The translations under genes were made by a program, and so were the position numbers. Shown one piece after another: positions 1 through 64,000 of a DNA stretch of 64,000 nucleotides. The stretch comes from Phycisphaerae bacterium. GTDB lineage: Bacteria; Planctomycetota; Phycisphaerae; Sedimentisphaerales; Anaerobacaceae. Each line of letters starts with the position of its first letter. Position 1 is the first letter of the stretch. The DNA lies in the NCBI GenBank assembly GCA_030601745.1, contig JAUWBI010000002.1:16770-80769 (forward strand), in the 5' to 3' direction. The notes beneath the pieces were generated by a model that was not told the origin of the DNA, ran no database searches, and saw nothing but the letters and a program-made list of their open reading frames with translations.

Positions 1-2083
1 ACCGGATCCGGGCCAGATGAGCCAGACCATCATCGGTGAGCTGGGAGTGTGCGATATCCAGTTTCTTCAGCGAGCGCAGCTTCTTCAGGTGGGTGATGCC
101 AGCGTCGGTGATGTTTTCGTTCCAGTGGAGACTGAGGCGTTCGAGGTTGGGAACGTCTGATAGGTGAACCAGCGCCGCGTCGGTCAGTTGAGTCAGACCG
201 CCGAGCTGGAGGATTCTGAGTGAAGGGATATTCTTCAGGTGGACCATACCGGCGTCGGTGAAGTTCTTGCCCCAAAGCAGAAGGTACCTGAGCGAAGGTA
301 ATCGCGCCAGATGAGCCAGGCCCGCATTGCTAATACGGCCGCCGCCGAGCTCCAGCTCCTCAAGTGACGCCAACCGCCCAAGATGAGCTAAGCCGGCATT
401 AGTCAGGCGGTTTTCCTGCAGGTACAATCCCTTCAGTGACGGCAACCGGGCTACCTCAGCCAGGCCTTCATCTGTCAGCCGCTTCGATAGGGATAATCGC
501 TCCAGCGAATCGAGGCCCTTGATAAATCCCATGCCTTTGGCCGAGATATTTGTGTTCACGAGGTGCAAGACCTTCAGGCCTGTCAAATGGGCGATATGGG
601 GCATGCATCTGTCGTCGGGCAACTGGCCTCCGTCGTATGGATCGCTGATGCTTAGCATATAAAGGTCGTCGGGCTTGAGATTTGAAAGAGGCGAAAGGTC
701 TCGCCAAGCATCCTGACTTACGTAAAGGGCCAGGCGTTTGCCAGCCGGGACGGTGACGCTGCCCTGAGCCTGACCAAGGTATTTCAGGTCTGAATCCCCC
801 GTTTGCGTCCAGTAGAAAAACGTCTCGATGCGTCTTTCTGTTTTCGCGTCCTGAATCATTAGCTTGCCCAGGGAGCGATCCGGGGGGAAGTGAACAACGC
901 GCTCTTTGCTGCGAGGCGCAGTAACTTTCGCCTGTTGTTCTGCATATTTGCGAAGCAATTCCCACGCGCTCGGACGCTTTCGGACAGCAGATTTGGGCTT
1001 GGACTCGGCAGAGCCGCTTGCTTTCTTTGGCCTGCAGTCCATAATCACACGGCCTTTTTCGTCCACCACTTTGCCATCCTGCCAGGTGTACATAATGCCT
1101 TCGACACCTATAACAAAAACCCTTGCTCCATTCATAATGTCGTCAGGAACAAACGAACCCAGCGCATCATGGTCAACGTCGAGCTTTACCTCAGTGCGTT
1201 TCACATGAGTTCGGGACTTGCTGTAATCCTTACCACCCAAATCTCTATGATATCTTGCATCTGCTTCCATCGGAACCCAGAGGCCATTGATTTTTTCGAA
1301 ACGAACGATTCTTTGAGAAATATGAATTGTGTGTTCCCTGTGGAGCGGACGACCGTAGACCAGGTCGCCCCTTTTTCCGTTTATCTCATGGTTGAATCTG
1401 GCAATATTATATCCGTGTTTAGGGTCGATCCACACCGCGAGGTTTCCGAGTTTTGTAATTGCGTCTATAACATAACACTCTGAATCACCTACTTTCTCCG
1501 TCCTGTCCCGGACCGATATAGTATGAGCTTTGCGTAACTCTGAGTCTATGCGCTCGATGCTACCAAGGATAGAGCCTCTTAACGAACCTGCTTTGCTATA
1601 CAGTCGTTTAATTTTGACGTCTCTATCCTTATTTTTGGTAAGGTGGACTTTGCCAAGATTGCTGACCGGATTAAACGGGTTTCTTGCATACTGGTAGAGA
1701 TCTTTGCCATCCCACATGTAGCTTTGATAGGCAGGATTGTCTTTTGGATAATTGTCCGATGGGCTGCCCACATTACCCCACATGGATCTACGTGTTCTAA
1801 ACCGTTCGGTTTTGCCATCGAATCGAAATTCCTCGGCTTGTTTCGTGTGCAGCACTATCCCTGCCTGGTCAGGCTTGCTGCTACTCGATTCAATCGATAT
1901 TTCATGCTTAATTATGAAAGATTGATAAATCTCATCCTGTGTTTCTGCGTACTTATCCAGCAATTCAAACGCAGTGGGATGCTTCGATTTGCCCTTGCTG
2001 TGCGGGGTCCTTGCCCAACAGACCGGCACCATAACTGCACAAATCAGCGCTACAATTAGGGTTGTTCGCTTAGCGTTCCGCAT
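1..2083 (-). CDS. Secreted leucine-rich-repeat (LRR) protein, C-terminus cut by window edge
   Basis: Absent from the ORF track because no stop lies in the window. Manual minus-strand translation from ATG at 2083 (AAGGAGG 5 nt upstream) gives a signal-like MRNAKRTTLIVALICAVMVPVCWA and an open frame down to nt 2. The last ~200 codons are ~24-aa LRR units (...NITDAGITHLKKLRSLKKLDIAHSQLTDDGLAHLA...). Confidence 0.8.
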   Translation of the reverse strand, partial: MRNAKRTTLIVALICAVMVPVCWARTPHSKGKSKHPTAFELLDKYAETQDEIYQSFIIKHEISIESSSSKPDQAGIVLHTKQAEEFRFDGKTERFRTRRSMWGNVGSPSDNYPKDNPAYQSYMWDGKDLYQYARNPFNPVSNLGKVHLTKNKDRDVKIKRLYSKAGSLRGSILGSIERIDSELRKAHTISVRDRTEKVGDSECYVIDAITKLGNLAVWIDPKHGYNIARFNHEINGKRGDLVYGRPLHREHTIHISQRIVRFEKINGLWVPMEADARYHRDLGGKDYSKSRTHVKRTEVKLDVDHDALGSFVPDDIMNGARVFVIGVEGIMYTWQDGKVVDEKGRVIMDCRPKKASGSAESKPKSAVRKRPSAWELLRKYAEQQAKVTAPRSKERVVHFPPDRSLGKLMIQDAKTERRIETFFYWTQTGDSDLKYLGQAQGSVTVPAGKRLALYVSQDAWRDLSPLSNLKPDDLYMLSISDPYDGGQLPDDRCMPHIAHLTGLKVLHLVNTNISAKGMGFIKGLDSLERLSLSKRLTDEGLAEVARLPSLKGLYLQENRLTNAGLAHLGRLASLEELELGGGRISNAGLAHLARLPSLRYLLLWGKNFTDAGMVHLKNIPSLRILQLGGLTQLTDAALVHLSDVPNLERLSLHWNENITDAGITHLKKLRSLKKLDIAHSQLTDDGLAHLARIR

Positions 2084-2194
2084 GGCCGCCTCCTTATATG
2101 ACGGTTACAGTGTTTAAACAAAAACCAGGCCGGCACCTCAAATCGGTCACGGCCTGTTCTCGGGCGAATTATCATCTGGACTATTGGGTTCTTC
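2037..2194. repeat. Copy A of a ~158-bp duplicated junction (3' end of CDS + terminator + RBS + first codons of LRR gene)
   Basis: Aligns base for base with 3523-3680, with roughly 16 mismatches by eye and no gaps. Identity was not computed. Confidence 0.85.
2116..2156 (-). terminator. Intrinsic-terminator-like hairpin overlapping the stop codon of the sigma-fusion gene
   Basis: Minus strand reads CAGGCCG-(17 nt loop containing the TGA stop)-CGGCCTG followed by GTTTTTGTTT. Confidence 0.45.
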
Positions 2195-3388
2195 TGGTTC
2201 CTTGGCTCGGTAAGCGCCGCCATAGCCACCGCCATAATAGCCGCCATAGCCCATAGCAGGTGTGTTACTATCCTCGCTGTCAGTTTCTTTATCAGGCGCC
2301 GGCGGGCCGCCTACGAAGGCACCTCCATAACCGCCGCCGGCGGGCTGCCTACGAAGACGCCTGGGCTGCTCGGGACCGCGCGGCTCAGAAACAGGTCTGT
2401 CGGGAGGCGCAGCGGCCATATTCTCGGCCAACATCATTTCCATCATCATTTCCCACTCCAACCGGTCCGCTTCCTCTGCCGTTCGGGCTTTGCGGGCGGT
2501 TGGCCGGCTCTGTACGGTGCCTGGCGGTCTTCCCGACGGACGTTGCCTGAATTGCTGAGTACTATGCTGTCCTGGAGGTTGCTTAACCTCGGGCGGCTGG
2601 GTAACGTGGTTATACGTGACTACTGAGGCGACACCCACCACCGTTACCACAGCAGCGGTGACGACCTTCGCCTTGACCCCGGCCAGCACGCCGACCGCCG
2701 CCTTGGCCCCTGTGCCTGAGGTTGCTGCAGCGCTGCCGACTCCGGACCCCGCCGCTGCCGTTCCCCCCACAAGTGCCATTTTGCCTAATTCTTTCAACAC
2801 CAACGCCGGCGCTGCCTCGACAACATTTTCCCCTAACAGACCACCCAATGTAGCTACGGCAACTATTATCCCCCGCTTTCTTAGTCGCTCTCGTAGTTTC
2901 GCCACCCCGGATTCAATCCGCCGCGAGACGGTCGGCTGCGACACCTCTTTGTCGGCTGCAATATCTGTCATAGACCGACCTTCGAAAAAGTGTTGTATCA
3001 GAATCTCTTGTGTTTGCTCATCGAGTTCGCTCAGCCCTTCATCAACATACCCTGATATATCCTGCCATTTTCTCACCTCTCTGGGCTTATTGGCTGCATA
3101 TTCTGTTTCTTGCCGCCTTATTGAAGAATCCCTGCGAACAACATCAATGGCTCTGCGTGTCGCCACCCTATGCAGCCAGGCCGGTACCGAGCCGGTAATA
3201 TTCCCTGCATTCCGCAATAACAGGAAAAACGTATCCTGCACCGCATCCGCTGCCCTGTCCCTGTCTGCCAGAATCCGCAAACAAGCCCCATATACCAGCC
3301 CCGCGTGCCGCCGAACAACTTCTGAAAACGCTTCCGCATCGCCGGTCCTGGCAAACCGATGTAACAAAATAACTTCGTTCTCCAACAT
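2147..3388 (-). CDS. ECF (sigma-70 family) sigma factor fused to a transmembrane/Ala-Gly-rich segment, a Pro-rich linker and a Gly/Tyr-rich C-terminal tail
   Basis: 413-aa ORF with AAGGAG 7 nt upstream. Region 2 (LLHRFARTGDAEAFSEVVRRHAGLVYGACLRIL..DAVQDTF) and region 4 (LDEQTQEILIQHFFEGRSMTDIAADKEVSQPTVSRRIESGVAKLRERL) are recognisable. Hydrophobic stretches follow at about aa 185-260. The tail is ...GYGGYYGGGYGGAYRAKEPEEPNSPDDNSPENRP. Confidence 0.85.
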   Translation of the reverse strand: MLENEVILLHRFARTGDAEAFSEVVRRHAGLVYGACLRILADRDRAADAVQDTFFLLLRNAGNITGSVPAWLHRVATRRAIDVVRRDSSIRRQETEYAANKPREVRKWQDISGYVDEGLSELDEQTQEILIQHFFEGRSMTDIAADKEVSQPTVSRRIESGVAKLRERLRKRGIIVAVATLGGLLGENVVEAAPALVLKELGKMALVGGTAAAGSGVGSAAATSGTGAKAAVGVLAGVKAKVVTAAVVTVVGVASVVTYNHVTQPPEVKQPPGQHSTQQFRQRPSGRPPGTVQSRPTARKARTAEEADRLEWEMMMEMMLAENMAAAPPDRPVSEPRGPEQPRRLRRQPAGGGYGGAFVGGPPAPDKETDSEDSNTPAMGYGGYYGGGYGGAYRAKEPEEPNSPDDNSPENRP

Positions 3389-3485
3389 CTTATATCTCCT
3401 TTCAGTATTCGACTTTTTTAATCACTCATAAATAAGTCGTTCTGAAGCTGGAGATTATTCAGAAAATTACTCCCCTGCCTGTTTT

Positions 3486-3569
3486 TTATTTATTAACGGC
3501 CCCTTCCTCCGGCACAAAACCCGCACAAATCAGCGTTATAATCAGGATTGGTCGCTTAGCGCTCCGCAT
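3486..3569 (-). pseudogene. 27-codon remnant copy of the 5' end of the LRR gene
   Basis: The minus strand has ATG at 3569 behind the same AAGGAGG and encodes MRSAKRPILIITLICAGFVPEEGAVNK*. Compare MRNAKRTTLIVALICAVMVPVCWA at 2083. It lies inside repeat copy B. Confidence 0.55.
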
Positions 3570-3680
3570 CGCCGCCTCCTTATATAACGGTCACGGCGTT
3601 TAAACAAAAACCAGGCCGGCACTTCAAATCGGTCACGGTCTGTTCTCGGGCGAATTAGCATCCGGACTATTGGGGTCTTC
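3523..3680. repeat. Copy B of the ~158-bp duplicated junction
   Basis: See copy A. It covers the last codons of the 2571-aa gene (…PNSPDANSPENRP*), the hairpin, the RBS and the remnant start. Confidence 0.85.
3602..3642 (-). terminator. Intrinsic-terminator-like hairpin overlapping the stop of the giant BlaR1-like gene
   Basis: Paralogous to 2116-2156, with one stem mismatch, and followed by the same GTTTTTGTTT on the minus strand. Confidence 0.4.
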
Positions 3681-6600
3681 CATTTCCTCGGGCAGGATAC
3701 CACCGTAGCCACCGTAGCCACCGTAACCGCCACGATAGCTGCCGCCAAAACCGCCGTAACCACCATAGCCGCCCCTATACGTTGGAAGGTCTTCGGAATC
3801 AACTTTTTCGGCTTTGATTAGAACAAGAAGTTCCTTCTGCACCTTCCGGCCATCTTCTTCGGCTGTAACTTTCTGACCGCCCATGAGCACCGTTCCCCCG
3901 TTGGGGACTAAGACACGCGTCTTGGCACTAACTACTTCCATCTGGGGAATCTTGTACGGGTATTTTTCCTTGTACATACGCTCTTCAAACCCAAGCAGGT
4001 CAGAAAGCTCAAACCCGACATTCAGTAGTATGTGTCTGTTGTCAGGCGTGATTTTGGGCGTCACTTGGAGCTGAAGGCCTTTGTTTACGGAATCGCGCTC
4101 TGGTATTGGCTCGCCGGAAGGCCGATTCGGTTCACTATAGCCTGAGATATAGTTGACTTGTCTATGAATACTGAAAGCTGCTTCTTGGCCATCCAATACT
4201 GTTACTTTTGGTGCAGCAAGCATTTTGGAATCCTCATGAGCCTGGACAGCTTTGATGAGGAAGCTGACGTGGAGATCATCAAGTATAAGGCTATAACTTT
4301 CAGAAATCGGCAAAGCTGGAGACTCCGCAACAAGATGTTCTGACCAGACATCATCGCTTTGTATAGAATTTGCATCCAGACCGACATCTTCAAGGAAACC
4401 TTCGCTAACTACTAAAAACCGTGATTCGATTTGGATTGTACGTTTGCTGATGCCGAGCTTTTCAAGCTGTTTAGAACTCTTAAAAGTGACGTGGCTATCA
4501 TTGAATAAAACGTTGGTACCTTCTCCTTTCTCAAGCAGTGTCTTGTCATAAGCTATCACGGTGTCTGGTGGTTCTACTACTGTTTTTCCTCTGCCAAGGT
4601 ACACAACATTTTCCAATAACCATTTTAAATCGTCCTCGCTCATATCGTTTATATGCTTTTGTAGTTTCTGCAAAGTATCCGGATATTTTTCTTCGTGGTC
4701 ATTTGCATATATAAGCAGCGCGTTGCCTAATTCTTTTAACTTCTCTGCTGATTCGAGGCGGTCTTTCACTTCGGTCTTAGCCGGCAAAATCTCTATCTCA
4801 ACCGGATTGCTCACTACCCGAAGAGAAATCGTTCTGCCTTCTTGCGACAGTCCTCTCGAAAGAGCCGCACGCACAGTGTGCCAGCCCGGCGCTAACTCAA
4901 AACCTCCATTCTCATTTTGAGAACCAAGAGCCATGTCCAATGATAGCTCAAGGTTATACCATCGCTTATCCGGGCCAAATGACATGCCTTTGGCGCCACC
5001 CAGCATAGGAATCGTAACCCTATACCACACTCCGTTCACTTCAACCCCCCAATAGTCCGGTGCAGAAGTTAATAGCAGTCTGTGACTGCCGTCGTTGCGG
5101 ACATCCACCTTGAACTTCGGCGTCTCGCCGGCCGCCCACTTCCCCTTCTCCGCACGCAAACGAACTCTAATCCCCTCCGCCGCCTGACCCCAAAGCAAAT
5201 CGGCATCCGGCTTAGGATCAGGCCCCATCCTCATGATTACCGGAATGGCAACCTTCTGATTTCTCCGATAGGCCCTGGCGGCGGCAATGAGCTCCTCGGC
5301 CGCCTCTTCGCTGTGCAGGTATTTCATTACAAGTTCACGCAGTTCATCGAAGGCATCCGGCTCCCGCGCATATAACTGAACAATCTGTCCGGTCAGAGCC
5401 TGCCGATGCTCTACGAGTTCGCCGATGCGCTCGGCATGTCTTCTCACAACCATTTCTTGCTCATTTTCTTTGCGGTACTTTTCCACCACTTCCGGCGGAC
5501 CGTCAACCGTGGACACGCCGACGGCAGGTAGCTCCGGCTTGTCCTTCGGCAAACCAAATTGCAAACAGAACTCAAGCCCCCGCAGATAAATCTTCGCTGC
5601 GTCGCGCCTGCCTTTCGATAATTGAAGCGCATCACCCCAATAAACGAACAGGCGCGCCTTCTTGACGGCGTCGTGAAGATACCACCATCCCGCCCGAGCA
5701 TATTCTATCGTTTTGCTCGGATTGATTTGCCCGCTCTGGGCATATATCTCGGCAAGCTGACAATATATCAGTGCCTGCTCCTCGCGTTCAGTGTACTTCT
5801 CGAGCAACCTCTTGCCGAAAGCCTCGGCGCCGGCAAGGTCCTGTCGCTGCTGCCAGAGCTCATGAAGCTCGGCCTGCAGGGAAGTCGAAGCGTCAGCTTC
5901 GACGTCAACGGTGTCCGCTTTTTCGCCATCCGGCAAAACCTCTACCACAACCACATTGCTTTCAATACGCAAGTGCTTGGGAATCGGTATTGTCCCCGGC
6001 ACGGCCTCCGGAGGTACGGGGTCTGATACGAACATAACCAGTTGAACGGCATGCTTGCCAAGTGACAGCTTCAGCCGAAGGTCAGAACCGTATGCGCCAA
6101 CCCAGTCTTCGCTCAGAAGTATAGTGGTTTTATCCAAGGCCTCGCGCGGCTCAAGGTCGGCCGGCCTGTCAGAAACCGGTCCCTTCCAACGCCAAATTTT
6201 ACCCGCCACCTTGAGGTAGAAAAGCTCCGATGGCCGGGGCAGGCGCCACGGGCCCCGACCGACATTTCTTGCTACCGCTTGGAGCCTCGGCGTTTCGTCC
6301 GCTTTCCAGAGGCGTTTATCGGCTCGCAAGCCACATTGCAGACCAGCCACCGCCTCGCCCCAGCCCCTCTTGTCCGCCTCAGCAGGCAAAACCTCTATCA
6401 CAACCGCGTTGCTTACCACGCGAAGTCGCCGCCAGTTAGCTCGGTCCCTCGTGCTTGGGCCAAAGGACAAACGTACCGTATGCAACCCCGGCGTGAACTT
6501 CAGAGGTCTGCCATTACTGTTCCACTCCGACCATACTCCCGGATAAAACTCAATGTCCTTATGTTCCTGACCCGGACCGAACAGCAGCGTTCGAAAGTAA

Positions 6601-9600
6601 CCCGAAAACAAAGCTCCAACCCTGTGCCACAGGCCGTCAAGTTCAACCTCCCAGTGTTCGTGCGTCAAACCCAATTCCCATTCGACAGTCCCTTTATTTC
6701 GCATGTCAACACGGAATCTGGGCGTTTCACCTTCATACCACCTCTGCCGCTCGGGTCGTACCCGCATCTGAACCCCCTCCACCGCCTCTCCCCAGACAAG
6801 CGGTATTTTCTCATCCGGCGTTTCAACCTCAACCTGCACATCGGTTTTGACCGGAGGCATGCCTTTTCGCAGGTCCTCTACAAATGACCGCACCTGTTCT
6901 TTGGTAAGGTCTCCCGCGATAATTGCCTTTTTACTCAGCGGCGTCTCAATGACAGGAGCCGAGAGAACCCAGCTATCAACACCTATCGCCAGATGATTAC
7001 CAATATTGGCCTTGGTCAATTCGTAGAAAAGCTCAGCCCCTTTTTCATCGAATTGAAGGCTTATCGCTGGTCTCCCCGCTGCATCAGTAGTGGGCTGGAC
7101 TTTTTCAAGCCCCCAGACCCATCTCCCTTCAAACTCAGGGATCATTACGTATTGAGTGCGTGCACAGAGCAGAATATAGGTTCGTTCTTTATAAGTACTC
7201 AAAGGTAAACCTCTGAACCGATTAAGGCCGCCTTTTATGGGCGACCATTGGAAGCTATCCCCACGAATTGATCCTCGCAAAGGCCCGTTTTCTGCCAAAT
7301 CATCAAGATATCGTTGATATTCTTCCGTGGTCAGACTCGGCTGACGGCCCGACCCATCTGCGTTGGGTACTATGGCCAACGTTAGCATTGCCCCTTCCGG
7401 CGCAGCCAAAACCCTATATTCACGTTTCTTACCTGCCTTCTGAACTGGTACTTGTGTTGGCTGAGTCTGCGGCAAATCAGGCGGTTTAATCTTGCCTTGA
7501 TTTTCCTGCCACCACTGCCGCCAGCGCTGGGCGACCTGGCGCCTGTGTTCCCTTTGCCTGTCCCTTATTTCCGGGGTTATGATGTGAGACCCCAGTCGGT
7601 TGCCTTTCGAATCATAGGCATAGAAATGGTCATGCCCTTCGGTATGGCCGGTGAGTTTTTCCAGAGCTATTGTGATTTCACGAACTGGCCTGCCCAAACC
7701 TAAACCTTCTTTAGCGGGGTCCATTTGATGCCGTTTGAAGAATATATCAAGTTCGGTCTTTGGCTCACCAATGCCATAATCGCTGGAAAAGCCGCTACGT
7801 TCAAGGCTGTCAATCAAACCTGGGACGGCGCTGAGGTCACCGATTGCTCTTAGCGTTAAAGCCAATTTGCTTTGAGTCTGTGGTTTCCCGGTTCGCCTTA
7901 GTTCGGCAACCAGTTCCGGTACCGCGGCAGAGCCGATTTCAACAAGCCTGTGAACGGCTGCGAACCACTTTTTCTTGTCTCTGCCGATGCTCGATTTGCG
8001 AAGAATATCAATAAGCTCACTTACCGAAAGCCCCGCCATTTGCTCTATCAACTCAGCGTCAGAAAGGCCGGCGTCCTGTTCGGACGGCTCACCGACCACG
8101 TATCTTTTGCTGGTAAACTCATCATAGACTTCGCAGCCGTCGGGGAATACTATGGTGAATCTTTCCGCAGGGATGCCTTTATTAAGCCTTATGCTCTCAA
8201 CGTCAATCTCCAATCTGCGTGTCGGCACCATTGGTGTTAGCTTGAAAACGCCCACTTGCTCTCGTTCCTCAGTAGGCAGCGCCGCGAACTGCGCCCGCGT
8301 CATCCCCTTGGGTGGACGGATGACGTTTGTGGAGAAGGATGTACGGTCACCTTGGATTGGCAACCAAATCCCATCGATCTTTTTTAACTTGATGTTGTCC
8401 ACTTGCCTCGAGACTACCTTGAAGCGGTTTTTGCCGCTGATGCTACGATATTTCTCGAACTTAAGGAGCCTGTAGTCCCTCTGGTAATCTATCCATGCTC
8501 GAACATCGTAAGCCCAGTCCACCGAAGGGTCGGTTTCCAAATTAATGGCCTCGATGACATAACAAGGATGGCCGTCGATGAATTCAACCTTATCTCTTAC
8601 CGAAATAGACTCTGCCTGAGCTATCGCCTCTGCAAAAGACAGGCGACCGAGCTCTTTTGCGTCGAAGCCCAGGAGGGTATTGAATGTCATCATGCCTCTG
8701 AAGGTCGTGTAATCGGGTTCGAGTATCCCACCACCCGGTCGCTGAGCATCCGGGTCAACTCTCAAGAGCCATCGTTTTTCACCGTCAAAGGCCTGTGTTA
8801 TCTTTACGGTCTCATAGGTCTCGGTCCGGGAATCTCTCAAATGTTTTATGCCGCTGTAGAATTCCTTGCCGTGCTCGTAGCCCCAATCGAATTCATAGAA
8901 GGTATGATTGCGCGCCGGAATTGTGCATGTCATATGGAGCTGGATATCCTTTATCTTTTTCTCACTTTCGATTATTTTAGCCACCAGTTCGCTAGCGGAT
9001 ATCTGCACATCAGTTTTATTCTCAGAAGGAACCTTCTTTGCTTCAGGATGCTCTTTCAGAAACTGCTTCAGCTCTACCTCGGCCCTATCAGGCGTCTCCA
9101 TATCTATATCATGTACCCACCAGTTGTCGCGCCCATTCAGAACTATCCTATCCAGACAAAACACCAGCGGGCCCATCCTGCTGTGATCACCCTGGATGAC
9201 CGAACTTACCGCCATTGCCGACCAATCGTCGGCAACAACAGCCATTATCCACAGGTTCTGACCTTCCGCCATTTCGTTAAGGTCCATTATGTGGTCAGCA
9301 GATAACTTGTCCGGAGGGGCAAATTCTGAGGCCTTTTCAAAATCACCCGCCAGCGCCGCCGCAACAAACGTCTCAATCGCCTCACGAGCACCCCGCTTGA
9401 CTTTGTCTGCCTTCTCAATCTCTTTGACATCGGATAATCCCTCCAGTTCCATGGCCAAATACTTCTGTAGCTTCTCCTGGTACTTCAGTTGCTTTTCCAT
9501 GCCCAATTTAAAAATTCCCTTCGGCAAAGCCGACCGATCATTAAAGCTGCACCGCTCGATATCCAACGCATAATGACTATGATTATATACTCGCCCATCC

Positions 9601-11348
9601 GTTATGGTGAAAGACTTGAAATCAATCTCAACAGGGAACCATCCGCCGGATATTACCTCCAACATCTTGACCGTATGTTTCAGACGCGGGCTGCCGTCCG
9701 GATTGTACCATTCTTCATTCACCAGCCCGTAACCTTTGGATGGGTCATAGTCTCTGATGCTATAGGCTCCGTAGTCACGGGCCGTTTCATTCATGTTCCT
9801 GGTCATGACCCTTATGAGCTTAACGCCGTTGGCGTCAACCACCGACCAATCTTTCGTGATATGCTTCAGATTGTTCAGTCCAAGAATCAATTTGTCTAGT
9901 GACCCATCCCCCCTCCAGCGCGTAACAGGCCCAAGCCAATTCTCATGATAATTAAACCTTGGCTTCCTTGATAGGAGACTCCCGTCATACGAATTACCGC
10001 CTTGCTGCTTGTCAACCCAGAACCGACCGGTGGGATCTGTGTAGACCTGGTCCTGTATATATTTGGTCGCAATCTTTTTACCGTCCCACCAAAGCTTGTA
10101 TTGACCTGCGAGCTCCCTCCTGGGGTCATTGCTGTCGGAATAACGATCATTCACACTCTTTCTGCTCCAGGCCAGAACGCCGCACTCAAACTTGTCCCGG
10201 TTTTCACGAAATCCTTGAATCAATTTGGCCTCAAGCTCATTTGGTACCGTTTTAGACCAACTGTTCAAGGCAAGAGTTGTTGGTATGACGAAGGCCAATA
10301 TCAATAGGATAGCAATCACAGACGGTATCCAGCTAACACGACTGGCATTGGCGGACTCTTTGCCAACCAAACGGCAGATGCGTGCTAATAAACTACCTCC
10401 TGTTGCTGCTACTGCTAATTCGCCCTGGCGACTTCGCACTTCTTCCAGCGAAGTTAGGGCCCTTGCATAACGCACTCTGTCGCCGGATACTCTCACCGCC
10501 AGATCATCGCAGCAGTTCTCTCTTTCAACGCGAATCTTGCGCGAAACCCACCACACAGCCGGGTGATAGAAGCCGAGTATCTCCACCACCGTTTGCAGCA
10601 TATTGACGAAATAGTCATACCTGCGGATATGAGCTAATTCATGTGCGAGTATGGCCTCTAATTGTTCGGTACTTAGGCCGGTTAAGGCACTGGCCGGCAA
10701 GAGTATCACCGGCCGCAGCCAGCCGACAACTGTGGGCACCCGAACAAGCGCGGACTCCATAAGCTGCACGATCCGACGAATTCCCAACAACTTGGCTAAT
10801 TCTTTGAGCTTACTTTGCCAGGGCGGGCCTATTTGCTTGACCATTCTGCGTCTTAATCTCTGCATCTGAGTCCAGCCACCCAGGTGCCATAGAGAAAGCC
10901 CAAATACTCCGACCAGCCATCCTGAAACGATGTAGGGCAAGGCTGGTTCAAGTAATTCGACGGTGCGCTGTTTCCAGGAAACTTTGGGTGTTATGGCAAC
11001 GTTTTCAACAAGCTGCACCGGTTTTTCCAACACCGGCATTTCCGCCACAGGCACTTGCTTTGTTTCTTCCATCGGCAAAACTGAAGGTACAGGTGCGGGT
11101 TCAACAAGGGCTGTCGGATACGATGCTGAAATCGGAACCAAGTGAAGGGTTACAACAGGCAATAGAACAATCAGCCCCAAGGTCAAGCACGCAAGTACAT
11201 AACGCAGGTTAGCTGCGGATTTTCGCAACACTCTCAGCAGGACTGATAGAAGCAATGCCGCCACCGCTGCTTGCCAGACAAAATGCAGCAGTGTCCATCC
11301 CAATTTTTGAACAATTTCCTGTGAAAGAATATCTTCCAACGCCATCAT
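3633..11348 (-). CDS. Giant (2571 aa) BlaR1/MecR1-type M56 peptidase signal transducer with multidomain extracytoplasmic region and C-terminal secretin domain
   Basis: Single ORF. The N-terminus has TM segments and AHELAHIRRYDY (HELAH codons at nt 10629-10643). Further along are a SecD-head-like ...LAIGVDSWVLSAPVIETPL..., HEAT-like repeats and three ~137-aa repeats starting WG(E/Q)A. A secretin-like region (nt ~3810-4440) reads ...MLAAPKVTVLDGQEAAFSI...LQLQVTPKITPDNRHILLNV...TRVLVPNGGTVLMGGQK. The gene ends in a GYGG-rich tail. Confidence 0.9.
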   Translation of the reverse strand: MMALEDILSQEIVQKLGWTLLHFVWQAAVAALLLSVLLRVLRKSAANLRYVLACLTLGLIVLLPVVTLHLVPISASYPTALVEPAPVPSVLPMEETKQVPVAEMPVLEKPVQLVENVAITPKVSWKQRTVELLEPALPYIVSGWLVGVFGLSLWHLGGWTQMQRLRRRMVKQIGPPWQSKLKELAKLLGIRRIVQLMESALVRVPTVVGWLRPVILLPASALTGLSTEQLEAILAHELAHIRRYDYFVNMLQTVVEILGFYHPAVWWVSRKIRVERENCCDDLAVRVSGDRVRYARALTSLEEVRSRQGELAVAATGGSLLARICRLVGKESANASRVSWIPSVIAILLILAFVIPTTLALNSWSKTVPNELEAKLIQGFRENRDKFECGVLAWSRKSVNDRYSDSNDPRRELAGQYKLWWDGKKIATKYIQDQVYTDPTGRFWVDKQQGGNSYDGSLLSRKPRFNYHENWLGPVTRWRGDGSLDKLILGLNNLKHITKDWSVVDANGVKLIRVMTRNMNETARDYGAYSIRDYDPSKGYGLVNEEWYNPDGSPRLKHTVKMLEVISGGWFPVEIDFKSFTITDGRVYNHSHYALDIERCSFNDRSALPKGIFKLGMEKQLKYQEKLQKYLAMELEGLSDVKEIEKADKVKRGAREAIETFVAAALAGDFEKASEFAPPDKLSADHIMDLNEMAEGQNLWIMAVVADDWSAMAVSSVIQGDHSRMGPLVFCLDRIVLNGRDNWWVHDIDMETPDRAEVELKQFLKEHPEAKKVPSENKTDVQISASELVAKIIESEKKIKDIQLHMTCTIPARNHTFYEFDWGYEHGKEFYSGIKHLRDSRTETYETVKITQAFDGEKRWLLRVDPDAQRPGGGILEPDYTTFRGMMTFNTLLGFDAKELGRLSFAEAIAQAESISVRDKVEFIDGHPCYVIEAINLETDPSVDWAYDVRAWIDYQRDYRLLKFEKYRSISGKNRFKVVSRQVDNIKLKKIDGIWLPIQGDRTSFSTNVIRPPKGMTRAQFAALPTEEREQVGVFKLTPMVPTRRLEIDVESIRLNKGIPAERFTIVFPDGCEVYDEFTSKRYVVGEPSEQDAGLSDAELIEQMAGLSVSELIDILRKSSIGRDKKKWFAAVHRLVEIGSAAVPELVAELRRTGKPQTQSKLALTLRAIGDLSAVPGLIDSLERSGFSSDYGIGEPKTELDIFFKRHQMDPAKEGLGLGRPVREITIALEKLTGHTEGHDHFYAYDSKGNRLGSHIITPEIRDRQREHRRQVAQRWRQWWQENQGKIKPPDLPQTQPTQVPVQKAGKKREYRVLAAPEGAMLTLAIVPNADGSGRQPSLTTEEYQRYLDDLAENGPLRGSIRGDSFQWSPIKGGLNRFRGLPLSTYKERTYILLCARTQYVMIPEFEGRWVWGLEKVQPTTDAAGRPAISLQFDEKGAELFYELTKANIGNHLAIGVDSWVLSAPVIETPLSKKAIIAGDLTKEQVRSFVEDLRKGMPPVKTDVQVEVETPDEKIPLVWGEAVEGVQMRVRPERQRWYEGETPRFRVDMRNKGTVEWELGLTHEHWEVELDGLWHRVGALFSGYFRTLLFGPGQEHKDIEFYPGVWSEWNSNGRPLKFTPGLHTVRLSFGPSTRDRANWRRLRVVSNAVVIEVLPAEADKRGWGEAVAGLQCGLRADKRLWKADETPRLQAVARNVGRGPWRLPRPSELFYLKVAGKIWRWKGPVSDRPADLEPREALDKTTILLSEDWVGAYGSDLRLKLSLGKHAVQLVMFVSDPVPPEAVPGTIPIPKHLRIESNVVVVEVLPDGEKADTVDVEADASTSLQAELHELWQQRQDLAGAEAFGKRLLEKYTEREEQALIYCQLAEIYAQSGQINPSKTIEYARAGWWYLHDAVKKARLFVYWGDALQLSKGRRDAAKIYLRGLEFCLQFGLPKDKPELPAVGVSTVDGPPEVVEKYRKENEQEMVVRRHAERIGELVEHRQALTGQIVQLYAREPDAFDELRELVMKYLHSEEAAEELIAAARAYRRNQKVAIPVIMRMGPDPKPDADLLWGQAAEGIRVRLRAEKGKWAAGETPKFKVDVRNDGSHRLLLTSAPDYWGVEVNGVWYRVTIPMLGGAKGMSFGPDKRWYNLELSLDMALGSQNENGGFELAPGWHTVRAALSRGLSQEGRTISLRVVSNPVEIEILPAKTEVKDRLESAEKLKELGNALLIYANDHEEKYPDTLQKLQKHINDMSEDDLKWLLENVVYLGRGKTVVEPPDTVIAYDKTLLEKGEGTNVLFNDSHVTFKSSKQLEKLGISKRTIQIESRFLVVSEGFLEDVGLDANSIQSDDVWSEHLVAESPALPISESYSLILDDLHVSFLIKAVQAHEDSKMLAAPKVTVLDGQEAAFSIHRQVNYISGYSEPNRPSGEPIPERDSVNKGLQLQVTPKITPDNRHILLNVGFELSDLLGFEERMYKEKYPYKIPQMEVVSAKTRVLVPNGGTVLMGGQKVTAEEDGRKVQKELLVLIKAEKVDSEDLPTYRGGYGGYGGFGGSYRGGYGGYGGYGGILPEEMEDPNSPDANSPENRP

Positions 11349-11350
11349 GA

Positions 11351-11740
11351 TTATTTTCCCTCGAATTCATCGAGCATCTTTCTTATTCTCGCAAGCTCTT
11401 TTGCGGAGACCTTCCTGGTTGAAAGTGCTCTCATAACCAGTTTTTCTGCTGAGCCGGAAAACGCTCTTTCGAGCAAATCCCCTACTAATTGCTTTTGAGT
11501 TCTCTCCTCTGACATCGCGGGCTTATAGATATGCTTCCACTGAGATTCATCTCTGACCAAAAGCCTTTTTTCAGTCATGATTTGCATAAGTTTGAGCGTG
11601 GTAGTGTACCCGGTAGCCCTGTCTTTGTTCATCGCTTCGTTGACCTGGCGAACGGTACTTGGGCCCAGATCCCATAGAATTCTTAGGATTGTTAGTTCTC
11701 TATCTGTCGGCTGTGGAACCTTTTTTCTCACCATATTCAT
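11351..11740 (-). CDS. BlaI/MecI/CopY-family transcriptional repressor
   Basis: 129 aa. The sequence ...LTILRILWDLGPSTVRQVNEAMNKDRATGYTTTLKLMQIMTEKRLLVRD... is the typical winged-helix penicillinase-repressor fold. The stop lies 2 nt before the start of the M56 gene. Confidence 0.9.
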   Translation of the reverse strand: MNMVRKKVPQPTDRELTILRILWDLGPSTVRQVNEAMNKDRATGYTTTLKLMQIMTEKRLLVRDESQWKHIYKPAMSEERTQKQLVGDLLERAFSGSAEKLVMRALSTRKVSAKELARIRKMLDEFEGK

Positions 11741-11785
11741 TCCCTTTCAGAACTATTTATTTCTATTATCTACAACCTAAAGCAT

Positions 11786-11833
11786 ATACGAACCGCTTCG
11801 TATCTTCAAGCAAAAAAACGAAAGAATTCGTAT
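11786..11833. promoter_or_regulatory. Two palindromic operator candidates upstream of the BlaI-like gene
   Basis: ATACGAA-CCGC-TTCGTAT (11786-11803) and AAACGAA-AGAA-TTCGTAT (11816-11833). Their centres are 30 bp apart, 46-93 bp upstream of the start codon at 11740. Confidence 0.5.
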
Positions 11834-11999
11834 TTTTTGAAAAATTTTTCTTACCCTTTGTTTTTGCCCTAAAAACGCACAAAAAGACTGAGTCAAATCA
11901 GCCCGGCTGAATTTGTTTTCTGCTAACCGCACGGCTGTAATACCTGAGGACAAGACGCATGCCGTTTTTGGTCACGACTAATACACTGAGAATCGCAAA

Positions 12000-13100
12000 T
12001 CAAAGACCTCTGCCCTTAACCTGCACGTCAGATTCTTGAGTATTGCTCGCTGAATCCGGAGGTAGACTTTCAGCATTTGATGATGAATTGAAGTCTGCTC
12101 GGGCTCTCTGGCCTTCTCTATTGCCAGCCTCGTCACAAGCCGTCGGTTTTAGGTAAAGGAGGTTGTTTTCAAAGTCAAAAGTTATCATTCTAAACAGTGT
12201 CACGAATTTAATCCCCAGAATCGAGCGGCGCCTCTTCTCAAACCAAAGATTAGGAAGGTCAATGCCAGGCAACGATGCTTGGCTGACCAATACTACCTCT
12301 GTTTCCTCCAGGTCTTCAGGCCTGCTCTCAATACCCTGTTCGCGAGCGAGTGCTTCCATTTCCTGCTTGCTATAATGATAATAATCAATTGTGTCGGAGC
12401 CTTTCAATTTGTCGAAAGTGCTTTCACGTAGCCGGTTATGAGCGCCAAGTCCAGTATCAACTAAGAACAATTCAGCAATATTCTCAGCTAAAGTTAAGTT
12501 GATTTGCGGAAAACCAAATTCAGCTTCTATTATTGGAACAGGATGTCCCCACTTTTGTCTGAGGTCGTCTGTGTTTTGTGAAGCGGTCTTGCGCCATCTC
12601 AGAAGCCGCACGCGCTTATTCTCCAAATCAAACTGTAAAACCTTATCGTGCAGAGTATTCATTCCAATTATACCGTCATAGTTGTGATCTGGAGGCAGGC
12701 CACCCTTACGCAAGTCCAAACAAGCAATCGTGCCTCGCAAACGTAAGGAGCCTATTTCGAATCGCTTGGGAAATTCATAGAACTCGACGTCTATTTGTAT
12801 CTCTCTTGGTGTAATAGGGCGTTTCCCCCTTTTAATGAAATCACCTAATAACGATTTTAGCCTGCTATCGACGGCTGTGTTGCCGCCTGCAGTATCTATG
12901 ATAAATCGGTACTCCTGCGAATTAATAGTTACCGGAATCACAACATAGTGTGAATCCTCCAGCATAGGTAGGTCTGCAAGCATAACCGTACTTGACTTTT
13001 CTTCTTTAGAGCAAGAGCATCCTTCGATTGACAATATGGCTGCTCCCAGGAACAGTAGGCCCAGCAGTAGTGTCTTACATTTACTGTTTCTGAATATCAT
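12000..13100 (-). CDS. Lipoprotein with two retropepsin-like (clan AA) aspartic protease domains
   Basis: The ORF track gives 12000-13265. The internal ATG at 13100 (GGTGGAG upstream) yields a lipoprotein signal, MIFRNSKCKTLLLGLLFLGAAILSIEGC. There are two protease motifs, FIIDTAGGNTAV and LFLVDTGLGAHN. Confidence 0.7.
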   Translation of the reverse strand: MIFRNSKCKTLLLGLLFLGAAILSIEGCSCSKEEKSSTVMLADLPMLEDSHYVVIPVTINSQEYRFIIDTAGGNTAVDSRLKSLLGDFIKRGKRPITPREIQIDVEFYEFPKRFEIGSLRLRGTIACLDLRKGGLPPDHNYDGIIGMNTLHDKVLQFDLENKRVRLLRWRKTASQNTDDLRQKWGHPVPIIEAEFGFPQINLTLAENIAELFLVDTGLGAHNRLRESTFDKLKGSDTIDYYHYSKQEMEALAREQGIESRPEDLEETEVVLVSQASLPGIDLPNLWFEKRRRSILGIKFVTLFRMITFDFENNLLYLKPTACDEAGNREGQRARADFNSSSNAESLPPDSASNTQESDVQVKGRGL

Positions 13101-13336
13101 TGCTCCACCTGTTTCTTCCACAATAATATCAAAATCTTCTTCAAATTGCAACCATCTGAAGTCTTTGGACCAATAAGCCTGACCCCAAACCACTCCGGCT
13201 GGGTTTGTTTTCCTTTTGACCTCGCGGCTGTAATACATAAGGCCGAACCAAACCAGCCCGGCCATGTAGTATTCTATTCTACCAAATGTTGCTTAATGCC
13301 TCTGAGGGATGCAAAATCGTTTCCTCTATAGCATAA

Positions 13337-14791
13337 TTAATATTGGTCTTTTTTCAATTGTTCCAATGCTATGTTGATACTCTGCATAAATTCCGTTTCC
13401 GACACATCATTAAATGGCTTAATTTGGTAATGCAATTCAGTGTCAGCGACGCATAAATATACTTTCGTGATAGGATTGAACATTTCTGCTTCTGAGTAAG
13501 CGTAAGAAATCATTGTGTTTACCTGTGTTAGCTTGTCAGGCAACGACAAGGTCACCATCGGTTTGAATTCCCTATTTTCAGGCTTGCCTTGCTCAATGCG
13601 CTGTTTTTTAAGTTTATCGCGACTAAACACCACAACACCAAGATCCAGTTCACTACTCCCCCTGGACCACGTCTCTCTCGGCACTAATATCCATGATTTA
13701 GCTTCAATACCATTGTATCTCATTTGTAAAAGCCTGCATTTCTTATATGGAAAACAAATCTTGCCATCCGATATCGAGAACAGCTCCATATTTCCATGAA
13801 CCTTCTCTCCGTGGTTTAACTGAATAGCCCCAAATTGCTGGATGCTTTCTTCTAAAGGTCGAAGCGAGCATGAAACATATATCAGGTCGTCTTCGCTTCG
13901 CTCGAGCCTGTGAACTGCAAATACCAGTCCCATTATTTTTCTGGTAAAGATCGCATTATCCAGCCCAAGTCGTTCGCTTAAGATCTGGTCCGCGTCTACA
14001 ATTTTTACATTGGGGCCAAAATCCGCGGAAAACACAGATTGGTCAATTGACATATTATATTCAATGCTGCCTTTCTTAGAAGGTTTCCATCGTCCGTTGT
14101 CATCACGACAGTTTGATTCCCATGATCGTAAAAACTTTTTCTCTTCAACTTTTTCGACCCATAGGCGCAGGTCCTCTGTGTTTTCAGGATTTGTATAATA
14201 GTACATCTGACATTGAACACCGTCGACAACTTTGTCACCATCTGGATTTCTAACTGATTTACCTTGAGGCCACTTACCAGAGACAAGGTGTCCAATATGG
14301 AACGTAGAACCAATGCTTTTGGACCGCACGACAAAATCGTCGCCCGGAGTGTAGTGCCACAAAAAAACGCCATCATCAATTCTTATATGATATCTGTTAC
14401 TAGGATACCCTACTTCTCTTACCCCTTTTTCACGGTCGTACAACACCTCATAATACGTTTCCCATTTTCCATCCTGATAAATCTTGACAACATTATATAT
14501 TGTACGAGCGCTTTCAAGCCCTCTCATAACCTGCGAATGCAGTGTTGACTGGCCGTTTCCAAAGAAAACAAACAACCCAATTATGCCAATAGTGATGACC
14601 GCAACTCCACTAACTTTTGTTATTCTGCTTTTCATAATTATTCTCCATATATTCGGCTGAATTGCAGCCGAATTCTTCTTATATTTTTTAAATGCAAGGA
14701 AAGCATCCCTTATCATCTCATCATCCACTTCTGAGCTGACCGTGACATTTGATTTAACGAATAACCTTTTTATCTTTTCCGTTGGCCTCAT
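13337..14791 (-). CDS. Putative anti-sigma factor (single-pass membrane protein) cognate to the upstream ECF sigma
   Basis: 484 aa. It has a 4-nt ATGA overlap with the sigma gene. The layout is a short cytoplasmic N-terminus, one TM (VSGVAVITIGIIGLFVFF) and a large extracytoplasmic domain with no family I recognise. Confidence 0.6.
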   Translation of the reverse strand: MRPTEKIKRLFVKSNVTVSSEVDDEMIRDAFLAFKKYKKNSAAIQPNIWRIIMKSRITKVSGVAVITIGIIGLFVFFGNGQSTLHSQVMRGLESARTIYNVVKIYQDGKWETYYEVLYDREKGVREVGYPSNRYHIRIDDGVFLWHYTPGDDFVVRSKSIGSTFHIGHLVSGKWPQGKSVRNPDGDKVVDGVQCQMYYYTNPENTEDLRLWVEKVEEKKFLRSWESNCRDDNGRWKPSKKGSIEYNMSIDQSVFSADFGPNVKIVDADQILSERLGLDNAIFTRKIMGLVFAVHRLERSEDDLIYVSCSLRPLEESIQQFGAIQLNHGEKVHGNMELFSISDGKICFPYKKCRLLQMRYNGIEAKSWILVPRETWSRGSSELDLGVVVFSRDKLKKQRIEQGKPENREFKPMVTLSLPDKLTQVNTMISYAYSEAEMFNPITKVYLCVADTELHYQIKPFNDVSETEFMQSINIALEQLKKDQY

Positions 14792-15327
14792 TTTTGTACC
14801 TCACTATCTAAGATTGACCGCAGTTTACCAATTCCATACCTGTATCGACCCTTAACTGTATTGACAGAGATGCCCAAGGATTTAGCAATAGCTCTAAACC
14901 GCATTTGACCGTAAATATACAACACAATCACTTCCCTTTGCTCATGTGGCAATGTGGCTAATGCTGAACTTAACTGCTGTAACTCTTCGTTGCACACGAT
15001 GGCGCGACTTGGTTCGCTCAAATCTAACGGAGCTGAGCAATTTTGAGTCAGAGGAACCGCTCGGTTTTGCTGTGTCCGCATCTGATCCCGGACCCGGTTG
15101 GCAACGCATGTCGCTAAGTAAGCTTTAAGACTGCCGGTCAGTTCAAATTTCTCCAACCTTTCGACAAAAGTAACGAAAGCATTATGAACAGCATCCTCAG
15201 CAACGTTCACATTACCCGAAAGTGCAATAGCTAAGATCAGCAAACCATCTCTGTACTTTTCATAGATGCGGCGCAAAGCATCCCTGCTTCCCTGTTTAGA
15301 CCTCATCACAAGTAGCCTGTCTTCCAT
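14788..15327 (-). CDS. ECF-type RNA polymerase sigma factor (sigma-70 family)
   Basis: 179 aa. Region 2 (ALRRIYEKYRDGLLILAIALSGNVNVAEDAVHNAFVTF) and region 4 (LPHEQREVIVLYIYGQMRFRAIAKSLGISVNTVKGRYRYGIGKLRSIL) are present. Confidence 0.9.
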   Translation of the reverse strand: MEDRLLVMRSKQGSRDALRRIYEKYRDGLLILAIALSGNVNVAEDAVHNAFVTFVERLEKFELTGSLKAYLATCVANRVRDQMRTQQNRAVPLTQNCSAPLDLSEPSRAIVCNEELQQLSSALATLPHEQREVIVLYIYGQMRFRAIAKSLGISVNTVKGRYRYGIGKLRSILDSEVQK

Positions 15328-15811
15328 TAAGCCGACCTCATACAGTGAATGTTAGCCACTTGTATAACGATTCAAATAGCTATTTGGGTATAAAAAAAAC
15401 GGATTTTTTTACAATCTTAGTGCTTTTCGGCTCAAAAAACGCACGGCGAAGGCAGAGCCTGAAGAAGCGCTTGCTGGTACCCGCTTGCGTCAGGCAGCCA
15501 CATGTGAGAAATCTCCAACCAAAGTCTTTTCTTTCAGCAATGAACGAGGTTATGGCTAATGCAACAAAAGTTTACAATTCGTAAGACATACGAACCTTTC
15601 ATCCGGCTTGGCCGAAAGGCATCGCCGATGCCTCTAGAGAAATCCTATGAAGAACTACTAAAGGCACAAACCGCACCCTCCTTCTCCGGCACTCCAAATA
15701 TGCGGGACACCCAAATCCCCTGTCATGGCGATAGCCTGCAGTCAAAGCTGGATTACGTCTATTTCAAGCTTCGGACAGAAGTACAAATGAGACATTCCCG
15801 CTAAAGGAATG

Positions 15812-15841
15812 TTGACTATTCTTGAAGCAAAACCGTAGAAT
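15812..15841 (+). promoter_or_regulatory. Candidate sigma-70-type promoter for the NUDIX-4TM gene
   Basis: TTGACT (15812-15817), an 18-nt spacer, then TAGAAT (15836-15841), about 110 nt upstream of the ATG at 15950. Confidence 0.35.
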
Positions 15842-15949
15842 ACGTTTGGTTGAAATGGCGGACATGAAGAACTGCCCGAATCAAACATTGAAAACCCTTG
15901 GCTTACTCATATGTGTACGCCCAAGCAGAACTAAAGAGAAGGAAACATA

Positions 15950-17278
15950 ATGGGAGATCACCTCATCCTTGCCGCCGGTGGTATAATCGAAAGACACACT
16001 GCTGAGGGCCTCAAAATCGCAGTTATCTACCGTACACGTTATGGCGGGGAGTGGTGCCTTCCGAAGGGCAAACTGAAAAAGGGAGAATCTCCCTTGGAAG
16101 CTGCGAAACGCGAAGTTAAAGAAGAGACGGGCTGTTCCGTTAAGGTCACGGACTTTGCGGGATCCACCAGTTACTTCCACGACGCCACTCCCAAGGTTGT
16201 TTTGTACTGGAGAATGGCGCTGGCAGTCGAATGTGCAACTGAGCCGACGGATAGGGAAGAAGTCGAAAAAGTTGAGTGGTTAACTCCACAAGAGGCAATC
16301 GACCGACTAAAGCACGACGAGGAGAAAGAGATGGTAATGCAGGTTTTGTGCTCTAAGGCATTTTTATCCCGCAGAGGAATACTTAGACGAATAAGAGGTG
16401 GCCTTACGAGGCTTTTTATCTCCCGACGGTGGCGCAGACTTGCTTCTGCAATCACAGCCTACAGAGTTGAACTGGGGCAACGCGTCAGCCGGTGTCAAGA
16501 AACGCAGGCTGCATATGCCTGGGTAGGACCCGCATATGGGGCACTCTGCCGCGCCGAGCTGGCACTCTGTGATGGCGATATTGATAAAGGTTGGAAATGC
16601 TTCCTTGCGGCACAGCGAATGGAACTATTTGGGCTCAACCCAAATGAGGAGTTACAGGCAAGAGTTATCGTACTGAGAGAAGAAGCTGAAAAACTCAGCT
16701 CTTGGAGAAAAAGAGCAGCGTATGAATTGCTCGGGAGTATGAGTGAAGGAACACCCGATGTTGAGAAAGTATACGTGGCCGCCCTACTTAGGGACGAGCA
16801 TTACTCGAACCAGGCGTACAAGGATGGTCTTCTGAGAAACCATGTCGCGCGCTTGGTGCTGATTCTTGCCTTGCTCCTATCGACTCTCTTCGCGCTTCTG
16901 TGGCTCGAGATACTGCCAACACCCGATGTCCTTGAAAAAGCACCTCCAGATTACAAAGAGGACTTGTGGATGTTTTTGACTGTCGCTCTGTTCGGTCTGC
17001 TGGGAGGTACGTTAAGTGCAATGCTCAAAGCTCCGGAGTCAACAAAATCATCGCGAATACCTGAGTTGACAGCTACAACTCGTATAACATTGCTTCGACT
17101 GTGCATGAGTGCGGCAGCAGCGATTGTCATATATGTTTTTCTTGAGTCAGATTTAAGTGACCCATTCCTTGGTTCTTTGGAAGATATTAAACCGTACACC
17201 ATATTTGCTGTTTCTTTCGTCGCTGGGTTTACGGAACGATTGGTAATGCGGGCGGTAGGGCACGTGGCAGGGAAATAG
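15950..17278 (+). CDS. NUDIX hydrolase domain fused to a helical linker and a C-terminal four-TM membrane domain
   Basis: 442 aa. The Nudix box is intact: GKLKKGESPLEAAKREVKEETGC (GX5EX7REUXEEXGU, nt ~16067-16135). The last ~145 aa hold four hydrophobic helices (LVLILALLLSTLFALLWL, LWMFLTVALFGLLGGTLSAML, LLRLCMSAAAAIVIYVFL, YTIFAVSFVAGFTERLVM). Confidence 0.85.
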   Translation: MGDHLILAAGGIIERHTAEGLKIAVIYRTRYGGEWCLPKGKLKKGESPLEAAKREVKEETGCSVKVTDFAGSTSYFHDATPKVVLYWRMALAVECATEPTDREEVEKVEWLTPQEAIDRLKHDEEKEMVMQVLCSKAFLSRRGILRRIRGGLTRLFISRRWRRLASAITAYRVELGQRVSRCQETQAAYAWVGPAYGALCRAELALCDGDIDKGWKCFLAAQRMELFGLNPNEELQARVIVLREEAEKLSSWRKRAAYELLGSMSEGTPDVEKVYVAALLRDEHYSNQAYKDGLLRNHVARLVLILALLLSTLFALLWLEILPTPDVLEKAPPDYKEDLWMFLTVALFGLLGGTLSAMLKAPESTKSSRIPELTATTRITLLRLCMSAAAAIVIYVFLESDLSDPFLGSLEDIKPYTIFAVSFVAGFTERLVMRAVGHVAGK

Positions 17279-17622
17279 TCAATGAGAATCAACTAGTGCT
17301 CTGTCGCTGAATAAATGATGGCCATATTTGGACTTCCTTACCGATATGGTTAATGGTGATGATATTTGAATATTTACACTTAAATAGTTTTCGGATGATA
17401 AAAGCAGATAATCCTAATGGCATGATGCACTACGTTTGGTCAAGATATAGCTTTTAGTAAAGTATAAGACACAGCTAAGTTTTTTTCTCCACATACGCGA
17501 CAGAAATGCTGTATGAAAGTCAGCCACAAAAGGTTCAGAATTCTTACGAGAAGCGAACGCTTTTCACTTCCTCAAATCGTGGTTGCTCGCTTGCAAAGTG
17601 CCAAGCTGACGCCACGTGCGAA

Positions 17623-19788
17623 TTACTGTGAATACGGTACTTGCTCGTGCTTGCCATATCTGGATGGCGAAGCGTTCTCATTGCTCTGTCCAATAGTCGG
17701 GTGTTGCACTGGTTTCCATTCTGCATCTACTACCAGTGATGCGGTCGCAATCGGTTCTTTGGAGTCCGCTGAGACCATTTTGACACGAACCTCGTCTACC
17801 TTTGTCTGCCTATCAAAGTAGAACCAACCTTCCATCTCGCCACTTCCGGCGTCGTACAAAGGTGATGGGTGGGCCCTATACGAAGAAGTGCGCTTACCCC
17901 CGGTATAGGGACGGGCCCAGATGCGAGCTTGGTCTGCGGAAGCGAGATGATAGCGGACCTTCACTCGCAGTCTCTCGCCCAACGACAGAACGGTCGGAGT
18001 TTGAGGTATTGTTGAGACAACTTCGAGAGAGTCCTCCTGAAACTTGGATGGGGCGTTCCAGGTCCGACTACCTTTAAGGACCTTCGTGCGTGGGGCTTCT
18101 TCAGGATGTGGCTTGTTTACGGTCCTGCCTTTGTCCTTGTCGGCAGGTCTTTCCCCGAGCGAGCGTAACTTATTTGGCGCGACATCACGAAATTCATCGC
18201 CATGGGTATAGCCCGGCACGAACATCCTTTCCCAGACAAGAGGGCTAACGTAGGTTTTGCCGCTCACCGATACGTTAAGATACTTGGAACCGTGCTTAGA
18301 ACATCGGACCATAGGAACTACATCGCCGAATAGTCTCATCTGCTGCTTTTTCCAATCACTGAATCGCATGCCGCCAATAATTGGCCATTCACTGGAAACC
18401 CTATCCGATGTGAAATCGTAGATGTAACTGCAGGGTACATTTTGAGACGTGCTTCCTGCACCTGTACGAATCCGGTCATGTGGGCACCGCAGAGTCTCTT
18501 TGCCTACATATTCTGGAACCAGCTCGGCCAGCCTGTTTGGCAATCTGTTCGCGTCTTTTTCGAATCGTCTGATCGCCGAATAGATTCTTCGTAGATTTAC
18601 CGCACACGCCTGTATCTGATCGGGGGTCACTATATTCTCTGCAGGAATTGCAAATTTGGCGGGGACAGGCTCCGATTCGCCGGGTTTACTCTTTGCTTCG
18701 GTTGTTGTTGAAGAGGACCGTTTTGCAGTACCTGGATTGGGTAATACCTCGAGTTCAACAACCCCTTCATTCTTGTCGGCGAGCAGTTGCTGCACTTTGT
18801 GCTCGATTTCCTTTTCCTTTCCGGTACTAAAGCCGACATCGCGATGACGTATCTTTCCTTCACCGTCAACATAGAACAGCGCTGGGATGCCGCGGACACC
18901 GTATTCTTTAAACTGTTCATCGGCTTCCACAAGGGTCGTGTAAGATATACGCTCCTTAGCAAATTGCTTGACTTTGTCAGGGTCTCTTTCACGGTTTACC
19001 CCAATAACCACCAAGCCTCGGTCTTTGTACTTCTTATGAAGTGCTTCCAAATGGGGTATAGCCCTGCGACAAGGACCGCACCAAGTCCCCCAGAAGTCGA
19101 GCAATACTACTTTGCCCTTGAAGTCTGACAGGCTGACCTCTTTACCGTTTAAGTCCTTAAGCGTGAATGAAGGTGCTGGTTTGCCCTCAAGCGAAACAGC
19201 TTGTTCCTTAACAGAGCGGGTAGCTGGCTTGTGCGGGGTGAACATGCGTTCCCAAACCAAGGGGCTCCGGTAAACCTGTCCGCCAACTGATATGTTGAGA
19301 ACCGTGTCGCTACCGTGATCAATGCAGCAGACAATGGGTACTACATCGCCGAACTGCTTTACCTGCTGCTTTTTCCACTTGCGAAACACCCAGCGACTAT
19401 TGATCCTCGTCGGCGAAAATTCATACGTGTAGCTACACGGAAGGTTAGGGTCAGGGCAATATTGCGCTTTGATGCGCTCAGGATTAATGGGACACAACAA
19501 AGCCTCCTTACCCAGGTAATCGGGAACGAGTTCAGAGAGCCAGTTAGGCAGTTCGCCTCTGTCCTTCTCATATTTCTTGATTGCTGCATAGATCTTTTGC
19601 AGGTTTTCTGCGCACGCTTGCATCTCTTCGGGGATTCTCAAATTTTCCGCAGGAACTGTGAACGTGGCAGCTGAGGCCGTACCCATCAGTGAGATTGTAG
19701 CAAGCACTACGAGACTGATCCCAACTACACTTGCAATTTTCATTGGTCTTTTTTTGAAATTCGGATTGTACTTTTTTCTACTTAACAT
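17623..19788 (-). CDS. Exported TlpA/ResA-like thioredoxin-fold protein flanked by two paralogous Cys-rich modules
   Basis: 721 aa with AGGAG 7 nt upstream of the ATG at 19788 and a signal/TM N-terminus. The motif FWGTWCGPCRRAIPHLEAL (WCGPC, nt ~19064-19090) is present. Two ~145-aa repeats each begin (T/I)(V/P)AEN... and end ...SPLVWERMF. Confidence 0.85.
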   Translation of the reverse strand: MLSRKKYNPNFKKRPMKIASVVGISLVVLATISLMGTASAATFTVPAENLRIPEEMQACAENLQKIYAAIKKYEKDRGELPNWLSELVPDYLGKEALLCPINPERIKAQYCPDPNLPCSYTYEFSPTRINSRWVFRKWKKQQVKQFGDVVPIVCCIDHGSDTVLNISVGGQVYRSPLVWERMFTPHKPATRSVKEQAVSLEGKPAPSFTLKDLNGKEVSLSDFKGKVVLLDFWGTWCGPCRRAIPHLEALHKKYKDRGLVVIGVNRERDPDKVKQFAKERISYTTLVEADEQFKEYGVRGIPALFYVDGEGKIRHRDVGFSTGKEKEIEHKVQQLLADKNEGVVELEVLPNPGTAKRSSSTTTEAKSKPGESEPVPAKFAIPAENIVTPDQIQACAVNLRRIYSAIRRFEKDANRLPNRLAELVPEYVGKETLRCPHDRIRTGAGSTSQNVPCSYIYDFTSDRVSSEWPIIGGMRFSDWKKQQMRLFGDVVPMVRCSKHGSKYLNVSVSGKTYVSPLVWERMFVPGYTHGDEFRDVAPNKLRSLGERPADKDKGRTVNKPHPEEAPRTKVLKGSRTWNAPSKFQEDSLEVVSTIPQTPTVLSLGERLRVKVRYHLASADQARIWARPYTGGKRTSSYRAHPSPLYDAGSGEMEGWFYFDRQTKVDEVRVKMVSADSKEPIATASLVVDAEWKPVQHPTIGQSNENASPSRYGKHEQVPYSQ

Positions 19789-20134
19789 GGTTTTTCTCCT
19801 AAAATTGAGTTTTCAGATTACTTTCATTTGCTCGGCCAAGCAATAGCATTACTCGGTTCGGCCCTACCAGCCAGGTCGAAGCCACCTTCCACAACACGAT
19901 ACGCAATCAGTCTGCCTGTGCTGCGCTAATAGGTTATTTTGATGAATATTTTTTGTTAGCCGATCTTCCTAAAGGTTCCTGCGAGAGACCGGTCTTATCC
20001 AAAAAGCTGCTTTATTGTGCGTTCTGGGCCTATTCTGGCAGCGATTTTTTGGTTGAAATGTGTCCCCCTGGATGGTAGGTTCCTTTCCTGGAACTACACA
20101 ATGTTGAGGTGTGGATAAGTAAGGAACGTCGTGA

Positions 20135-20665
20135 ATGAGCGAGAACAAGGAAAAGAATGGTGCGAAACCCGGCAGTCCCGTAGAGAATATCAAGTTCAAA
20201 AATGTCCGTATTACGGAGAAGGGGGGCCACCCGGCTTCCGAAGGGACTCTGGAACCGACGGAGAACGACGAACGTTCCCCGCACCAAGTGGGAGCGATCC
20301 CCGCCTATGCCTGGTATCTGCGCCACGTTAAGAATATCCGTTTCCTTAACTGCCGCTTCGGATACGAAAAGAACGACGACCGGCCGGCAATGGTAGTCGA
20401 TGACGGAATAAATGTCACACTGGATGAATGTTATCTCCAGGAAGGTTCTAATTGTGATTCGCGGGTTGTAACCCGCAACGGAGCCGAGATAATTCACGTC
20501 CAGGGCAAAGCTAAAGATTATCCCCTGGAAAAACCTCAACAAAATCTCCAATATACGCCCCAGAAAATGAGCGGCAAAGAGGATTCCGACACTTCCACCT
20601 CCACCGCCGATGTCTCGTCAAAAGGCCTCGTATTAAAAGCGGATGATGCTGCACATGAGAAATAA
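20135..20665 (+). pseudogene. C-terminal fragment of a GH28/pectate-lyase-fold (right-handed beta-helix) protein
   Basis: 176-aa ORF with a TGA directly upstream in frame and no signal peptide. The sequence ...VENIKFKNVRITEKGG...IPAYAWYLRHVKNIRFLNCRFGYEKNDDRPAMVVDDGINVTLDECYL resembles the last coils of GH28-type enzymes. The family call is from memory, not a search. Confidence 0.4.
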
Positions 20666-21431
20666 TCATTGAAGATTTCTGCACACTTGCCGAGTACTGC
20701 GGCCAGAATGAATCATCAGTTAACGCCTACAATTGCAGTGCTCACAGCTTACAACCACCTCTGTAGGGGCCGTTCGTCAAGTATTAAAGTTTGCTATGGT
20801 TCGTGCATTTTCTCCATTTTTTAGTTTATGAGTCCTGCCTACTGCCAACTTTGCGGAATCGTTCGCGCCGTCCAGCATTGCTCAGGTTCGGCAACGCGGC
20901 GGTTGGATTCACCTCTTCGCAGTCACCGGCCATGCTGGCCTCAATGCCACCATGCGTATTCCGGGCTGAATAAAAGCTTGTTCGCGTCGGCCGGGCCGAA
21001 TTCACTTCAACGCGGTCACCAGCAAAGTAAGACTTTTGCTGTGGCTGATGGCCTACAGACAAAAGAATACAAATCTTCACTGAGCCGAATCCGGTTAGGT
21101 CGCGGTCACCGGCTCGACGGGACATCTGTTCCGAAATCCATTTTGCAGTCTGTCACGGAACTGCAGATGTCAGTAGTATTCCGCCTTACATTGTTTTTAT
21201 CGGTTCAAGTTATATTGCTGTATCAACCAGCATTTTCCGACGCTTTGGCCCTCACCCAAAGCGGGGCCAAAGTGTTGAAAAATGCGTTCGACCAGCGTGT
21301 GCAATGAACCAAGTAGTCAGGCGCTGACCTGTGCATCCTCTCAGAGGAGTGGATGTAGAACGAGTAGGAAAAAAGTCTCTATAGACCGACTCTGATTCAA
21401 GAACTTGAACCGGAAAGAGCGAGCGTAAGAT

Positions 21432-21466
21432 GGGGCTGTGGGCGACAACCTGCAGCCCCCTTTTTT
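21432..21466 (+). terminator. Orphan intrinsic terminator
   Basis: GGGGCTG-(14-nt loop)-CAGCCCC followed by TTTTTT. No convincing plus-strand CDS lies upstream. Confidence 0.5.
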
Positions 21467-21670
21467 GCCGGCCGGCGACTACAACCAACATACAACCGTA
21501 CAACCCTTTATCTGCCAATTTTACAAAATAGCCCATCTCATAAGTACTGTCTTATCAGTGATTTATGAAAAAGTGAAAATTTAGCACAGGTTTCAATGTC
21601 CGTTGTACACTAAGCGTCATTTTATACAAAGTTAGTGTAAATTCTTTTCTGTAAATTCGGTATGAGACAG

Positions 21671-21721
21671 GCGTGTGGTGGAGCGACGGCGAGCGTCGCG
21701 AGCCGAAGCGAGGCCACACGC
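21671..21721. other. GC-rich nested hairpin in an AT-rich spacer
   Basis: Outer stem GCGTGTGG/CCACACGC (21671-21678 / 21714-21721). Inner stem GCGAC/GTCGC (21683-21687 / 21695-21699). Confidence 0.5.
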
Positions 21722-21942
21722 GAAATTCGCTTGCTAACCACTTGTAACTCCTATTTTTGGCTCAAAAACGCATTTTTAAGCCCTTGCCAACACAGTGCTT
21801 ACACACTGAATCACGGATTAAGTATCCGAAGGCCGTTATTACCCACATCATTTCAAAAGCGTAGCCATGAATGCTGATATGCGGCCATTTTCTAACTGAA
21901 TACCGGCTGTGCACAATTCTAAATACCATATTTATTCCAGAT

Positions 21943-22031
21943 ACTGTCATTTTGCGACAGTTTTATTAACTTAGCTTGCAATATATGCCGATATGTTATA
22001 TAATTGCCAGTAACTGTCATATTTCGACAGT
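21943..22031 (+). promoter_or_regulatory. abiE promoter with two operator-like inverted repeats
   Basis: IR1 is ACTGTC-ATTTTGC-GACAGT (21943-21961) and IR2 is ACTGTC-ATATTTC-GACAGT (22013-22031). Between them lie TTGCAA (21976-21981), a 17-nt spacer and TATAAT (21999-22004). The start codon is at 22058. Confidence 0.6.
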
Positions 22032-22057
22032 ATAGTAAGCAAAATGTTGGTGTGGCT

Positions 22058-22696
22058 ATGAACAAATTAACCGAAAAAATCTTTGAATGTGTTCCATATG
22101 GCGACTTTACCAGCCAGGATGTGGCAAACCTGTTTCCTGGAAGTGAAGACCAAAGGTTTGGCTTAGTCAAACGCGCGATTGCCAATGGTGAGATCATCCA
22201 CATTCGCAGAGGGTTGTACTGCATTGCCCCAAAGTTCCAAAAGGAAAGTATCAACCTTTATGCCTTGGCCCAGCATATCTACGGCCCCTCGTACATCAGT
22301 CTGGAATCAGCTCTTAGTTGGCATGGATGGATCCCTGAAGCTGTATACACATTAACGAGCGTATCTTTCAAGAAATCCAAAGAGTTTAATACTCCTTTAG
22401 GCATGTTTAGTTACACCCGTGTCCCACAAAAGGTATTCTACGCTAGTGTGGAGAGACTGACCGATGAAGCAGGAAACATTTTCTTGATTGCAAGTCCAAT
22501 GAAAGCTTTGGCTGATTATGTGTATGCCCATAAAAGAGATTACGTTGGACTTGAGCCAGTAGTTAAGAGCTTGCGTATCGAGCAAGAGGAACTTGAATCC
22601 GTTACATCTGAAGAACTTAACATGCTGATTGCGAATTACATAAGTCACCGAGTTCAAAAATTTATCAAGGGCTTAAAAAGGGACTTAAAGCTATGA
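22058..22696 (+). CDS. abiEi: AbiEi-family type IV toxin-antitoxin antitoxin / transcriptional autoregulator
   Basis: Starts MNKLTEKIFECVPYGDFTSQDVANLF...GEIIHIRRGLYCIAPKF, a typical AbiEi N-terminal wHTH motif. There is a 4-nt overlap with the downstream gene. The ORF-track start at 22004 is rejected because it would cover the -10 box and IR2. Confidence 0.8.
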   Translation: MNKLTEKIFECVPYGDFTSQDVANLFPGSEDQRFGLVKRAIANGEIIHIRRGLYCIAPKFQKESINLYALAQHIYGPSYISLESALSWHGWIPEAVYTLTSVSFKKSKEFNTPLGMFSYTRVPQKVFYASVERLTDEAGNIFLIASPMKALADYVYAHKRDYVGLEPVVKSLRIEQEELESVTSEELNMLIANYISHRVQKFIKGLKRDLKL

Positions 22697-23541
22697 GCAC
22701 TAAGATTATCCAAGATAGGTTAGATTCATATAATTGCAAGACTGAGTTGGAAGAAGAACATGCCATCAGGGAAATCACTCAGGAAGTAGCCTTGTCGGCT
22801 TTGGGCAGGACGGACTTCTTTAAGTACGCTATATTGCAGGGAGGGACATGTCTTCGCATCTTTTACGGTCTGGATAGGTTTTCTGAAGGTATGGATTTTA
22901 TCCTGAAAGAGGCGGATAGGGATTTTCAACTTACGCCGCACCTTAAAGCCTTGTCGGAAGAGCTGCTCGCATATGGCTATAACATCGAGATAGTTGATAG
23001 GTCAAACGCAGATATTGCTGTTAGAAAAGCTTTTATCAAGGATGGCTCTATCGGAAAAGTTTTACAATTAAAACATAGTGGCAAAACCGGGCCTTTGCGT
23101 AAGATCCGCATCAAATTTGAGGTCGATACTAATCCGCCGCTTGGCAGCAATTTTGAAATGAAATATGTTGATTTTCCCTTTGTTTCATCTGTGACTGTTC
23201 AGGACAAAGCAAGTCTTTTTGCAGGTAAGATTCATGCGTTACTTTGCAGGGAATATATCAAAGGCAGGGACTGGTACGATTTTATATGGTATACGAGTCA
23301 GAGCGTAGAGATTAACTATCAGTTTCTTGCTTCAGCTCTTAAGCAACAAGGTCCTTGGCAGGGACAAAATATCCAGGTAGATTTGGATTGGTGTATTAAA
23401 CAATTCAGAGACAAGATTACATCGATCGACTGGAACGCTACAAAAGAAGATATTCGAAGATTTGTAAAACCCACTGAACTGCCGTCGGTAGATCTCTGGG
23501 GCAGAAATTTATTCCTTGCTCAACTGGAGAAGATGAAATAA
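22693..23541 (+). CDS. abiEii: AbiEii/AbiGii-family nucleotidyltransferase toxin
   Basis: 282 aa. The sequence ...AILQGGTCLRIFYGLDRFSEGMDF... matches the conserved GGTAL..y...RfSeDlDF core of the family. Confidence 0.85.
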   Translation: MSTKIIQDRLDSYNCKTELEEEHAIREITQEVALSALGRTDFFKYAILQGGTCLRIFYGLDRFSEGMDFILKEADRDFQLTPHLKALSEELLAYGYNIEIVDRSNADIAVRKAFIKDGSIGKVLQLKHSGKTGPLRKIRIKFEVDTNPPLGSNFEMKYVDFPFVSSVTVQDKASLFAGKIHALLCREYIKGRDWYDFIWYTSQSVEINYQFLASALKQQGPWQGQNIQVDLDWCIKQFRDKITSIDWNATKEDIRRFVKPTELPSVDLWGRNLFLAQLEKMK

Positions 23542-23947
23542 TTCAAAAGTTGAGGGTTTTTCCTACTTTTACTCTACCTTTGGAAACTATGCAAGCCAGG
23601 CCTCCTGCCGGTTAAAGTTTTTTCGGCTATAATAAGCCGGTGGTAAGGAGCTGTTCACCACAGAAAGTGATCTGCTAACAAATGGGCACCAAGCTAAGTT
23701 GGTGCAGGCAAGCTGGACAATCCAGCCTGGCCAAAGGCTAACCACCAGGCCAGAACAGAACTTTGGGTATTGTTCCCTAAAACTGCCCTATTTGTGGTGT
23801 GAGTTGAGTTAAGAGGGGCTGGGGCTCATTTTTCAGCCGTTTTAGGCTATTTGCGGCGTTTTGTGCCCGCTCCCGATTCAGCAAAATACATATCCTTACA
23901 AAAGACATACGCTCCAAAAAAAAATGAGAAAAATTTGACAAAAAAAC

Positions 23948-23977
23948 TTGACAAAAAACAGAGTAATTCATTATAAT
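23948..23977 (+). promoter_or_regulatory. Near-consensus sigma-70 promoter in front of the Wza-like gene
   Basis: TTGACA (23948-23953), an 18-nt spacer, then TATAAT (23972-23977). A second TTGACA sits 13 bp upstream. Confidence 0.5.
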
Positions 23978-24063
23978 TGAGGTTTGTGTGAGCTTGCTTT
24001 AAACGGCATAAGTCCGGCAGAATAAGCAGCTTACCGCATATTACAAAAGAAAGGAGGATGGTA

Positions 24064-24816
24064 ATGATGTACACACGAGCAATAACAATGGTGATTTTGT
24101 CGTTAATTATGATTAGTCTAACAGGTTGCTTTTCGTCCCGGGCTGAAGACATAGAAGCATTTCTAAAGCCCCACGAGGTAGAGGTAATTGCCAAAAATTA
24201 TGTTTTGCACCCGCCGGATGAAATTGAGGTATTATGCTCAAAGGTGCCGGAAATCCATTTGCAGCGTCAACAAATTCGGCCAGATGGAAAAATAAGCTTC
24301 GAGGCTTTAGGTGAGATAGAAGCAGCGGGCAAAACACCGGGACAAGTTGCAAAACTGCTGCAACAGAAGGTATCCCAGCTTTATACATTGGCGGGAGACA
24401 ATCCCATCGACGTACGTGTTGTAACATATCGAAGCAAGACGTATTACGTCCTTGGTGAAGTAAGTTACCCAGGTCCTAAGATCACTACGGGACGAGATAC
24501 AGCTTTGAGGGCATTAGCGGAGGCGAGGCCTACAGTTCTGGCATGGAAAGGCCGTATCCAGATAATAAGGCCGTCGGGTGATGAGAGTGTCAAATCTAAA
24601 ATTTTTGAACTGGACTTTAATCGCATGATAGCTCACGGCGATATGAGCAAAAATGTTCTACTGCAGGAAGGTGACATAATATATGTGCCACCAACCGTGT
24701 TGGCCGCTATAGGACAGACGGTAGAGGAATTAGTACGACCAATCGGCAGCGCTTTCTCGACGGTATATACCGTACAGCGAGCGCAAGTAGGTGCTCGTGG
24801 ATATGGCGGATACTAA
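24064..24816 (+). CDS. Wza-like polysaccharide export lipoprotein (Poly_export + SLBB)
   Basis: The ORF track starts at 24058. AGGAGG ends at 24057, so the ATG at 24064 or 24067 fits better. The lipobox is LIMISLTGC. Family-like sequence includes ...IRPDGKISFEALGEIEAAGKTPGQVAKLLQQKV...YYVLGEVSYPGPK...LLQEGDIIYVPPT. The protein ends in ...GARGYGGY. Confidence 0.85.
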   Translation: MMYTRAITMVILSLIMISLTGCFSSRAEDIEAFLKPHEVEVIAKNYVLHPPDEIEVLCSKVPEIHLQRQQIRPDGKISFEALGEIEAAGKTPGQVAKLLQQKVSQLYTLAGDNPIDVRVVTYRSKTYYVLGEVSYPGPKITTGRDTALRALAEARPTVLAWKGRIQIIRPSGDESVKSKIFELDFNRMIAHGDMSKNVLLQEGDIIYVPPTVLAAIGQTVEELVRPIGSAFSTVYTVQRAQVGARGYGGY

Positions 24817-24884
24817 ACTTTTTTGCTGCCAGACCCGTAATGAGTTGAATGGATAAATTGGTCGATATTGTGGAATGACATGCC

Positions 24885-25718
24885 ATGTCTAAAGATAGGA
24901 TATTGAAGTTAATTCATCTTGCCGGCACGGCCTGGTTCATCCTGTGCGTTGGCTATATTCTGGTTTTCACACTGCGGCAGGCAGGTTTTCATTGGTGGGT
25001 TATATTTTCCCTCTCGGGGCATTCTGTATTAATAGTTTTCCTGCTGATTAGTTTGTACTTATTTGCAATTTTCAGGGGTGTTACACGGAGTCAGGCAATA
25101 GAAATAGAACACCCCTTAACGAGTACGAATTACTATACGGTGCTCTATATCACAACCCCGTTTTTAGGCGGCTTGGCAGGCTGCCTGGGAATGATAGGCG
25201 TAAGTGCAATCAAGCAATTCCTGTTGGGAGTCGCCCTGGGAACTTTGGGGGCAACCTTTTTGGCCTGGGTGATTGTAGACTCGGTGACGGCATTGCTGGA
25301 AATGCTGTTGCCCGCTGCAAGCCGAAAACATCGCGCTGAACGGCTGGCCCAAGCTAAAGCCGAACGGGAAAAGAGACAGAAGGACCGCGAACGTTTGTTG
25401 GCAGAGGTATTGGCGAAGGAAAAATCGGAACGGCGCGGCTGGCAGGAGATGTTGAAGCCGCAGGCTGAAAAGCTCGCTGAACTGTTGACAACCAATAGGG
25501 CAAATTTTAGAAAAGCAGAACGTGAAGCGGTTGACATAGGCGTCGATGCGTGGCAAATCGGTGGGCTGAGTTGTATGCGACAGCTTCGCGATATGGCGAT
25601 GGACTTATGTAAAAAGAAGTATCAAGATTCGATGATTGTTGATTACGTCTCGAGCTGGTGGGATGGTATTGGAAGCTGGCGAAATCAACCTATTGGTGAA
25701 AATATAGAACTCTCGTAA
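24885..25718 (+). CDS. Membrane protein (4 TM) with C-terminal coiled-coil, unknown function
   Basis: 277-aa ORF with four hydrophobic helices in the first ~140 aa, then a charged heptad-like stretch (RKHRAERLAQAKAEREKRQKDRERLLAEVLAKEKSERR). Confidence 0.6.
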   Translation: MSKDRILKLIHLAGTAWFILCVGYILVFTLRQAGFHWWVIFSLSGHSVLIVFLLISLYLFAIFRGVTRSQAIEIEHPLTSTNYYTVLYITTPFLGGLAGCLGMIGVSAIKQFLLGVALGTLGATFLAWVIVDSVTALLEMLLPAASRKHRAERLAQAKAEREKRQKDRERLLAEVLAKEKSERRGWQEMLKPQAEKLAELLTTNRANFRKAEREAVDIGVDAWQIGGLSCMRQLRDMAMDLCKKKYQDSMIVDYVSSWWDGIGSWRNQPIGENIELS

Positions 25719-25748
25719 CAATTTAAAAACCTTAGATTTTGGAGATGG

Positions 25749-26975
25749 GTGAGGGTGTTCAGGACAAAGGCACTACTGGGTGTATTGTTTGTTGTCTCTG
25801 TTGCGTCCATTTCAAACGCTGCCAATATTATCTACGTCGATGTCAACGGGCCAAACACCCCCGGGACAGGCAGCTACGAAGATCCATTTCGAAGAATTCA
25901 AGATGCGATTGATTCGGCTGACAGTAACGATACAGTTATCGTGGCCGAGGGAGTTTATACCGGTGACCCTAATAATCGTGATCTGCACCTTGATGGCAAA
26001 ACTATCACCATTCGCAGCACCGACCCCAACGACCCTAATGTGGTCGCGAATACAATCATTGACCCCAACCACCTTGGGCGGAGCTTTTATTTCCACAGTG
26101 GCGAGGATACAAACTGCGTTGTTGCGGGTTTTACGTTGCAGAACGGCGCGACGGACGACGGTTCAGGCGGGGCCATATATTGTCGTGACAGTAGTCCGAC
26201 AATAAGGAACTGCGTGATAATAAAAAACACGGCGATGTTTTGGAGCGGTGGTGGGATATATTTCAACAACAGTGAATCAACGATTCGGAACTGCATAATC
26301 GCTGGTAATTCTGCCCGGGCTACCGGCGGTGGAGTCAAATGCGTGTCCTGTAGCAATCTTGCAATCATTAACTGCACTATTAGCGGTAATTCGGCCGAGT
26401 GGCAGCAGGGTGAAGGTATCTTCTGCTTTGAGAGCACTGTGTCAATCAACAACTCTATTATCCGGGGTAATGGCCTGGAGCAGATCCATGATGCTACAGG
26501 CGGGGATGCTACCGTTACATACAGTGATGTCCAAAATGGTTGGTCAGGGACCGGAAATATTGATACTGACCCATGTTTTGCATCGTTTGATGCAAACGGC
26601 GAGCCCAGCATTTGGGACTTCCACCTGCAAAGCGCTTACGGCAGGTGTGACCCGAATAACCAAACCTGGGTAACGGATTCCAATACAAGTCCTTGTATCG
26701 ATGCAGGAGACCCAAATTCCGATTGGGGCGATGAGCCGTGGCCAAACGGCAAACGTATAAATATGGGAGCTTACGGTGGGACAAATCAGGCAAGTATGAA
26801 CGGCAATCCGGCTGATTTTGATATTGACAGGTCTGTCAATTTTGTAGATTTCGCCAAATTTTCTGATAAATGGTTTGCCCAGGAATTTTGTATTGAAGAT
26901 TTGTCTAATAATGGGGTGGTTGACTTTGGCGACTTCAGGATGTTTGCCGAGAACTGGCTCTGGCAGCGGGAATAA
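25749..26975 (+). CDS. Secreted right-handed parallel beta-helix protein with C-terminal dockerin-like repeats
   Basis: GTG start and signal peptide MRVFRTKALLGVLFVVSVASISNA. Repeated ...GGAIYC..S.P.I.NC.I..N.A...GGG motifs are present. The C-terminus reads DFDIDRSVNFVDFAKFSDKWF...DLSNNGVVDFGDFRMFAENWLW. Confidence 0.8.
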   Translation: MRVFRTKALLGVLFVVSVASISNAANIIYVDVNGPNTPGTGSYEDPFRRIQDAIDSADSNDTVIVAEGVYTGDPNNRDLHLDGKTITIRSTDPNDPNVVANTIIDPNHLGRSFYFHSGEDTNCVVAGFTLQNGATDDGSGGAIYCRDSSPTIRNCVIIKNTAMFWSGGGIYFNNSESTIRNCIIAGNSARATGGGVKCVSCSNLAIINCTISGNSAEWQQGEGIFCFESTVSINNSIIRGNGLEQIHDATGGDATVTYSDVQNGWSGTGNIDTDPCFASFDANGEPSIWDFHLQSAYGRCDPNNQTWVTDSNTSPCIDAGDPNSDWGDEPWPNGKRINMGAYGGTNQASMNGNPADFDIDRSVNFVDFAKFSDKWFAQEFCIEDLSNNGVVDFGDFRMFAENWLWQRE

Positions 26976-27041
26976 CTGATGATAGCCACGAATTTTCACA
27001 AATTAAAACAAATAAATTAAACCTGGGGGGTGGGCAATAAG

Positions 27042-27075
27042 AACAGGGCTAAGTCGTACGACTTAGCCCTGTTTT
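27042..27075. terminator. Bidirectional terminator hairpin between convergent genes
   Basis: Perfect palindrome AACAGGGCTAAGTCGT/ACGACTTAGCCCTGTT followed by a T-run. Confidence 0.7.
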
Positions 27076-27111
27076 CATATATACTTTTTCGGCGTTAATC
27101 CTTATATTTTT

Positions 27112-27753
27112 TCATAACGCTCTGCGTCTCCGCAGCCAGCCGACAAGGACTACACCGACGCTGCCAAGCAAAATGGCTCCTGGTGCGGGGGTGACCGTGG
27201 TCATAGTGCCAGTCAAGCCATCACTGTCAGCAATGCCAACATCAATCGTATCCTGGATGTACATACTGCTTAGGATGGTCAGATTGAAATCCAAGCCGTA
27301 ACCCGCCGCTGCAATAGCATCCAAGATATCCGAGCCGATAGTGTTCGTAACAGTAATGTTCGTGATGTCGGCTCTGATTTCGGTGTAGGCCACACCAGCA
27401 GGCCCGACAGGCACCAAATCACCTATACCAAGTGCACCATTCAGAAGGACGTTGCCAGCGGCATCTCTAATCTCAATGGAGCTGACAGGCGTCAGTAAGT
27501 AAGGACCGCCAGGTGTACCAGAGACTAACAAATCGGGGATGTACACAAAGCCTGCGCCAACCAGTGTATCAGTGGTGCCGCCCAGTACCCTGTTAACAGG
27601 AATTGTTTGAGCAAAAGAGAATATTCCTGCCACAGGACCGCTTGGCGTGTAGCTCCAGCCACCTGTACCAGGACTGAATTCCATAGTTGGAACCGCCAAA
27701 GCAGGTGTCCCAATAAACACCGCCAGAATAATTATCGAAATCCATTTTTTCAT
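27112..27753 (-). CDS. PEP-CTERM sorting-domain protein (exosortase cargo)
   Basis: 213 aa with signal peptide MKKWISIIILAVFIGTPALA. The C-terminus TPAPGAILLGSVGVVLVGWLRRRRAL has the motif, TM and basic cluster. Confidence 0.85.
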   Translation of the reverse strand: MKKWISIIILAVFIGTPALAVPTMEFSPGTGGWSYTPSGPVAGIFSFAQTIPVNRVLGGTTDTLVGAGFVYIPDLLVSGTPGGPYLLTPVSSIEIRDAAGNVLLNGALGIGDLVPVGPAGVAYTEIRADITNITVTNTIGSDILDAIAAAGYGLDFNLTILSSMYIQDTIDVGIADSDGLTGTMTTVTPAPGAILLGSVGVVLVGWLRRRRAL

Positions 27754-27821
27754 AAGACCTCCTTTCTAAAGCTGTTCAAGGGCAGGGCAAATACCCTGCC
27801 GTTAGCTGCATATTCGCAGGT

Positions 27822-28529
27822 TTACAGTGTTCTTCTCCTTCGCAACCAGCCGACAAGGCATACGCCAATACCGCCCAGCAAAATAGCGCCTGGAGCAGGA
27901 ATCCACGTGACGTCATGGGAGCCGGGGTTAATATCCCAGCTGGTTTTCCATTTGTGGTCAATGCCACATATTTCAAGGCCGTACATATCAAAGTGCACCC
28001 ATGTGAACCCACTTACTTCAACCCAGTATTCCTTAATCTGACCGTAGGTATTGGTCGACCCTATGACGCCATTGTCCGCATTGTAATCGTCAATTTTATC
28101 ACCCACGTTGGCGAAAGGGTCGAGGTCATAAATAAGAAAATCGGAAACATCATCTTTCAAGGGATAGTGGTTGTTGAAGTTCGCTCCACTTGGGAAAAAC
28201 GACGTGTCGCTGTAGCTATCAATAAACGTAGGGTCAGAAGTGCCTGAGCCTGGTAAACCTGTAATCAAAATAGTCCCCGTTTCACCATCGGGAACGGAGA
28301 TAATCAACGTCACGTCGGTCAGAGCGTCGACGTTGGTGTGATATGCACCGATAGTCCACAGTTGAAAGGGGTTGTCAATCACGAACCAAGTATCCTGATC
28401 CTCATAATAATCGCCTGCGTAGAGGTAATCCGGGCTCCAAACCTGAAACGTAGGCTGGGCCGATGCCGGTTGGCTCATAAGCAGCAACAAAGTAACAACT
28501 ACCACAATTGGTATTTTTAAAACCTTCAT
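27822..28529 (-). CDS. PEP-CTERM sorting-domain protein (exosortase cargo)
   Basis: 235 aa with a signal peptide ending ...SQPASAQP. The C-terminus is IPAPGAILLGGIGVCLVGWLRRRRTL. Confidence 0.85.
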   Translation of the reverse strand: MKVLKIPIVVVVTLLLLMSQPASAQPTFQVWSPDYLYAGDYYEDQDTWFVIDNPFQLWTIGAYHTNVDALTDVTLIISVPDGETGTILITGLPGSGTSDPTFIDSYSDTSFFPSGANFNNHYPLKDDVSDFLIYDLDPFANVGDKIDDYNADNGVIGSTNTYGQIKEYWVEVSGFTWVHFDMYGLEICGIDHKWKTSWDINPGSHDVTWIPAPGAILLGGIGVCLVGWLRRRRTL

Positions 28530-28648
28530 ATTATTTTACTCTCCAGCAAAAAAATGCCAGAATCCCTTCTTTTTCTTTTTAATAATAAAGTAAGGTTAAA
28601 CTTTCTGAGTGCTTCGTGAATACACTCTAAAAGTCAAAAAAACAATTC

Positions 28649-29377
28649 TCAGGTGAGTTCAGGCGGGCCTCGGGGTAAGTTCTCAAAAATGAATGCTGGT
28701 GAGAAACAAATAAATTGCTCGACTCTTAAAGTTAGGCAATTGAGTAGCGAATTTAAGCTATATCGTTCTGAAATGATTGCAGATGGGGATAGGAATGAAT
28801 TTGTGTCCTGCGGTATTCCAGCTAAATGGTGGAGCAGGCCTATGTATTGCGTGCCTTCAATATCACTACGCAGACGGTTAGAATTTTCAAGGTAATAGGG
28901 ATAAGTAAGCTCAGCATCGAGCTGCTGCTCGGTATGATTTCTATGGCTGAGACGCAGAGCCAAGTGAGGCACGGCTTGAATTCCGGTCTGGCCGAGCCAT
29001 AACAGGCCAGCCAAAGCTGCCAGCCAGACCTTGCGGTCCTTAACTAATGAAACGCAAATGAAACCGGTTAAAACCATTAAGAGCGCTCCAGGTACAGCAG
29101 GTAAAGACTTTGCACCAACAGGCAGAGTCGGCGAGTTCGTAAAAGCCGGGGGTGGCTTGAGAAATTCGGCAGCGACTTCGGCCAGGTAAGAATTACCGAG
29201 TTCTGTAGTGTGGGTGACATCGGCCACAATGGGGATGTGCGCATCTGAACCGGGGGACACAGCGGAAACAACAAGATTGCTGCTGCAATTGCTAACCGTT
29301 GGTGTAGCGTTTGCCGCCGTCAGGATAAGAAACGGCAGCAATACAACCAACCATTTACTCCTTTTGCCTAATACCAC
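28649..29377 (-). CDS. Secreted protein with an internal PEP-CTERM-like motif followed by a ~115-aa extension
   Basis: 242 aa with signal MVLGKRSKWLVVLLPFLILTAANA. Mid-protein sequence LPAVPGALLMVLTGFICVSLVKDRK is followed by a second hydrophobic helix and a soluble tail. Confidence 0.55.
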   Translation of the reverse strand: MVLGKRSKWLVVLLPFLILTAANATPTVSNCSSNLVVSAVSPGSDAHIPIVADVTHTTELGNSYLAEVAAEFLKPPPAFTNSPTLPVGAKSLPAVPGALLMVLTGFICVSLVKDRKVWLAALAGLLWLGQTGIQAVPHLALRLSHRNHTEQQLDAELTYPYYLENSNRLRSDIEGTQYIGLLHHLAGIPQDTNSFLSPSAIISERYSLNSLLNCLTLRVEQFICFSPAFIFENLPRGPPELT

Positions 29378-29709
29378 TCCGTAGTCTCCTCACAGATGAC
29401 TTCGTTGTCGAGCAAATAACCTTCCAGTTGCTTCCGTGCGTGTAAAATATAACCTCCTCCCACTTGAGGTTAAGAACGCTTTATATCAATGAATGAATTG
29501 CACGTCAACAAAAAAATGTAAAAAAAATAAAAATTTTTCAATATATATATATTGGGTCTTCGCTGTGCGTGACACGGAGAAGATAAGTTAGATTAGCACA
29601 AATGGTATAGACCGAAAGTAGTAGAGAGCGGCACTAATCTTCCGATTCTTGCGATTATTATAAAGGTTAGGGTGTCAAAGGATAAAAGAGGTGAATTCGA
29701 ATGGGCAAG

Positions 29710-30150
29710 TTACTGAGGAGTAGATGAATTGTTTTCTTTTTTGAGTGTCTCGACGGAGGGAGGCGTTTTTCCGGTTGGTTCCTCTGCGTCTATAGTGTGA
29801 ATAGGCGCAGTACTATTAGCTTCGCGGGACAACTGGCCTGCATTCTCCATACATCTTAACAGCATCGTGACCTTGTTCCTTACGCGGGTCTTTTGAAAAA
29901 TGCTTCTCAAATGCGTTTTTACAGTCCCATGCTTGACGTTTAGCTTCTCGGCGATGTCTCCGTTGGTAAAGCCCTGGCAAACAAGCTTAACTACCTGAAG
30001 CTCTCTTGGACTGATGTGATAATACCTCTGGATATACCGCCACTGCTTTTCATCAAGTAAAATAGCTTTAGGCCGACCGTAAAAAGAGTCACCGGGACTG
30101 CTGATATTTTCTATTTTGCTTTCCTCTTCTGGCTGTAATGATGAGGACAT
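29710..30150 (-). CDS. LuxR/GerE-family HTH regulator (EpsA-like position in an exosortase locus)
   Basis: Start taken at the ATG at 30150, 1 nt after the TAG of the TPR gene. The motif is ISPRELQVVKLVCQGFTNGDIAEKLNVKHGTVKTHLRSIFQKT. Confidence 0.8.
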   Translation of the reverse strand: MSSSLQPEEESKIENISSPGDSFYGRPKAILLDEKQWRYIQRYYHISPRELQVVKLVCQGFTNGDIAEKLNVKHGTVKTHLRSIFQKTRVRNKVTMLLRCMENAGQLSREANSTAPIHTIDAEEPTGKTPPSVETLKKENNSSTPQ

Positions 30151-30151
30151 A

Positions 30152-33100
30152 CTAATTCCCCTGCGATAATTCATCAAGGAGACGTTGCATCTCCTCTGTA
30201 TCTGCGGTGGATAAACCCCCAATTTCAGCATTCAACTCTAATGCTTTGTTTAAGTTTTCAATAGCTTCGTCTTTTTGCTCCAGGCTCGCTAAGGCCTTTG
30301 CCAAATGGAAGTATGAAGCTGCTGCTGCAGGTGTTCCTCCGGGATACAATCTTATGCATCTCGTAAAATCCTGAATCCCTTTATCAAATTGACCGAGTCT
30401 GTAATACGCGACTCCGCGGGTATCAATGAGGTCAACGTAGTTAGGGGCGATTTCCAAACCTCGCTGGGCAAGCTCGAGCGCCTGTTGATGTTTGCCTTGC
30501 TCTTCACAAAGTGTCCAGGCCAGATTATTGATGGCGACTACGTTATCAGGTTGAAGTTTGAGAATGCGCTCATAAAGTTTGGCTGCTTCTTCAGGACGGC
30601 CGGTCATTTGCAGCAGCATAGCAAGCGAGCCCATTACTGGGAGAGAATTGGGGTCGCGGGCCAGGATTCTGCGAAATAAATCTTCGGCTATTTTCTTAGC
30701 CTGGCTGTCTTCAGTGGCCGCCAAATCCGCAGCAATAGCAACGGGCGTGTAAGTATCTTTTGGGTGATTCTGGCACCAATTGACGACCTTCTGGTTTAGC
30801 TGGCTCCAGAGCTTGTCGTCCTTGAGTAGCTGGGCTTGCGCCAATAGTGGAGCTGGGGCATCCGGTGCAGACTGATACAACGAGTCAAATATCTTTTGAG
30901 CCTCTTCCTTGTTGCCATTTTTGTACAACGCGACGGCCAGAGCGATGTTGCATCTGTGGCGAGCTGAGGCATCACACATATCCAGTTGTTTTCTCAGCAG
31001 GGTCACAGGTTTTTCGGTTTCACCTATTTCAATATATGTTCTGGCCAGGAGCAGTACAATATCAACATCGTCTGGATACAGTTCGTGCAAAAGCTTGAGG
31101 GTAGGAATCGCCAAGAGCGGTGACCGCTCTGCTTCGGCCCGAGCCTTCAACAAAAGTAGCCGCCTATCGTTGGGTGTATGCACAAGGCCCCGCAAAGCAA
31201 TATCTATAGCTTTCCCAGGCTGTCCCTGCCTCAGCGAGAGTTCTCCCAGCAGAAGCCAGGCATCACTGATTTTGGCCTGGTCTTCGGTTATCTTCTGGAG
31301 AATCTGCACAGCATTTTCAATCGCCGGAGCAGTTCCTTCGGCAAGCAGTGAACGAGCTTTGTATAGGCGCAGCTCAGCATCCTCAGGATTTGCCGTAAGG
31401 GCTCCATCAAGGATGGTTTTTCCCTGAAGGACTCTTTCGGGACTGCTGGATGCTAAAAAGAGCAAAATAGCGCGTTTTTGGATTTGGACGTTACCCGGGG
31501 CTATAGATAGTGCCTGTTGTATATCAGCGATCGCCTTATCTGGCTGGCCTATGGAACGGTAAAAGTTACTTTTGGCCACCCACGCTTCGACACTATTTGG
31601 TTCGGAAGTTGTGGCGTGCTCAAAATCTTCTACTGCCTTATTGGGGTCACCAAGGGAAGCGAATGTTCTGGCGCGAAGGATGTAAGCCGACGCGTTGTTA
31701 AGGTTGTTTATTAGCTCATCACATAGTGCGATTGCTTCGGCAGATTTTCCTTGACGAACGTTCAATTCCACTTGAGCAACTGCTACTTGCAGCGAGTTGG
31801 GGTCCTGAATTTCTAACTTGTCCAGTAACTCACCTGCCTCGGCAAACTTATTTTGCCACATCTTGATTCTTGCAAGAGACAAGAGGACAGTGAGGTTATT
31901 AGGGTCGTCAGTTAATAAGTCCTCCAGAATATCGCTGGCAGGGTCCAATTCGCCGCGTCTAAGGTAACTTTGTAATTCCCATTTTTTTAGTTCGGGGTGG
32001 AATAGCTTTTCGCCGGCTGCTCGCTGAAGAATCTCGTCTGCACGCTCGCTCTCGTTTGCCTTATATAAAGCAGCAATAGTAGGAACGATTATGCGAAGGT
32101 CCTGGGGCGAACGATCGTAAGCCTCGCGATAGGTCGAAATCGCAAGCTGCAACTCGCCGGCTCGTTCGTAGGCTGCTGCGAAAAGCATTCGGCTGGTTTG
32201 GTCATTCGGATTAGCAAGCAGATTTTCTTTAAGAAGTGAAATAATTTGCGGATACCGGTTTTTGAAATTGTCCTCTGCGAACCAAATTCTTGCCTGCTCA
32301 TACCGCCACTGCCAACCCTCCTCGCCTTCAATTGTCTTAATTCTGTCGACGAGTTGTTGAGCCCGGTCGGAGTCTTTTATCACTTTCTCACATCTTAAAA
32401 GCCCGCGTTGGACAAGAATGTCGTCCGGGAGGTCGAGAATGAGCGAATTGAGGAACTGGTAGCGTTTTTCTTGCTCGTTCCAGCGATTATAAAAGCCAGC
32501 CAGGAGCAAACCCAGTTCCCTTTTGGCGACAGGCTGTTCTATGCGAGTTAAAGCATTTTTAATAATCTTTTCACACTCTTGAGTCTTACCTTCTGCTGCT
32601 AATAAAATAGCGAGGTATCTTACGAAGCTGATGGATTCAGGGAATACTCTAATAGCATCATATAATTTTGCTTTCGCTTCATCGGTTTTGTCCTGAGCGG
32701 TTAACAGTTCAACCTCTGCCATAGCAACTTCCATACGAGAGGGGTAGCTATTCTTCATTTCTTCCAGCAACTGCTGAGCTTTGCTGAACTGAGACCGCAA
32801 GAACGCAAGCTGAAGCTGCGAGGCCTTAACTGAAAAGGCATTATCAGAGGCTTTTTCCAGGGCGGCCAGGCGGTCTTCTATATCCTGCCACATTTGGGCA
32901 TTTTCGCCTGTTGGGCGTGCCGCCAACAGTTGCATCCGGGCTTGAGTATGTAGTAAGGCCACATCGAGACTGTTCGGAGAAATTTGCCTGGCCATTCGGG
33001 CTTGTTCTGCTGTCTCGGCCCAGTTTCCGGTCTGAGCCAACAGCCTGGCAAGGGCTAAGCGTCCATTCAAGAAATCAGGCCACTCAGAGACCAAAGTACG

Positions 33101-34327
33101 TAACTGGCGCAGTGCCGATTGTGTGTCACCTGAACGAGACAGAGTTGATGCCAACGCTAATCGAACTCGTGGGGGTAGGGGTTTATTACCTAATTGTATT
33201 GCCAGGCGAAAGCATTTGGCGGCCTCAAACAGGTGCCCTCTTCTATCGGCCAGAAGACCTTCCAAGAATGCAGTAGTTGCGGGGGCAATATCTTTTTGGC
33301 GTAGTTTGGAAATACAGTCGCCAGCACGGTCAAGCTTGTCGCATCTGATATATAACTCCGCGGCGGTCGGCATAAAATCCCAGGGTTGAGCAGAAAGCTC
33401 TTTTAATCCGGTTTCGGCAACTTTTAGCATTGTTGCTTTTGAGTTTGATTTCAGCGCGAGCATCGTCCAGACTCGCCAAAGGTTCTGGCTTGTTGGCTCA
33501 GCCATTTGCACAGCCTCAAGGTGTTTTTCTGCCTTGTCGGAGACGTTTGCGCTGATAAATTCCCCTGCGAGGCGTAGCCGTACGATAGGGTCAGATAAAT
33601 CCAGCTTTTCGGCCTGCTCCAGGTCAGCTAAGGCTTTGGGTCTATCTTTGCTTCTCAAATGAAAGGCGGCACGGATTATGTACGCCAAAGGCGAGGACGG
33701 ATTATTTTTTATCGCTTCATTAAACAAGTCAGCAGGGGCGGCTGAAAAATCTTCCGGGCGTTGCTCTGTGAGTTGCCCTAATATTTCGTAGGCTAATATC
33801 TGCTCAGGATGTTCCGCTATGATGTTCTTCAATTCCGCCGCTGCTTCATCGAACTTTCGTTGTCTGGCCAGTGCCACGGCCAACATCCTGCGAAGCTCAG
33901 GATCCTGGTTTGTTTTAAGGTATGTTGTGGCAATCAACTCGGCCTCGCCGGGCATACGCATCTCTAAATACAATTCAGTAAGTTTCATAGCGGCTTCGGA
34001 ATTGTTTTTGTCCTCTCTCAAAACGATTCGGTAAGACGCTATAGCATGTTGAAGATTGTTGCGTTTGAGAGGCCTGATGTTAAGGTGCGCATCGGCATAT
34101 TTGAGCAGTATTGGCACGTCGTCGTGCTCAACAGCGAGATAACGGCCCAGTTGGCTTGCCGCTTCTTCGTACCTATGCTCGTTATATGCCTTAATGCCAG
34201 CCTCAAGTCCCAACTCGGTTCTGGTGCTTCTTCGCCATTGGCGCAGTCCGAAAGCAGTCGCGCCCAAAACAACAAGACCGATTAGCAAAACAATTGCTAA
34301 TTTCCAGTTAAAATATCTTCTTGGCAT
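30152..34327 (-). CDS. Membrane-anchored 1391-aa TPR-repeat protein (PrsT-like, PEP-CTERM system associated)
   Basis: N-terminal TM WKLAIVLLIGLVVLGATAFGL. TPR-type A/L/Y-rich 34-aa periodicity runs throughout. Confidence 0.8.
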   Translation of the reverse strand: MPRRYFNWKLAIVLLIGLVVLGATAFGLRQWRRSTRTELGLEAGIKAYNEHRYEEAASQLGRYLAVEHDDVPILLKYADAHLNIRPLKRNNLQHAIASYRIVLREDKNNSEAAMKLTELYLEMRMPGEAELIATTYLKTNQDPELRRMLAVALARQRKFDEAAAELKNIIAEHPEQILAYEILGQLTEQRPEDFSAAPADLFNEAIKNNPSSPLAYIIRAAFHLRSKDRPKALADLEQAEKLDLSDPIVRLRLAGEFISANVSDKAEKHLEAVQMAEPTSQNLWRVWTMLALKSNSKATMLKVAETGLKELSAQPWDFMPTAAELYIRCDKLDRAGDCISKLRQKDIAPATTAFLEGLLADRRGHLFEAAKCFRLAIQLGNKPLPPRVRLALASTLSRSGDTQSALRQLRTLVSEWPDFLNGRLALARLLAQTGNWAETAEQARMARQISPNSLDVALLHTQARMQLLAARPTGENAQMWQDIEDRLAALEKASDNAFSVKASQLQLAFLRSQFSKAQQLLEEMKNSYPSRMEVAMAEVELLTAQDKTDEAKAKLYDAIRVFPESISFVRYLAILLAAEGKTQECEKIIKNALTRIEQPVAKRELGLLLAGFYNRWNEQEKRYQFLNSLILDLPDDILVQRGLLRCEKVIKDSDRAQQLVDRIKTIEGEEGWQWRYEQARIWFAEDNFKNRYPQIISLLKENLLANPNDQTSRMLFAAAYERAGELQLAISTYREAYDRSPQDLRIIVPTIAALYKANESERADEILQRAAGEKLFHPELKKWELQSYLRRGELDPASDILEDLLTDDPNNLTVLLSLARIKMWQNKFAEAGELLDKLEIQDPNSLQVAVAQVELNVRQGKSAEAIALCDELINNLNNASAYILRARTFASLGDPNKAVEDFEHATTSEPNSVEAWVAKSNFYRSIGQPDKAIADIQQALSIAPGNVQIQKRAILLFLASSSPERVLQGKTILDGALTANPEDAELRLYKARSLLAEGTAPAIENAVQILQKITEDQAKISDAWLLLGELSLRQGQPGKAIDIALRGLVHTPNDRRLLLLKARAEAERSPLLAIPTLKLLHELYPDDVDIVLLLARTYIEIGETEKPVTLLRKQLDMCDASARHRCNIALAVALYKNGNKEEAQKIFDSLYQSAPDAPAPLLAQAQLLKDDKLWSQLNQKVVNWCQNHPKDTYTPVAIAADLAATEDSQAKKIAEDLFRRILARDPNSLPVMGSLAMLLQMTGRPEEAAKLYERILKLQPDNVVAINNLAWTLCEEQGKHQQALELAQRGLEIAPNYVDLIDTRGVAYYRLGQFDKGIQDFTRCIRLYPGGTPAAAASYFHLAKALASLEQKDEAIENLNKALELNAEIGGLSTADTEEMQRLLDELSQGN

Positions 34328-34347
34328 TTACTTACCCTTTCTGGGTT

Positions 34348-34375
34348 CCCATTTTGCAGCAAATCGCAAAATGGG
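34348..34375 (-). promoter_or_regulatory. Intergenic hairpin CCCATTTTGC-N8-GCAAAATGGG just upstream of the TPR gene RBS
   Basis: 10-bp perfect stem (34348-34357 / 34366-34375) with no following U-run. It is paralogous to 38604-38633. Confidence 0.5.
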
Positions 34376-34401
34376 GTCCCTTCTCATCTATACACTTTTT
34401 T

Positions 34402-36096
34402 TTAGAACTGGCTGACGAAATTCTTGACTAGTTTCGTGGCTGTTTGCCAGCATATCCATAAGTCCATCTTTAATGACAGGTCTCTGACATATTTGGTGTC
34501 GTAATGTATCCATTCCTGAAAGTCTTTCATCGGCTGGCGGGTCCTACAAACCTGCCAAAGTCCCGTGATACCCGGCCGAACCGAGAGTCGGGCGTCACGC
34601 CAGGACGGACACAGTGTATTTTCCGATTCGGGAGATGGTCTTGGACCAACAACACTCATCTGACCAAACAGAACATTAAAGAATTGAGGTATTTCGTCGA
34701 TATATGTGTCTCGCAAAAAACTGCCGATGGTACTAAGACGCGGGTCATCCTCCATTTTGAATTGTGGGCCGTCAACCTGACTGATGGTTCTTAGTTTATC
34801 CTGTATCTTATCAGCCCCCACGAGCATAGTTCTGAACTTCAGACAACTGAATGCTTTGCCGTGCAGTCCCTGTCGGGTATCTTTGAAGAATACCGACCCC
34901 CGAGAGGTTAATTTAATAACCAAAGCAATTATCGGAAGAACAGGTGCAAAAAGAATCAGCACGGTTATAGCTGCAACAATATCAGCAATTCTCTTAAAGC
35001 ATCTGGTATAGGAAATTCTCGGCCAACCGCGGAAAGTGTCGTTAGCACGTTGTTGGTGGTTTAAATCGAACTTTGGGTAGCAAATTTGCTTTGAATTATT
35101 GCTTTTGTATCGAGTTAGGCGCTTCCAGTTGCATTGTGGTCCTTTTACAACGCGGTTTTGGATAAGTTGATTCTGCGGCACGCAAACTCCCGGGCCAATG
35201 ATTGATGAATTTATAACGGCAGAAGTGCCAATCCTAACGTTATTACCAATAATGGTTGGGCCTACTATAATTGCGTTTTGACTTATACTAACGTTTCGCC
35301 CAAACAATATTTTGCCAAACAATCTTGCGCTGTCAGATATTGTGATATTGTCTTTATCCAAGATTTCTGTCCGAGATTTATTGTTTGTATTACGATGATT
35401 CTGCACCGAAGAGTTGAGCTTGGTTGCAAGGAAGCTAAGCAAACCCGGCTCTGTTTCCAAATCCAATACAGTACCTCCGACACTAATCGCTCGCAGCGTT
35501 AATGCATTCGACCGACATCTTTTTAGAAGAGCGGAAAAAGATTGAGGTAAAGCACGGTCGGCCAAGACTTGGTCAAGAACATTAGTCTTAACAAAGATAT
35601 GATGAGGCCAATCGGTAGGAACAGGTGCAGGTTCAGCGGAATCAGAGTACAGCCGACGGAAACCTGCTACCTTGCCCTGGGCTGTCAATCGCACTTTATC
35701 TCGTTTGCCCAGCAATCCAGGTTCGACATTAACCGCTACCACATCCGCCTGGATGCCAGCCAATACTTTATGGAGCAATTCACCATCAACCTGAGTTGCA
35801 AATCGACCATCGGAAACAATGAGCCATGAGGTTCGTCTGGTTTTCCGCAGAAGCTCAGAGCAGATTGGGACGTTTTTTGTATAAGCTATCATCTTTGGTA
35901 TCGCTGCGCGGGTTTCAATGCTCCATCTTTCTGGAATGGCGACCGCAGCATTTGTATCGCCGTCCAAGCATAAATGTTTGCTTAATCCATCGAGAACAAC
36001 ATCGCCGATAGGCTCGCTGGAAACAGCAAACCGAAGCAGGTCGTTACCGTCACTGGCTGCGGAGTTCCTGTTTTTATGTATGATAATCAGGTTCAT
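34402..36096 (-). CDS. Priming polyprenyl-phosphate sugar phosphotransferase (Bac_transf) with N-terminal degenerate nucleotidyltransferase-like + left-handed beta-helix module
   Basis: 564 aa. The C-terminal part reads ...KRIADIVAAITVLILFAPVLPIIALVIKLTSRGSVFFKDTRQGLHGKAFSCLKFRTM...DEIPQFFNVLFGQMSVVGPRP...RPGITGLWQV. Hexapeptide-like repeats lie at aa ~255-330 (ISQNAIIVGPTIIGNNVRIGTSAVINSSIIGPGVCV). Confidence 0.85.
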   Translation of the reverse strand: MNLIIIHKNRNSAASDGNDLLRFAVSSEPIGDVVLDGLSKHLCLDGDTNAAVAIPERWSIETRAAIPKMIAYTKNVPICSELLRKTRRTSWLIVSDGRFATQVDGELLHKVLAGIQADVVAVNVEPGLLGKRDKVRLTAQGKVAGFRRLYSDSAEPAPVPTDWPHHIFVKTNVLDQVLADRALPQSFSALLKRCRSNALTLRAISVGGTVLDLETEPGLLSFLATKLNSSVQNHRNTNNKSRTEILDKDNITISDSARLFGKILFGRNVSISQNAIIVGPTIIGNNVRIGTSAVINSSIIGPGVCVPQNQLIQNRVVKGPQCNWKRLTRYKSNNSKQICYPKFDLNHQQRANDTFRGWPRISYTRCFKRIADIVAAITVLILFAPVLPIIALVIKLTSRGSVFFKDTRQGLHGKAFSCLKFRTMLVGADKIQDKLRTISQVDGPQFKMEDDPRLSTIGSFLRDTYIDEIPQFFNVLFGQMSVVGPRPSPESENTLCPSWRDARLSVRPGITGLWQVCRTRQPMKDFQEWIHYDTKYVRDLSLKMDLWICWQTATKLVKNFVSQF

Positions 36097-36166
36097 GGAT
36101 AAATTGAGAACTTGGGTGGATGAAGAACTAATGTCACGTTAACAATCTTTGACAGGTTAATTTTCT

Positions 36167-38572
36167 TTAGGAGTCAGAATCGTTGGTATTACCCTCCTGA
36201 CTCTGCATAGGGAGCAGCAGCTTTGCGGTGGCTCGCTTGGCGTTTTTCCTCGAGCGGGCGTTCTGTGCGTAATAATTGTGACCATAACGGTAGTAGCTAT
36301 GACCAGCCTCGACATTACTTAGAACGGTGCCAAGCACATTTACATTTATTTGGGCGAGTTTTTCGCTCGCCTCTCTAAGGTCCGGAGCGGTAGTTTGACC
36401 GGCGAAGCTGACCAATATGACCGCATCTGCAATCTTGGCCCACATCAAGGCGTCAGGAAAGGCCAGCACAGGAGGACTATCAATAATCACGTGGTCGTAC
36501 TTTTCGCTGATTGTATTTATGTACTGAGCCGTCAGAGGTAAAGCTAATAGTTCGTAGGCATCACCCCTATTGCGAGAATCCGCAGCAAGTACATCCAGGC
36601 CAGTTGAAGGCATAGAGCAAACGACCTGGTCAAATTTTCTTCCGAAAAGTATATCTTGCAAGCCCCTTGAGCCTTTTGGAAGATTCAACAAGTGCGCAAT
36701 ATCAGGTTTTCTCAAGTCACCGTCTATTAGCAGAACTTTTTTCCCTGCTCTGGCCATACTTGTTGCCAGATTAATGGCAAAAGTAGTCTTGCCTTCCTGC
36801 ATCCCCGGGCTTGTAACAACCAGCTTTTTTGGCATTTTGTCGCCGTTAAGCAGCCGTAAGTTCGCACGAATAGTCTGGTAGTCTCCGGCTATCTGTCCCG
36901 GGAGAAGAGCTGCCTTGATGGTGTCTGAACTGGTGGTAGTCCCGATTATTCGGATACCGATGCGTTTAACCACATCGTCAGGTGTACGCAAGCGAAGGTC
37001 TGCTTTGTCTCTCAGGAAAGCCAACAGCATTCCGCAAGCCATTGCGCCAAACATAAGGGCCATTGTGTATTTGATACGCTTATCCCGGACAGAAGCGACG
37101 TCGGCATTATAAGCGACGATAATCCTTGCAGGACGCTTTCGTTCCATTTCCAGTTCTTCTATGCGCCGGCCGATTCTCTCATATGTTTCCTTGATCAAAG
37201 ATAGTTCATCCTGCAATTCCTCTATATCCAGTTGTCGAATACCCTCAACAATGGTCTCCGTATCCTCCTCAGCGAGCATATCCTTAAACCGCTGTTCTAA
37301 CGCCCTTGTTAGTTCCAACTCATGCTGTATATTAGCCAGTTCGTTTTTCGCGTTGAGCAGCTTTTCTTTTTCCGCCTCAGCAATGTTTTTAGCCATGAAA
37401 TCATCATACATTTCACCCACTTCCGTCTTACGCTGCTCAATACGTTCTTTCAGTGCTTTTATCACATCAGCTCTTTCCTCAAGTTCCGGATTTGTTGGTG
37501 CCAATCTCAGCCTGGCAACGATAAATTCTTGTTCTAACTGTGCGAGATTTGCTATGAAAGTATTGAGGGTTGGGTCGGTATTTATATAGCTGCGGCGCGT
37601 CGGATCATTGTGGTCTGTGGCCTGTTCCACCTCAGCTGCTAATTCGTCCCGCTCTATGGGCTGTTCTTTCTCATTTGCATCGGGCGATTCTAACCTATCT
37701 TTTAGCACCTCCACCTGAGCCTCCAGGTGAATTCTACTTGCCTCCCATTTAGTAAATTCGCTGAGCAGCATTCCAACACGTTCCAACTTTATTTGTTGAC
37801 GTTTGTCCAAGGTGGTCGACGATTTGGACCCAAACTCTTGTGCCAAGGCGTTGATTTCTTTACGCTTGTTTTTCAATTTTACGGCCAGATCCTTTTGCTT
37901 GTTTACCAACGCAGTCAATTTTTGCCCCTCCTCCTTGCTGGAACTGTCAACTTCGACGGCCATATAGGCATCAATAAAAGCGTCTACAATCCGCTTTGCT
38001 TCTTCTGAGTTTGTACTTTTCATAGTTACCTTTATTAGCTCGGTACGGCGACCAGGAGCAGCACTGATGACACCATTGGATATCGCTTGTTTCAATATGC
38101 TTGCCGGCTCGGGCTTTGCCTTGGTGTTCTTTAGTGTCTGTTTTAGCTTTGTGACAAGCCCTGTGGGCTCATTTTCAAAGTAGGCTAGGTTTTTGTCTGC
38201 TAAATCGGTTGCTACTCTTTGCACCACCTGGCTGCTGGTAATCATTTCTGCCTGAGTATACATAAAGCTTTGATAAGATATTCCTCCAGAGTCTGCTTCG
38301 CCGGTCCAGATGTTTTCTAAAATAGGAGCAACCCTTATTGCGCCGGTTACACTATACAGAGGCTCGATCGAAAGCCATATTGCAGGGATTCCCGTTGCGC
38401 ACATTACAAAGAATATCAGCAGCACAATGTACCAGCGTCGAAGTACACCCTTAATTAGATTGGATGTGGAATGACTGTCAGATTCAGGCAGCATCTCAAA
38501 ATTAGCAGGCCTATGTTCAATTACCTGACCATTATATTTTTCTAAATCGCTCATTTTTTGGTTTTCCTCCAT
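36167..38572 (-). CDS. Polysaccharide co-polymerase (Wzz/GumC-like) fused to BY-type tyrosine autokinase
   Basis: 801 aa with two TMs flanking a long coiled coil. The Walker A is VVTSPGMQEGKTTFAINLA. Also present are ...LLIDGDLRKPD..., VIIDSPPVLAFPDA and a C-terminal Tyr cluster HSYYRYGHNYY. Confidence 0.9.
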   Translation of the reverse strand: MEENQKMSDLEKYNGQVIEHRPANFEMLPESDSHSTSNLIKGVLRRWYIVLLIFFVMCATGIPAIWLSIEPLYSVTGAIRVAPILENIWTGEADSGGISYQSFMYTQAEMITSSQVVQRVATDLADKNLAYFENEPTGLVTKLKQTLKNTKAKPEPASILKQAISNGVISAAPGRRTELIKVTMKSTNSEEAKRIVDAFIDAYMAVEVDSSSKEEGQKLTALVNKQKDLAVKLKNKRKEINALAQEFGSKSSTTLDKRQQIKLERVGMLLSEFTKWEASRIHLEAQVEVLKDRLESPDANEKEQPIERDELAAEVEQATDHNDPTRRSYINTDPTLNTFIANLAQLEQEFIVARLRLAPTNPELEERADVIKALKERIEQRKTEVGEMYDDFMAKNIAEAEKEKLLNAKNELANIQHELELTRALEQRFKDMLAEEDTETIVEGIRQLDIEELQDELSLIKETYERIGRRIEELEMERKRPARIIVAYNADVASVRDKRIKYTMALMFGAMACGMLLAFLRDKADLRLRTPDDVVKRIGIRIIGTTTSSDTIKAALLPGQIAGDYQTIRANLRLLNGDKMPKKLVVTSPGMQEGKTTFAINLATSMARAGKKVLLIDGDLRKPDIAHLLNLPKGSRGLQDILFGRKFDQVVCSMPSTGLDVLAADSRNRGDAYELLALPLTAQYINTISEKYDHVIIDSPPVLAFPDALMWAKIADAVILVSFAGQTTAPDLREASEKLAQINVNVLGTVLSNVEAGHSYYRYGHNYYAQNARSRKNAKRATAKLLLPMQSQEGNTNDSDS

Positions 38573-38603
38573 TTGTGGTTTGTAATGTTAAGTATAGTTC
38601 GGG

Positions 38604-38663
38604 TCCCATTTTGCAATCTTTCACAAAATGGGAACGCTCCCAAACGCACTTTTTGCGTTTGGG
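38604..38663 (-). promoter_or_regulatory. Two adjacent intergenic hairpins between the exosortase and kinase genes
   Basis: TCCCATTTTG-N10-CAAAATGGGA (38604-38633) and CCCAAACGCA-N5-TGCGTTTGGG (38639-38663). The first shares its arm sequence with 34348-34375. Confidence 0.5.
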
Positions 38664-38668
38664 GTCCC

Positions 38669-40660
38669 TCACCGTTTTTGCCGTGCGATTATTACTGCTT
38701 CTTCTTTCAAAGGAAGCGTAGTAAGTTTTGCTAAAAGCCAAAGCTCAGTAACTACCGTTGCAAGGGCCAACGGCATCATTGCATAGCCCCCAAAATCGTG
38801 GAATATTTTCTCCCAATGCTCGCCGCTGAGCACTGTAAAAGCAAGTGCTGTGATTGTTAATCGCAGTGTGTTACAAAGTAGAGCAACGGGCAGGCTTGAT
38901 GCCAGGACGATGAGCTTTTCCCACCATGCTCGCCTGACCAGTAAGACAACCAAGCCGCTAATCACGAAAAAGGCGGTGATCATTCTCAAGCCGTTGCAGG
39001 CCTCGGCGACTGCGACGGTTGCCTGGCCGATGTGGATAACATTGCCTTCCTGCATGACCTCATAGCCCATCACCTCCAGGCAAAAAACGGCTGATGAAGT
39101 GGCCCAGCGCTGTAGAGGCAGCGCCACAGCGGCCTGGATTCGGTTGGGCCAGGGCAGCATTAAGCACAGGAACAGTAATACCGTAGATAGTTTTAGGAAA
39201 AGCCGCCAGCCAAACAAAAGCAGTACTAATGCAGCAATACTTAGAACAACAGACAAGTTTTCTGCTGAACTATACATATCGTACAGTCCGAATAGCCTGA
39301 GGCCCTGTGCCGCTAAGAAGGCAAATAGACCCCAAATAGAAGGCCTGATGCGGCACTGAGCAATATCATGTCGCCTTGACCACAAGATGTAGACAGCCAG
39401 AAAAGGAACCAAAAGACCGCTGGAATATTCATCACTTCTTTGCCATACATTCCAAAGGTTCATAAGACCGGGCCAGTAAGACCATAGAAAAGCAACTAAA
39501 AGAAGACCGGCTGCAAACCATGGGACCATCTTCGTCTTGTGCGCTTGTACCCAATCTGGCAATTTTCTGTTAAGTTTACCGAGTTGTAGTTGTAACGCGT
39601 TACCGAATCCGCTCGCGTTATTTTTCGCAACCTTTAATGCGCTGCCGACCAAACTTTCCAACATTCCCTCTGGTTTGAATGGTATGGCTTTTTCTTCCAC
39701 AATGGTATTACCGCGCACGGTCGCGTGGTAGTCTATCAGGCATCGTTGAATTTCACAATTTAGGCCTACTTGTGCGCCGTCCCAAAGCACACTATTTACC
39801 ACAACACTATCCTTGCCTATGCTAACATCGCGTCCGAGTATGGTTGGCCCAAAAATCACTGCACCCTCGGAAATGTGAGCGCCATCCATAATAGCGACCG
39901 GCCCATAAATTCGCGCACTCGGGTCCACCCTCGAATTAGCTGCCGTCCATACGGCTTGTGAGTTGTTACGCTTGCAGAGTTTTAAATCCGCGTTTAGTTT
40001 TGGGGCATTTTCAAGGTAATTAGCGATGGCATACAAGTATCCTCGCCAATCTCGAAAATTTCCCACGTGATTTGGTAATACTACCGTATGAACAGTTTTC
40101 CCGGCACGGAGCATTTCAGGAATCAGGCCTTCCTTGATATCAAAGTAGCCTTCTTTTGGGATGTGTTCTAAAACGCTGGTTTCGCAAATATAGATTCCTG
40201 CTGCTTCTCCCGTCTGCTTGCCATTTCTGTGGACTGCGTTAAACACCACAGTCAAATCAGACTTACCATCGCGGTGAGCATTTATCAGCATATCGATTTT
40301 CGGGGGGCATATTAAACTGGCAGGGAATACCAGAAGTAGTGAGTCTGTTTCTCCATTGGCAGCATCACGAATACATCCTGCAGTTCCCATCGGCAACGAT
40401 TCGTCTAAAAACTTCAACTCCAACCGATTATCAGCGCGAATCGATTCAGCCAGAAACGAACCATCACTATTGTAGCAGATTACCGCCTGTTTTATGCCCT
40501 GATCGGCTAAAGATGTTAGCAGACAGCCTAAGACAGGTTTTCCCACCACCGGCCACAGGGCTGTGGGCAAATGCGACGCCAGCGGACACCGCCCGAAGTC
40601 ACGGCCGCTTACAAGGATAACAGCTTTAACATTTTGTTTATTGACAACTTGTTTATACAT
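38669..40660 (-). CDS. Exosortase (EpsH family) with N-terminal nucleotidyltransferase-like + left-handed beta-helix module
   Basis: 663 aa in one ORF. The N-terminus KAVILVSGRDFGRCPLASHLPTALWPVVGKPVL is a diverged sugar-1-P NTP-transferase signature. LbH repeats lie at aa ~255-330. The C-terminal ~280 aa is polytopic with exosortase signatures: VAEACNGLRM (Cys codon at 38996-38998), LLCNTLRL and FHDFGGY. Confidence 0.85.
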   Translation of the reverse strand: MYKQVVNKQNVKAVILVSGRDFGRCPLASHLPTALWPVVGKPVLGCLLTSLADQGIKQAVICYNSDGSFLAESIRADNRLELKFLDESLPMGTAGCIRDAANGETDSLLLVFPASLICPPKIDMLINAHRDGKSDLTVVFNAVHRNGKQTGEAAGIYICETSVLEHIPKEGYFDIKEGLIPEMLRAGKTVHTVVLPNHVGNFRDWRGYLYAIANYLENAPKLNADLKLCKRNNSQAVWTAANSRVDPSARIYGPVAIMDGAHISEGAVIFGPTILGRDVSIGKDSVVVNSVLWDGAQVGLNCEIQRCLIDYHATVRGNTIVEEKAIPFKPEGMLESLVGSALKVAKNNASGFGNALQLQLGKLNRKLPDWVQAHKTKMVPWFAAGLLLVAFLWSYWPGLMNLWNVWQRSDEYSSGLLVPFLAVYILWSRRHDIAQCRIRPSIWGLFAFLAAQGLRLFGLYDMYSSAENLSVVLSIAALVLLLFGWRLFLKLSTVLLFLCLMLPWPNRIQAAVALPLQRWATSSAVFCLEVMGYEVMQEGNVIHIGQATVAVAEACNGLRMITAFFVISGLVVLLVRRAWWEKLIVLASSLPVALLCNTLRLTITALAFTVLSGEHWEKIFHDFGGYAMMPLALATVVTELWLLAKLTTLPLKEEAVIIARQKR

Positions 40661-40743
40661 CAGTTTCGCCTATTATCCATATACCTATATCATAGCTTTC
40701 AAAATTCGTACTCAGTAACAGTCATCTCCATACCCTACAATCA

Positions 40744-41874
40744 TCAGGTCTTTTTGGCCTCTTGGGCGAGCTTTTTCAGGCGCTGCTCTCGAGCGAGAAG
40801 AGCGGGCCTGGGTTCGAGGCCGGCCATATCCAGAATTGTCTTCCATCGGCAAACCCAGTCATGACGTATGAGAGACTGGACGACGTTGTTCCTTCGGATT
40901 TCTTGCAACCGTTCCGGCTGCGAATCTAGGTCAGCCAAGATTTCAGCGATATCTGTGGCATCAAAGGGCACTCGAATCACCGCATCGCGCCAATCAAAGT
41001 ACTTTCTGAACACCTCGTTTTCCGGATGCTCTCCGATCATGACAGTACCTGAAGCTGCTCCTTCAGCAAAACGATAGCCGATTTCACTTTGCCCGTGTGT
41101 CTCGAATTGCCGGTCAATCTTCGCAGTGTTGGCTATAAAGTAACGACTTCGTTTTGCAATATTCGCGAGCAAAATACGATGGTCCCGGGGAAGGAGCGTC
41201 TCCATATTTTCGAACGTGTCATAGATGTAGAAAAATTGCTTCTGCTCAGCCATCTTCAAGAGGACCTGGTGTGTTACCGACGATTTACGTCCCATGCTGT
41301 AGACATCGATAGAACGGAGTGGAGGATTTGGGTAGGGGCAGAACCGAATTGCGTCGACTCCAGGTGCGATGTAGGAACAGGACCGTTGTATCCTATTTTG
41401 TATCGGCTGAACACTCGCATTGCAGTTGAGCACGACATAGTCAAATTGGGACAAGATTTTTAAATGGCCTTTCCACTTGTGCAGTTCCCCGGCCCAAATC
41501 TCTGCAAGCCAGCACACAGCAGTTCGGCAGCGCCGCCTCCATCCATCAACTGCATTTAACGATAGCAAATCACTTGGGAATAGGCATTTCGCGAAGAAAA
41601 GGTCGTAGTTCCTCTTCAGCCGTAGCTTTGCGATTCCAGGATTGAGAGAAGCGACGGAGATGTGTCGCGCAAGTTGATTTGTAACTTTTCGGCCAATTAC
41701 GAAGGAACGGTAAGGCTCAGGCACCAACAAATCAACGTCGTCGATTTCACAGACCACATCCTCGAACTCGTAGTCAGCGCATCTCGAAACAAGTCTCTGC
41801 ATGTTGCGCTGTGAGAACATACATATGCGTGCATCAGCTACGGCGCCTGCGCCGGAACTCTGATTTATGTTCAT
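40744..41874 (-). CDS. Glycosyltransferase-like protein (CgeB/GT1-like C-terminal domain)
   Basis: 376 aa. ...RFAEGAASGTVMIGEHPENEVFRKYFDWRDAVIRVPFD...IAEIL resembles the C-terminal half of GT1-type enzymes. This is a weak call from memory. Confidence 0.5.
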   Translation of the reverse strand: MNINQSSGAGAVADARICMFSQRNMQRLVSRCADYEFEDVVCEIDDVDLLVPEPYRSFVIGRKVTNQLARHISVASLNPGIAKLRLKRNYDLFFAKCLFPSDLLSLNAVDGWRRRCRTAVCWLAEIWAGELHKWKGHLKILSQFDYVVLNCNASVQPIQNRIQRSCSYIAPGVDAIRFCPYPNPPLRSIDVYSMGRKSSVTHQVLLKMAEQKQFFYIYDTFENMETLLPRDHRILLANIAKRSRYFIANTAKIDRQFETHGQSEIGYRFAEGAASGTVMIGEHPENEVFRKYFDWRDAVIRVPFDATDIAEILADLDSQPERLQEIRRNNVVQSLIRHDWVCRWKTILDMAGLEPRPALLAREQRLKKLAQEAKKT

Positions 41875-42530
41875 TCAGATTCTCCTTTTAGTTCTTTGAT
41901 AAATTTTGCTGGATTGCCCGCCCAGATTTGTCCTGGTGGGATATCTTTTGTAACCACAGACCCTGCACCTACAATAGCCTGGTTGCCAACTGTAACTCCT
42001 TTAAGAATAATGCAGTGACCTCCAATCCAGCATTCGTTGCCGATATTGATCGGCGAAGCTCTAACATGATCATCATTTCCCCGAACCCGTACTGCGGAGT
42101 CCAGTGAATGAAAATCAGTATCATAAATCACTGTTCCACCGCCAATAAATGTGTTCTCACCAACACTAATTGATTTTGAGCATACGATCGTAACATTAGC
42201 TAACCCGGTGTCATTGCCAATAGTAAGCCTGGCACCGCGTTCAGCCCATATCCCTGTTCTCAATGAGCCCCCAACAGGGTTGTCCGGAAAACCTGATTTG
42301 ATCAAAACGTTATTCCCAATAACAACGCTAGCGCTTGGACTTATATGTAGGTTGATCCAGCCGCGAACCGAAAGGTGTTTTCCTACCTTGGCTCCATAAC
42401 AGATAAGTCGAAATCTTGCTATCAACGAATGCAAACCACGGACAGCTTTGCCATACAGCACGTAAAGATGTATAATAAAATGGTCAAACACTTTTAGCTG
42501 GTCTATCCCAAATATTCCAAAAGCCACCAC
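41871..42530 (-). CDS. Hexapeptide-repeat O-acetyltransferase
   Basis: 219 aa. ...NIGNECWIGGHCIILKGVTVGNQAIVGAGSVVTKDIPPGQIWAGNPAKFI. It has a 4-nt overlap with the downstream gene. The N-terminal start is uncertain. Confidence 0.8.
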   Translation of the reverse strand: MVAFGIFGIDQLKVFDHFIIHLYVLYGKAVRGLHSLIARFRLICYGAKVGKHLSVRGWINLHISPSASVVIGNNVLIKSGFPDNPVGGSLRTGIWAERGARLTIGNDTGLANVTIVCSKSISVGENTFIGGGTVIYDTDFHSLDSAVRVRGNDDHVRASPINIGNECWIGGHCIILKGVTVGNQAIVGAGSVVTKDIPPGQIWAGNPAKFIKELKGESE

Positions 42531-42809
42531 AAAGTGGAGAAGTGCAAGCTATTTATCATCTTGATAGTTGCTTGATAACCTCTGCCGAGCTATGTCGTCG
42601 GGCTTTCTAATCGTCACAATATCTGAATCGGCCACCAAGTCCACACCGGTCAATCTCTGTCAAGCTGCAAAATGTGCTTGACCTACCGACTTGGCATCAA
42701 TATAGTAGTTCCAAAATTGCTATCTTCATAAACAACAAAGCCAAGTTAATTTTGTGATATTTACAGCTTCGAAAAACCTGTCGAAAGTTTGTGTAGGAGG
42801 CAGATGCTT

Positions 42810-43361
42810 ATGCGGTTTATACCAACCAAGTTGAACGACGCATATATTATTGAGTTCGAATCTATTGTGGACAATCGAGGTTTTTTTGCCCGGACTTTCT
42901 GTGAGAAAGAGTTCAGGAAAAAGGGACTGACGAGTCACTTCGTCCAATGCAACATTGCCTGGAGCAAGGCCAAAAGTACACTTCGCGGCATGCATTACCA
43001 AATTGCTCCACATGCCGAGGTTAAAATGGTTCGATGCACCAGAGGTGCAATATATGATGTCATCATTGACCTCCGACCCAACTCACCGACCTACTGTAAG
43101 TGGACTGCGGTTGAACTAACACCAAGGAATAACAAATTGCTTTACGTTCCAGAGGGTTTTGCACACGGCTATCTGACCTTAGAACCAGACACGGAGGTTT
43201 CATATTGGATGTCGAACTTTTACTCACCTAATGCCCAACGTGGTGTGCGGTGGAATGACCTGGCCTTCGGTATCCGCTGGCCTATCCCTGACCCTATTCT
43301 GTCAGAAAAAGACCTATCCTATCCGGACTTTGAACCACAAAAAAAAGCTAAGAGCACGTAA
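42810..43361 (+). CDS. rfbC: RmlC-type NDP-4-dehydro-6-deoxyhexose 3,5-epimerase (cupin)
   Basis: Start at ATG 42810, with AGGAGG 9 nt upstream. Sequence MRFIPTKLNDAYIIEFESIVDNRGFFARTF...LRGMHYQ...KMVRCTRGAIYDVIIDLR...LYVPEGFAHGY. Confidence 0.85.
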   Translation: MRFIPTKLNDAYIIEFESIVDNRGFFARTFCEKEFRKKGLTSHFVQCNIAWSKAKSTLRGMHYQIAPHAEVKMVRCTRGAIYDVIIDLRPNSPTYCKWTAVELTPRNNKLLYVPEGFAHGYLTLEPDTEVSYWMSNFYSPNAQRGVRWNDLAFGIRWPIPDPILSEKDLSYPDFEPQKKAKST

Positions 43362-43377
43362 GCATAGTATAGGTTTC

Positions 43378-44691
43378 TTATGAAACTTCCCTAAGCAATT
43401 TATGGTCAAGCAGCACATCGGCAGCATTCTTAATAAGGTCGAAATCCAAACCTGACCTATCAGAGATATCCAGCAGGCTATGTTTGCCGTCTGACATATT
43501 TAAGACCCAAAGCAAAGGCATTTCATCTATAGGTCGTCTTTGGAGCCCACCCATCATTTCATAAAGGCCTCTTTTGCCTAACTGTACCTCCCCTTTTGGC
43601 TTTAAGTTAAGATATTTTCTGTTGTTCTCGAGCACATAAATTACCGAGAGGTACTTTTCGAATGATTCAGCGAGGTACTGGTGACGAACAACGTCAAAAT
43701 TATCTGCGGAGCTATGGTACTGGGGAAACTGGCTATGGGTGCTTCTTGTCAGGGAACCCACCGGCAGATTAAATCCGGTTGAGCAATAATTTCGCTCATC
43801 ATATCCGTATGGTGAAAAATCAATTATCTTGTAGTCACTGCCAGAAGTCCTCAGGACGTTTACAACCGCCTGGTCTATTTCTGCATCACCTCGGCGGCTT
43901 CTTTTGTATATGAAACTGCCTCGGTCACCAACACACGCGACGACCAGACCATGCTTGATATTTGAAACTTTATGCTCATTCAAACAGAGCCAAACTATTG
44001 AGCCTATGGCTCCTGGAATAAACAGAAATCTATATGAGTACCTGGGCGTGATGCTACTGATACATTTTGCGAGAAAAGTGGAAAGCACTACACCGGAAAG
44101 GTTGTCGTTACAAAGGGAAGGATGACAAGCATGAGTGGATATTAACACCTCTTCAGAATTTTGGCCCTGTATGTGATACTCGCCATAATTCAAATGACCC
44201 TCTTCCAGCGTGGAATCAATGACGACCTCATAGGTATCTTCCTTTAGCTTTAAAAAGTCGTTGTGACTTAGACAGAACCCCCAGTTTTCTTTGTAATATG
44301 AAGTCCGGTAGGGAATCCAGTCAGGATGTTCAGGCAGCGTGAAAAGATGCTCCTGGAGCTCCTTTAGCAACATTTTTCTGTTGACCGCCATGCTATAGTT
44401 GACAACGTGCAAGTTTGATTTTTTGAAATCGATTATTTTTTCGCCCTTGGAATTTTTTAGGTACGCGTTTTTAATGTTCCACTCTTTTGGCACCGTCCAG
44501 TCAAAAACTTCAGTACCACTTGGGATTGCGTGAATTTCCAAGGGAATGTGTTGCTTCAGGATATTCTGGGTTTGGCGAAAGCCTTCTCCGGTTATGCTGC
44601 GGCAAATTGGATACAGCTCTGACATCAGCTTGTGCATCTGCCTGCCAATTTCATCTATATCGATATTTCTCTTGAGGTCCGCTATATTCAT
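43378..44691 (-). CDS. DUF4910/aminopeptidase-like (M28-fold) protein commonly found in O-antigen/CDP-sugar clusters
   Basis: 437 aa. The N-terminus ...MHKLMSELYPICRSITGEGFRQTQNIL... is typical of this family. The call is from memory. Confidence 0.65.
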   Translation of the reverse strand: MNIADLKRNIDIDEIGRQMHKLMSELYPICRSITGEGFRQTQNILKQHIPLEIHAIPSGTEVFDWTVPKEWNIKNAYLKNSKGEKIIDFKKSNLHVVNYSMAVNRKMLLKELQEHLFTLPEHPDWIPYRTSYYKENWGFCLSHNDFLKLKEDTYEVVIDSTLEEGHLNYGEYHIQGQNSEEVLISTHACHPSLCNDNLSGVVLSTFLAKCISSITPRYSYRFLFIPGAIGSIVWLCLNEHKVSNIKHGLVVACVGDRGSFIYKRSRRGDAEIDQAVVNVLRTSGSDYKIIDFSPYGYDERNYCSTGFNLPVGSLTRSTHSQFPQYHSSADNFDVVRHQYLAESFEKYLSVIYVLENNRKYLNLKPKGEVQLGKRGLYEMMGGLQRRPIDEMPLLWVLNMSDGKHSLLDISDRSGLDFDLIKNAADVLLDHKLLREVS

Positions 44692-44777
44692 ATTTCCAAT
44701 CTTCGAAGCTTGCTTATATTATTTTTCAGTGCAGTCCTAAGTACATATTAGTCTGCTCTAAACCCTAACATTTGAAA

Positions 44778-46034
44778 CTAAACTATTAGCGGTTCCGGGA
44801 TAGGAATGATAAACTTGCCTCCCCTGGCACGAAAGGCGGCCTGCTGTGAGAGGATTTCATCTTTGAAGTTCCAGGGCAATATCAAAACATAATCAGGCAT
44901 ATCCTGCATAAGTCTGGCTGGGTCACAGATTGGAATGTGTTTTCCAGGCATATACTTGCCTTGCTTGTGAACGTTACGGTCAACAACAAAGTTGATAATA
45001 TCGGTATCAGCTTCAATGTAGTTGAGCATGATAGCACCTTTAGCTGCTGCGCCATATGCTGCGATGTTCTTGCCTTTTGATTTCAAATCCTGCAGTAACT
45101 GCTGCATCTGTTTTCGAATATCCTGCACCTTTTTGCTGAAGCTGGTATAGTATTCATAATTGTCTACACCTGTTTCTCGCTCCTCTTCCATGAGTTTTTG
45201 GACCGATTCCAGTACATCTTCGTAGGGACTGACGAACAATCGTAATGAGCCACCATGAATAGTGAGGCGCTGAATGTCGTTTAGAAAAAGCTTGTGACGG
45301 CGGAACAGCCTGTCCAAAGCTGTAACCGAAAAATAGCACAGGTGCTCATGATAAATGGTATCGAACTCACAATGGTCAATCATTTCCCTGACGTAAGGCA
45401 CTTCTATAACTGCGACCCCTTTATCTTTTAACAGGATACGAATGCCTTCGACAAAACCGTTTGTGTCAGCGACGTGAGCTAAAACATTGTTTGCATGGAT
45501 CACGTCGGCTTTCCGTCCCTCATCTACTAACCGCTGAGCGAGAGCCTTGGTAAAAAAAGTGCAGAGTGTAGGTACACCGACTTTCTCTGCCACCTGAGAT
45601 GGGCCTTCGGCAGGGTCAATACCAAGACATGGTATCCCGCTTTCGACATAGTTTTTGAGCAGATAGCCGTCATTGCTGGCTAATTCGACAACAAAGCTGT
45701 CAGGGCCAAGCTTGCGTTTTTCTATCAAAGATAGAACATTCTTGCGTGAATGCTCCAGAAGAAAATCGGAAAATGATGAGTAGTAGGGATAATCATCGCA
45801 GAACAGTTTCTCAGGGGGCACCGTCTCAAGTATTTGTACCAGCGAGCAACCGGGGCAGAACACTAATTCCAATGGATACATGCCCTCTTGCTTACTTAGT
45901 AATTCTTCACTAAGCAGCCCGTCGGAGAGGGGCATAAGTCCAAAATCAAGTATTGGTTTTAGTCCGAACTCTCGACAGCTACGACACTGTGTTTTTGAGC
46001 ACTTCTTCTCGAAATTGTTCTGTTCTAAGATCAC
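44778..46034 (-). CDS. SAM-dependent sugar C-methyltransferase (Zn-ribbon + class I MTase + C-methyltransferase C-terminal domain)
   Basis: 418 aa with N-terminal CRSCREFGLKPILDFGLMPLSDGLL and ...VVELASNDGYLLKNY... The C-terminal part reads ...IAAYGAAAKGAIMLNY...DRNVHKQGKYMPGKHIPI. Confidence 0.8.
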   Translation of the reverse strand: MILEQNNFEKKCSKTQCRSCREFGLKPILDFGLMPLSDGLLSEELLSKQEGMYPLELVFCPGCSLVQILETVPPEKLFCDDYPYYSSFSDFLLEHSRKNVLSLIEKRKLGPDSFVVELASNDGYLLKNYVESGIPCLGIDPAEGPSQVAEKVGVPTLCTFFTKALAQRLVDEGRKADVIHANNVLAHVADTNGFVEGIRILLKDKGVAVIEVPYVREMIDHCEFDTIYHEHLCYFSVTALDRLFRRHKLFLNDIQRLTIHGGSLRLFVSPYEDVLESVQKLMEEERETGVDNYEYYTSFSKKVQDIRKQMQQLLQDLKSKGKNIAAYGAAAKGAIMLNYIEADTDIINFVVDRNVHKQGKYMPGKHIPICDPARLMQDMPDYVLILPWNFKDEILSQQAAFRARGGKFIIPIPEPLIV

Positions 46035-46076
46035 AGAAAGTCCCTTTCACATCAGAAGGCTATACTGTCACTCGCT

Positions 46077-47102
46077 CTAACTTTTGAAGCGGAAGGTCTT
46101 ATCAAGGATACCCTCCTGCAGCAATTTACGAATATGCGCAATTCTCTTGTATCTTGGGCCTTCAAACTCTTCGAGAGTTACGCCGTGTTTCTTGTATGCC
46201 TCGTAAAGTTCCTTTGCACCCCGACGGGCATTCCATTTGGTTTGAAAGCTCGACAATACTTGAGGCAGCCGGTCACAATTGACCTTGTAGCAGCGTTTGT
46301 CCGGCGAAGCGTCTTCGGCAAATGTAACCTGACAGTTAGGTACTGTTTCTCTCACTATATTAGCAATGTCCCTGATTTGCAGGTTATCTTCGGTCACCCC
46401 CACATTAAAAGCCTGGTTGTGAATCAACTCCTTCGGAGCACCAAGCACGGCAATAAATGCAAGGGCAATATCTCTTATATGTACGATAGGTCGCCAGGGG
46501 CTGCCATCACTTTTCATCATTATCTTTCCGGTAGTGAAGGCCCAGGCAGTAAGGTTGTTAAGTACCAGATCGAAACGAAGACGCGGAGAGACACCATAAG
46601 CTGTGGCGTTACGCAGAAATATGGGCGAGAAGTTGTCATCCGCCAGAGCTGATACATCCCGTTCGGTCAAGACCTTTGATTCACCGTAAGGTGTTACTGG
46701 ATTAAACGGCGATTCTTCAGTGAGCCATTCTTCACCTCCTGCCCCATAATTACTGCAGGATGAGGAGAATACAAACCGCTCAGCACCTACACTCTTGGCC
46801 AACTCAGCCAGCCGTACCGAGGCTCGATAATTAATCTCGTATGTCAGTTCCGGATTAAAGTCGCCCAATGGGTCGTTCGACAAACCCGCCAGATGACACA
46901 CTGCGTCAAAGCCCTTTAGGTCATCAGGTTCGATATCGCGGATATCTTTTTGGATACATGGAATATTCGGGACAGCCTCTCCAAAGGTGCATTGCTTGTA
47001 AAGGTCACTGTCGAGCCCAACCACATCGTGACCTTCGGCCATTAACATCGGCGTCAGAACGGTGCCAATGTATCCGTGAGACCCTGTTACTAATACTCTC
47101 AT
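46077..47102 (-). CDS. NAD-dependent NDP-sugar epimerase/dehydratase (SDR family)
   Basis: Start at the ATG at 47102 ([31 protein letters not shown]), 4 nt after the rfbF stop. The longer track ORF, up to 47312, overlaps rfbF and is rejected. Confidence 0.85.
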
Positions 47103-47106
47103 CTTT

Positions 47107-47883
47107 TCACTCCCAAATTTTCCAGGGGGGATTTCCGTCTTGCCACATTGCGTCAAGCCGTCTTTTGTCGCGCAGTGTATCCATACATTGCCAAAATGAG
47201 GAGTGGCGATATGCCACAAGTTGGCCATCTTTGGCCAGTTGCCCCAGAGGCTTCTTCTCCCACATTGTCGTATCCCCGTCGATGTAATCGAAGACACCGG
47301 GTTCCAATACAAAAAAAGCGCCGTTAATCCATCCTTCGCTGGTTTGTGGCTTTTCGGAGAATTCTATAATCATATCGCCATCAAGATTGAGATGCCCAAA
47401 TCGGGCAGACGGTCGGACGGCCGTCAACGTGGCCAACTTGCCATGGGACTTGTGGAAATTAAGTAGATCGCGAAGATTTACATCAGAAACCCCATCGCCC
47501 CAGGTCAGCATGAATGTTTTGTCGCCCAAATACGGCGCGAGTCGCTTGATACGTCCCCCCGTCATCGTATCTCTGCCGGTATCTATTAACTCAACAGTCC
47601 AGTCTGCTTTATAACCACCACCGTCGTGAATTTCAACATCACCATTTTGCAAGTTGACCGTTAGATTGCTACACAACCGGCAATAATCAACCATGTACTT
47701 TTTGATGTATTCTCCCTTGTATCCGAGGGCGATTATGAAGTCTTTGAATCCATAATAAGCGTAGTGCATCATAATATGCCACAAGATGGGATTCCCACCA
47801 ATTTCTACCATGGGTTTGGGTTTTGTCTCAGTCTCTTCCGCCAGACGTGCCCCGAGACCTCCTGCAAGTATTGCAACTTTCAT
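47107..47883 (-). CDS. rfbF: Glucose-1-phosphate cytidylyltransferase
   Basis: 258 aa. [64 protein letters not shown]... is the characteristic RfbF sequence. Confidence 0.9.
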
Positions 47884-48039
47884 AGGTTTTCTCCTTTGTT
47901 TCTTCGAATGTTTCTTTGAATAATGTTGTTATCCGAAACCACTCACATATCTCCACCGATGGCAGGATTAATATCCCTGATAGGTGTTACGATTTTCTTA
48001 GACTACCTACTTCATTAAGAAATCTGGCTATTCTATCAA

Positions 48040-48528
48040 CTACAGTCTATTTGCAATGACATCATCAATGAATGCCTTTACTGCATCAAGAATTTCTTGA
48101 GAACCTTTACCTTGAGTTGGTACAAAAGACTCAGCTTCCTTGAGTTTAACAGGCAAGTCCTCAGTTTCAAAGGCTACTAGTAATCTCCCCTCTTTCGCTA
48201 ACACCTTGGCAGTGTCAAACTGGTGGTCAGTGTTTGCTTCCCCTAATTTTGCCTTGCGCGGCACAACAATAATCGGCTTTCCTCGTTTGGTTGTCTCTAT
48301 TATCGTTCCCATACCTACATGGGATATTACTAACCATGCTCTACAAATCAGATTCCTGAACTCACTTGGTGAGCAGAACTCCATAACTGTCATATTCTTT
48401 GGCTTGTATAAGCTATGCCCCGTCTGCGCGATGACCCGATCAGTTATGACGCCGTTGCCTACGAGTTCGTCTACAGCCTTAACGAGACGGTCAAATGGAA
48501 ATTGTGTCCCCACTGTCAAAAAAATCAT
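48040..48528 (-). CDS. Alg13-like / PssE-Cps14G-type glycosyltransferase catalytic subunit (GT28 C-terminal domain)
   Basis: 162 aa. MIFLTVGTQFPFDRLVKAVDELV...ISHVGMGTI... It has a 4-nt overlap with the Alg14-like gene. Confidence 0.8.
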   Translation of the reverse strand: MIFLTVGTQFPFDRLVKAVDELVGNGVITDRVIAQTGHSLYKPKNMTVMEFCSPSEFRNLICRAWLVISHVGMGTIIETTKRGKPIIVVPRKAKLGEANTDHQFDTAKVLAKEGRLLVAFETEDLPVKLKEAESFVPTQGKGSQEILDAVKAFIDDVIANRL

Positions 48529-48995
48529 ATCACCGCACCCACATATTCGACATTCTTATACTGCTCGACCAGGTCCGGCCACTGCACCAGGAAAAGATCC
48601 GTGATATACCTGACCATCCTCCCTGACAGCGATACCCACTTCACATTGGTAATACTGTCAATCCACACGACTTTTGCAGCCAGTAGTTTACGCAGCAAAC
48701 ACATTAATACACCTGGGGCTGCGCCGGTACTTATGACAACATCAGGGTGTTCTCGGACAATGATTTTTGTACATTGACACAATGTTTTAATAACGCGAAG
48801 AGGATATTGGCGGTTGCACTCGCCCACAACATAGGTCTTGCCACGCTGTCTAAGCTTATTGGCAATTGCCTGTGCGGTGGAAATATAAATAGCCTCGTGT
48901 TGTTGCCAGCTATCTGCCAGTTTTAGTAGCTCTGTTAGGCGTCCTCCCGCTGAGGCTACAAGGCAAATTCGCAGTTTCTCTCTACGTTTAACCAT
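48525..48995 (-). CDS. Alg14-like / PssD-Cps14F-type glycosyltransferase membrane-anchoring subunit
   Basis: 156 aa. ...LRICLVASAGGRLTELLKL...DVVISTGAAPGVLMCLL...VVWIDSITNV..LSLSGRMV... Confidence 0.8.
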   Translation of the reverse strand: MVKRREKLRICLVASAGGRLTELLKLADSWQQHEAIYISTAQAIANKLRQRGKTYVVGECNRQYPLRVIKTLCQCTKIIVREHPDVVISTGAAPGVLMCLLRKLLAAKVVWIDSITNVKWVSLSGRMVRYITDLFLVQWPDLVEQYKNVEYVGAVI

Positions 48996-49614
48996 TAGCC
49001 CGATCGGTGAAAAGACTACTGTCCTGACTCAAAAGCTCTTCCAGCATTAATTCTGCCTTAGTGTCCCACGAAGAGTTTTTCACTTTTTCCCTTCTTGTTG
49101 TAACAAGCTTGGGGCTGTCCTGTCTTATAGCACGTTTGATACAGTTGGCAAATTCTTTAGGTGTCCTAGCTAAATAGACAACATCAAGATATTTGTTAAG
49201 CTCTGGAAAAGGTGTGCTGACTATTGGTTTACCTAATGCCAGGTGTTCTTTTAGTTTAATGGGATTGCAAGCTTCAATCCAACGGTTCTGTTTCCAGGGC
49301 ATGATGGCCACATCAAAACATTTGCCATAATGTGGGATCTGCTCATATGGCTTTTGGCCAAGCATCCACACGTTTTTCTTTACGCATAACCCGTCACATT
49401 CGTGCGTTTCTTTGGTTGAGTCTTTCTCCGGCATCAGAAGTCCAAGCACATGTTCTTTGCCAAAGGCACGGATGCAAAGGGTGCCCACGACGCTACTGTC
49501 AATACCGCCGGATAAGGCAATAACGACGCCTCGCTTCTTGAATCGCTTCAGGACGATTTCTCAAAGACTCTGTGTTATTTTGTCCGTTTCTTTAATATTT
49601 GTAATTCTTTGCAT
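48988..49614 (-). pseudogene. Mosaic pseudogene: NAD+ synthetase (NadE) 5' fragment with in-frame TGA joined to the C-terminal third of a TuaH-like glycosyltransferase
   Basis: The minus-strand frame from ATG 49614 reads MQRITNIKETDKITQSL*(TGA 49561-49563)EIVLKRFKKRGVVIALSGGIDSSVVGTLCIRAFGKEHVLGLLMPEKDS... This is the NadE SGGIDS P-loop. It then continues ...KKNVWMLGQKPYEQIPHYGKCFDVAIMPWKQNRWIEACNPIKLKEHLALGKP..., which is paralogous to the C-terminus of 52735-53925. Confidence 0.7.
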
Positions 49615-49679
49615 GGCAGGCCATAAGGGCCTTTGTTAATGGGATTTTATTCTATTTCAGCGATACTTAAACGTCTTCT

Positions 49680-50891
49680 TTAATGGGTTAGGGCCTTCTG
49701 TTTGATTTGTCCGTTAAAGATGGATAAATATCTTCCTTTCATAACATTCCATGTGATCATTTCATTTTGTCGACAAGCATTCTCGACCAATGTCTTACCA
49801 AGTTCGGTTTTATGTTGATTAAAATATTTGATCTTTTCAACTAAATCATCCGTATCATTGAGATCGAAATATAAGATCGCATTGTCATCGTAATAACTTC
49901 GCATACATTTCACGTCACTACATAAAATGGGTATACTCATTGAGATATATTGAGAAATTTTAGACGCAAATGCATATTGGCTGTAGATGTTGTTGTCCAA
50001 GGGCACGATGGCCAGATCAAACTCATGAGCCATCTCAGCGACTTTATATTCCTCCAAGTACCCTTTTAGAAAGACGCTTTCGGCTAAATTCTTCGACTGA
50101 ATGTAAGCTTTCAAGTCTGAATATGTCTTACCGTCCCCGTAGATGTGAAACGTTACCGGAAGGAAATCTCTAAGCTTTTCCATCGCATCGATGACAACAT
50201 TCATTCGGTACGTATTGGTCAGAACGCCATGAAAAACGGCTTTCAATCCATCTGTCTTAAACCGTATTGTTTCGTCCCTTTCAGCGACCGTAAAAGGATC
50301 TGCGGTATTCATCACAACAGTCACAGACTCTACCTTATGTCGTTGTTTGATCACTTCTGAAATGGCTTCCGTTACCGTAATGACCTGATCCGAAAACCAG
50401 ACGGACAGCTTTTCTTCAAGTAATAATATTTTATAGTAAAGGCTGGCGGTGCTAAGATTGTGACGATGCAAAAAAAGTTCCGGCATTAATTCGTGCATGT
50501 CCAAGACCACCTTGGCACCGAAAAGTTTTGGTATCACAGCAGTAAACACATAGCCATTTGGGATATTATTTATCTGTATAAGATTGTATCTTTTTTTGAA
50601 ATATAAAAGATTTAGTTTTATTGAAAACAAGATGAATGCAGAGAGAAATTCAAAGTAGTACCGTAGCTTCGAGCCACGTTTTTTACTTAAAGGGACCCTA
50701 TAGATTCTAATCGGGCCATATTGATCCTCCTTTTTTTCGTGGTCACTGAAATTCCTTATACACAAGATGTCGACTTCATAACCACGCTCGATTAAGGCTT
50801 GTGCTTGCCTCAAAACCCTACGATCTCTAGGAAAATATTCGTGAGTTATAGAGCAAACCCATTTACTTTTATTTATCTGAGAACTCTTCAT
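49680..50891 (-). CDS. Glycosyltransferase, GT4/GT1-fold
   Basis: 403 aa. The N-terminal sequence ...ITHEYFPRDRRVLRQAQALIERGYEVDILC... and the two-Rossmann-domain layout are typical of GT4. Confidence 0.75.
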   Translation of the reverse strand: MKSSQINKSKWVCSITHEYFPRDRRVLRQAQALIERGYEVDILCIRNFSDHEKKEDQYGPIRIYRVPLSKKRGSKLRYYFEFLSAFILFSIKLNLLYFKKRYNLIQINNIPNGYVFTAVIPKLFGAKVVLDMHELMPELFLHRHNLSTASLYYKILLLEEKLSVWFSDQVITVTEAISEVIKQRHKVESVTVVMNTADPFTVAERDETIRFKTDGLKAVFHGVLTNTYRMNVVIDAMEKLRDFLPVTFHIYGDGKTYSDLKAYIQSKNLAESVFLKGYLEEYKVAEMAHEFDLAIVPLDNNIYSQYAFASKISQYISMSIPILCSDVKCMRSYYDDNAILYFDLNDTDDLVEKIKYFNQHKTELGKTLVENACRQNEMITWNVMKGRYLSIFNGQIKQKALTH

Positions 50892-51726
50892 AAACTTCTC
50901 TACCGACTTTGAACAGTGCGTTTCTTCTCTTGCATTCTTCTATGATTTTTGTGTAAATCAGTTTATATCCTGGAAATTCCTTCTCATTAAAAACCCTCTG
51001 ATGCCAGAGAACCACCAGCAAGGCTCCCTTTTTTTCGGCTTCGTCGATGACCGCCAAGCATCTGTTCCATGCATCGTCAAGATGAATCGAAAGTTCAAAC
51101 AAATATTTATCCATAATCGCCAGTGGCAGAACAACCATTCCGCTAGCCTCATCCCGGAAAGGATGATAATGGTTTTCAGGAAATCCTACATTATTTTTAA
51201 TTCCTAATGACGCGTCATATTTGAGAGCGACTTCTTTTTGTAGCCGCCAGGTATCCGGAATGACCAGATTCAAGTAATGCTGACGGATCCCAATGACTTC
51301 ATGTCCAACGATTTCCTCCAAGGCATGTTTTTCACTTTTTAATAACGCCAGGTTCCGATAGGAGTTATAACTGCCATGTAAGCCGATCTCCCATCCTCCC
51401 CGATCAAAGGTTTTAATGATTTCTCGGATTTTTGGGTCCAGAAACTTATAGTAGCCAAGGGAGCGATTCCAGCTACTTACTGAGAACAGCTTAAAAGGGA
51501 AGGATTCATTTAGGAAAAAAAGCGTGGAACGCACATCGAAGGACTCCTCGATCCTCATGATTTCTTTAAAGTTCCAGTAGGGATTGCTTCCAAATAAAGA
51601 GGCAAGATGATAGAAGACCCTGCGTCCCTTTCGTTGTATCAATGCTTTGAGAGCGTGACTAATGTATTGATACGTTTTGACCACACGGTCAATGTCGTGA
51701 GTCAAGCATACAACGAAAGGATACAT
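50869..51726 (-). CDS. Polysaccharide deacetylase-like (NodB-fold) protein
   Basis: Start at ATG 51726, with GGAGGAAGG upstream. MYPFVVCLTHDIDRV...GWEIGLHGSYNSY.... Confidence 0.65.
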   Translation of the reverse strand: MYPFVVCLTHDIDRVVKTYQYISHALKALIQRKGRRVFYHLASLFGSNPYWNFKEIMRIEESFDVRSTLFFLNESFPFKLFSVSSWNRSLGYYKFLDPKIREIIKTFDRGGWEIGLHGSYNSYRNLALLKSEKHALEEIVGHEVIGIRQHYLNLVIPDTWRLQKEVALKYDASLGIKNNVGFPENHYHPFRDEASGMVVLPLAIMDKYLFELSIHLDDAWNRCLAVIDEAEKKGALLVVLWHQRVFNEKEFPGYKLIYTKIIEECKRRNALFKVGREVYEEFSDK

Positions 51727-51743
51727 CCTTCCTCCAAATAATA

Positions 51744-52268
51744 TCAGTAGAAATCCGCAATGCACTTGACAACATATTCGGCTTGTTCATCACCGACTTC
51801 TGGATAGACTGGTAGTGCTAATGTTTCTTGTGCGGCTTTCTCGCTTTCAGGTAAATCTCCGGGTTTGTATCCAAGATAGCTAAAGCACTCTTGAAGGTGC
51901 ATTGGAACAGGATAATAGATCTCCGTTCCAATACTGGCTTCCTGAAGACTTTCCTTTAACTCATCTCGTCTTGGCACGCGGATGACGTATTGATTGAAGA
52001 TGTGTCTTTCTGTCCGAACGACAGGAAGCCGGACACATTCATCATTAACGATTCCCGCATGGCCTACTAAATAGTCAGCATCAGCCACCTTTTCATCAAA
52101 GCTCTTTTTGTCAAGTACCTCCACATATTGCATATTCCTCGGTTTAAAGCTTGTTTTACCGATCTGTGCGAAAACCTTTTGCTTAATAAGTCCTTCTGCC
52201 ACGGCGTTATCGACAGATTTTACCAAACGGTCGAAAGGAAATAGCGTACCAACCGTTAGAAAAATCAT
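51744..52268 (-). pseudogene. Chimeric ORF: Alg13-like N-terminal ~78 aa joined in frame to the C-terminal ~90 aa of a DegT/DnrJ/EryC1-type aminotransferase
   Basis: MIFLTVGTLFPFDRLVKSVDNAV...YLVGHAGI parallels 48040-48528. It then switches to ...HIFNQYVIRVPRRDELKESLQEASIGTEIYYPVPMHLQECFSYLGYKPGDLPESEKAAQETLALPVYPEV..., a DegT C-terminal signature. Confidence 0.65.
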
Positions 52269-52735
52269 ATCACGGCACCTTCATATCTGACATTCTGATA
52301 TTTGTCAGCCAACTCCATCCATTGAGTTAGGATTAAATCTGCAAAAGGCCTCACTATCCGCCCGCTTAAAGATAAGTGCTCCACATTCGCGATGCTATCT
52401 ATCCAGATGATCTTAGCACCGAAAATTTTACTTACCAAGCACAGCATGCACCCAGGTGCAGCCCCAGTACTAATTACGACATTTGGTCGTTCCTTCAATA
52501 CAATACGAATGCATCACGCCAGAACAAGCAGAGATCTAAAAAAATGTTCGTGATTGCATTCCACCGTAATATAGACTCTGCCACGTTCCTTAAGCTTCTC
52601 CTTCACAACATCCATAGTGGAGACGTAAAAAACTTCATATGGAACCCAACAGCTCGATAGCTTCAATAGTTGTTTCAAATGTCCCCCCGCTGATGCTGCC
52701 AAGCAAATTCGCAAGTTTTTCTTACGTTTGACCAT
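52265..52735 (-). pseudogene. Alg14-like gene copy interrupted by one in-frame TGA
   Basis: MVKRKKNLRICLAASAGGHLKQLLKL...FFRSLLVLA-TGA(52514-52516)-CIRIVLKERPNVVISTGAAPGCMLCL...WIDSIANVEHLSLSGRIV.... Both halves are in the same frame. The stop aligns with Q in the intact paralog. Confidence 0.7.
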
Positions 52736-53925
52736 TAGCCTGATCTCTGAAAATCGGTGTCCTTCCCAAAAAGCTCCTTCAACACCAACTGTGCCTTGCT
52801 TTCCCAAGAAGCATGCATAACCTTCTTCTTCCTGGCAGCAATCCGATCGGCACTATCCTCCGTCAAAGCGTGTTTTATGCATTCAGCAAATTCTCTCGGC
52901 GTCCTCGCCTCATAAACTACATCCCGATACTTTTGCAATTCGGCAAATGGCGTACTAACCATAGGTTTACCAAGTGCGAGATATTCCTTGAGTTTGATGG
53001 GGTTGCAAGCCTGTATCCAGCGGCTCTGTCTCCAGGGCATAATCGCCACATCGAAGCATTTGCCATAATGGGGTATCTGCTCATAAGGTTTTTGTCCGAG
53101 CATTCTAACATTATTTTTAGACAATAAACCAGAACAGTCTGACGAGGCACTACCGACAAATACGAAGGACATCTGCGGCAGCAGATCAATCACCTTCTCC
53201 AAAAAGCTAATATCTGAAGTATGATCGTCAATCGCACCAAAGAAACCAATAATAGGCTTTGGTATATCAGCCATGTCTTCAGGCTTATATGGATTTTGTT
53301 CAGCCATCGCAAACATGTCATAATCAACGCCATGATCCAAAAAGAAAGCATTTGTACATTGCGTACGCTCTTCTTCGTACAGTGAGCTACTAACAAACAA
53401 CGTCAGATCTGCGGAGGCCTTTAATTTTAGGTCGTATTTTCTAATAGTGTCATAATCAACATTCGGGTATTCTTCATAACGGTCAGTTCTCTGGTATACA
53501 AGCAAGCCCTTTTTCATGTTGATGGCGGTATCACATGCTGCCGGACATGCCACCCAAACTATCGGTCCACTCAGCCCCAACTTCTTTGCGGCCAACCACA
53601 GCTGCCCTCGCAAAATAATCTCGTTAACTGGTCTTAACCAGCCAATATGATGCACAGGCAGCGAAAAAGGACTATACGCCCAAAAGCCTGTATGACTCTT
53701 TTTCAAACCAGTAATAACGCTCTTTGCCTTGCGAGTAAACTTCTGAACAAACTTGCTGCCCTGGCTCAATTTCGGCTTCTGCATCACAATTGAGTTAACG
53801 TACAGCGTGGTTCCATACCGGGCAAATCTACGCATTAATTGCATATCGATATGTCCCCGATTGTGATACCACCAATCCTCGCCGCCAAAACAGAGAACAT
53901 CGAATGTTATTTGCCTATTTGTCAA
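52735..53925 (-). CDS. TuaH-like glycosyltransferase (GT1-fold)
   Basis: 396 aa. ...NVRMLGQKPYEQIPHYGKCFDVAIMPWRQSRWIQACNPIKLKEYLALGKPMVSTPF.... Its TAATG overlaps the downstream start. Confidence 0.75.
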   Translation of the reverse strand: MTNRQITFDVLCFGGEDWWYHNRGHIDMQLMRRFARYGTTLYVNSIVMQKPKLSQGSKFVQKFTRKAKSVITGLKKSHTGFWAYSPFSLPVHHIGWLRPVNEIILRGQLWLAAKKLGLSGPIVWVACPAACDTAINMKKGLLVYQRTDRYEEYPNVDYDTIRKYDLKLKASADLTLFVSSSLYEEERTQCTNAFFLDHGVDYDMFAMAEQNPYKPEDMADIPKPIIGFFGAIDDHTSDISFLEKVIDLLPQMSFVFVGSASSDCSGLLSKNNVRMLGQKPYEQIPHYGKCFDVAIMPWRQSRWIQACNPIKLKEYLALGKPMVSTPFAELQKYRDVVYEARTPREFAECIKHALTEDSADRIAARKKKVMHASWESKAQLVLKELFGKDTDFQRSG

Positions 53926-54875
53926 GTTGTCGCTACAAGCCCCCGGCCGCCCATTAAAGCACTAAAAAAGCCTCTGATGTATGTACGGGCTGTCCGAATG
54001 TGACTATTTCTATTATTTCCTGAAGTAATTGCCGCCCCCAACCAGTATGGGACTCTCAATAGAAAGAACGTCGCAACCAGCAAACATGCCAGGACGTGTA
54101 CCCAACGACCTCTATGCTTTTTCAAAAAAAGCAGTATGCTGGCCCGCAATTGTAATACCATTTCGGGTTTCATTTGCTTAGTGCTGGCCCCACCAAGGTG
54201 AATGATCTCGGCACTTGGTGTGAAAAGGATTTTCCAGCCGGCTTGTCTGAAACGATAACACCAGTCAGTTTCCTCACCATACATAAAAAACCGCTCATCC
54301 ATTACTCCGACCTGCTCGATTGCCTCACGCCGAACAAGCATAAAACATCCGGTTACAACATCAACTTCTCTGACATCATCCCTATTCCACCAGGACATTT
54401 GTTCGCGCCCAAAGAACCAGCTACGAGGAAAAAGTTTATATAAATAAGCAGTTGACAAAAACATATTCAGCAGAGATGGAAACATAAAGCATGTTGGCTG
54501 CAATGTTTTGTCCGGATTCAATATTCGGCAGCCCACAACAGCCGCAGCTGGATTATCATTGGCAAAAGAAACCGTCTTGGAAATAGCATCGTCAAGTACT
54601 ATCGTATCGCTATTGAGCAAAAGTACATACCGCCCTCTTGCAATATTAATACCCTGGTTGTTGGCAGCAGCAAAACCAGCGTTCTTGCTGTTTTCTACAA
54701 GAACTATTTGCGGAAATTCTCTTTTTACCATTTCTGCCGAGCCATCTATGGAAGCGTTATCAATGACGATCACCTCGAACTTGATGTCTCTGGTTTGCGC
54801 ATAAATTGAGGCCACACAATCACAGAGGATGTAACGTGTGTTCCAACTAACAATAATTATTGATAAGTCCAACAA
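53922..54875 (-). CDS. Family 2 glycosyltransferase
   Basis: 317 aa. LSIIIVSWNTRYILCDCVASI...VIVIDNASIDGSAEMV...NAGFAAANNQGI. Confidence 0.9.
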   Translation of the reverse strand: MLDLSIIIVSWNTRYILCDCVASIYAQTRDIKFEVIVIDNASIDGSAEMVKREFPQIVLVENSKNAGFAAANNQGINIARGRYVLLLNSDTIVLDDAISKTVSFANDNPAAAVVGCRILNPDKTLQPTCFMFPSLLNMFLSTAYLYKLFPRSWFFGREQMSWWNRDDVREVDVVTGCFMLVRREAIEQVGVMDERFFMYGEETDWCYRFRQAGWKILFTPSAEIIHLGGASTKQMKPEMVLQLRASILLFLKKHRGRWVHVLACLLVATFFLLRVPYWLGAAITSGNNRNSHIRTARTYIRGFFSALMGGRGLVATT

Positions 54876-54935
54876 ATCAACTGGCCCCTTTATGGACTCA
54901 AAAGTGCGGATCTGGCCTCAGAGATCACCCGTAGT

Positions 54936-56267
54936 TTACAAACATGCGTTAGGTATTATTAGGCTTTTAGGTTTTGCTTTGGTTATGATAGCAGGCATCA
55001 CACCGGCAAACCCAATCATCATATAGTAAATCGTGGTAGGCTGGCCGAACAATGAAACAGACATAAAAGCACCCGCCAGACCAAATATGCCTGCTAATAC
55101 ACACCAAACTATCCACTTATCTGAGTCTAAGGTACTTGCTTTATAAGCATCAACAAGTTTTTTAACAACCACCATGTTCATAGCAAGGAAAGGCAGCAGA
55201 CCAACTAACCCGTAACGACTCAAAATCAACAAATAGTGATTTACTATATCAGTGTGGTCTCGGCCATCAATTTTGTCCTTCCAACCGGGTTCGGCATTAT
55301 AGCCATAGCCAGCTAACCAATGGCCGGACATCCCTCCTTCAAATAAGGCTACGTCAATGAGTTTACTGCGATACCACGCTGTACCCGGATTGAGGGTAAA
55401 ACCGCCAAGAACGTCATAAAAGTGCCGATTACTAATAATTTCTACAGAGCCGCACATTATGATAATTATTATTACGATTGGCTTCCAATATTTACGCCAG
55501 CGATAAACAGCGATAAACAGAATAGACAACAAACCTGCAAGTATTGGCCCGCTCGACATAGATGAAAAAATGCCAACACCCATCAATCCCACGCCTACCC
55601 AACAGAGTATTTCATATTTATATTTTTTCGCACTACGCAGAATCCCTGCACAAAGAGGGCCAAACATTGCAAAAAATAAACCGTACATAATCGACATTGG
55701 AAACGTCACATCAGCGCGATAAAAACCATGCCGCAGTATTGGCCGATAGACCGCGCTGCTCCTCCACGCGTGATATTCCTTCAAGAACCCGAGTGGATTA
55801 TTTCCTGTTAGACATTGATAAAAACCAACTACGGCGAGAGGAGCTGCTATTATTAGTATCGATTTAAGCAATGTCAGGTATTCTTTCCTGCTTGTCACTA
55901 TCATACGTACAGCGAAGTAGGGCAGGACCATGTCGAAAACCGCCCCAGCACGATTTTCCAAAAATGCTGTTAGTAACTTACTCGTAAAAGCTCCTGCAAG
56001 GATTTGACATAAGAAATATATGACCACGAGTTTATCCAGCCATATAAACTTGAACCGCCTGGGCAAGCTCGTTCGCAGGAACAAATTCGCAAATATTGCC
56101 AGTATTACTATCCTGCGCAGCGTAAAATCGATTGTGCCCACCGGGACCGAAAGATATTGGGGATACCATGCTAATGCAGCGATATATACCACGAGCGAGT
56201 AAATCGGCGGCAGGAAAAATATCAAGGCACTGGCAGCTATTGCTATGCCCAGAGTTATACCTTCCAT
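54936..56267 (-). CDS. O-antigen polymerase/ligase-family (Wzy-like) polytopic membrane protein
   Basis: 443 aa with about 10-12 hydrophobic helices and a large loop. It sits in a polysaccharide operon. The family call rests on architecture. Confidence 0.65.
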   Translation of the reverse strand: MEGITLGIAIAASALIFFLPPIYSLVVYIAALAWYPQYLSVPVGTIDFTLRRIVILAIFANLFLRTSLPRRFKFIWLDKLVVIYFLCQILAGAFTSKLLTAFLENRAGAVFDMVLPYFAVRMIVTSRKEYLTLLKSILIIAAPLAVVGFYQCLTGNNPLGFLKEYHAWRSSAVYRPILRHGFYRADVTFPMSIMYGLFFAMFGPLCAGILRSAKKYKYEILCWVGVGLMGVGIFSSMSSGPILAGLLSILFIAVYRWRKYWKPIVIIIIIMCGSVEIISNRHFYDVLGGFTLNPGTAWYRSKLIDVALFEGGMSGHWLAGYGYNAEPGWKDKIDGRDHTDIVNHYLLILSRYGLVGLLPFLAMNMVVVKKLVDAYKASTLDSDKWIVWCVLAGIFGLAGAFMSVSLFGQPTTIYYMMIGFAGVMPAIITKAKPKSLIIPNACL

Positions 56268-57586
56268 TAACCCTCTCCACAGTTGCTATTAACCAGTTTC
56301 TCTATGGAAATTTGTGATTTATTCATCTTGCATTTTTTTCGAGAAGGTTTGACTGGCCTGGTCCATTTCCTTAGAATTATCCGGCGAAGTGTGCCGAGCA
56401 CCGAGCGTATCTTGTCGGATACTGATAGGCACCACCAGTTAGCAAATAAGGAAAATCCCCCAAAATGAGGGGTAGGAACTTGCATCATTCGCATAGCTAA
56501 AAGTCTGCCCCATAATTGGCGCCTTTTTTTAAGAAGAGATGGTTGTGAGGCCGAAACAGTGTATGAGTCTCCGCGGCGCAACTTAACATAACCCGCTCTC
56601 ATCGCTTCTTTAAGGATTTCTTTACCTTTTTCAGTTCTGACCAGCACCAGTGACTGACCCGGCTCAGATGGTTCAATTGACCTATACCAAGGATCGCCAC
56701 AAGAAATGTCGGCGAATTCTCCTGTTGAATCCGGGCACAACCGGCACCTTAACGGAACATAGCGACTGAGAATCCCACCCCAGGACTGTTCATAGCTCAT
56801 CTCACGCCGCTCACCATTAGTTCCTTTGAGTTTTACTGTAGTCATGCCTGGCCAGCCGCAGCCGCGATATTTAAGTTTGGCAACATCACCCGGCTCAACA
56901 CCAAGTGAATCCAAAAGCACTTTAGTACCATGACTGCTGGGGGTTCCGGCACAAAAAATACTGATAGCCAAACCAACCTTGCTATCAAGCCTCGGCTCGA
57001 GTGCTTGTGATTTGCGCAGCGCAACAACATCGCAAGGCTTGCCAACAAAAACACAAGCTGAATCAACTGCCTCAAGTATGCCAAATCCTGAACAAGGTGC
57101 CGCCGGAGAATATCTTGAGCCTGTTTGTGACATCAACTGTTCCCTGTTACGGCTGAAAACCGGAATATTTACCAAAGGGTTTTCAGCATCTACACCGGTA
57201 TGTAAAACGCCGCTCATTCGCATTTCTGTTACACAAAAAAGCGATAAAGCAGTTGCAATGCCACCAGAGGAGGCCCTAAAACAAATTTCGGGATCAGCAG
57301 CATATCCTTCCCAAACCTCGAGTACAGGCCCCCATGATAGACGAAGTTCCGATATCGTCTGGCCATTAAATGGCTCATGTGATATGGCTATTCCCGGACA
57401 AACTTTAACGCATTCTCCACACTTGCTGCAGTTTGCTGAATCGATTACGGGCCTAATCCCTCTATCCCAAATATCTACCAAGTGAATAGCATGTTCAGGA
57501 CAAGTAGGAACGCAGGCTCCACAGCCAGAACAAAGACGCCAACGGGCTACATCCGCAACGTTATTAATCCTTCTCACTATACTCAC
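56267..57586 (-). CDS. Coenzyme F420 hydrogenase/dehydrogenase beta-subunit-like protein with 2x[4Fe-4S] ferredoxin motif
   Basis: 439 aa with a GTG start. CSGCGACVPTCPEHAI and CSKCGECVKVCPG are present. This family commonly accompanies polysaccharide pyruvyl transferases. Confidence 0.75.
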   Translation of the reverse strand: MSIVRRINNVADVARWRLCSGCGACVPTCPEHAIHLVDIWDRGIRPVIDSANCSKCGECVKVCPGIAISHEPFNGQTISELRLSWGPVLEVWEGYAADPEICFRASSGGIATALSLFCVTEMRMSGVLHTGVDAENPLVNIPVFSRNREQLMSQTGSRYSPAAPCSGFGILEAVDSACVFVGKPCDVVALRKSQALEPRLDSKVGLAISIFCAGTPSSHGTKVLLDSLGVEPGDVAKLKYRGCGWPGMTTVKLKGTNGERREMSYEQSWGGILSRYVPLRCRLCPDSTGEFADISCGDPWYRSIEPSEPGQSLVLVRTEKGKEILKEAMRAGYVKLRRGDSYTVSASQPSLLKKRRQLWGRLLAMRMMQVPTPHFGGFSLFANWWCLSVSDKIRSVLGTLRRIILRKWTRPVKPSRKKCKMNKSQISIEKLVNSNCGEG

Positions 57587-59784
57587 TATAAGCTGGGACT
57601 AAAAACCTTTAATATCGCTTCCTGAGCTTTGGGTATTGTCTGCGATAACTTGTGAACAATCGCTTCGCGCTCGGAATAAACTTTCTCCAAAAAAGCTAAA
57701 ATGCTGGCTTCTGTCTCTGTTCTAAGGTCAATAACAAGGTCACCAACGCCAACCGAATCGAATACTCCGTAAAACTTTTTGCTATAGGCCAGCCCCACAG
57801 CGGGAATCATCTGAGATAATGCCGCAACACAAGCGTGCATCCGGGAACCCAAAAAGATATCACATAAGCCGATAATATACTTTATCTGGCTCTGGTCATA
57901 AGTGCCACGAACCATAAATATCCTTGCTGGATACTTGGCGGGAAACTTCTTATACACATCATGACATGCAGCAACATCGTTTTCGACGACACCTACGTCA
58001 GCACTCTCAACGGGAGGAAAGACATGCGGCACCAATAAAACAAGGACACCTTTTTTAGCCATCAGAAAATCGATAATCCGGCAAATAGTTTGACTGTAGT
58101 CCTCTTTTAATCCGAACATATTATCCCCGGTATACCCCCCATAATACAAAAGGCCGCTGACATTGAGTCCAACAATTACAGATTTGTCTGTACGGACATC
58201 AGGTAACGAACCAACATCCATATTAGAAGGCTCTCGTGGATCCAAAACAAAAGCAACTTCAGGTACAAATCGCACTTTGTCTTCATCGGTGGCGTTATCA
58301 AGAAGCCTGCGTACATACTCGACACCGTCATGGTCTCTTGAATAAATTGCATTCGAGCGTTTCAAGATGTACCGGGCCATAAACTTTGTCAGTCGCTTCT
58401 TAAATGGTCCATAAGTTTGCGGAAGCATTACAAGCTCTTTGCTGAACATTACAGGCAATAACTTCCTCAAAAAACCTGACATGAATCTGCGCATACCATA
58501 AATGTCGCTGAAACTATCCCCGCCGGTAATGTCTGCAAAAACATCGGTTTGTAATATCAACTTCAGATATGAATTGCGCTCCATAAGATAATTTCTTAGC
58601 GGACGAAACGGAAGCAACCTCAGCAGAAAAGCATATAATGCGAGCACAAAGAAGTGATTGGGTAAAAAGATATTCTTGCAAAACCTTACGGGGACTATCG
58701 GAAACCGAAGTTCTTTATCCATCACCTTCAGGCAATGCTCACCGACGAATTGACTGCTGCCAAGCAACATCACTTCCGCCCCCGGCCATCTATTAATAAT
58801 ACACTTTATGCTTGACGCCGCCAGTGCTGAGACGCCCATATTGCAGGTATCAAACGACGCACCAAGAAGACAAATTTTTGCTTTGTTGTTCTCATCGAGA
58901 GCAACAGAATTATCTTGGCAAAGTTGATTTTTCTTTTTGTTAGAGCATGCTAAATATTTTGAAATCTTTTTTACACCGCTTCTAAATTTCGCGCGCCAGC
59001 CTGTGTAGTATTTCGCTTGCCATGGCCCCCTGTTTAGATTAGCTAGTACGACTGGTCGCTTTTGCCATCTACTTTTCATATCCCTTATCTTCTTTGTGCG
59101 AAGTGTATAGGTTACGTCGTACATTTTGCGAACACTTTCATCATCAGTAACTAAGCAGTGCTCCGATCTAGGATCATCCATATGTTCCTGTAAAACTAAG
59201 GGGTAATACCAACCGTTAATCTCGCCACCAAGTGCCATTTTTAAAAAATAGTCCGTTGTCCCCACATCACAACCATCTTTCCAAGGTCCGTATTTCTCGT
59301 ACGTCTTTCTTTTCATCAAGAATCCCGAACCACACACCCACGGATGACGAAATATCTGGTGGCCATCAAAACTTTGAATCTTTCCCGCCTTTCTGACAGC
59401 ATTCTCATCGAATTCATCCAAAGGATAATGCCAACAAGCAACTGTCCCTAACCGTGCTATGTCTTGGTGGGCTTTGGCCAAGATACGTGTCCAGCCGGGA
59501 GTCGCCAGACAGTCATTGTCGAGCTTGCCGACTAATTCGGCCTTTGTTTTTGCCCATACATAATTCATCGCGCCGGTCTGACCAACGTTTTCCTTGCTCA
59601 ACACAACTTCGACTATGCGAGGATCTTTTATTGCATCCTGGAGGTATTCAGGTGTTTCATCGGTAGATGTATTGTCCCAGAGATAAAGATCAAATTCTTC
59701 AGTGGGATCCTCAAGTAACCGTTTGATGGTTTTTTTCGTATACTCAAGTCGGTTGTGTGTGACAACAACTATAGCAATATTCAT
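57586..59784 (-). CDS. Bifunctional GT2 glycosyltransferase / polysaccharide pyruvyl transferase fusion
   Basis: 732 aa. The N-terminus is MNIAIVVVTHNRLEYTKKTIKRLL...LYLWDNTSTDETPEYL. The C-terminal ~430 aa reads ...ICLLGASFDTCNMGVSALAASSI...DITGGDSFSDIYG...FLGSRMHACVAALS, which is WcaK/PS_pyruv_trans-like. Confidence 0.8.
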   Translation of the reverse strand: MNIAIVVVTHNRLEYTKKTIKRLLEDPTEEFDLYLWDNTSTDETPEYLQDAIKDPRIVEVVLSKENVGQTGAMNYVWAKTKAELVGKLDNDCLATPGWTRILAKAHQDIARLGTVACWHYPLDEFDENAVRKAGKIQSFDGHQIFRHPWVCGSGFLMKRKTYEKYGPWKDGCDVGTTDYFLKMALGGEINGWYYPLVLQEHMDDPRSEHCLVTDDESVRKMYDVTYTLRTKKIRDMKSRWQKRPVVLANLNRGPWQAKYYTGWRAKFRSGVKKISKYLACSNKKKNQLCQDNSVALDENNKAKICLLGASFDTCNMGVSALAASSIKCIINRWPGAEVMLLGSSQFVGEHCLKVMDKELRFPIVPVRFCKNIFLPNHFFVLALYAFLLRLLPFRPLRNYLMERNSYLKLILQTDVFADITGGDSFSDIYGMRRFMSGFLRKLLPVMFSKELVMLPQTYGPFKKRLTKFMARYILKRSNAIYSRDHDGVEYVRRLLDNATDEDKVRFVPEVAFVLDPREPSNMDVGSLPDVRTDKSVIVGLNVSGLLYYGGYTGDNMFGLKEDYSQTICRIIDFLMAKKGVLVLLVPHVFPPVESADVGVVENDVAACHDVYKKFPAKYPARIFMVRGTYDQSQIKYIIGLCDIFLGSRMHACVAALSQMIPAVGLAYSKKFYGVFDSVGVGDLVIDLRTETEASILAFLEKVYSEREAIVHKLSQTIPKAQEAILKVFSPSL

Positions 59785-60128
59785 ACAATGCCTTTATTAT
59801 GTGACACTGGTGCAGAAGTTTTCACACAAGTCCGAGAAAAGGTGAGTAAGCAAGTTTCTGTTCAATTAAAAATTCGTAGTTTCATAGTTCACACTTCTGG
59901 ACCGTGTGCTTACCAACGGCGATCAAGGCCCACGATCGGCCTGTGTGGACTGTTGGCGGAACTAATATTTAGTTCAAGGACAATCATGCCTTTTGCTAAC
60001 GTGCCAGGCCCGGGCTTGCAGGTAGTTGGCGGCCAGCTTGAGATGATTCCAACTTTCTCGTGCATGCCAACCGATTGTATGTAATGAGAACTAGATTTAT
60101 TGTAATGGCCACGGTTCTGCTATCTTTG

Positions 60129-61946
60129 TTAAAGCCTGTAAATATTCACTGCGTCTCTCCAAATAGCTATTTGTAGCAGCCTGTAGCCATTTCGACAGTC
60201 CATGTCCTTACGCTTCAATAAGTCTTGCCCCCGTCCTTTGAACAATTTCTCATCAAATTCGTCAAGGTAGGCACCATAGTCTTGGATCATTCTCTTGAAA
60301 AGAACACTATCGTCCCAATATTCTTGATAATCATGCCAAGAATGCTGGATTCTTGGTTTTTTACCAAACTTTTCCAATACGTTGATAGTCCGATCTTGTA
60401 ATTTCCTTATACCACGCTGTGCCAGACGTGACAAGTGGCTACTACAGGGCCTTACACCATCGTTAGCACTAGGAATGCAGCATCCTTTAGCATAAATCTT
60501 TCTACAAGCCATAAAGAGGATCTGATTGCCTAATTTGAGAGTTACCGGACACTTGTAACCAACCTCCAAGATTCGTCTGTCAGCCCCACAAGTTCGGATA
60601 GGTAGTACTCTTCGCTGTGTGACGCAAAACTCATCTTGGGAATGAGGGTAGGTTGCCAGGAATTCCGCCATACTTGTGCGGTTTGGATCCAGATTGCTAT
60701 TATAGAATTTTTTCCTGCGCGCACGCCTTGATTCGATCACATCTTCTTTAATGTGGCTCTTGAAAAAAGTGTTGATTATGTTCTCATAGTCAAATCTGGT
60801 CTTGACATACTTAGTTGGCAGAATCCCTCCCAATCGTTTCACAGGTACCATATCGTGCGCATAGTAACCCTTAAGGAATTCATCTATGCCGTTACCGTCA
60901 AACAAAATGTCTGCACCAGTCTCTTGTATCTTCTCCACAAAACCTACTGCATGAGCGTGGATCCATTCGCGTTCACAACCTGCAAGCTTTACCATCTCTA
61001 CAAGGCTACGCTCCAGAAAGTACTTGTCTCTAAACAAAGGGAACCACTGGCGATTGTAAACTTCGCATACCCTTCGTGCGGTTTTCATTTCCCGGTTCAG
61101 GGTGTTCCCAAATGTTAATCCTATGCACTCTATTTCCTGGGGGACGGCTGCCATTATGAGGCGTGAATCAAGTCCGCCGCTCAAGGTAACAGCAACCTTT
61201 CCTCCGCAACATCGCTCGCTTACCGCGGAAATGACAGACTGCGCCAATTCTTCAGCTAATTCTCTCACGTCGAATCCTTCGGCGAGCTCTTGCGGAGGCG
61301 ACCAATAACGAAAATCCTGCACTAGCGTATTGCCATTTTTCCCAAGATATACACAATAAAGACTCCCCGGATTCAATTGTTTGACATTGGTATACATTGT
61401 ATCCGGAAAAGTCGGTCTGCCGGTGCACAGAAACTCCGCTGCGGAAATGTGGTCAACTGAAGCTAACACATCACTGGTAATAGCTACCAAATCCGGGTGT
61501 GTGCCAAAGGAGGCATTATCGCCCTGCTTATTCTTACCCACGTAAACCGGTACGAAACTGAGTGGGTCTGTCAAGATGCTAAATCCTGCAGTATTTGCCA
61601 ATACAATTGCAAATGTGCCATTAAGTCTACCAAATAACTCATCGGTCAGCAAACAGATGCTGTCATCTTCCAGACACTCGTGTAAGCCTGCGATGCGCCT
61701 GATAAACGCTTCGAGAAAGCTATCCGACAAGTCCATGGTCAAGTCGCCGACCCACGCAAAGGTGGTCACTTTCTTCGTGATTATATTCTCATTGCGTGTA
61801 AGACGCTCCTCCAGCACCGCAATACTGCCCCAGTCATAGTCAAAAAATTGCCCTTCTGGAGCACGTTTGCCGTAAGGCTTCTTGATCAGCGTAAGTAAAT
61901 CCTCACCTGTGTGCTGTTTGCCTAGACTTACCAGAAAATCACTCAT
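60129..61946 (-). CDS. Asparagine synthase-like amidotransferase homolog lacking the N-terminal catalytic Cys
   Basis: Start at ATG 61946, with GGAGGAA 5 nt upstream. The PP-loop is VAVTLSGGLDSRLIMAAV. The N-terminus MSDFLVSLGK has no Cys2. Confidence 0.75.
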   Translation of the reverse strand: MSDFLVSLGKQHTGEDLLTLIKKPYGKRAPEGQFFDYDWGSIAVLEERLTRNENIITKKVTTFAWVGDLTMDLSDSFLEAFIRRIAGLHECLEDDSICLLTDELFGRLNGTFAIVLANTAGFSILTDPLSFVPVYVGKNKQGDNASFGTHPDLVAITSDVLASVDHISAAEFLCTGRPTFPDTMYTNVKQLNPGSLYCVYLGKNGNTLVQDFRYWSPPQELAEGFDVRELAEELAQSVISAVSERCCGGKVAVTLSGGLDSRLIMAAVPQEIECIGLTFGNTLNREMKTARRVCEVYNRQWFPLFRDKYFLERSLVEMVKLAGCEREWIHAHAVGFVEKIQETGADILFDGNGIDEFLKGYYAHDMVPVKRLGGILPTKYVKTRFDYENIINTFFKSHIKEDVIESRRARRKKFYNSNLDPNRTSMAEFLATYPHSQDEFCVTQRRVLPIRTCGADRRILEVGYKCPVTLKLGNQILFMACRKIYAKGCCIPSANDGVRPCSSHLSRLAQRGIRKLQDRTINVLEKFGKKPRIQHSWHDYQEYWDDSVLFKRMIQDYGAYLDEFDEKLFKGRGQDLLKRKDMDCRNGYRLLQIAIWRDAVNIYRL

Positions 61947-63492
61947 GAGAATTCCTCCAAAAGCCAATTATTGGAACCGGCGAAATACGATTTTTTATCC
62001 AACGTCTCTCTTGGCTTCCAAGGGCGGTCATGTATACCACGGCGGTGTAAGCCAGCATAATCAGGCCGGAAGCCAAAAATAAAGATAGCCAGTTTCTGAC
62101 AAAATTCGCAACTCCAAGCCAGTTGCCTCCAACTGCGAGAACAGTTGCAATCATCCACGGCCGAGCGAGATTGCTGATATAGTAGCGTAAGAGGCTAATG
62201 TTCAGCAGGCGGCAGATGTACCAAGAGCATATTAAGCCGCGCACCAGGGTAACTGAGATAGTAAACCCCAAAGCTATTCCCGCAAGCCCCATCTTCCAAC
62301 CAAGACAAACACTTAACCCAATCCCTAATACTCCCTCTGTTGCAGCAAAAAGAGCGTTTTTGCCTTGCCGGCCTGTACCACCTAACAGGAAAGCCCCTGC
62401 AGTTAATGAGGTTTCAATAAGATAGCCCATCGCTAATATCTTTAGCGCTGGATAAACAGCTTCGAAACCTTCTCCCAACCAAAGTCGAATGAAGGCTGGG
62501 CCGGCGACGATAACCAGCAGTATTATACCGGAAGCGAAGATTGTGTTGTAGTGTGTTGCCCGACGAAACAGCGACACCACTTCTTTCTGGCTATTCTCTC
62601 CATCTAAGTAGGCAAAACGCGGCCAAAGCACTTGATTAGGATTGACTATGGCTGCTCTTGCGTTTGTCATGATTAGTACGGCTGGGGCATAAATGGTCAC
62701 GGCTTCGAGTGATATGAGCTTTCCGATTATCAAGCTGTGTCCCTGTAGAGTCAATGACCATGCCAAGACAACAACTGTAGATAGTAATCCAAAAAAGATC
62801 AGAGCGCGAGCATGAGAGAGCTTCACCATAGTAGGGGCGATATGAACCATGTCGCAGACTTTGATGAAAACATATCCCATTAGAATGAGAGCGAATATAG
62901 TGACGGCCAGAATAACATATCCCATTTCAACGATGCCATATCCGAGGTAGACACAGCCTGCCAAACCTAATGCCCGGAGGATAGCGGTCAGCATAGTTAC
63001 GCAATTGGCTATTACCCACTTCTCTCGAGCTCGTATTGTCGCATCGAATATTCGCATAGGACATTCAATGGCGGCTGCCAACCCCAACATGCGGACGAGT
63101 GCAGCAAACTCTGGCCCAGCATTGTAAAATCGTGCAAGTGGCTCAGCGGCCAGCATAGATAAGGCAAAGATAACTGAACCGACGAGTAGAAATATAGCGA
63201 GGCCGGTGTTGATTACTTGGCTGGCTGATTTTAGGTCATCTCGGCTGATGTGGAAGGGGAAGTAGCGCATTATTCCCGCCCCCACGCCGAGTCGAAGCAA
63301 ACCGTAATAGCCTAAGAATGACCCTACCAAAACCCATATGCCGTAATTTTCCCACTTGAGATGAGCAATTAGGAAAGGTGTAAGTAAAAACCCAATAATG
63401 AGATTTACGCCAAGCGGACCCCAGTTGCTAATAGCGTTAATAACTAAAGAGCTATGGCGCTGACTGGTGGAGTTTTTAGGCTCTTGTTCCAT
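61939..63492 (-). CDS. Wzx-type polysaccharide/oligosaccharide flippase (MOP superfamily)
   Basis: About 12-14 TM helices, in a polysaccharide operon. The start is uncertain: ATG at 63492 or TTG at 63534. Confidence 0.75.
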   Translation of the reverse strand: MEQEPKNSTSQRHSSLVINAISNWGPLGVNLIIGFLLTPFLIAHLKWENYGIWVLVGSFLGYYGLLRLGVGAGIMRYFPFHISRDDLKSASQVINTGLAIFLLVGSVIFALSMLAAEPLARFYNAGPEFAALVRMLGLAAAIECPMRIFDATIRAREKWVIANCVTMLTAILRALGLAGCVYLGYGIVEMGYVILAVTIFALILMGYVFIKVCDMVHIAPTMVKLSHARALIFFGLLSTVVVLAWSLTLQGHSLIIGKLISLEAVTIYAPAVLIMTNARAAIVNPNQVLWPRFAYLDGENSQKEVVSLFRRATHYNTIFASGIILLVIVAGPAFIRLWLGEGFEAVYPALKILAMGYLIETSLTAGAFLLGGTGRQGKNALFAATEGVLGIGLSVCLGWKMGLAGIALGFTISVTLVRGLICSWYICRLLNISLLRYYISNLARPWMIATVLAVGGNWLGVANFVRNWLSLFLASGLIMLAYTAVVYMTALGSQERRWIKNRISPVPIIGFWRNSHE

Positions 63493-63600
63493 TTTTTCTT
63501 GTCGTTCGTCGTTTGAAATTGCCGTTCTCACCAAATGTTAAATAAATCGTACTACTGAGTCACCTGAAGGCAGAAGACAAGTGAGCGTGACATTGCTTTG

Positions 63601-64000
63601 TTAATTGGAAGGTTGTGGCGACCTGGATTTGACTACTCTTGCTGGATTACCGCCAACGATAGTGTATTCAGGCACATCCTTCGTAACAACTGCCCCAGCT
63701 CCAACTATGGCTCCCTTGCCGATTATTACTCCGGGTAAAAGGATAGCGCGCGCACCTATCCAGACGTCGTCACCGATAGTAATGGGCTTAGGCTCAAAGT
63801 GTCCCTGAGCTTTCATCGGGATGTCTAATCTGTTAAACCTGTGATTGATTGTTATAAAAATCACTTCGGGCCCTATCATCACGTTCTTACCTATCTTGAA
63901 CATGGCTGGACCCAAGACTTTAAAATTAACTTCGATGATTGAGTTATCACCAACTTCCACCTGTGAACCATCCCCAAAACATACCCCTCTTTCAATATCT
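63601..64000 (-). CDS. Hexapeptide-repeat acetyltransferase (maltose/galactoside O-acetyltransferase-like), N-terminus outside window
   Basis: ...[51 protein letters not shown]. The frame stays open upstream of the track's M, to the window end. Confidence 0.8.

Follow-up and report, generated by a model that had tools for sequence, protein, structure and literature searches.

The beginning of the window (i.e. the whole stretch of 64,000 nucleotides of Phycisphaerae DNA that was analysed) probably carries an old, inherited recombination scar joining two envelope-signalling cassettes that swap C-terminal tails, rather than a fresh duplication. This degree of confidence applies jointly to the whole explanation, i.e. 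to the history of the locus and to the role proposed for the tail. Two gene junctions, hereafter J1 and J2, are paralogous copies of one junction type, from a family of Sedimentisphaerales envelope-signalling cassettes. J1 joins the gene of a membrane-tethered ECF sigma factor to its LolA-fold partner gene and is a working junction. J2 is the former link between a secretin module and its own downstream secreted-protein gene, which was cut after about codon 20 and left as a remnant of 27 codons. The cut came with the joining of a BlaI/BlaR1-secretin block to the region natively lying upstream of the sigma gene (hereafter U), through about 10 nt of microhomology, and this joining is older than the divergence from the L077 lineage, since the metagenomic contig L077 carries the same scar. 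The features concerned are located in Table 1.

Table 1. Location of the features of the locus in the window
Feature	Position	Strand	Basis
Chimeric secreted protein, LolA-fold and LRR (full gene 1025 aa, extends past window start)	1..2083	-	BLASTP, AF2, Foldseek
J1 repeat copy, junction from sigma to LolA-fold gene	2023..2205	-	Repeat search, ungapped scan
Membrane-tethered ECF sigma factor, 413 aa	2147..3388	-	PF04542/PF04545, TIGR02937, hydropathy, AF2
Sigma tail, DSEDSNTPAMGYGGYYGGGYGGAYRAKEPEEPNSPDDNSPENRP then stop	2147..2290	-	Translation
U, native upstream region of sigma gene	3389..3510	-	Alignments with G021, L070, L073, L075, L076
Remnant ORF, 27 codons, MRSAKRPILIITLICAGFVPEEGAVNK then stop	3569->3486	-	Sequence; stop inside U
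J2 repeat copy, 19 tail codons to 20 signal-peptide codons	3509..3691	-	Repeat search, ungapped scan
Giant tail, KVDSEDLPTYRGGYGG...GILPEEMEDPNSPDANSPENRP then stop	3633..3806	-	Translation
Giant BlaR1(M56)-SecDF_P1-secretin, 2571 aa	3633..11348	-	PF05569, PF22599, PF00263
BlaI/MecI-type repressor, 129 aa, first gene of block	11351..11740	-	PF03965 Penicillinase_R, E = 4.8e-25

The repeated junction and its genes

J1 and J2 form an ungapped direct repeat of 183 nt with 87 % identity (24 differing positions) and a spacing of 1486 nt. The segments 2037-2194 and 3523-3680, which a previous sequence-only reading had aligned without gaps, lie inside this repeat, and the figure of 87 % is the computed identity. 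In a BLASTN analysis of the whole 3.45-Mb assembly, J1 and J2 were the only copies (E = 4e-59), and a 21-mer derived from the spacer occurred twice for 0.01 occurrences expected. Read on the minus strand, each copy comprises the last 19 tail codons, the stop codon, a 63-nt spacer, an ATG and 20 signal-peptide codons, the spacer being made, in order, of a hairpin, GUUUUUGUUU (U-run) and AAGGAGG just before the ATG. The repeat thus runs, as previously described, through stop, hairpin and AAGGAGG into the first codons of the following gene; the 'LRR gene' recognised there begins, however, with a LolA-fold domain, the LRRs coming later. Folding energy of the hairpin was -26.5 kcal/mol in the sigma copy (z = -2.4) and weaker in the giant copy (-23.3, z = -1.5), and a simple terminator scan of the J1 and J2 spacers called no terminator in either. 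Homology at the DNA level ends at 2205/3691. Upstream of these positions, a 'DSED' and GY likeness is written in different codons (Ser AGC vs TCC) and requires gaps; it is compositional or older and falls outside the 87 % repeat.

The sigma protein consists of sigma2 and sigma4 domains, two hydrophobic segments, a disordered P/R/Q-rich linker and the GY-rich tail. It is an ECF (group 4) sigma-70 factor, having sigma2 and sigma4 domains only, with scores above family thresholds (PF04542, 45.1 bits for a cut-off of 24; PF04545, 32.7 bits for 24.1; TIGR02937, 69 bits for 42.9). No Pfam or NCBIfam profile matched it past residue ~175. In the AF2 model, residues 1-175 reached a pLDDT of 81-94, and most of the stretch 189-413 stayed below 50; a helix of low confidence was predicted at 304-324. 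Hydropathy placed the hydrophobic segments after sigma4, at 173-192 and 240-260, a region kept in 46 homologues. If both segments span the membrane, the sigma tail would be cytoplasmic, which counts against the explanation favoured here. The protein has more than 500 homologues, and the sigma and LolA-fold gene pair is conserved in at least seven contigs, mostly with a GT4 glycosyltransferase gene upstream (this context was found in G021, L070, L071/72, L073, L075 and L076).

The partner gene encodes a chimeric protein made of a LolA-fold domain (aa 1-355) and an LRR protein (aa 383-992), related by BLASTP to the protein downstream of sigma in G021 (42 %) and to the LRR protein downstream of a giant in L053 (46 %). 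The AF2 model of the LolA-fold domain (pLDDT 87, pTM 0.81) retrieved LolA-superfamily structures with Foldseek at E = 6e-10 to 1e-8, and matches included 4z48 (5.9e-10), 3buu (4.4e-9), LolA3 9tp6 (4.7e-9) and MucB 6in9 (7e-4); the domain is accordingly predicted to adopt the open beta-barrel LolA fold of the LolA/RseB superfamily. Homologues of this protein matched PF17131 below threshold.

On the other side of U, the BlaI gene precedes the giant gene and stops 2 nt before it, and a BlaI gene likewise precedes BlaR1-secretin in L052, L053 and L077. The giant has the features of a BlaR1/M56 metalloprotease, i.e. an M56 domain (PF05569, 109.6 bits for a cut-off of 31) with an HExxH motif (AHELAH) beside a BlaI-type repressor. 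A Pfam search of the giant revealed no penicillin-binding (class D beta-lactamase-like) sensor domain, the extracytoplasmic part carrying SecDF_P1_head and secretin in its place. The PF00263 match (57 bits) is above cut-off but covers only profile positions 1-123 of 169, the GspD profile match reaches 543/600, short of the profile end, and the VPxLxxIPxxGxLF segment present in most relatives is missing from this secretin.

A tail shared by sigma factors and secretins

Sigma and giant end, as had been claimed, in one shared module, with 13 of the 15 final residues identical: a GY-rich stretch, then [E/D]PNSPDxNSPENRP-COOH. The end of the tail (...EDPNSPDANSPENRP) is acidic and polar, without a hydrophobic stretch; it does not fit the layout of C-terminal sorting signals such as PEP-CTERM or GlyGly-CTERM, in which a short motif precedes a hydrophobic helix and basic cluster, and it had no NCBIfam match. 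Within the sigma family, the tail is kept down to about 50 % identity, 77 of 120 members being GY-rich and 36 of 120 having the strict motif. Across 301 genomes of the order, this motif lay exactly 13 residues from the stop in four ORFs only (the sigma and giant described here and two sigma orthologues), while the remaining 11 pattern matches were either in short frames or at other places in ORFs. By this search of relatives, of the kind suggested in the sequence-only reading, the tail is a position-specific C-terminal module and not generic low complexity.

This tail belongs to a large family of membrane-tethered ECF sigma factors in Sedimentisphaerales, encoded beside LolA-fold genes, where it forms the conserved and predicted disordered C-terminus; its presence on secretin modules is only sporadic (exceptions among BlaR1-secretins, most of which lack it, being P0047, P0063, P0327, P0330 and the L077 giant). 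Two other architectures in which it is exported are a secretin lipoprotein (P0330) and an N-in TM protein (P0324). Three of the tails carried by secretins each agree with a distinct subtype of sigma tail (20/22, 20/22 and 21/22 residues), so tail exchange has been recurrent. The last 22 aa of the giant match the P0109/L073 sigma tail at 20 positions, with full identity over the final 45 nt. The tail appears native to the sigma family, from which secretin modules have acquired it on several occasions; this direction is based on tail distribution and not on a rooted tree. The sigma genes are mosaic and trees consequently unreliable.

Age and origin of the scar

Homology of U with relatives devoid of the giant starts at ~3510, i.e. 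at the end of J2, and the breakpoint lies within the TTTTNGNNCGG microhomology (~10 nt, imperfect against the alternative flank). The novel junction 3509/3510 was absent from 170 other family genomes and from G021, L070, L071, L073, L075 and L076, and present in L077; the locus thus combines direct repeats with a novel junction missing from relatives of ancestral order, as expected of a rearrangement scar. The short frame starting at 3569, already pointed out in the sequence-only reading, was confirmed and is the truncated signal peptide of the lost downstream gene. L077 shares a 2580-nt collinear block (80 %) including a homologous 27-codon remnant directly next to the upstream region of sigma, in the order BlaI, BlaR1-secretin, remnant, U, sigma and LolA-fold gene, and its giant bears a tail subtype differing from that of the adjacent sigma. 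Inside the microhomology, the breakpoint position may differ by ~7 nt between the window and L077.

The last ~270 aa of the giant and its downstream junction are 86 % nt-identical to a stand-alone secretin lipoprotein gene of L073, the two being collinear at 84-92 % through secretin, GY region, tail, spacer and the 20 signal-peptide codons. The 5' part of the L073 sigma gene is 91.6 % identical to that of the window, yet this contig has no scar and its secretin lies downstream of sigma, an arrangement that counts against fixing one order of events. Altogether, genes for sigma, secretin module and LolA-fold protein lie side by side in three different layouts.

A recent in-situ duplication or conversion, by which the sigma 3' end, spacer and downstream start would have been copied onto the giant, would explain two adjacent direct repeats with sharp ends, and the sigma-type spacer of J2, which L077 lacks, indicates that conversion by some sigma-type junction happened at some time. 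We nevertheless consider it very unlikely, as J1 is nearer to orthologous junctions elsewhere (L070, 91 %; L069, 96 % over 122 nt) than to J2, J2 is nearer to the sigma junctions of G263 (92 %) and L077 (90.6 %) than to J1, the derived bases specific to J1 are missing from J2, and the scar is common to L077, the whole secretin-to-signal-peptide block to L073. Of the duplication or gene-conversion scar initially proposed, what stands is the movement of the tail by recombination between sigma and secretin genes (20-21/22 subtype matches); a local origin, by duplication of the adjacent sigma copy within this genome, is contradicted by the collinearity with L073 and by the remnant and junction of L077. 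That assembly fused two loci or strains into a chimera at the repeat would be conceivable in a fragmented MAG (123 contigs, 87 % complete), but is scarcely credible here: the junction is at the end of the repeat and not within it, microhomology with the alternative flank is short and imperfect, the copies differ at 24 positions, and L077, which was assembled independently, shares this architecture. Under the inherited scar that we favour, copying would have proceeded by homologous recombination or gene conversion via the conserved tail and junction DNA, and J2 would itself have been overwritten in this genome by a sigma-type junction, because its spacer is of sigma type and the L077 equivalent is not.

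Possible roles of the tail and known systems

The tail may be extracytoplasmic and disordered (the sigma copy was modelled) and would most likely act as a recognition element with a free C-terminus. Candidate readers would be a C-terminal-processing (site-1) protease, by analogy with Prc for IutY, or the co-encoded LolA/RseB-like protein, which would place sigma and the secretin-bearing sensor under one periplasmic factor. A periplasmic partner or protease common to both would be plausible, and its support is contextual, from sigma, secretin module and LolA-fold genes that adjoin in three arrangements. A further reading, in which the tail would serve as a transferable extracytoplasmic address or degron and subject sigma and the envelope-spanning BlaR1-secretin (or else a free-standing secretin lipoprotein) to one reader in the periplasm, seems to us rather unlikely; if true, repeated exchange of tail subtypes between both gene families would keep sensor and sigma matched, a new wiring principle for trans-envelope signalling.

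The giant's tail could instead be a neutral passenger of junction recombination, with the sigma/secretin match reflecting concerted evolution of nearby repeats. The rarity of the tail among BlaR1-secretins, a remnant and spacer that show DNA-level events, not selection, to have shaped the region, the mismatch of subtypes in L077 and the lack of a significant excess of codon-level constraint in the tail over the rest of the gene (8/10 vs 69/128 columns) make this a possibility of some weight, if on the unlikely side. It fits less well with a frame and exact C-terminal motif kept on secretin modules in at least three lineages with different subtypes, with the last 13 codons of the giant and the L073 secretin differing by one synonymous change and one at a variable position, and with cassettes adjoining in different arrangements. 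As for the suggestion that the tail is an analogue of the S-domain of T2SS/T3SS secretins, binding a pilotin-like lipoprotein and giving sigma the same pilotin or localisation signal, its position agrees, being a short region C-terminal to a secretin core for which the Pfam/GspD match ends short of the full profile. S-domains are helical, whereas the Gly/Tyr-rich sigma copy, the one modelled with AF2, is predicted to be disordered and not a structured pilotin-binding segment; no sequence or predicted-structure similarity was seen, no Pfam or NCBIfam family covers the tail, the cassettes examined contain no pilotin candidate, their neighbours being LolA-fold proteins, and the main home of the tail is the sigma family. 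This suggestion is thus highly improbable.

Among known systems, the sigma/anti-sigma hybrid IutY of Pseudomonas putida, which acts in cell-surface signalling and whose sigma is set free by Prc, a C-terminal-processing protease, followed by RseP (PMC5411451), similarly unites in one polypeptide an ECF sigma domain in the cytosol, the membrane anchor that follows it and an extracytoplasmic C-terminal part, and its functional coupling to an outer-membrane protein is a further likeness. In contrast with IutY, the sigma described here has a disordered P/R/Q- and GY-rich tail in place of a FecR-like periplasmic anti-sigma domain, and its neighbours are LolA-fold, LRR and secretin proteins instead of a TonB-dependent transducer. 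RseA/RseB and MucA/MucB regulate sigma-E and AlgU, and there too a LolA-fold periplasmic protein is encoded beside a membrane-bound ECF-sigma regulator, MucB with MucA(peri) being among the Foldseek matches. This likeness comes from fold and gene order: the best folds of our protein are LolA/DUF1329 and not RseB/MucB, and sigma and anchor are here one chain. Like regulators reaching from inner to outer membrane, the giant would extend between the two membranes, in its case by an M56 membrane domain and a C-terminal secretin-type module; it differs in belonging to a BlaR1/BlaI-type protease-repressor pair, not an anti-sigma, and in its secretin-like outer-membrane part. ECF sigma factors with C-terminal extensions form 19 groups (Casas-Pastor et al. 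2021, PMC7826278) and resemble the present one by their ECF core, long extension and absence of a separate anti-sigma gene, although the conserved extreme C-terminal motif of the latter also occurs on non-sigma proteins. Finally, duplicated ECF sigma factors become inserted within coding sequences in Planctomycetes (Pinto & da Fonseca 2020, PMC7671368), and the present locus is likewise shaped by recombination of a sigma cassette with other genes.

Organisation of the locus and of the duplicated junction

The assembly, a MAG of 3.45 Mb, consists of 123 contigs; judged by the sources of its close homologues, the genome belongs to Sedimentisphaerales/Phycisphaerae, Planctomycetota. Its sigma gene lies between a giant BlaR1-secretin gene and a secreted-protein gene; the neighbours GT4, TPS and TreT were not found in the same assembly. 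A sequence-only reading had proposed that the sigma and giant genes share a C-terminal tail and a gene junction duplicated without gaps. The computed alignment bore this out, since the two copies (J1, ending the sigma gene, and J2, ending the giant gene) are 87% identical over 183 nt in ungapped alignment and are the sole copies in the whole genome (E = 4e-59).

Features of the locus (window coordinates unless a contig of the same genome is named)
Feature	Coordinates	Strand	Description
blaI	11351-11740	minus	
Giant gene	3633-11348	minus	M56/BlaR1-SecDF_P1-secretin, 2571 aa
Secretin segment of the giant	3633-4200	minus	residues ~2380-2515
J2	3509-3691		repeat copy ending the giant gene
27-codon ORF	3569-3486	minus	
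U	3389-3510		native upstream region of the sigma gene
ECF sigma factor gene	2147-3388	minus	413 aa, long C-terminal extension
J1	2023-2205		repeat copy ending the sigma gene
Secreted-protein gene	1-2083, from its start at 2083 to beyond the window; full gene C102:15775-18852	minus	1025-aa chimera
Next gene after the chimera	C102:13986-15767		LRR-half paralogue; has a signal peptide of its own
Secretin-domain protein gene	C17:3377-6761	minus	1128 aa

Each copy comprises the final 19 codons of the protein tail with the stop, a 63-nt spacer (a hairpin, then GUUUUUGUUU), and AAGGAGG, ATG and 20 signal-peptide codons. The J1 spacer folds at -26.5 kcal/mol (z = -2.4), the J2 spacer more weakly, and a simple terminator scan made no call at the spacer hairpin. 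The J2 reading frame enters the sigma upstream region, where it meets a stop after 27 codons. Upstream of 2205 and 3691, alignment of the Gly/Tyr-coding DNA requires gaps, and 'DSED' is encoded by different codons; this stretch lies outside the 87% repeat. The beginning of the signal-peptide DNA (61 nt of the junction) also recurs at 80% in two comparison loci (L071 7726-7786 and L057 2808-2868), where it opens a second paralogue downstream in the same cassette; the signal-peptide DNA is a repeated module in its own right.

In the comparison loci G021, L070, L071/72, L073, L075 and L076, the gene order is a GT4 glycosyltransferase, a U region of ~120 nt, sigma and a J-type junction, and then between one and four members of a ~360-aa family. 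This family is predicted to adopt a LolA-superfamily fold: AF2 gave a pLDDT of 87, Foldseek retrieved 4z48, 3buu and 9tp6 (E = 6e-10 to 1e-8) as well as MucB in complex with MucA (7e-4), and PF17131 was sub-threshold in homologues. In the chimera, residues 1-355 form a LolA-fold domain like the genes following sigma in relatives, residues 383-992 are an LRR protein like the gene following BlaR1-secretin in locus L053, and the join falls precisely at the usual C-terminus of the LolA-fold protein. The giant's own secretin belongs to a subtype without the motif GVPxLSKIPxxGxLF...LLILVKPTI conserved in most relatives; it ends ...ELLVLIKAEKV, and the Pfam match reaches profile position 123 of 169.

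Breakpoint, age and origin of the second copy

Homology between the window and giant-less relatives upstream of sigma stops at ~3510, the end of J2. The breakpoint lies within a short microhomology: the window has TTTTGTGCCGG and then AGGAAGG, and the giant-less relatives have TTTTAGCTGG, TTTTGGTCGG or TTTTGGTTGG before the same AGGAAGG. For the left breakpoint, sought through the GT4-proximal spacers, those of L077 and L071 were unalignable. L077, a locus from an independent JGI assembly, carries GT4, BlaI, a BlaR1-secretin of 900 aa, a 27-codon remnant (MYKAKRPILIALLFCAGFRSEESAVNK, then stop), U, sigma and LolA-fold genes, and is collinear with window 4454-1907 (2580 nt at 80%). No other genome among 171 examined from the family gave a match spanning the J2-U junction. 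Window 4435 to 3509 is further collinear with 1913-2827 of locus L073, where the counterpart is a stand-alone secretin lipoprotein gene between sigma and a LolA-fold gene. This tract takes in the final ~270 aa of the giant (secretin, 87.4% identity), the GY region (86.4%), the tail end and stop (91.5%), the spacer (88.9%) and 20 signal-peptide codons (83.6%). On this contig (ENA ERZ25074855, 3352 nt), the tail-bearing lipoprotein gene lies at 1807-2703 and encodes a signal peptide ...AALGFLLFGC; tail copies ~113 nt long occur on both its flanks, and the gene caller placed the ORF start within the sigma tail, in a different frame.

J1 is 91% identical to the orthologous junction of L070 and 96% to that of L069 (over 122 nt), and these three have derived bases in common. 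J2 retains the ancestral bases; its identity is 92% with the sigma junction of genome G263, 90.6% with that of L077 and only 87% with J1. On these comparisons and on the same scar in L077, a tandem duplication of recent date, with a unit of 1486 bp, was rejected. The earlier suggestion of a duplication or gene-conversion scar was thus sound as to the kind of event, and failed as to its age and to the adjacent copy as donor. Another model, in which a sigma-plus-LolA cassette landed within the signal-peptide stretch of an LRR gene and thereby produced the LolA::LRR chimera at one stroke, was rejected as the sole cause because L077 has the scar and no LRR fusion; the fusion is a separate event of later date. 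The independence of the L077 assembly and the position of the novel junction outside the repeat argue against misassembly there.

In our reading, the upstream region of the sigma cassette received a BlaI/BlaR1-secretin block at the microhomology, and with the block came its own tail and junction as well as ~20 initial codons of the gene that used to follow it. Either this joining preceded the split of the window and L077 lineages, or the joined block was transferred whole. The hairpin spacer of J2 in the window is of the sigma-junction type and the equivalent spacer and tail end in L077 differ, which suggests that the tail/spacer/signal-peptide tract was later overwritten in one lineage through gene conversion by a sigma-type junction. 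The L073 and window sigma genes are 91.6% identical over the first 941 nt, and the whole proteins 72%. These sigma genes are recombinant mosaics, compatible with more than one order of events. The ECF sigma duplicates of Planctomycetes reported by Pinto & da Fonseca (PMC7671368) fit such mosaic genes.

Distribution of the tail in sigma and secretin proteins

More than 500 sigma homologues of about 400 aa each were found. Of the 120 best, 77 carry two or more GYG/GGY motifs within the last 110 residues and 36 a strict P[ND][SA]P[DEN] within the last 60; most close members end ...YR...PEDPNSPDxNSPENRP, and variants occur on orthologues of other GTDB genera (G070, G052, G316, G021). Across 301 genomes of the order, searched with a DNA pattern encoding PNxPDxNSP (reversed-pattern control, 4 hits), the motif stands exactly 13 residues from the stop in four ORFs only, namely the sigma and giant genes of the window and the sigma genes of G070 and G316, the remaining 11 hits being elsewhere in ORFs or in short frames. 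This fixed position sets the tail apart from position-free low complexity, as the first reading had implied. No Pfam or NCBIfam model covers it, and extra nucleotide-level constraint on its codons was not significant. The G021 orthologue (G021:C46, ~1955-1990) ends ...PPEEREESQ at its stop, and PNSPD-coding DNA follows in another frame; its tail is apparently frameshifted, or the sequence contains an error.

Secretin domains of family relatives usually end soon after '...LILVKPTI...' or '...LIKAEK'. A GY tail was nevertheless found on P0047 (BlaI-BlaR1-secretin, no sigma nearby), P0063 (BlaI-BlaR1-secretin, then an LRR/thioredoxin gene), P0327 (792-aa BlaR1-secretin), P0330 (secretin lipoprotein) and the 900-aa L077 giant. 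P0324 (157 aa, from a 721-nt contig, L074) is made up solely of a single N-in membrane helix followed by a GY region and a ...PEAPNSPDDNSPENRP tail, and resembles the C-terminal half of the sigma fusion on its own. A profile search of the 32-residue tail against 1.84 billion proteins (8 matches at E <= 0.001) showed architectures and is too weak as a census. On secretin modules the tail is sporadic but recurrent.

Over the last 22 residues, the window's giant matches the P0109 sigma tail at 20/22, the L073 secretin that of P0084 at 20/22 and the L077 giant that of P0099 at 21/22, so that three secretin tails point to three different sigma subtypes. A single clade of tail-bearing BlaR1-secretins was unsupported by secretin-domain identities to the window (31-34% for tail-bearing proteins, 41-52% for tail-less relatives), and the nearest secretin-domain relatives of the tail-bearing giants are not one another. 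The separate subtype matches and these relationships show that sigma and secretin genes have exchanged the tail repeatedly. The donor is probably the sigma family, in which the tail is near-universal. The protein encoded on C17 carries a GGYGGG/GGMGG run of ~150 residues upstream of its secretin domain. The family has orthologues of ~1000-1100 aa throughout, so that GY-rich low complexity repeatedly accompanies secretin modules in this lineage. A literature search on BlaR1, secretin and Planctomycetes found no papers.

Possible working of the tail

AF2 (46 homologues) modelled the sigma core at pLDDT 81-94 and most of residues 189-413 below 50, except a low-confidence helix at 304-324; hydrophobic segments lie at 173-192 (weaker) and 240-260. 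In the five tailed secretin proteins and in P0324 the tail is exported, which suggests that the sigma tail is periplasmic too, although sigma has two hydrophobic segments. The protein would then be a single chain of sigma, membrane anchor and a ~150-aa disordered extracytoplasmic part, whose extreme C-terminus seems to be the sole strongly conserved feature. Such a motif, fixed at a free C-terminus, fits recognition by a PDZ-type protease or a LolA-fold partner, and the factor that reads sigma might equally read a secretin or BlaR1-secretin ending in this way. There is a substantial possibility that the secretin carries the tail as a passenger; the locus would then be a clean case of mosaic regulators built by cassette recombination, and ordinary genome evolution.

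The tail is an undescribed, strictly C-terminal module of uncultured Sedimentisphaerales, common to four architectures (sigma-TM-tail, BlaR1...secretin-tail, secretin lipoprotein-tail and TM-GY-tail), and the conserved junction is probably the route by which sigma and secretin genes swap it. It gives a concrete, testable handle on the possible release of membrane-tethered 'one-component' ECF sigma factors in Planctomycetota, and on the partners with which the puzzling giants of the BlaR1-secretin type communicate. The sigma gene adjoins genes for LolA/RseB-fold proteins; RseB and MucB, which have the LolA fold, guard an anti-sigma factor's periplasmic part. The closest characterised analogue of the tailed sigma is IutY, in which Prc, a C-terminal-processing protease, first trims the periplasmic part and RseP then frees the sigma factor (PMC5411451).

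Follow-up and report, generated by a model that had tools for sequence, protein, structure and literature searches.

To our knowledge, antibiotic sensing is the only role in which BlaR1-type transducers are understood, and secretins are understood solely as free-standing pores in the outer membrane that belong to secretion and pilus machines. In systems of the FecA-FecR-FecI type, which consist of TonB-dependent transducers with anti-sigma and ECF sigma factors, a signal at an outer-membrane beta-barrel is passed by a periplasm-spanning protein to regulated proteolysis and results in a change in transcription. The BlaR1 metalloprotease faces the cytoplasm (PMC9834060). Among Gram-negative bacteria, PvmSR of P. 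aeruginosa is an atypical, non-beta-lactam BlaIR pair (bioRxiv 10.64898/2026.08.03.742534), and fusions of M56 to TonB, such as TonB1 and TonB10 of B. thetaiotaomicron, are uncharacterised according to the authors (bioRxiv 10.1101/2023.07.07.548152). Other BlaI-family regulators have been reported to recognize two inverted repeats and to regulate no operon but their own (PMC8457756).

Here we describe a locus in a 64,000-nucleotide stretch of DNA from a Phycisphaerae bacterium (the window), in which an M56 protease and a secretin core are encoded in one polypeptide next to a BlaI-family repressor gene. Sedimentisphaerales and other Phycisphaerae are anaerobic polysaccharide degraders. A literature search found no paper on an M56-secretin fusion, in agreement with the original prediction, made from the sequence of the window, according to which no characterised BlaR1 of such architecture was known. 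Both halves of the fusion are already named in automated annotations (JGI names).

Organization of the locus

As predicted, the large gene is one uninterrupted reading frame, with zero internal stops in the 2571 codons, and its ATG lies 2 nt beyond the end of a BlaI/MecI/CopY-type repressor gene on the same strand. A protein identical to that encoded in the window (P0001) was present in NCBI on a 93,983-bp contig. Apart from the unusual length and the compositional heterogeneity of the frame (GC content from 0.45 to 0.58), nothing favored an assembly chimera or several genes read as one. This explanation has a negligible probability, considering that the frame is free of stops and that the M56-secretin join recurs in 132 proteins whose source assemblies (NCBI, JGI, ENA, and Logan) are independent, some of them on contigs of 0.38-6.5 Mb, including one from the named species Anaerobaca lacustris (P0096). 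Furthermore, the relative P0005 is collinear with the window protein over aa 1-783, 1498-1853, and 2193-2499.

In profile-HMM searches of the kind that the original prediction had proposed, M56, Secretin, SecDF_P1_head, and Penicillinase_R all scored above the curated Pfam cut-offs. A Pfam scan of 30 ORFs in the window identified the neighbors as sigma factors, ORFs of unknown function, a redoxin protein, and an EPS/exosortase locus. The scanned ORFs included no T2SS, T4P, or T3SS genes, nor any for a secretion ATPase, platform, or pilin. No regulated effector gene was found beyond the BlaI/M56 pair; thus, the output of the switch may sit elsewhere in the genome or be absent.

Table 1. Features of the BlaI/M56-secretin locus, with positions in the window and residues of the large protein
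Feature	Residues (aa)	Position (nt)	Strand	Remarks
Distal operator-like palindrome AACGAA-N4-TTCGTA		11817..11832		1 mismatch to consensus
Proximal operator-like perfect palindrome TACGAA-N4-TTCGTA		11787..11802		47-62 nt upstream of BlaI ATG
BlaI/MecI-family winged-helix repressor gene		11351..11740	-	129 aa, cysteine-free; PF03965 E=4.8e-25
Single 2571-aa ORF		3633..11348	-	M56 protease, modular periplasmic chain, secretin core
M56/BlaR1 transducer	1-365	10254..11348	-	TM1, TM2, Pro-rich outer loop, TM3, zinc-protease loop (predicted cytoplasmic), TM4
HELAH zinc-binding motif	236-240	10629..10643	-	ERENCCD block after, aa 275-281
Module of unknown fold	371-784	8997..10238	-	No Pfam match
Beta-rich module	800-1090	8079..8951	-	Weak LolA_like signal
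HEAT-like helical repeats	~1100-1200	7749..8051	-	Sub-threshold; HEAT_2, HEAT_PBS E~0.1
SecDF P1-head-like domain	1414-1496	6861..7109	-	PF22599 E=2.7e-14
WG repeat 1	1517-1654	6387..6800	-	
WG repeat 2	1661-1807	5928..6368	-	
Helical spacer, weakly TPR-like	1815-2045	5214..5906	-	TPR_8 E=0.03 only
WG repeat 3	2051-2190	4779..5198	-	
Conserved ~105-aa helix-plus-small-sheet domain	2195-2300	4449..4766	-	Contains GTNVLFNDSHVTF; abuts secretin core
Secretin core, long beta-hairpins	2304-2516	3801..4439	-	Putative AHL block deleted
Junction K2502/V2503	2502/2503	3840..3845	-	Site of relatives' 25-residue VPxLGDLPLIGxLFR block
Gly/Tyr-rich low-complexity tail	2517-2571	3636..3800	-	Ends in EDPNSPDANSPENRP
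183-nt direct repeat copy		3509..3691		Last codons of ORF and ~125 nt downstream; other copy 2023-2205

The M56 module

The N-terminal part of the protein is an intact M56 module (Peptidase_M56, PF05569; aa 24-309; E=2.2e-31; 109.6 bits versus a cut-off of 31), with HELAH exactly at the predicted position. Both zinc-ligand motifs have counterparts in S. aureus BlaR1 (8exs): HELAH is aligned with HEYAH, and ERENCCD, which supplies the downstream Glu, with NEVEAD in the Glu/Asp block. Hydropathy analysis gave four hydrophobic segments (~aa 18-40, 48-70, 136-154, and 340-362), and HExxH is located between the third and the fourth, which is the hydropathy pattern of BlaR1; basic residues follow TM1 and TM3. 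From this arrangement we infer that the protease loop between TM3 and TM4 is cytoplasmic and that the C-terminal part of the protein is outside the cell. A hydropathy scan beyond aa 370 detected no further TM-like segment, and mean hydropathy there was never >1.35.

The lack of a penicillin-binding sensor was also correctly foreseen: there was no Pfam or NCBIfam match to a class D beta-lactamase-like domain, and the NCBIfam model blaR1_generic scored 89 bits versus a cut-off of 400, covering only its N-terminal half (model positions 25-324 of 585).

The repressor and its putative operators

The repressor scored 88.6 bits against PF03965 (Penicillinase_R; cut-off, 22.6), and among solved structures it is closest to BlaI of M. 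tuberculosis (2g9w; E=3.9e-9), followed by BlaI of S. aureus (1sd4; E=8e-4). A metal sensor of the CopY type was rejected, as the protein has zero cysteines and hence no C-terminal Cys-rich metal site. In the alignment to S. aureus BlaI, no recognizable cleavage site was apparent in the window BlaI, in which the residues opposite N101/F102 are R/A (LVMR/ALS versus LVLN/FAK); no conservation of the Asn-Phe site beyond Firmicutes is known.

Two candidate operator boxes, which together span 47-92 nt upstream of the BlaI ATG, were the only matches to the palindrome in the 64-kb window (2 versus 0.12 expected). In 58 of 80 related loci, TACGAA-N4-TTCGTA likewise precedes BlaI. These loci contained 61 perfect sites (0.07 expected), of which 55 lay 0-120 nt before the inferred start of BlaI and 58 had a second box ≤70 nt away. 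Conservation of this dual palindrome supports a putative autoregulated switch. Other BlaI pairs in the related loci, including one tandem second pair (L010), had half-sites TACAGT/TACTGT, TACGAT, and TACGAC, which we take to resemble known BlaI-family operators.

Modules of the periplasmic arm

The domain analysis supports the view that the penicillin sensor has been replaced by an extracytoplasmic chain of ~2200 aa with a secretin-fold end. The first module of this chain (aa 371-784) is found at other positions in the paralogs P0004 and P0029 (65% identity). The predicted SecD P1-head-like segment proved to be well founded (SecDF_P1_head, PF22599, 53.5 bits versus a cut-off of 27; TIGR01129 secD, E=2.3e-11) and is present alone, SecD TM segments being absent from the window protein. 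The three predicted WG(E/Q)A repeats, each ~140 aa and starting at aa 1519, 1663, and 2053, matched one another (repeats 1 and 3, 38% identity, E=4e-31; repeats 1 and 2, E=2e-09).

Other labels in the original prediction were weak at best. When the putative LolA/RseB-like segment was scanned alone, the match to LolA_like (PF17131; E=0.0016) was below threshold (18.5 bits versus a cut-off of 30). The HEAT-like repeats were likewise sub-threshold; Pfam HEAT is annotated in the homologs P0046 and P0058, of which P0058 aligns across aa ~1100-1200 and P0046 reaches only the start of this region.

The stretch considered pseudopilin-tail-like belongs to the helix-plus-small-sheet domain that precedes the secretin core, which occurs in 0-5 copies per family member and has a predicted model with a pLDDT of 88. 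No significant family or fold match was found for aa 2195-2300 of the window protein, and the sole pilin among the top fold matches was type IV pilin 6xxd (E=0.79; probability, 0.30; TMq, 0.43). The TIGR04294 H-X9-DG model did not match the window protein and reached its cut-off only in the homolog P0098 (19.7 bits versus 19). The domain is internal, and neither a prepilin leader nor an N-terminal hydrophobic helix is present.

A secretin core that lacks the putative amphipathic helical loop

At nt ~3810-4440, where a secretin domain had been predicted, Pfam Secretin (PF00263) matched aa 2367-2493 (E=2.3e-15; 57.1 bits versus a cut-off of 27.5), although over profile positions 1-123 of 169 only. 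A profile of the family's C-terminal module matched the solved GspD, PilQ, and InvG secretins (E=1e-28, for GspD, to 3e-11). The AlphaFold model of the C-terminal end, a check suggested in the original prediction, had a pLDDT of 80.7, and all of its top 36 Foldseek matches in the PDB, which were significant, were secretins (probability, 0.99-1.00). These results identify the C-terminal ~210 residues as a genuine secretin domain with the double-barrel fold.

The domain is, however, incomplete. The family alignment has a 25-residue gap in the window protein, with 0 of 15 amphipathic helical loop (AHL) match columns occupied. The block present at this site in relatives aligns with GspD KVPLLGDIPILGHLFKS, and published work ranks the AHL as the best-conserved motif of secretins and describes it as central to how they associate with and insert into membranes (PMC6155069, PMC6532946, PMC8134430); on these grounds we infer that the missing block is the AHL. 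Secretin_N (PF03958) and N0/STN (PF07660) domains were absent from the window protein in the Pfam scan. Without this block and the secretin N-domains, a conventional outer-membrane pore is doubtful.

The prediction that one chain with M56 and secretin domains implies either an envelope-spanning sensor or a proteolytically released secretin therefore holds only in part. The step from secretin to outer-membrane channel is weak, given the absent AHL and N-domains and a lip region that is short and of low confidence in the model. Topology makes it unlikely that the M56 protease itself releases the secretin, since the metalloprotease of BlaR1 faces the cytoplasm (PMC9834060).

The Gly/Tyr-rich tail that follows the core is shared with the neighboring gene (2147-3388), and the combination of AHL-less core and tail also occurs in the metagenome proteins P0177 and P0184. 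The 183-nt repeat, which is shared with the next gene, covers the last 16 codons of the large ORF.

A family of M56-secretin proteins in Phycisphaerae

The fusion is not the singular oddity that it first appeared to be. A survey of domain order, as called for in the original prediction, found M56 together with at least one full secretin core in 132 of 239 collected proteins, mostly from Sedimentisphaerales/Phycisphaerae metagenome-assembled genomes, so that at least 132 database proteins have this combination. The family appears to be expanded in Sedimentisphaerales and other Phycisphaerae. Its middle cassettes are shuffled, with paralogous cassettes of 65-74% identity in differing order. Of the 173 M56 domains in the family, 170 retain HExxH, an argument that their catalytic function is conserved.

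AHL-less cores accounted for 92 of 242 cores and had a regular internal position in multi-core proteins (patterns DP and DDP). Most family members have the AHL in their last core, many paralogs have Secretin_N and STN domains, and the secretin module is also found on its own behind a signal peptide (for example, in P0224, P0142, and P0218). Because most last cores keep the AHL, the family as a whole may consist of true outer-membrane secretins, with the window member an exception or a decaying copy.

Proposed function and alternative explanations

We propose, with moderate confidence, that the locus encodes an autoregulated proteolytic switch of the BlaI/BlaR1 type in which the penicillin sensor has been exchanged for a cassette-built periplasmic arm that ends in a ring-forming secretin domain. 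BlaI dimers bound at both palindromes would keep the operon repressed. When the extracytoplasmic arm changes, for example through binding of a ligand to a cassette or a different assembly or engagement state of the C-terminal ring, the change would be transmitted via TM4 to the cytoplasmic zinc protease, which would cut BlaI and derepress the operon as well as any other promoter with the same box. The secretin core would be expected to oligomerize into a ring that lies in the periplasm or against the outer membrane, or else to assemble together with a second secretin, and classical insertion of the window core as an outer-membrane pore would not be expected, because the putative AHL and the N-domains are absent. 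As the repressor and the M56-secretin protein are the only products visibly under BlaI control, the simplest logic would be feedback on the protein's own assembly or engagement.

A broader version of this model, which we regard as unlikely, is that the family forms one-polypeptide trans-envelope machines: 12-15 chains would be joined by their secretin cores in one or several stacked rings, with AHL-less cores in the periplasm, AHL-bearing cores, where present, in the outer membrane, and a matching M56 ring at the inner membrane. BlaI proteolysis would then report directly on how such a giant pore or cage is occupied or gated and whether it is intact, and the window protein would be a periplasmic-ring-only subtype. 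If true, such machines might be connected with the macromolecule-uptake apparatus of Planctomycetota, which is still unexplained.

It is also conceivable, if somewhat unlikely, that the C-terminal domain functions as a secretin channel in the outer membrane, through which material is secreted or macromolecules are taken up, and is covalently anchored in the inner membrane, M56/BlaI tuning only its abundance. The confirmed secretin fold, the AHL-bearing last cores and N-domains of relatives, the stand-alone modules with signal peptides, and the weak pilin-like signal in the conserved domain before the core are all compatible with a conduit of this type. However, the window protein itself has neither AHL nor N-domains, its modeled lip is poor, the scanned window ORFs offer no secretion machinery, and retention of the M56 catalytic motif throughout the family is difficult to reconcile with a role as an anchor only. 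Long linkers and the cassette structure provide many possible cleavage sites, and the existence of stand-alone homologs makes sense if a periplasmic protease frees the C-terminal module to act alone while the M56 part senses processing. This we consider quite improbable: no cleavage motif was identified in the window protein, a cytoplasmic M56 active site (PMC9834060) could not make the cut, and a released AHL-less core would still fail to insert.

Reordered paralog cassettes, the repeat shared with the next gene, and the uneven GC content raise the question of whether this is a degenerating or decoy paralog that lost its AHL and gained a foreign 3' end by recombination, leaving the secretin end non-functional. 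Such decay seems improbable, since a stop-free 7.7-kb frame with intact catalytic motifs argues for selection, AHL-less cores recur in the family at regular positions, and P0177 and P0184 carry the same core and tail independently.

Comparison with known systems

A fusion behind a conserved BlaI operator suggests a previously undescribed coupling of the assembly state of an envelope-spanning structure to transcription in diderms, and the M56-secretin family of Phycisphaerae may make gene expression responsive to the state of the envelope. Secretin cores that have the AHL and cores that lack it form a natural series in this family, which could be used to study secretin membrane insertion, and the shuffled cassettes and shared operator raise questions of specificity and cross-talk among many paralogous switches.

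The closest described systems are BlaR1/MecR1-BlaI/MecI of Staphylococcus and Bacillus licheniformis, which have in common with the window locus the four-TM M56 zinc protease with HExxH in a cytoplasmic loop, the adjacent BlaI-family repressor, palindromic operators at its own promoter and, by analogy, repressor proteolysis as the expected mechanism. In contrast to those systems, the window protein has ~2200 aa of unrelated modules and a secretin core rather than a penicillin-binding sensor, the repressor gene comes first, neither a beta-lactamase nor a PBP2a gene is present as a target, and the host is a diderm planctomycete. PvmSR and the M56-TonB fusions likewise have an M56 transducer with an extracytoplasmic part other than a penicillin sensor, and in the TonB fusions a periplasmic end that normally contacts outer-membrane proteins couples the outer envelope to a cytoplasmic protease; however, these proteins are a few hundred residues in length and lack a secretin core, repeats of cassettes, and stacks of several cores.

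The secretins GspD, PilQ, InvG, and pIV (T2SS, T4P, T3SS, and filamentous phage) share the homologous C-terminal core preceded by periplasmic domains. Unlike them, the window protein lacks a signal peptide, N0-N3, STN, and the putative AHL block, is anchored by an inner-membrane protease, has a Gly/Tyr-rich tail in place of the S-domain, and is not accompanied by partner secretion or pilus genes among the window ORFs scanned. The route of the signal would differ from that of the FecA-FecR-FecI type in being contained in one polypeptide, with a secretin-type barrel at one end and a BlaI repressor, instead of a sigma factor, as the output.

Gene pair and M56 module

As originally predicted, a BlaI-type repressor gene precedes an M56 protease gene that forms one uninterrupted reading frame (PF03965 and PF05569), with the ATG of the large ORF 2 nt from the stop of the BlaI ORF. 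The 129-aa product is a Penicillinase_R (BlaI/MecI/CopY) winged-helix repressor according to Pfam; among solved structures, M. tuberculosis BlaI (2g9w; E=3.9e-9) is its nearest relative. Its lack of cysteines rules out a CopY-type metal sensor.

Pfam assigns the start of the large protein to Peptidase_M56 (aa 24-309; E=2.2e-31). In alignment with S. aureus BlaR1 (8exs), its HELAH motif, found exactly where the original prediction had placed it, and an ERENCCD block at aa 275 fall on the zinc-site blocks. Hydropathy analysis detected four membrane segments (aa 18-40, 48-70, 136-154, and 340-362) and no membrane-like segments beyond the last of these. BlaR1 has the same layout of four hydrophobic segments, its protease loop lying between segments three and four. 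One report places the protease side of BlaR1 in the cytoplasm (PMC9834060). By analogy, the protease loop of the window protein would be cytoplasmic, and aa 365-2571 would be external to the inner membrane. No penicillin-binding domain was found in the large protein with Pfam or NCBIfam, in agreement with the earlier reading. Save for this sensor domain, the large protein has at its N-terminal end the M56/BlaR1 features that were tested (domain, zinc-site motifs, and membrane segments), and its partner has the winged-helix domain and upstream palindromes of BlaI repressors.

Features of the BlaI-M56 region and of the rest of the window
Feature	Position (nt)	Strand	Remarks
183-nt direct repeat	2023-2205 and 3509-3691		87% identity
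Sigma-70 region 2 and 4 protein	2147-3388	-	413 aa; downstream of large ORF
Small ORF	3486-3569		27 aa; MRSAKRPILIITLICAG…
M56-secretin ORF	3633-11348	-	2571 codons, no interruption
Gly/Tyr-rich tail of M56-secretin ORF	3636-3800
HELAH	10629-10643	-	aa 236-240
BlaI-type repressor ORF	11351-11740	-	129 codons; PF03965, E=4.8e-25
Proximal palindrome	11787-11802		TACGAACCGCTTCGTA; exact
Distal palindrome	11817-11832		one mismatch
Terminator-like hairpin	11885-11904
421-aa ORF	12000-13265	-	no Pfam match; after 484-aa ORF
484-aa ORF	13337-14791	-	no Pfam match; 4-nt overlap with ECF sigma gene
ECF sigma factor gene	14788-15327	-	upstream of BlaI
721-aa protein	17623-19788	-	Redoxin/AhpC-TSA domain at aa 201-328
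230-aa ORF and AbiEii gene	22004-23541	+	4-nt overlap
AbiEii nucleotidyltransferase toxin gene	22693-23541	+
Exopolysaccharide/exosortase locus	24058-63534
NTP_transferase-Exosortase_EpsH fusion	38669-40660		in exopolysaccharide locus

A secretin core without its putative amphipathic helical loop

The secretin domain proposed for the C terminus was confirmed by Pfam, profile, and fold; the outcome that would have refuted the proposal, a lack of significant secretin matches, was not observed. Pfam placed Secretin at aa 2367-2493 (E=2.3e-15), with the match ending at profile position 123 of 169. The profile of alignment A1, in which the C-terminal ~380 residues of the window protein were aligned with 27 homologous modules, matched the secretin cores of GspD, PilQ, InvG, pIV, and RcpA (E=1e-28 to 3e-11). 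Long beta-hairpins are visible in the AlphaFold model (pLDDT 80.7; the lip region, aa 2330-2348, is modeled with low confidence), and all of the significant PDB matches in Foldseek (36/36) were secretins.

The domain is a secretin core, yet it is not a complete secretin. In A1, most relatives read VPxLGDLPLIGxLFR exactly at the point where 25 residues are missing from the window protein. This block aligns with KVPLLGDIPILGHLFKS of GspD, and we infer that the deleted block is the amphipathic helical loop (AHL). Published work calls the AHL the most conserved secretin sequence and gives it a key part in membrane association and in insertion independent of BAM (PMC6155069, PMC6532946); one paper terms it "essential for secretin membrane insertion" (PMC8134430). 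Pfam detected no Secretin_N or STN domains in the window protein, and the scanned ORFs of the window included no genes for secretion or pilus machinery. The fold and profile are those of a secretin, whereas the AHL, the N-domains, and the usual genomic context are missing.

The protein family and its two kinds of core

A database search with the window protein returned 878 relatives, and searching 1.84 billion representatives with a profile gave 635 clusters at E<=1e-30. Most of the best 120 of the 878 relatives have both PF05569 and PF00263; extra domains frequent in this set are Secretin_N, STN, carboxypeptidase-regulatory, LRR, HEAT, ankyrin, and redoxin. The automatic names of relatives at JGI read 'GspD/PulD secretin / beta-lactamase regulating signal transducer'. 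M56 was present in 173 of 239 collected proteins; of these 173, HExxH is kept in 170, and 132 contain one or more full secretin cores. Stand-alone versions of the secretin module that bear a signal peptide were also found.

Coverage of the window protein by its relatives reveals two conserved ends, M56 and the last ~330 residues, with a variable middle made up of cassettes. Blocks of 300-700 residues recur in a different order, at 65-74% identity, in other M56 proteins such as P0002, P0004, and P0029, and GC content varies from 0.45 to 0.58 along the large ORF. Comparison of the sequences indicates that cassettes are being actively shuffled among paralogs.

The AHL was scored by occupancy of HMM match columns, a strict regular expression having undercounted it. 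These columns were kept in 127 of 242 cores, deleted in 92, and intermediate in 23. Many M56 proteins have several cores in a regular order, deleted cores (D) first and the AHL-bearing core (P) last; the patterns were DP (25 cases), DDP (7), and, with an intermediate core (I), DIDP (1). Proteins with only AHL-less cores have one (24 proteins) or two (6 proteins), and the window protein ends in a single AHL-less core. Gly/Pro-rich tails were rejected as a rule for AHL-less terminal cores, holding in about half of 19 cases. The order suggests that AHL-less cores may be a functional class situated below a membrane-inserting core, and that multi-core M56 proteins may form stacked rings of which the outermost alone would insert into the membrane.

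Related loci from representative genomes were gathered with the M56 domain as the single query (80 loci, ±10 kb each). The closest genomes are Sedimentisphaerales MAGs, with 69% identity in the M56 domain. Within this set of 80, the secretin fusion is limited to the 21 closest loci (L001-L021), labeled mostly Sedimentisphaerales, Phycisphaerae, or Phycisphaerales, with several Pirellulales, Planctomycetaceae, or plain Planctomycetota. Pairs of BlaI and M56 genes without the fusion reach Acidobacteriota and other Planctomycetota.

A dual operator upstream of BlaI

The gap of 259 bp ahead of the BlaI gene contains two 6-4-6 palindromes, compared with 0.12 matches expected in the window. There are no further boxes within the 64-kb window, and thus the visible regulon within 64 kb is the BlaI-M56 pair itself. 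Exact copies of TACGAA-N4-TTCGTA number 61 versus 0.07 expected and are spread over 58 of the 80 related loci. Of these 61 sites, 55 precede the inferred BlaI start by 0-120 nt, and 58 are accompanied by another box at most 70 nt away. This dual operator, ~40-60 nt upstream of BlaI, is common to BlaI-M56 pairs of Planctomycetota and Acidobacteriota. Other pairs in the 80 loci have TACAGT/TACTGT, TACGAT, or TACGAC half-sites, similar to the TACA/TGTA type of operator bound by known regulators of the BlaI family. Where many paralogs share an identical operator, cross-regulation inside one genome would be implied. BlaI regulators of Clostridium thermocellum have been shown experimentally to bind two inverted repeats and to control their own operon alone (PMC8457756).

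The predicted periplasmic chain

Beyond M56, two domains exceed curated Pfam thresholds in the window protein, Secretin and SecDF_P1_head (aa 1414-1496, E=2.7e-14), the latter in line with the SecD P1-head-like segment proposed originally. The three WG(E/Q)A repeats (R1, R2, and R3) are also genuine, with 38% identity between R1 and R3 (E=4e-31) and E=2e-9 for R1 versus R2 (MAFFT and pairwise BLASTP). The proposed LolA/RseB-like region gave sub-threshold signals only. The HEAT-like repeats were likewise below threshold in the window protein, although Pfam HEAT is annotated in a homolog (P0058) that aligns over this region.

The stretch originally likened to a pseudopilin tail is part of a conserved ~105-residue domain (aa 2195-2300) immediately upstream of the secretin core, predicted as a long helix and a small sheet (pLDDT 88). 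This domain had no Pfam or NCBIfam match, no PDB sequence match, and no significant match to solved folds. The sole pilin among its best fold matches was a type IV pilin (E=0.79, TMq 0.43), and TIGR04294 barely reached the cut-off in one homolog of the domain, with no match in the window protein. A pseudopilin identity is accordingly not supported, and the pilin resemblance is a weak lead, not a finding.

C-terminal tail and neighboring genes

After its sigma-70 regions, the downstream gene product has hydrophobic stretches rich in Ala, Val, and Gly, then a Pro-rich region, and finally a Gly/Tyr-rich tail that is near-identical to the tail of the M56-secretin protein. From its sequence, the product looks like a membrane-tethered sigma factor. 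This gene is not counted as a member of the BlaI-M56 unit; L021 is the only related locus in which a sigma-like gene comes immediately after the M56-secretin gene.

The direct repeat comprises the last ~16 codons of both genes (…E[ED]PNSPDxNSPENRP-stop) and ~125 nt past each stop; the ATG of the small ORF lies in its downstream part, which also has an AAGGAGG site. It could reflect 3'-end recombination or a common C-terminal tag plus downstream element. Gly/Tyr-rich tails ending in PNSPDxxSPENRP also occur on two metagenomic proteins, an AHL-less core fragment (P0177) and an M56 protein (P0184); a search for further proteins gave nothing significant, and the tail is absent from the 80 genome loci. 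The tail is a candidate lineage-specific C-terminal tag. A PEP-CTERM reading, prompted by the exosortase gene, was rejected, there being no hydrophobic helix or basic cluster past the motif.

Upstream of BlaI, the ECF sigma factor gene and the two membrane ORFs that follow it are probably a separate sigma/anti-sigma unit (12000-15327). The terminator-like hairpin lies between this unit and the BlaI promoter. No Rfam families matched in 1-16000. The Redoxin/AhpC-TSA domain type of the 721-aa protein is also a cassette in several M56-family relatives (e.g., P0076 and P0079). The 230-aa ORF, which has no Pfam match, probably encodes the antitoxin of the AbiEii toxin. The exopolysaccharide locus includes Poly_export, a 1391-aa TPR protein, a Bac_transf priming transferase, an AAA_31 protein, several glycosyltransferases, Wzy_C, a pyruvyl transferase, and an Asn_synthase-like gene.

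Proposed function and comparison with known systems

The best explanation of the gene pair, which we would credit about as readily as doubt, is an autoregulated proteolytic switch of the BlaI/BlaR1 type. Occupation of the dual operator by BlaI would cause repression; a signal-dependent change in the periplasmic arm would switch on the cytoplasmic zinc protease; and cleavage of BlaI by the protease would derepress the operon. The domain layout and the operator are shown by the sequence, whereas repressor proteolysis, the kind of signal, and the oligomeric state are inferred. A core that lacks the AHL and N-domains would be expected to form a periplasmic or outer-membrane-apposed ring, which possibly docks on another secretin, and not a classical pore.

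A working tethered pore seems unlikely. It is quite improbable that the window protein is a decaying or decoy paralog. Release of the secretin from a cleaved precursor is very improbable; the cytoplasm-facing M56 site would be unable to make the cut. Relatives are carried by independent assemblies, including contigs of 0.38-6.5 Mb and the named species Anaerobaca lacustris, which excludes an assembly chimera and makes an artefact scarcely credible.

No paper on an M56-secretin fusion was found in literature searches; the fusion is widespread in sequence databases and unstudied. Among the nearest functional analogues of the proposed switch are M56-TonB fusions, uncharacterised according to their authors (bioRxiv 10.1101/2023.07.07.548152), and atypical BlaIR pairs, as described in a preprint on P. 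aeruginosa PvmSR.

Follow-up and report, generated by a model that had tools for sequence, protein, structure and literature searches.

An exosortase gene in the window (the whole stretch of 64,000 nucleotides of Phycisphaerae bacterium contig JAUWBI010000002.1 that was analyzed) encodes, ahead of its membrane domain, a module resembling nucleotidyltransferases. Exosortases were predicted in 2006 to tie surface-protein sorting to exopolysaccharide production (Haft 2006, PMC1569441). The question raised by this locus is what such a module would do on a sorting enzyme: make an activated sugar, sense one, or serve as a docking platform.

Architecture and distribution of the fusion protein

The fusion is encoded by a single ORF of 663 codons with an ATG start (positions 38669..40660, minus strand). 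The ORF listing, together with Pfam and NCBIfam domain matches, upheld the two-part layout proposed for it earlier: an NTP-transferase fold (aa 12-232) and a short left-handed beta-helix (aa 233-326) are followed by a linker of ca. 50 aa and an exosortase domain with eight transmembrane (TM) segments (aa 378-663). All motifs quoted in the original prediction were found (LVSGRDFGRCPL...PTAL, aa 16-35; AEACNGLR, with Cys555; NTLRL, with Arg600; FHDFGG, with His621), and the HMM searches that it proposed yielded NTP_transferase, Hexapep, and Exosortase_EpsH matches, all above cut-off. A database entry 100% identical to the fusion protein (P0001) is located on a 93,983-bp NCBI contig.

The exosortase domain (38669..39529, minus strand) scored 196.3 bits with Exosortase_EpsH (PF09721, aa 389-643; Pfam cut-off 25.7), 149.2 bits with the generic exosortase model TIGR02602 (NCBIfam cut-off 105.55), and 56.4 bits with TIGR04178 (NCBIfam cut-off 23). 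The conserved Cys, Arg, and His of exosortases are a putative catalytic triad (Haft 2023 preprint). The corresponding predicted catalytic residues, Cys555 (38996..38998, minus strand), Arg600 of the Asn597...Arg600 (NTLR) motif (38861..38872, minus strand), and His621 (38798..38800, minus strand), were invariant in 105 sequences, as was Asn597. Eight hydrophobic segments were recognized, and counts of Lys plus Arg (7/4/2/2/4 in cytoplasmic loops versus 1/0/2/1 in outer loops) fit a topology with both termini in the cytoplasm. The predicted topology sets C555, R600, and H621 at outer-leaflet ends, and the helices of the AF2 model agree. By the positive-inside rule, the N-terminal module (N-module) is thus predicted to be cytoplasmic, on the same side of the membrane as the catalytic domain of the priming phosphoglycosyl transferase (PGT) discussed below. 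The linker (aa 327-377; 39530..39682, minus strand) is, according to the AF2 model, conservation, and charge count, a predicted helix, Lys/Arg-rich just before TM1 (7 K+R versus 1 D+E at aa 341-378); its pLDDT is below 50 at aa 332-372, and its mean conservation is the lowest in the whole fusion protein. Judging by these signatures, the gene would encode a working 8-TM Cys/Arg/His intramembrane sorting enzyme for PEP-CTERM-type proteins.

The protein fell short of the cut-offs of all exosortase classes named in NCBIfam 20.0, i.e., XrtA, B, C, D, N, T, V, W, and cyanoexosortases (score/cut-off: XrtD 159/400, XrtW 150/425, XrtA 147/208, XrtV 103/313, XrtB 73/275, XrtC 51/300, XrtN 40/200, XrtT 26/250), and no paper describing a nucleotidyltransferase-exosortase fusion was found in the literature searched. 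The protein keeps its standing as a candidate for an undescribed exosortase subclass. To the view that exosortases are stand-alone or carry EpsI-type C-terminal fusions, Haft 2006 (PMC1569441) adds a CAAX-protease type; only these two types of fusion are mentioned there, and none with a nucleotidyltransferase. The fused exosortases (EpsI-type in the longer XrtD, XrtW, and XrtT models; CAAX) are likewise multi-domain, and no named models score better than XrtD and XrtW over the TM core of the window's exosortase. However, the known extensions are C-terminal, while that of the window's protein is N-terminal, cytoplasmic, and enzyme-derived. EpsI is generally regarded as extracytoplasmic.

Full-length fusions accounted for 114 of the 120 best database clusters; at 50% identity, ca. 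65 clusters consisted of fusions of 590-690 aa, reaching down to ca. 30% identity. After removal of duplicates, 104 loci remained in which the exosortase domain is immediately preceded, on the same strand, by the N-module. The fusion was present in 34 of 35 GTDB species loci, the 35th being without the upstream sequence needed to decide. Every source with a name belongs to Phycisphaerae/Sedimentisphaerales, and one of these is a cultured organism, Anaerohalosphaera lusitana (WP_146663146.1); a survey across PVC genomes had been suggested, and the fusion family was seen in Phycisphaerae (Planctomycetota) only. A stop codon lost, or a frameshift introduced, between two adjoining genes would make the fusion an artefact of assembly or gene calling, and a related contig (L039) does encode the halves in two ORFs, separated by 10 nt and spaced just as in the fusions. 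Yet the fusion is intact on over 100 independent contigs that differ in sample and assembler, on CP019791.1 (a complete genome, from a cultured strain), and on CP070675.1 (the chromosome of a MAG). Because these sequences share it, we conclude that the fusion was not created by assembly; the comparative data already refute the idea of a lost stop codon or frameshift, which was rejected as having a negligible chance of being correct. The N-module is under purifying selection (dN/dS 0.10-0.28, versus 0.06-0.19 for the exosortase domain), and evolves ca. 2.3 times faster than the exosortase domain.

Fold and ligand loops of the N-module

The catalytically degenerate NTP-transferase (GT-A/Rossmann-like) fold (39965..40627, minus strand) was assigned with PF00483 (aa 12-145, 36.5 bits; Pfam cut-off 21.2), AF2, and Foldseek. 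The mean pLDDT was 85, with values of mostly 80-96 over this fold, and the best Foldseek matches, which include GDP-mannose pyrophosphorylases, were tlr0611 (8x7s), VTC1, GMPPA/GMPPB, eIF2B epsilon/gamma, and AGPase (E 5e-19 to 1e-13, target TM-score 0.55-0.69). A profile of the N-module family matched 8x7s at E 1.6e-33 and VTC1 at 4e-23. The beta-helix (39683..39964, minus strand) is of the GMPPB_C/eIF2B-epsilon type and was modeled with pLDDT 94-98; Pfam matches spanning aa 236-326 were LbH_EIF2B, which at 48 bits fell short of its gathering score (54), and two that exceeded theirs, Hexapep_GlmU (29.9 versus 23.3) and Hexapep (27.2 versus 27). Tlr0611 of Thermosynechococcus, deposited as a UTP-glucose-1-phosphate uridylyltransferase, is the best match of the N-module in both sequence and fold, over ca. 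360 columns; no paper on tlr0611/8x7s was found in the literature searched.

Alignment of 67 diverse fusions with GMPPB, and a profile alignment to VTC1, showed that the pyrophosphate-binding loop is replaced (aa 16-37, LVSGRDFGRCPLASHLPTALWP; 40550..40615, minus strand). In place of the canonical G-x-G-T-R-x-x-P-L-T and the catalytic Lys that follows it, the family consensus is x-D-F-G-R-C-P-L-A...A-L-W-P, in which D-F-G-R-C-P is itself conserved. Five VTC1 residues that bind PPi or are catalytically critical (Thr12, Arg13, Lys23, and two metal-binding Asp, Asp111 and Asp219; PMC9168903) align, in the profile alignment, with Phe22, Gly23, Thr33, Ser115, and Asn201, respectively. The catalytic Lys column is variable in the 67 fusions (R22/T10/P8/L7/A4/K4). 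Ser115 (40316..40318, minus strand) replaces the catalytic metal-binding Asp (VTC1 Asp111), in a column with S19/N15/A10/T6/G5/C4 and Asp in 0 of the 67 fusions; 23 shorter proteins consisting of the N-module only are likewise without Asp in this column. In contrast, 8x7s, a soluble stand-alone protein, retains a Lys aligned to Thr33 and an Asp aligned to Ser115. A canonical stand-alone sugar-1-phosphate nucleotidyltransferase from the same polysaccharide locus (47107..47883, minus strand; PF00483, 61 bits), used as a control, keeps LAGGLGARL...KPKPMV, GDGV, and EKP.

The ligand loops were retained. In the base-binding loop E87-x-x-P-x-G92-T-A-G95-C (40373..40402, minus strand), G95 was invariant and G92 and A94 were at least 90% conserved among 105 sequences; G92 aligns with VTC1 Gly85, which contacts guanine (PMC9168903), and E87 with an acidic residue five positions before Gly85. 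The invariant motif G-Y-F-D-I-K-E-G-L-I-P (aa 171-182; 40115..40150, minus strand) was defined by conservation and by alignment to 8yre_D. In the same 105 sequences, its D174 and E177 were invariant, and G171, K176, L179, and P181 were at least 90% conserved; K176-E177 align, in inverted order, with the VTC1 dyad Glu195-Lys196. The most conserved residues of the N-module (G92, A94, G95, D174, K176, and E177) are thus on ligand loops. The nucleotide-binding signature, originally called degenerate in the window's protein, proved degenerate alike across the whole family. Such uniform degeneracy speaks for ligand binding or scaffolding in place of catalysis, and so lends support to the original suggestion of sensing or scaffolding rather than catalysis. 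We conclude that the N-module is a conserved pseudoenzyme, with its probable inactivity read from its residues. In principle, Arg24, which is beside the lost Arg, might compensate, and some residual catalysis is conceivable.

Known pseudoenzymes of this fold offer a precedent. GMPPA/KONJAC, which are inactive paralogues of GDP-mannose pyrophosphorylase, and eIF2B gamma/epsilon have in common with the N-module the two-domain fold, a nucleotidyltransferase followed by a short beta-helix, and GMPPA/KONJAC have likewise lost catalytic residues while keeping the fold and ligand loops. GlgD, to which the fusion protein has a weak NCBIfam match, is also counted among pseudo-pyrophosphorylases. Proteins of this fold class dimerize through the beta-helix (PMC9168903), and GMPPA, although inactive, is described in PMC9168903 and PMC11228364 as binding GDP-mannose and regulating GMPPB. 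Unlike these pseudoenzymes, to which it is only 14-21% identical, the N-module is fused to a polytopic membrane protease instead of being soluble, and its presumed partner is a module of the PGT rather than an active pyrophosphorylase.

The operon cassette and its priming transferase

The Xrt gene is the first in a cassette (Xrt, Wzc-like kinase, priming sugar transferase, 1391-aa TPR protein, LuxR) that is located at the end of a Wzx/Wzy-type exopolysaccharide locus and is conserved across Phycisphaerae, with identity falling to 34% in the cultured A. lusitana. Directly downstream of Xrt is a Wzc-like polysaccharide co-polymerase/tyrosine autokinase of 801 aa (36167..38572, minus strand; TIGR01007 129.6, above 108; 96 with TIGR03018, the XrtA-associated tyrosine autokinase), whose gene adjoins the exosortase in nearly all related loci. 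The PrsT-like TPR protein (30152..34327, minus strand; TIGR02917 305 versus a cut-off of 312) and a LuxR/GerE-type regulator with a weak EpsA match (29710..30231, minus strand) are syntenic in related loci. A Wza-type polysaccharide export protein is encoded on the opposite strand (24058..24816, plus strand; 70 bits with TIGR03027, the XrtA/PEP-CTERM system export protein, below cut-off), and a Poly_export gene is also found in the L038 and L040 cassettes.

A search of the 64-kb window revealed two candidate cargo ORFs of PEP-CTERM type ca. 10 kb from the exosortase gene, both ending in P-A-P-G, a hydrophobic helix, and RRRR. One encodes a secreted choice-of-anchor-N protein with a PEP-CTERM-type C-terminal end (27822..28529, minus strand; NF038141 103 bits and motif scan), which matched PEP-CTERM PF07589 with 14.8 bits, below the cut-off of 20.7, over profile positions 2-24 of 24; the other (27112..27753, minus strand) was found by motif scan and scored 12.4 bits with PF07589, also below 20.7. 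The locus resembles that of XrtA/EpsH (PMC1569441) in its 8-TM domain with a Cys/Arg/His signature, candidate PEP-CTERM-type cargo, PrsT-like TPR protein, Wzc-type kinase, Bac_transf priming enzyme, Wza-type exporter, and LuxR/EpsA-like regulator. It differs in its score with the XrtA model (147 versus 208 bits), in the extra cytoplasmic N-terminal module of ca. 377 aa, in that EpsI is not fused, and in a cargo motif that is PAPG instead of PEP and falls below the Pfam cut-off. Separate EpsI genes are present in some cassettes of the fusion family (L124-L126).

The priming PGT (564 aa; 34402..36096, minus strand) was identified with Pfam and NCBIfam. Its Bac_transf catalytic domain (aa 364-558) matches WbaP (8t53, E 2e-44) and PglC (8e37, E 1e-31) over this region only. 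Ahead of it is a soluble N-terminal extension of ca. 355 aa with a beta-helix, an arrangement kept in 114 full-length clusters; unlike WbaP, in which the extension matches nothing, the PGT bears a beta-helix module in common with the exosortase. PGT aa 191-319 (35140..35526, minus strand) are homologous to aa 180-311 of the N-module (hhalign probability 99.1%, E 7e-19; BLASTP 32% identity, E 3e-10), and an AF2 model of the PGT, of low confidence (pLDDT 52), matched the same nucleotidyltransferase plus beta-helix structures. For the first ca. 190 aa of the PGT, hhalign detected no significant similarity to the nucleotidyltransferase core (E 0.33), and the GTAG and DIKE motifs are absent from the PGT module in a profile alignment to the N-module.

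Free-standing N-modules with the same motifs but no exosortase domain were found in L037 and L040, where they precede Wzc and the beta-helix PGT, and in L042/L043 an unfused exosortase of the same clade is accompanied by Wzc and TPR genes with no PGT between them. Of loci that are closely related and phylogenetically non-independent, 70 were fused with a PGT, one was fused without it, none was unfused with it, and three were unfused without it; this table contains two independent unfused cases only, one of which (L041) is in a different gene context. No PGT was found within 10 kb of the fused locus L032, and in L124/L125, the most divergent fused branch, the N-terminal extension of the PGT had no detectable homology to that of the window's PGT. 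A mirror-tree comparison of N-module and PGT module distances gave r = 0.68 raw, but a partial correlation of 0.08 when other cassette proteins were controlled for, i.e., no specific co-evolution signal. Because the PGT bears a homologous beta-helix module and free N-modules keep the operon slot, the comparative sequence evidence points to partnership of the N-module with the PGT and Wzc cassette rather than to coupling with precursor supply.

Possible roles of the N-module

We favor, at somewhat better than even confidence, a role like that of GMPPA, in which the N-module regulates or scaffolds and so connects the exosortase with polysaccharide priming. The N-module would make no nucleotide sugar and would act as a cytoplasmic regulatory or docking module, probably still binding a nucleotide or nucleotide sugar with the base loop and K-E dyad that it has kept. 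Its beta-helix may dimerize with the homologous beta-helix of the PGT, or with itself, and the exosortase would be placed in, or gated by, the machinery that starts synthesis of the polysaccharide repeat unit. We infer all three elements of this mechanism: that the N-module binds a ligand, that it heterodimerizes with the PGT, and that sorting is functionally coupled to priming.

The module could instead just homo-oligomerize or stabilize the exosortase through beta-helix contacts, sensing no ligand and leaving the PGT, with its own module, to do likewise independently. Proteins with this fold generally homodimerize through the beta-helix (PMC9168903), and both the mirror-tree result and the absence of GTAG and DIKE from the PGT module agree with such a role, but the most conserved N-module residues are on nucleotide and sugar-phosphate loops and not on the beta-helix surface, free N-modules persist in cassettes with no exosortase to oligomerize, and the cassette with an unfused exosortase is without a PGT; we consider this role unlikely. 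Somewhat less likely still is the idea put forward in the original prediction, that of a module sensing nucleotide sugar, or NTP, as feedback, which would gate the fused exosortase alone and control cargo cleavage allosterically, with no physical link to the priming enzyme. Retention of the base-binding loop and K-E dyad along with loss of catalytic residues speaks for a sensor, and GMPPA is a precedent, but the free N-module beside Wzc and PGT where the exosortase domain is absent, and the paralogous module on the PGT, are left unexplained.

That the module is an active, unconventional nucleotidyltransferase, with Arg24 and K176/E177 replacing canonical residues and nucleotide-activated sugar made locally for the polysaccharide or for modification of cargo, appears very improbable. 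Its Pfam NTP_transferase score does exceed the gathering score, and both the D-F-G-R-C-P loop, which includes an Arg, and the K-E dyad are conserved. However, the metal-binding Asp is missing from all 67 fusions, Asn takes the place of the second Asp, the Lys column varies, the module evolves ca. 2.3-fold faster than the exosortase domain, and the locus already encodes a canonical nucleotidyltransferase.

A bolder form of the favored regulatory or scaffold reading, which we regard as rather doubtful, is that the paired modules weld exosortase, PGT, and Wzc into one inner-membrane complex, so that PEP-CTERM cargo is cleaved only where and when lipid-linked precursors are made. In its most far-reaching version, exosortase transpeptidation, a reaction still termed unproven in the Haft 2023 preprint, would have the lipid-linked glycan or the nascent polymer as its acceptor. 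If true, this reading would supply the long-sought mechanism by which PEP-CTERM sorting and exopolysaccharide are connected, and would reveal a sorting enzyme that a nucleotide sugar controls allosterically.

Free N-modules are currently named 'NDP-sugar synthase' in database records, and some fused proteins are recorded as 'UTP-glucose-1-phosphate uridylyltransferase' or 'LpxD'; these enzyme labels constitute an annotation problem. The N-module family adds a bacterial, membrane-tethered case to the pseudo-pyrophosphorylases GMPPA, KONJAC, GlgD, and eIF2B gamma/epsilon. The fusion itself is evidence of the Rosetta-stone type, since a sorting enzyme is joined to a module that has a paralogue on the PGT and a free copy in the same cassette. 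It thus makes a physical or regulatory link between sorting and polysaccharide synthesis directly testable, with a cultured host, A. lusitana, and a soluble domain of ca. 335 aa at hand.

The exosortase fusion and its family

The exosortase gene at 38669..40660 on the minus strand was predicted from its sequence to join a nucleotidyltransferase-like and beta-helix module to an exosortase, and this was borne out. The 663 codons form a single ORF in which Pfam finds all three parts: NTP_transferase at residues 12-145 (36.5 bits, exceeding the gathering score of 21.2), the beta-helix families LbH_EIF2B, Hexapep_GlmU, and Hexapep at residues 236-326, and Exosortase_EpsH at residues 389-643 (196 bits). 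All sequence motifs quoted in the prediction were found in the ORF. Among the best 120 database clusters, which are 68-100% identical, come from NCBI, JGI, ENA, and Logan assemblies, and mostly bear the bare name "exosortase", 114 are full-length, and the fusion is present in 34 of 35 GTDB species representatives, upstream sequence being missing at the 35th locus. When 1.84 billion representatives were searched exhaustively with HMMER, ca. 65 clusters (at 50% identity) of 590-690-aa fusions were found, down to ca. 30% identity. Every named source belongs to Phycisphaerae or Sedimentisphaerales; some members from metagenome-assembled genomes (MAGs) are labelled "uncultured Pirellulales" or "Lentimicrobiaceae", but these names were assigned automatically and are probably unreliable. 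One member, WP_146663146.1 of Anaerohalosphaera lusitana, comes from a cultured organism with a closed genome. A metagenome scan with the exosortase-domain alignment returned only close relatives (71-92% identity), fused nearly throughout, and thus raised the fused count while adding zero further unfused cases. Comparison with 16 relatives gave dN/dS values of 0.10-0.28 for the N-terminal module (N-module) and 0.06-0.19 for the exosortase domain, indicating purifying selection on both halves. We conclude that the fusion is real.

The exosortase half passed only the generic NCBIfam exosortase model, TIGR02602 (149 versus 105.55), and fell far below the NCBIfam cut-offs of the named Xrt classes (XrtD, 159/400; XrtW, 150/425; XrtA, 147/208). 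By these models, the protein belongs to the exosortase family and to no named class. Residues C555, N597, R600, and H621 are invariant across 105 aligned sequences; the Cys, Arg, and His are the presumed catalytic triad of exosortases (Haft 2023 preprint). Eight transmembrane segments are predicted from hydropathy and the positive-inside rule, with 7, 4, 2, 2, and 4 Lys+Arg residues in successive cytoplasmic loops and 1, 0, 2, and 1 in outer ones. Both termini are predicted to be cytoplasmic and the triad to lie on the outer face, which would place the N-module in the cytoplasm. Two candidate cargo ORFs, 27112-27753 and 27822-28529, lie ca. 10 kb from the fusion. Each encodes a signal peptide and a variant PEP-CTERM tail, both C-termini reading [T/I]PAPGAILLG...GWLRRRR[A/T]L, and the tails match PF07589 end to end with a score below the cut-off. 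One of these proteins is of the "choice-of-anchor N" type.

Previously known exosortase fusions involve EpsI and CAAX-protease domains at the C-terminus. No N-terminal fusion of nucleotidyltransferase type was described in the literature searched, including that on Sedimentisphaerales and Phycisphaerae; sequences of the fusion are already public, under generic or wrong names.

Fold and catalytic residues of the N-module

An AlphaFold2 model of the fusion, computed from an alignment of 105 sequences, had a mean pLDDT of 85, with most of the N-module at 80-98 and the linker (residues 332-372) below 50. A Foldseek search of the PDB matched it to tlr0611 (8x7s), Arabidopsis GDP-mannose pyrophosphorylase VTC1, human GMPPA/GMPPB, eIF2B epsilon/gamma, AGPase, and GlmU, with E-values from 5e-19 to 1e-13. 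The family profile reaches these proteins by sequence as well (1.6e-33 for 8x7s, 4e-23 for VTC1). Nothing relevant on tlr0611 was found in the literature searched.

Residues were mapped by profile alignment to VTC1 in its native numbering (8yre_D). In VTC1, Thr12, Arg13, and Lys23 form the pyrophosphate loop, and Asp111, Asp219, and the Glu195-Lys196 dyad are catalytically critical (PMC9168903). The corresponding window residues are Phe22, Gly23, and Thr33 in the loop, Ser115 and Asn201 for the two aspartates, and Lys176-Glu177, in inverted order, for the dyad. In none of 67 diverse fusions is Asp found in the Asp111 column, which has Ser, Asn, Ala, Thr, Gly, or Cys instead; the Lys23 column is unconserved (R22/T10/P8/L7/A4/K4). 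A family-specific conserved D-F-G-R-C-P stands where G-x-G-T-R-L is expected. The guanine-contacting loop E-x-x-P-x-G-T-A-G is kept, with G95 invariant and G92 and A94 at least 90% conserved, as is the motif G-Y-F-D-I-K-E-G-L-I-P, in which D174 and E177 are invariant. The original prediction of a nucleotidyltransferase fold with a degenerate signature was upheld: the N-module has the fold and fails the tests for catalytic motifs. Since catalytic residues are replaced and ligand loops retained, the alignments argue that the N-module is a conserved pseudoenzyme, which appears to have lost triphosphate and metal chemistry and kept the base and sugar-phosphate loops. The same pattern, a lost catalytic site with loops kept, is seen in GMPPA and eIF2B.

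We rejected the idea that the beta-helix acts as an acetyltransferase, since it is of the short GMPPB_C/eIF2B type with ca. five coils; GlmU-type acetyltransferases have a longer beta-helix and a C-terminal extension. As an internal contrast to the degenerate N-module, the same locus has a canonical nucleotidyltransferase of the glucose-1-phosphate cytidylyl/thymidylyl type at 47107-47883 (minus strand), whose motifs are intact. Its gene shares ca. 200 nt with the listed ORF 46077-47312, which therefore probably starts further downstream.

Polysaccharide locus and conserved cassette

The fusion lies in a large Wzx/Wzy-type exopolysaccharide locus (24-64 kb of the window), which encodes a flippase, a Wzy-like polymerase, GT1/GT2/GT4 enzymes, and an Alg13/14-like pair, together with a pyruvyl transferase, an aminotransferase, an epimerase, a methyltransferase, and an acetyltransferase. 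Downstream of the fusion are genes for a Wzc-like tyrosine autokinase (Wzc; 36167-38572), a 564-aa priming phosphoglycosyl transferase (PGT; 34402-36096), a 1391-aa PrsT-like TPR protein, and a LuxR-type regulator. The order exosortase-Wzc-PGT-TPR-LuxR is kept in nearly all related loci of sufficient extent, and also in A. lusitana, at 34% identity. A 242-aa protein without a family match (28649-29377, minus strand) is syntenic 3' of LuxR in many related loci (34-72% identity) and is an uncharacterised conserved cassette member.

Several loci depart from this arrangement. In the Phycisphaerales bin71 chromosome (CP070675.1; locus L032), the gene after the fused exosortase is a short Wzc-like ORF of 451 aa, and neither PGT nor TPR lies within 10 kb. 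At locus L061, the exosortase-PGT gap is ca. 3 kb above the usual and holds no Wzc match. Divergent branches of the family have a separate EpsI gene, placed either between the exosortase fusion and Wzc (L124/L125, Phycisphaerae MAG JAGFJJ010000006.1) or after the TPR gene (L126); L124/L125 also have a UbiA prenyltransferase after the TPR gene, and the N-extension of their 524-aa PGT has no detectable relation to that of the window PGT.

The two halves of the fusion also occur apart. Free N-modules of ca. 340-360 aa share the D-F-G-R-C, GTAG, and DIKE motifs with the fusions and lack the catalytic Asp. In two loci confirmed by downstream genes, such a module occupies the exact exosortase slot: L037 (methyltransferase, N-module, Wzc, PGT) and L040, from a Sedimentisphaerales MAG, where it is annotated "NDP-sugar synthase" (Alg14/13, N-module, Wzc, beta-helix PGT, TPR, GerE, exporter). 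Several other representatives of ca. 320-370 aa may be contig-end fragments. Protein P0201 was rejected as a free N-module and left out of the count; an exosortase ORF lies 10 nt downstream with fusion-like spacing, and it is a split or frameshifted fusion. At L039 (SDBT01318896.1, a 2-kb metagenome contig), the halves are two ORFs with a 10-nt gap and fusion-like spacing, either through a frameshift error or through a genuine fission that occurred recently.

An unfused exosortase of the same clade, 47% identical, is followed at L042/L043 by Wzc and TPR, with no PGT between. P0193 (L036) has in-frame stops upstream and is genuinely unfused, on a contig too short to inform, and P0198 (L041) has a different setting, with BlaR1-M56/EpsI and two exosortases, and says little on the fusion cassette. 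By domain-wise identity, both the unfused exosortases and the free N-modules are nested among fused forms. Among 123 de-duplicated loci, we counted 70 fused with PGT, one fused without PGT, none unfused with PGT, and three unfused without PGT; these counts are only suggestive, since the loci are phylogenetically non-independent and unfused cases are few.

Other genes were recorded along the window. Amid the sugar-modifying genes, 43378-44691 (minus strand) encodes a DUF4910/DUF2172 (aminopeptidase-like) protein with a C-terminal winged helix, a homologue of which lies upstream of the fusion at L032. Between an exporter gene and the PEP-CTERM cargo genes, 25749-26975 (plus strand) encodes a secreted right-handed beta-helix protein (DUF1565, disaggregatase-related) with a weak C-terminal dockerin-like match, which may be a polysaccharide lyase or modifier. 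A 2571-aa protein (3633-11348, minus strand) has a BlaR1/M56 peptidase sensor at its N-terminus, a secretin domain at its C-terminus, and also a SecDF P1-head domain; the adjoining 413-aa protein (2147-3388, minus strand) has ECF-sigma regions 2 and 4 and a long tail. Both end in a Gly/Tyr-rich stretch and a near-identical ...PNSPD(A/D)NSPENRP, a C-terminal tag common to the sigma-like factor and the presumed sensor. A likely type IV toxin-antitoxin pair (22004-23541, plus strand) lies between this region and the polysaccharide locus. It consists of an AbiEii-type nucleotidyltransferase toxin (22693-23541; PF08843, 92 bits) and a small upstream ORF, which overlap by 4 nt.

The related module of the PGT and a proposed role

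The PGT lacks an N-terminal transmembrane bundle and has in its place a soluble extension of ca. 355 aa with its own beta-helix, kept in 114 full-length clusters. Profile-profile comparison showed residues 180-311 of the exosortase to be homologous to residues 191-319 of the PGT (99.1%, E 7e-19). Alignment of the first ca. 235 aa of the exosortase family with the first ca. 245 aa of the PGT family (hhalign) gave no significant match (local E 0.33, global E 0.83), and no similarity was detectable by sequence for the first ca. 190 aa of the PGT. At the profile level, homology was demonstrable only for the distal nucleotidyltransferase part and the beta-helix. The PGT model was poor (pLDDT 52), probably because its alignment contained only sequences at least 61% identical. 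Foldseek matches of this low-confidence model to the same nucleotidyltransferase and beta-helix structures (E down to 1e-9, TM-score ca. 0.3) are suggestive only. A mirror-tree analysis of six cassette parts in 45 loci gave uniformly high raw correlations, with TPR as the hub, and a partial correlation of 0.08 between the two N-modules; it was uninformative and is not used as support. The two soluble N-modules have mean pairwise distances of 0.66 and 1.0, and the membrane catalytic domains attached to them evolve much more slowly (0.29 and 0.29). Faster evolution of the soluble modules fits regulatory or adaptor domains.

In the GMPPA/GMPPB fold class, the beta-helix is a dimerisation surface (PMC9168903), and the inactive paralogue GMPPA binds GDP-mannose and regulates GMPPB through beta-helix contacts (PMC9168903, PMC11228364). 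From this analogy and the operon evidence, we consider it most likely that the N-module serves as a cytoplasmic docking and regulatory module. It would probably still bind a nucleotide or nucleotide sugar, and its beta-helix would pair with the PGT module, or with itself. We infer that such pairing would couple exosortase activity to the start of polysaccharide synthesis. What links PEP-CTERM sorting to exopolysaccharide synthesis is an old question; the fusion provides a concrete, testable handle on it, with a cultured organism at hand.
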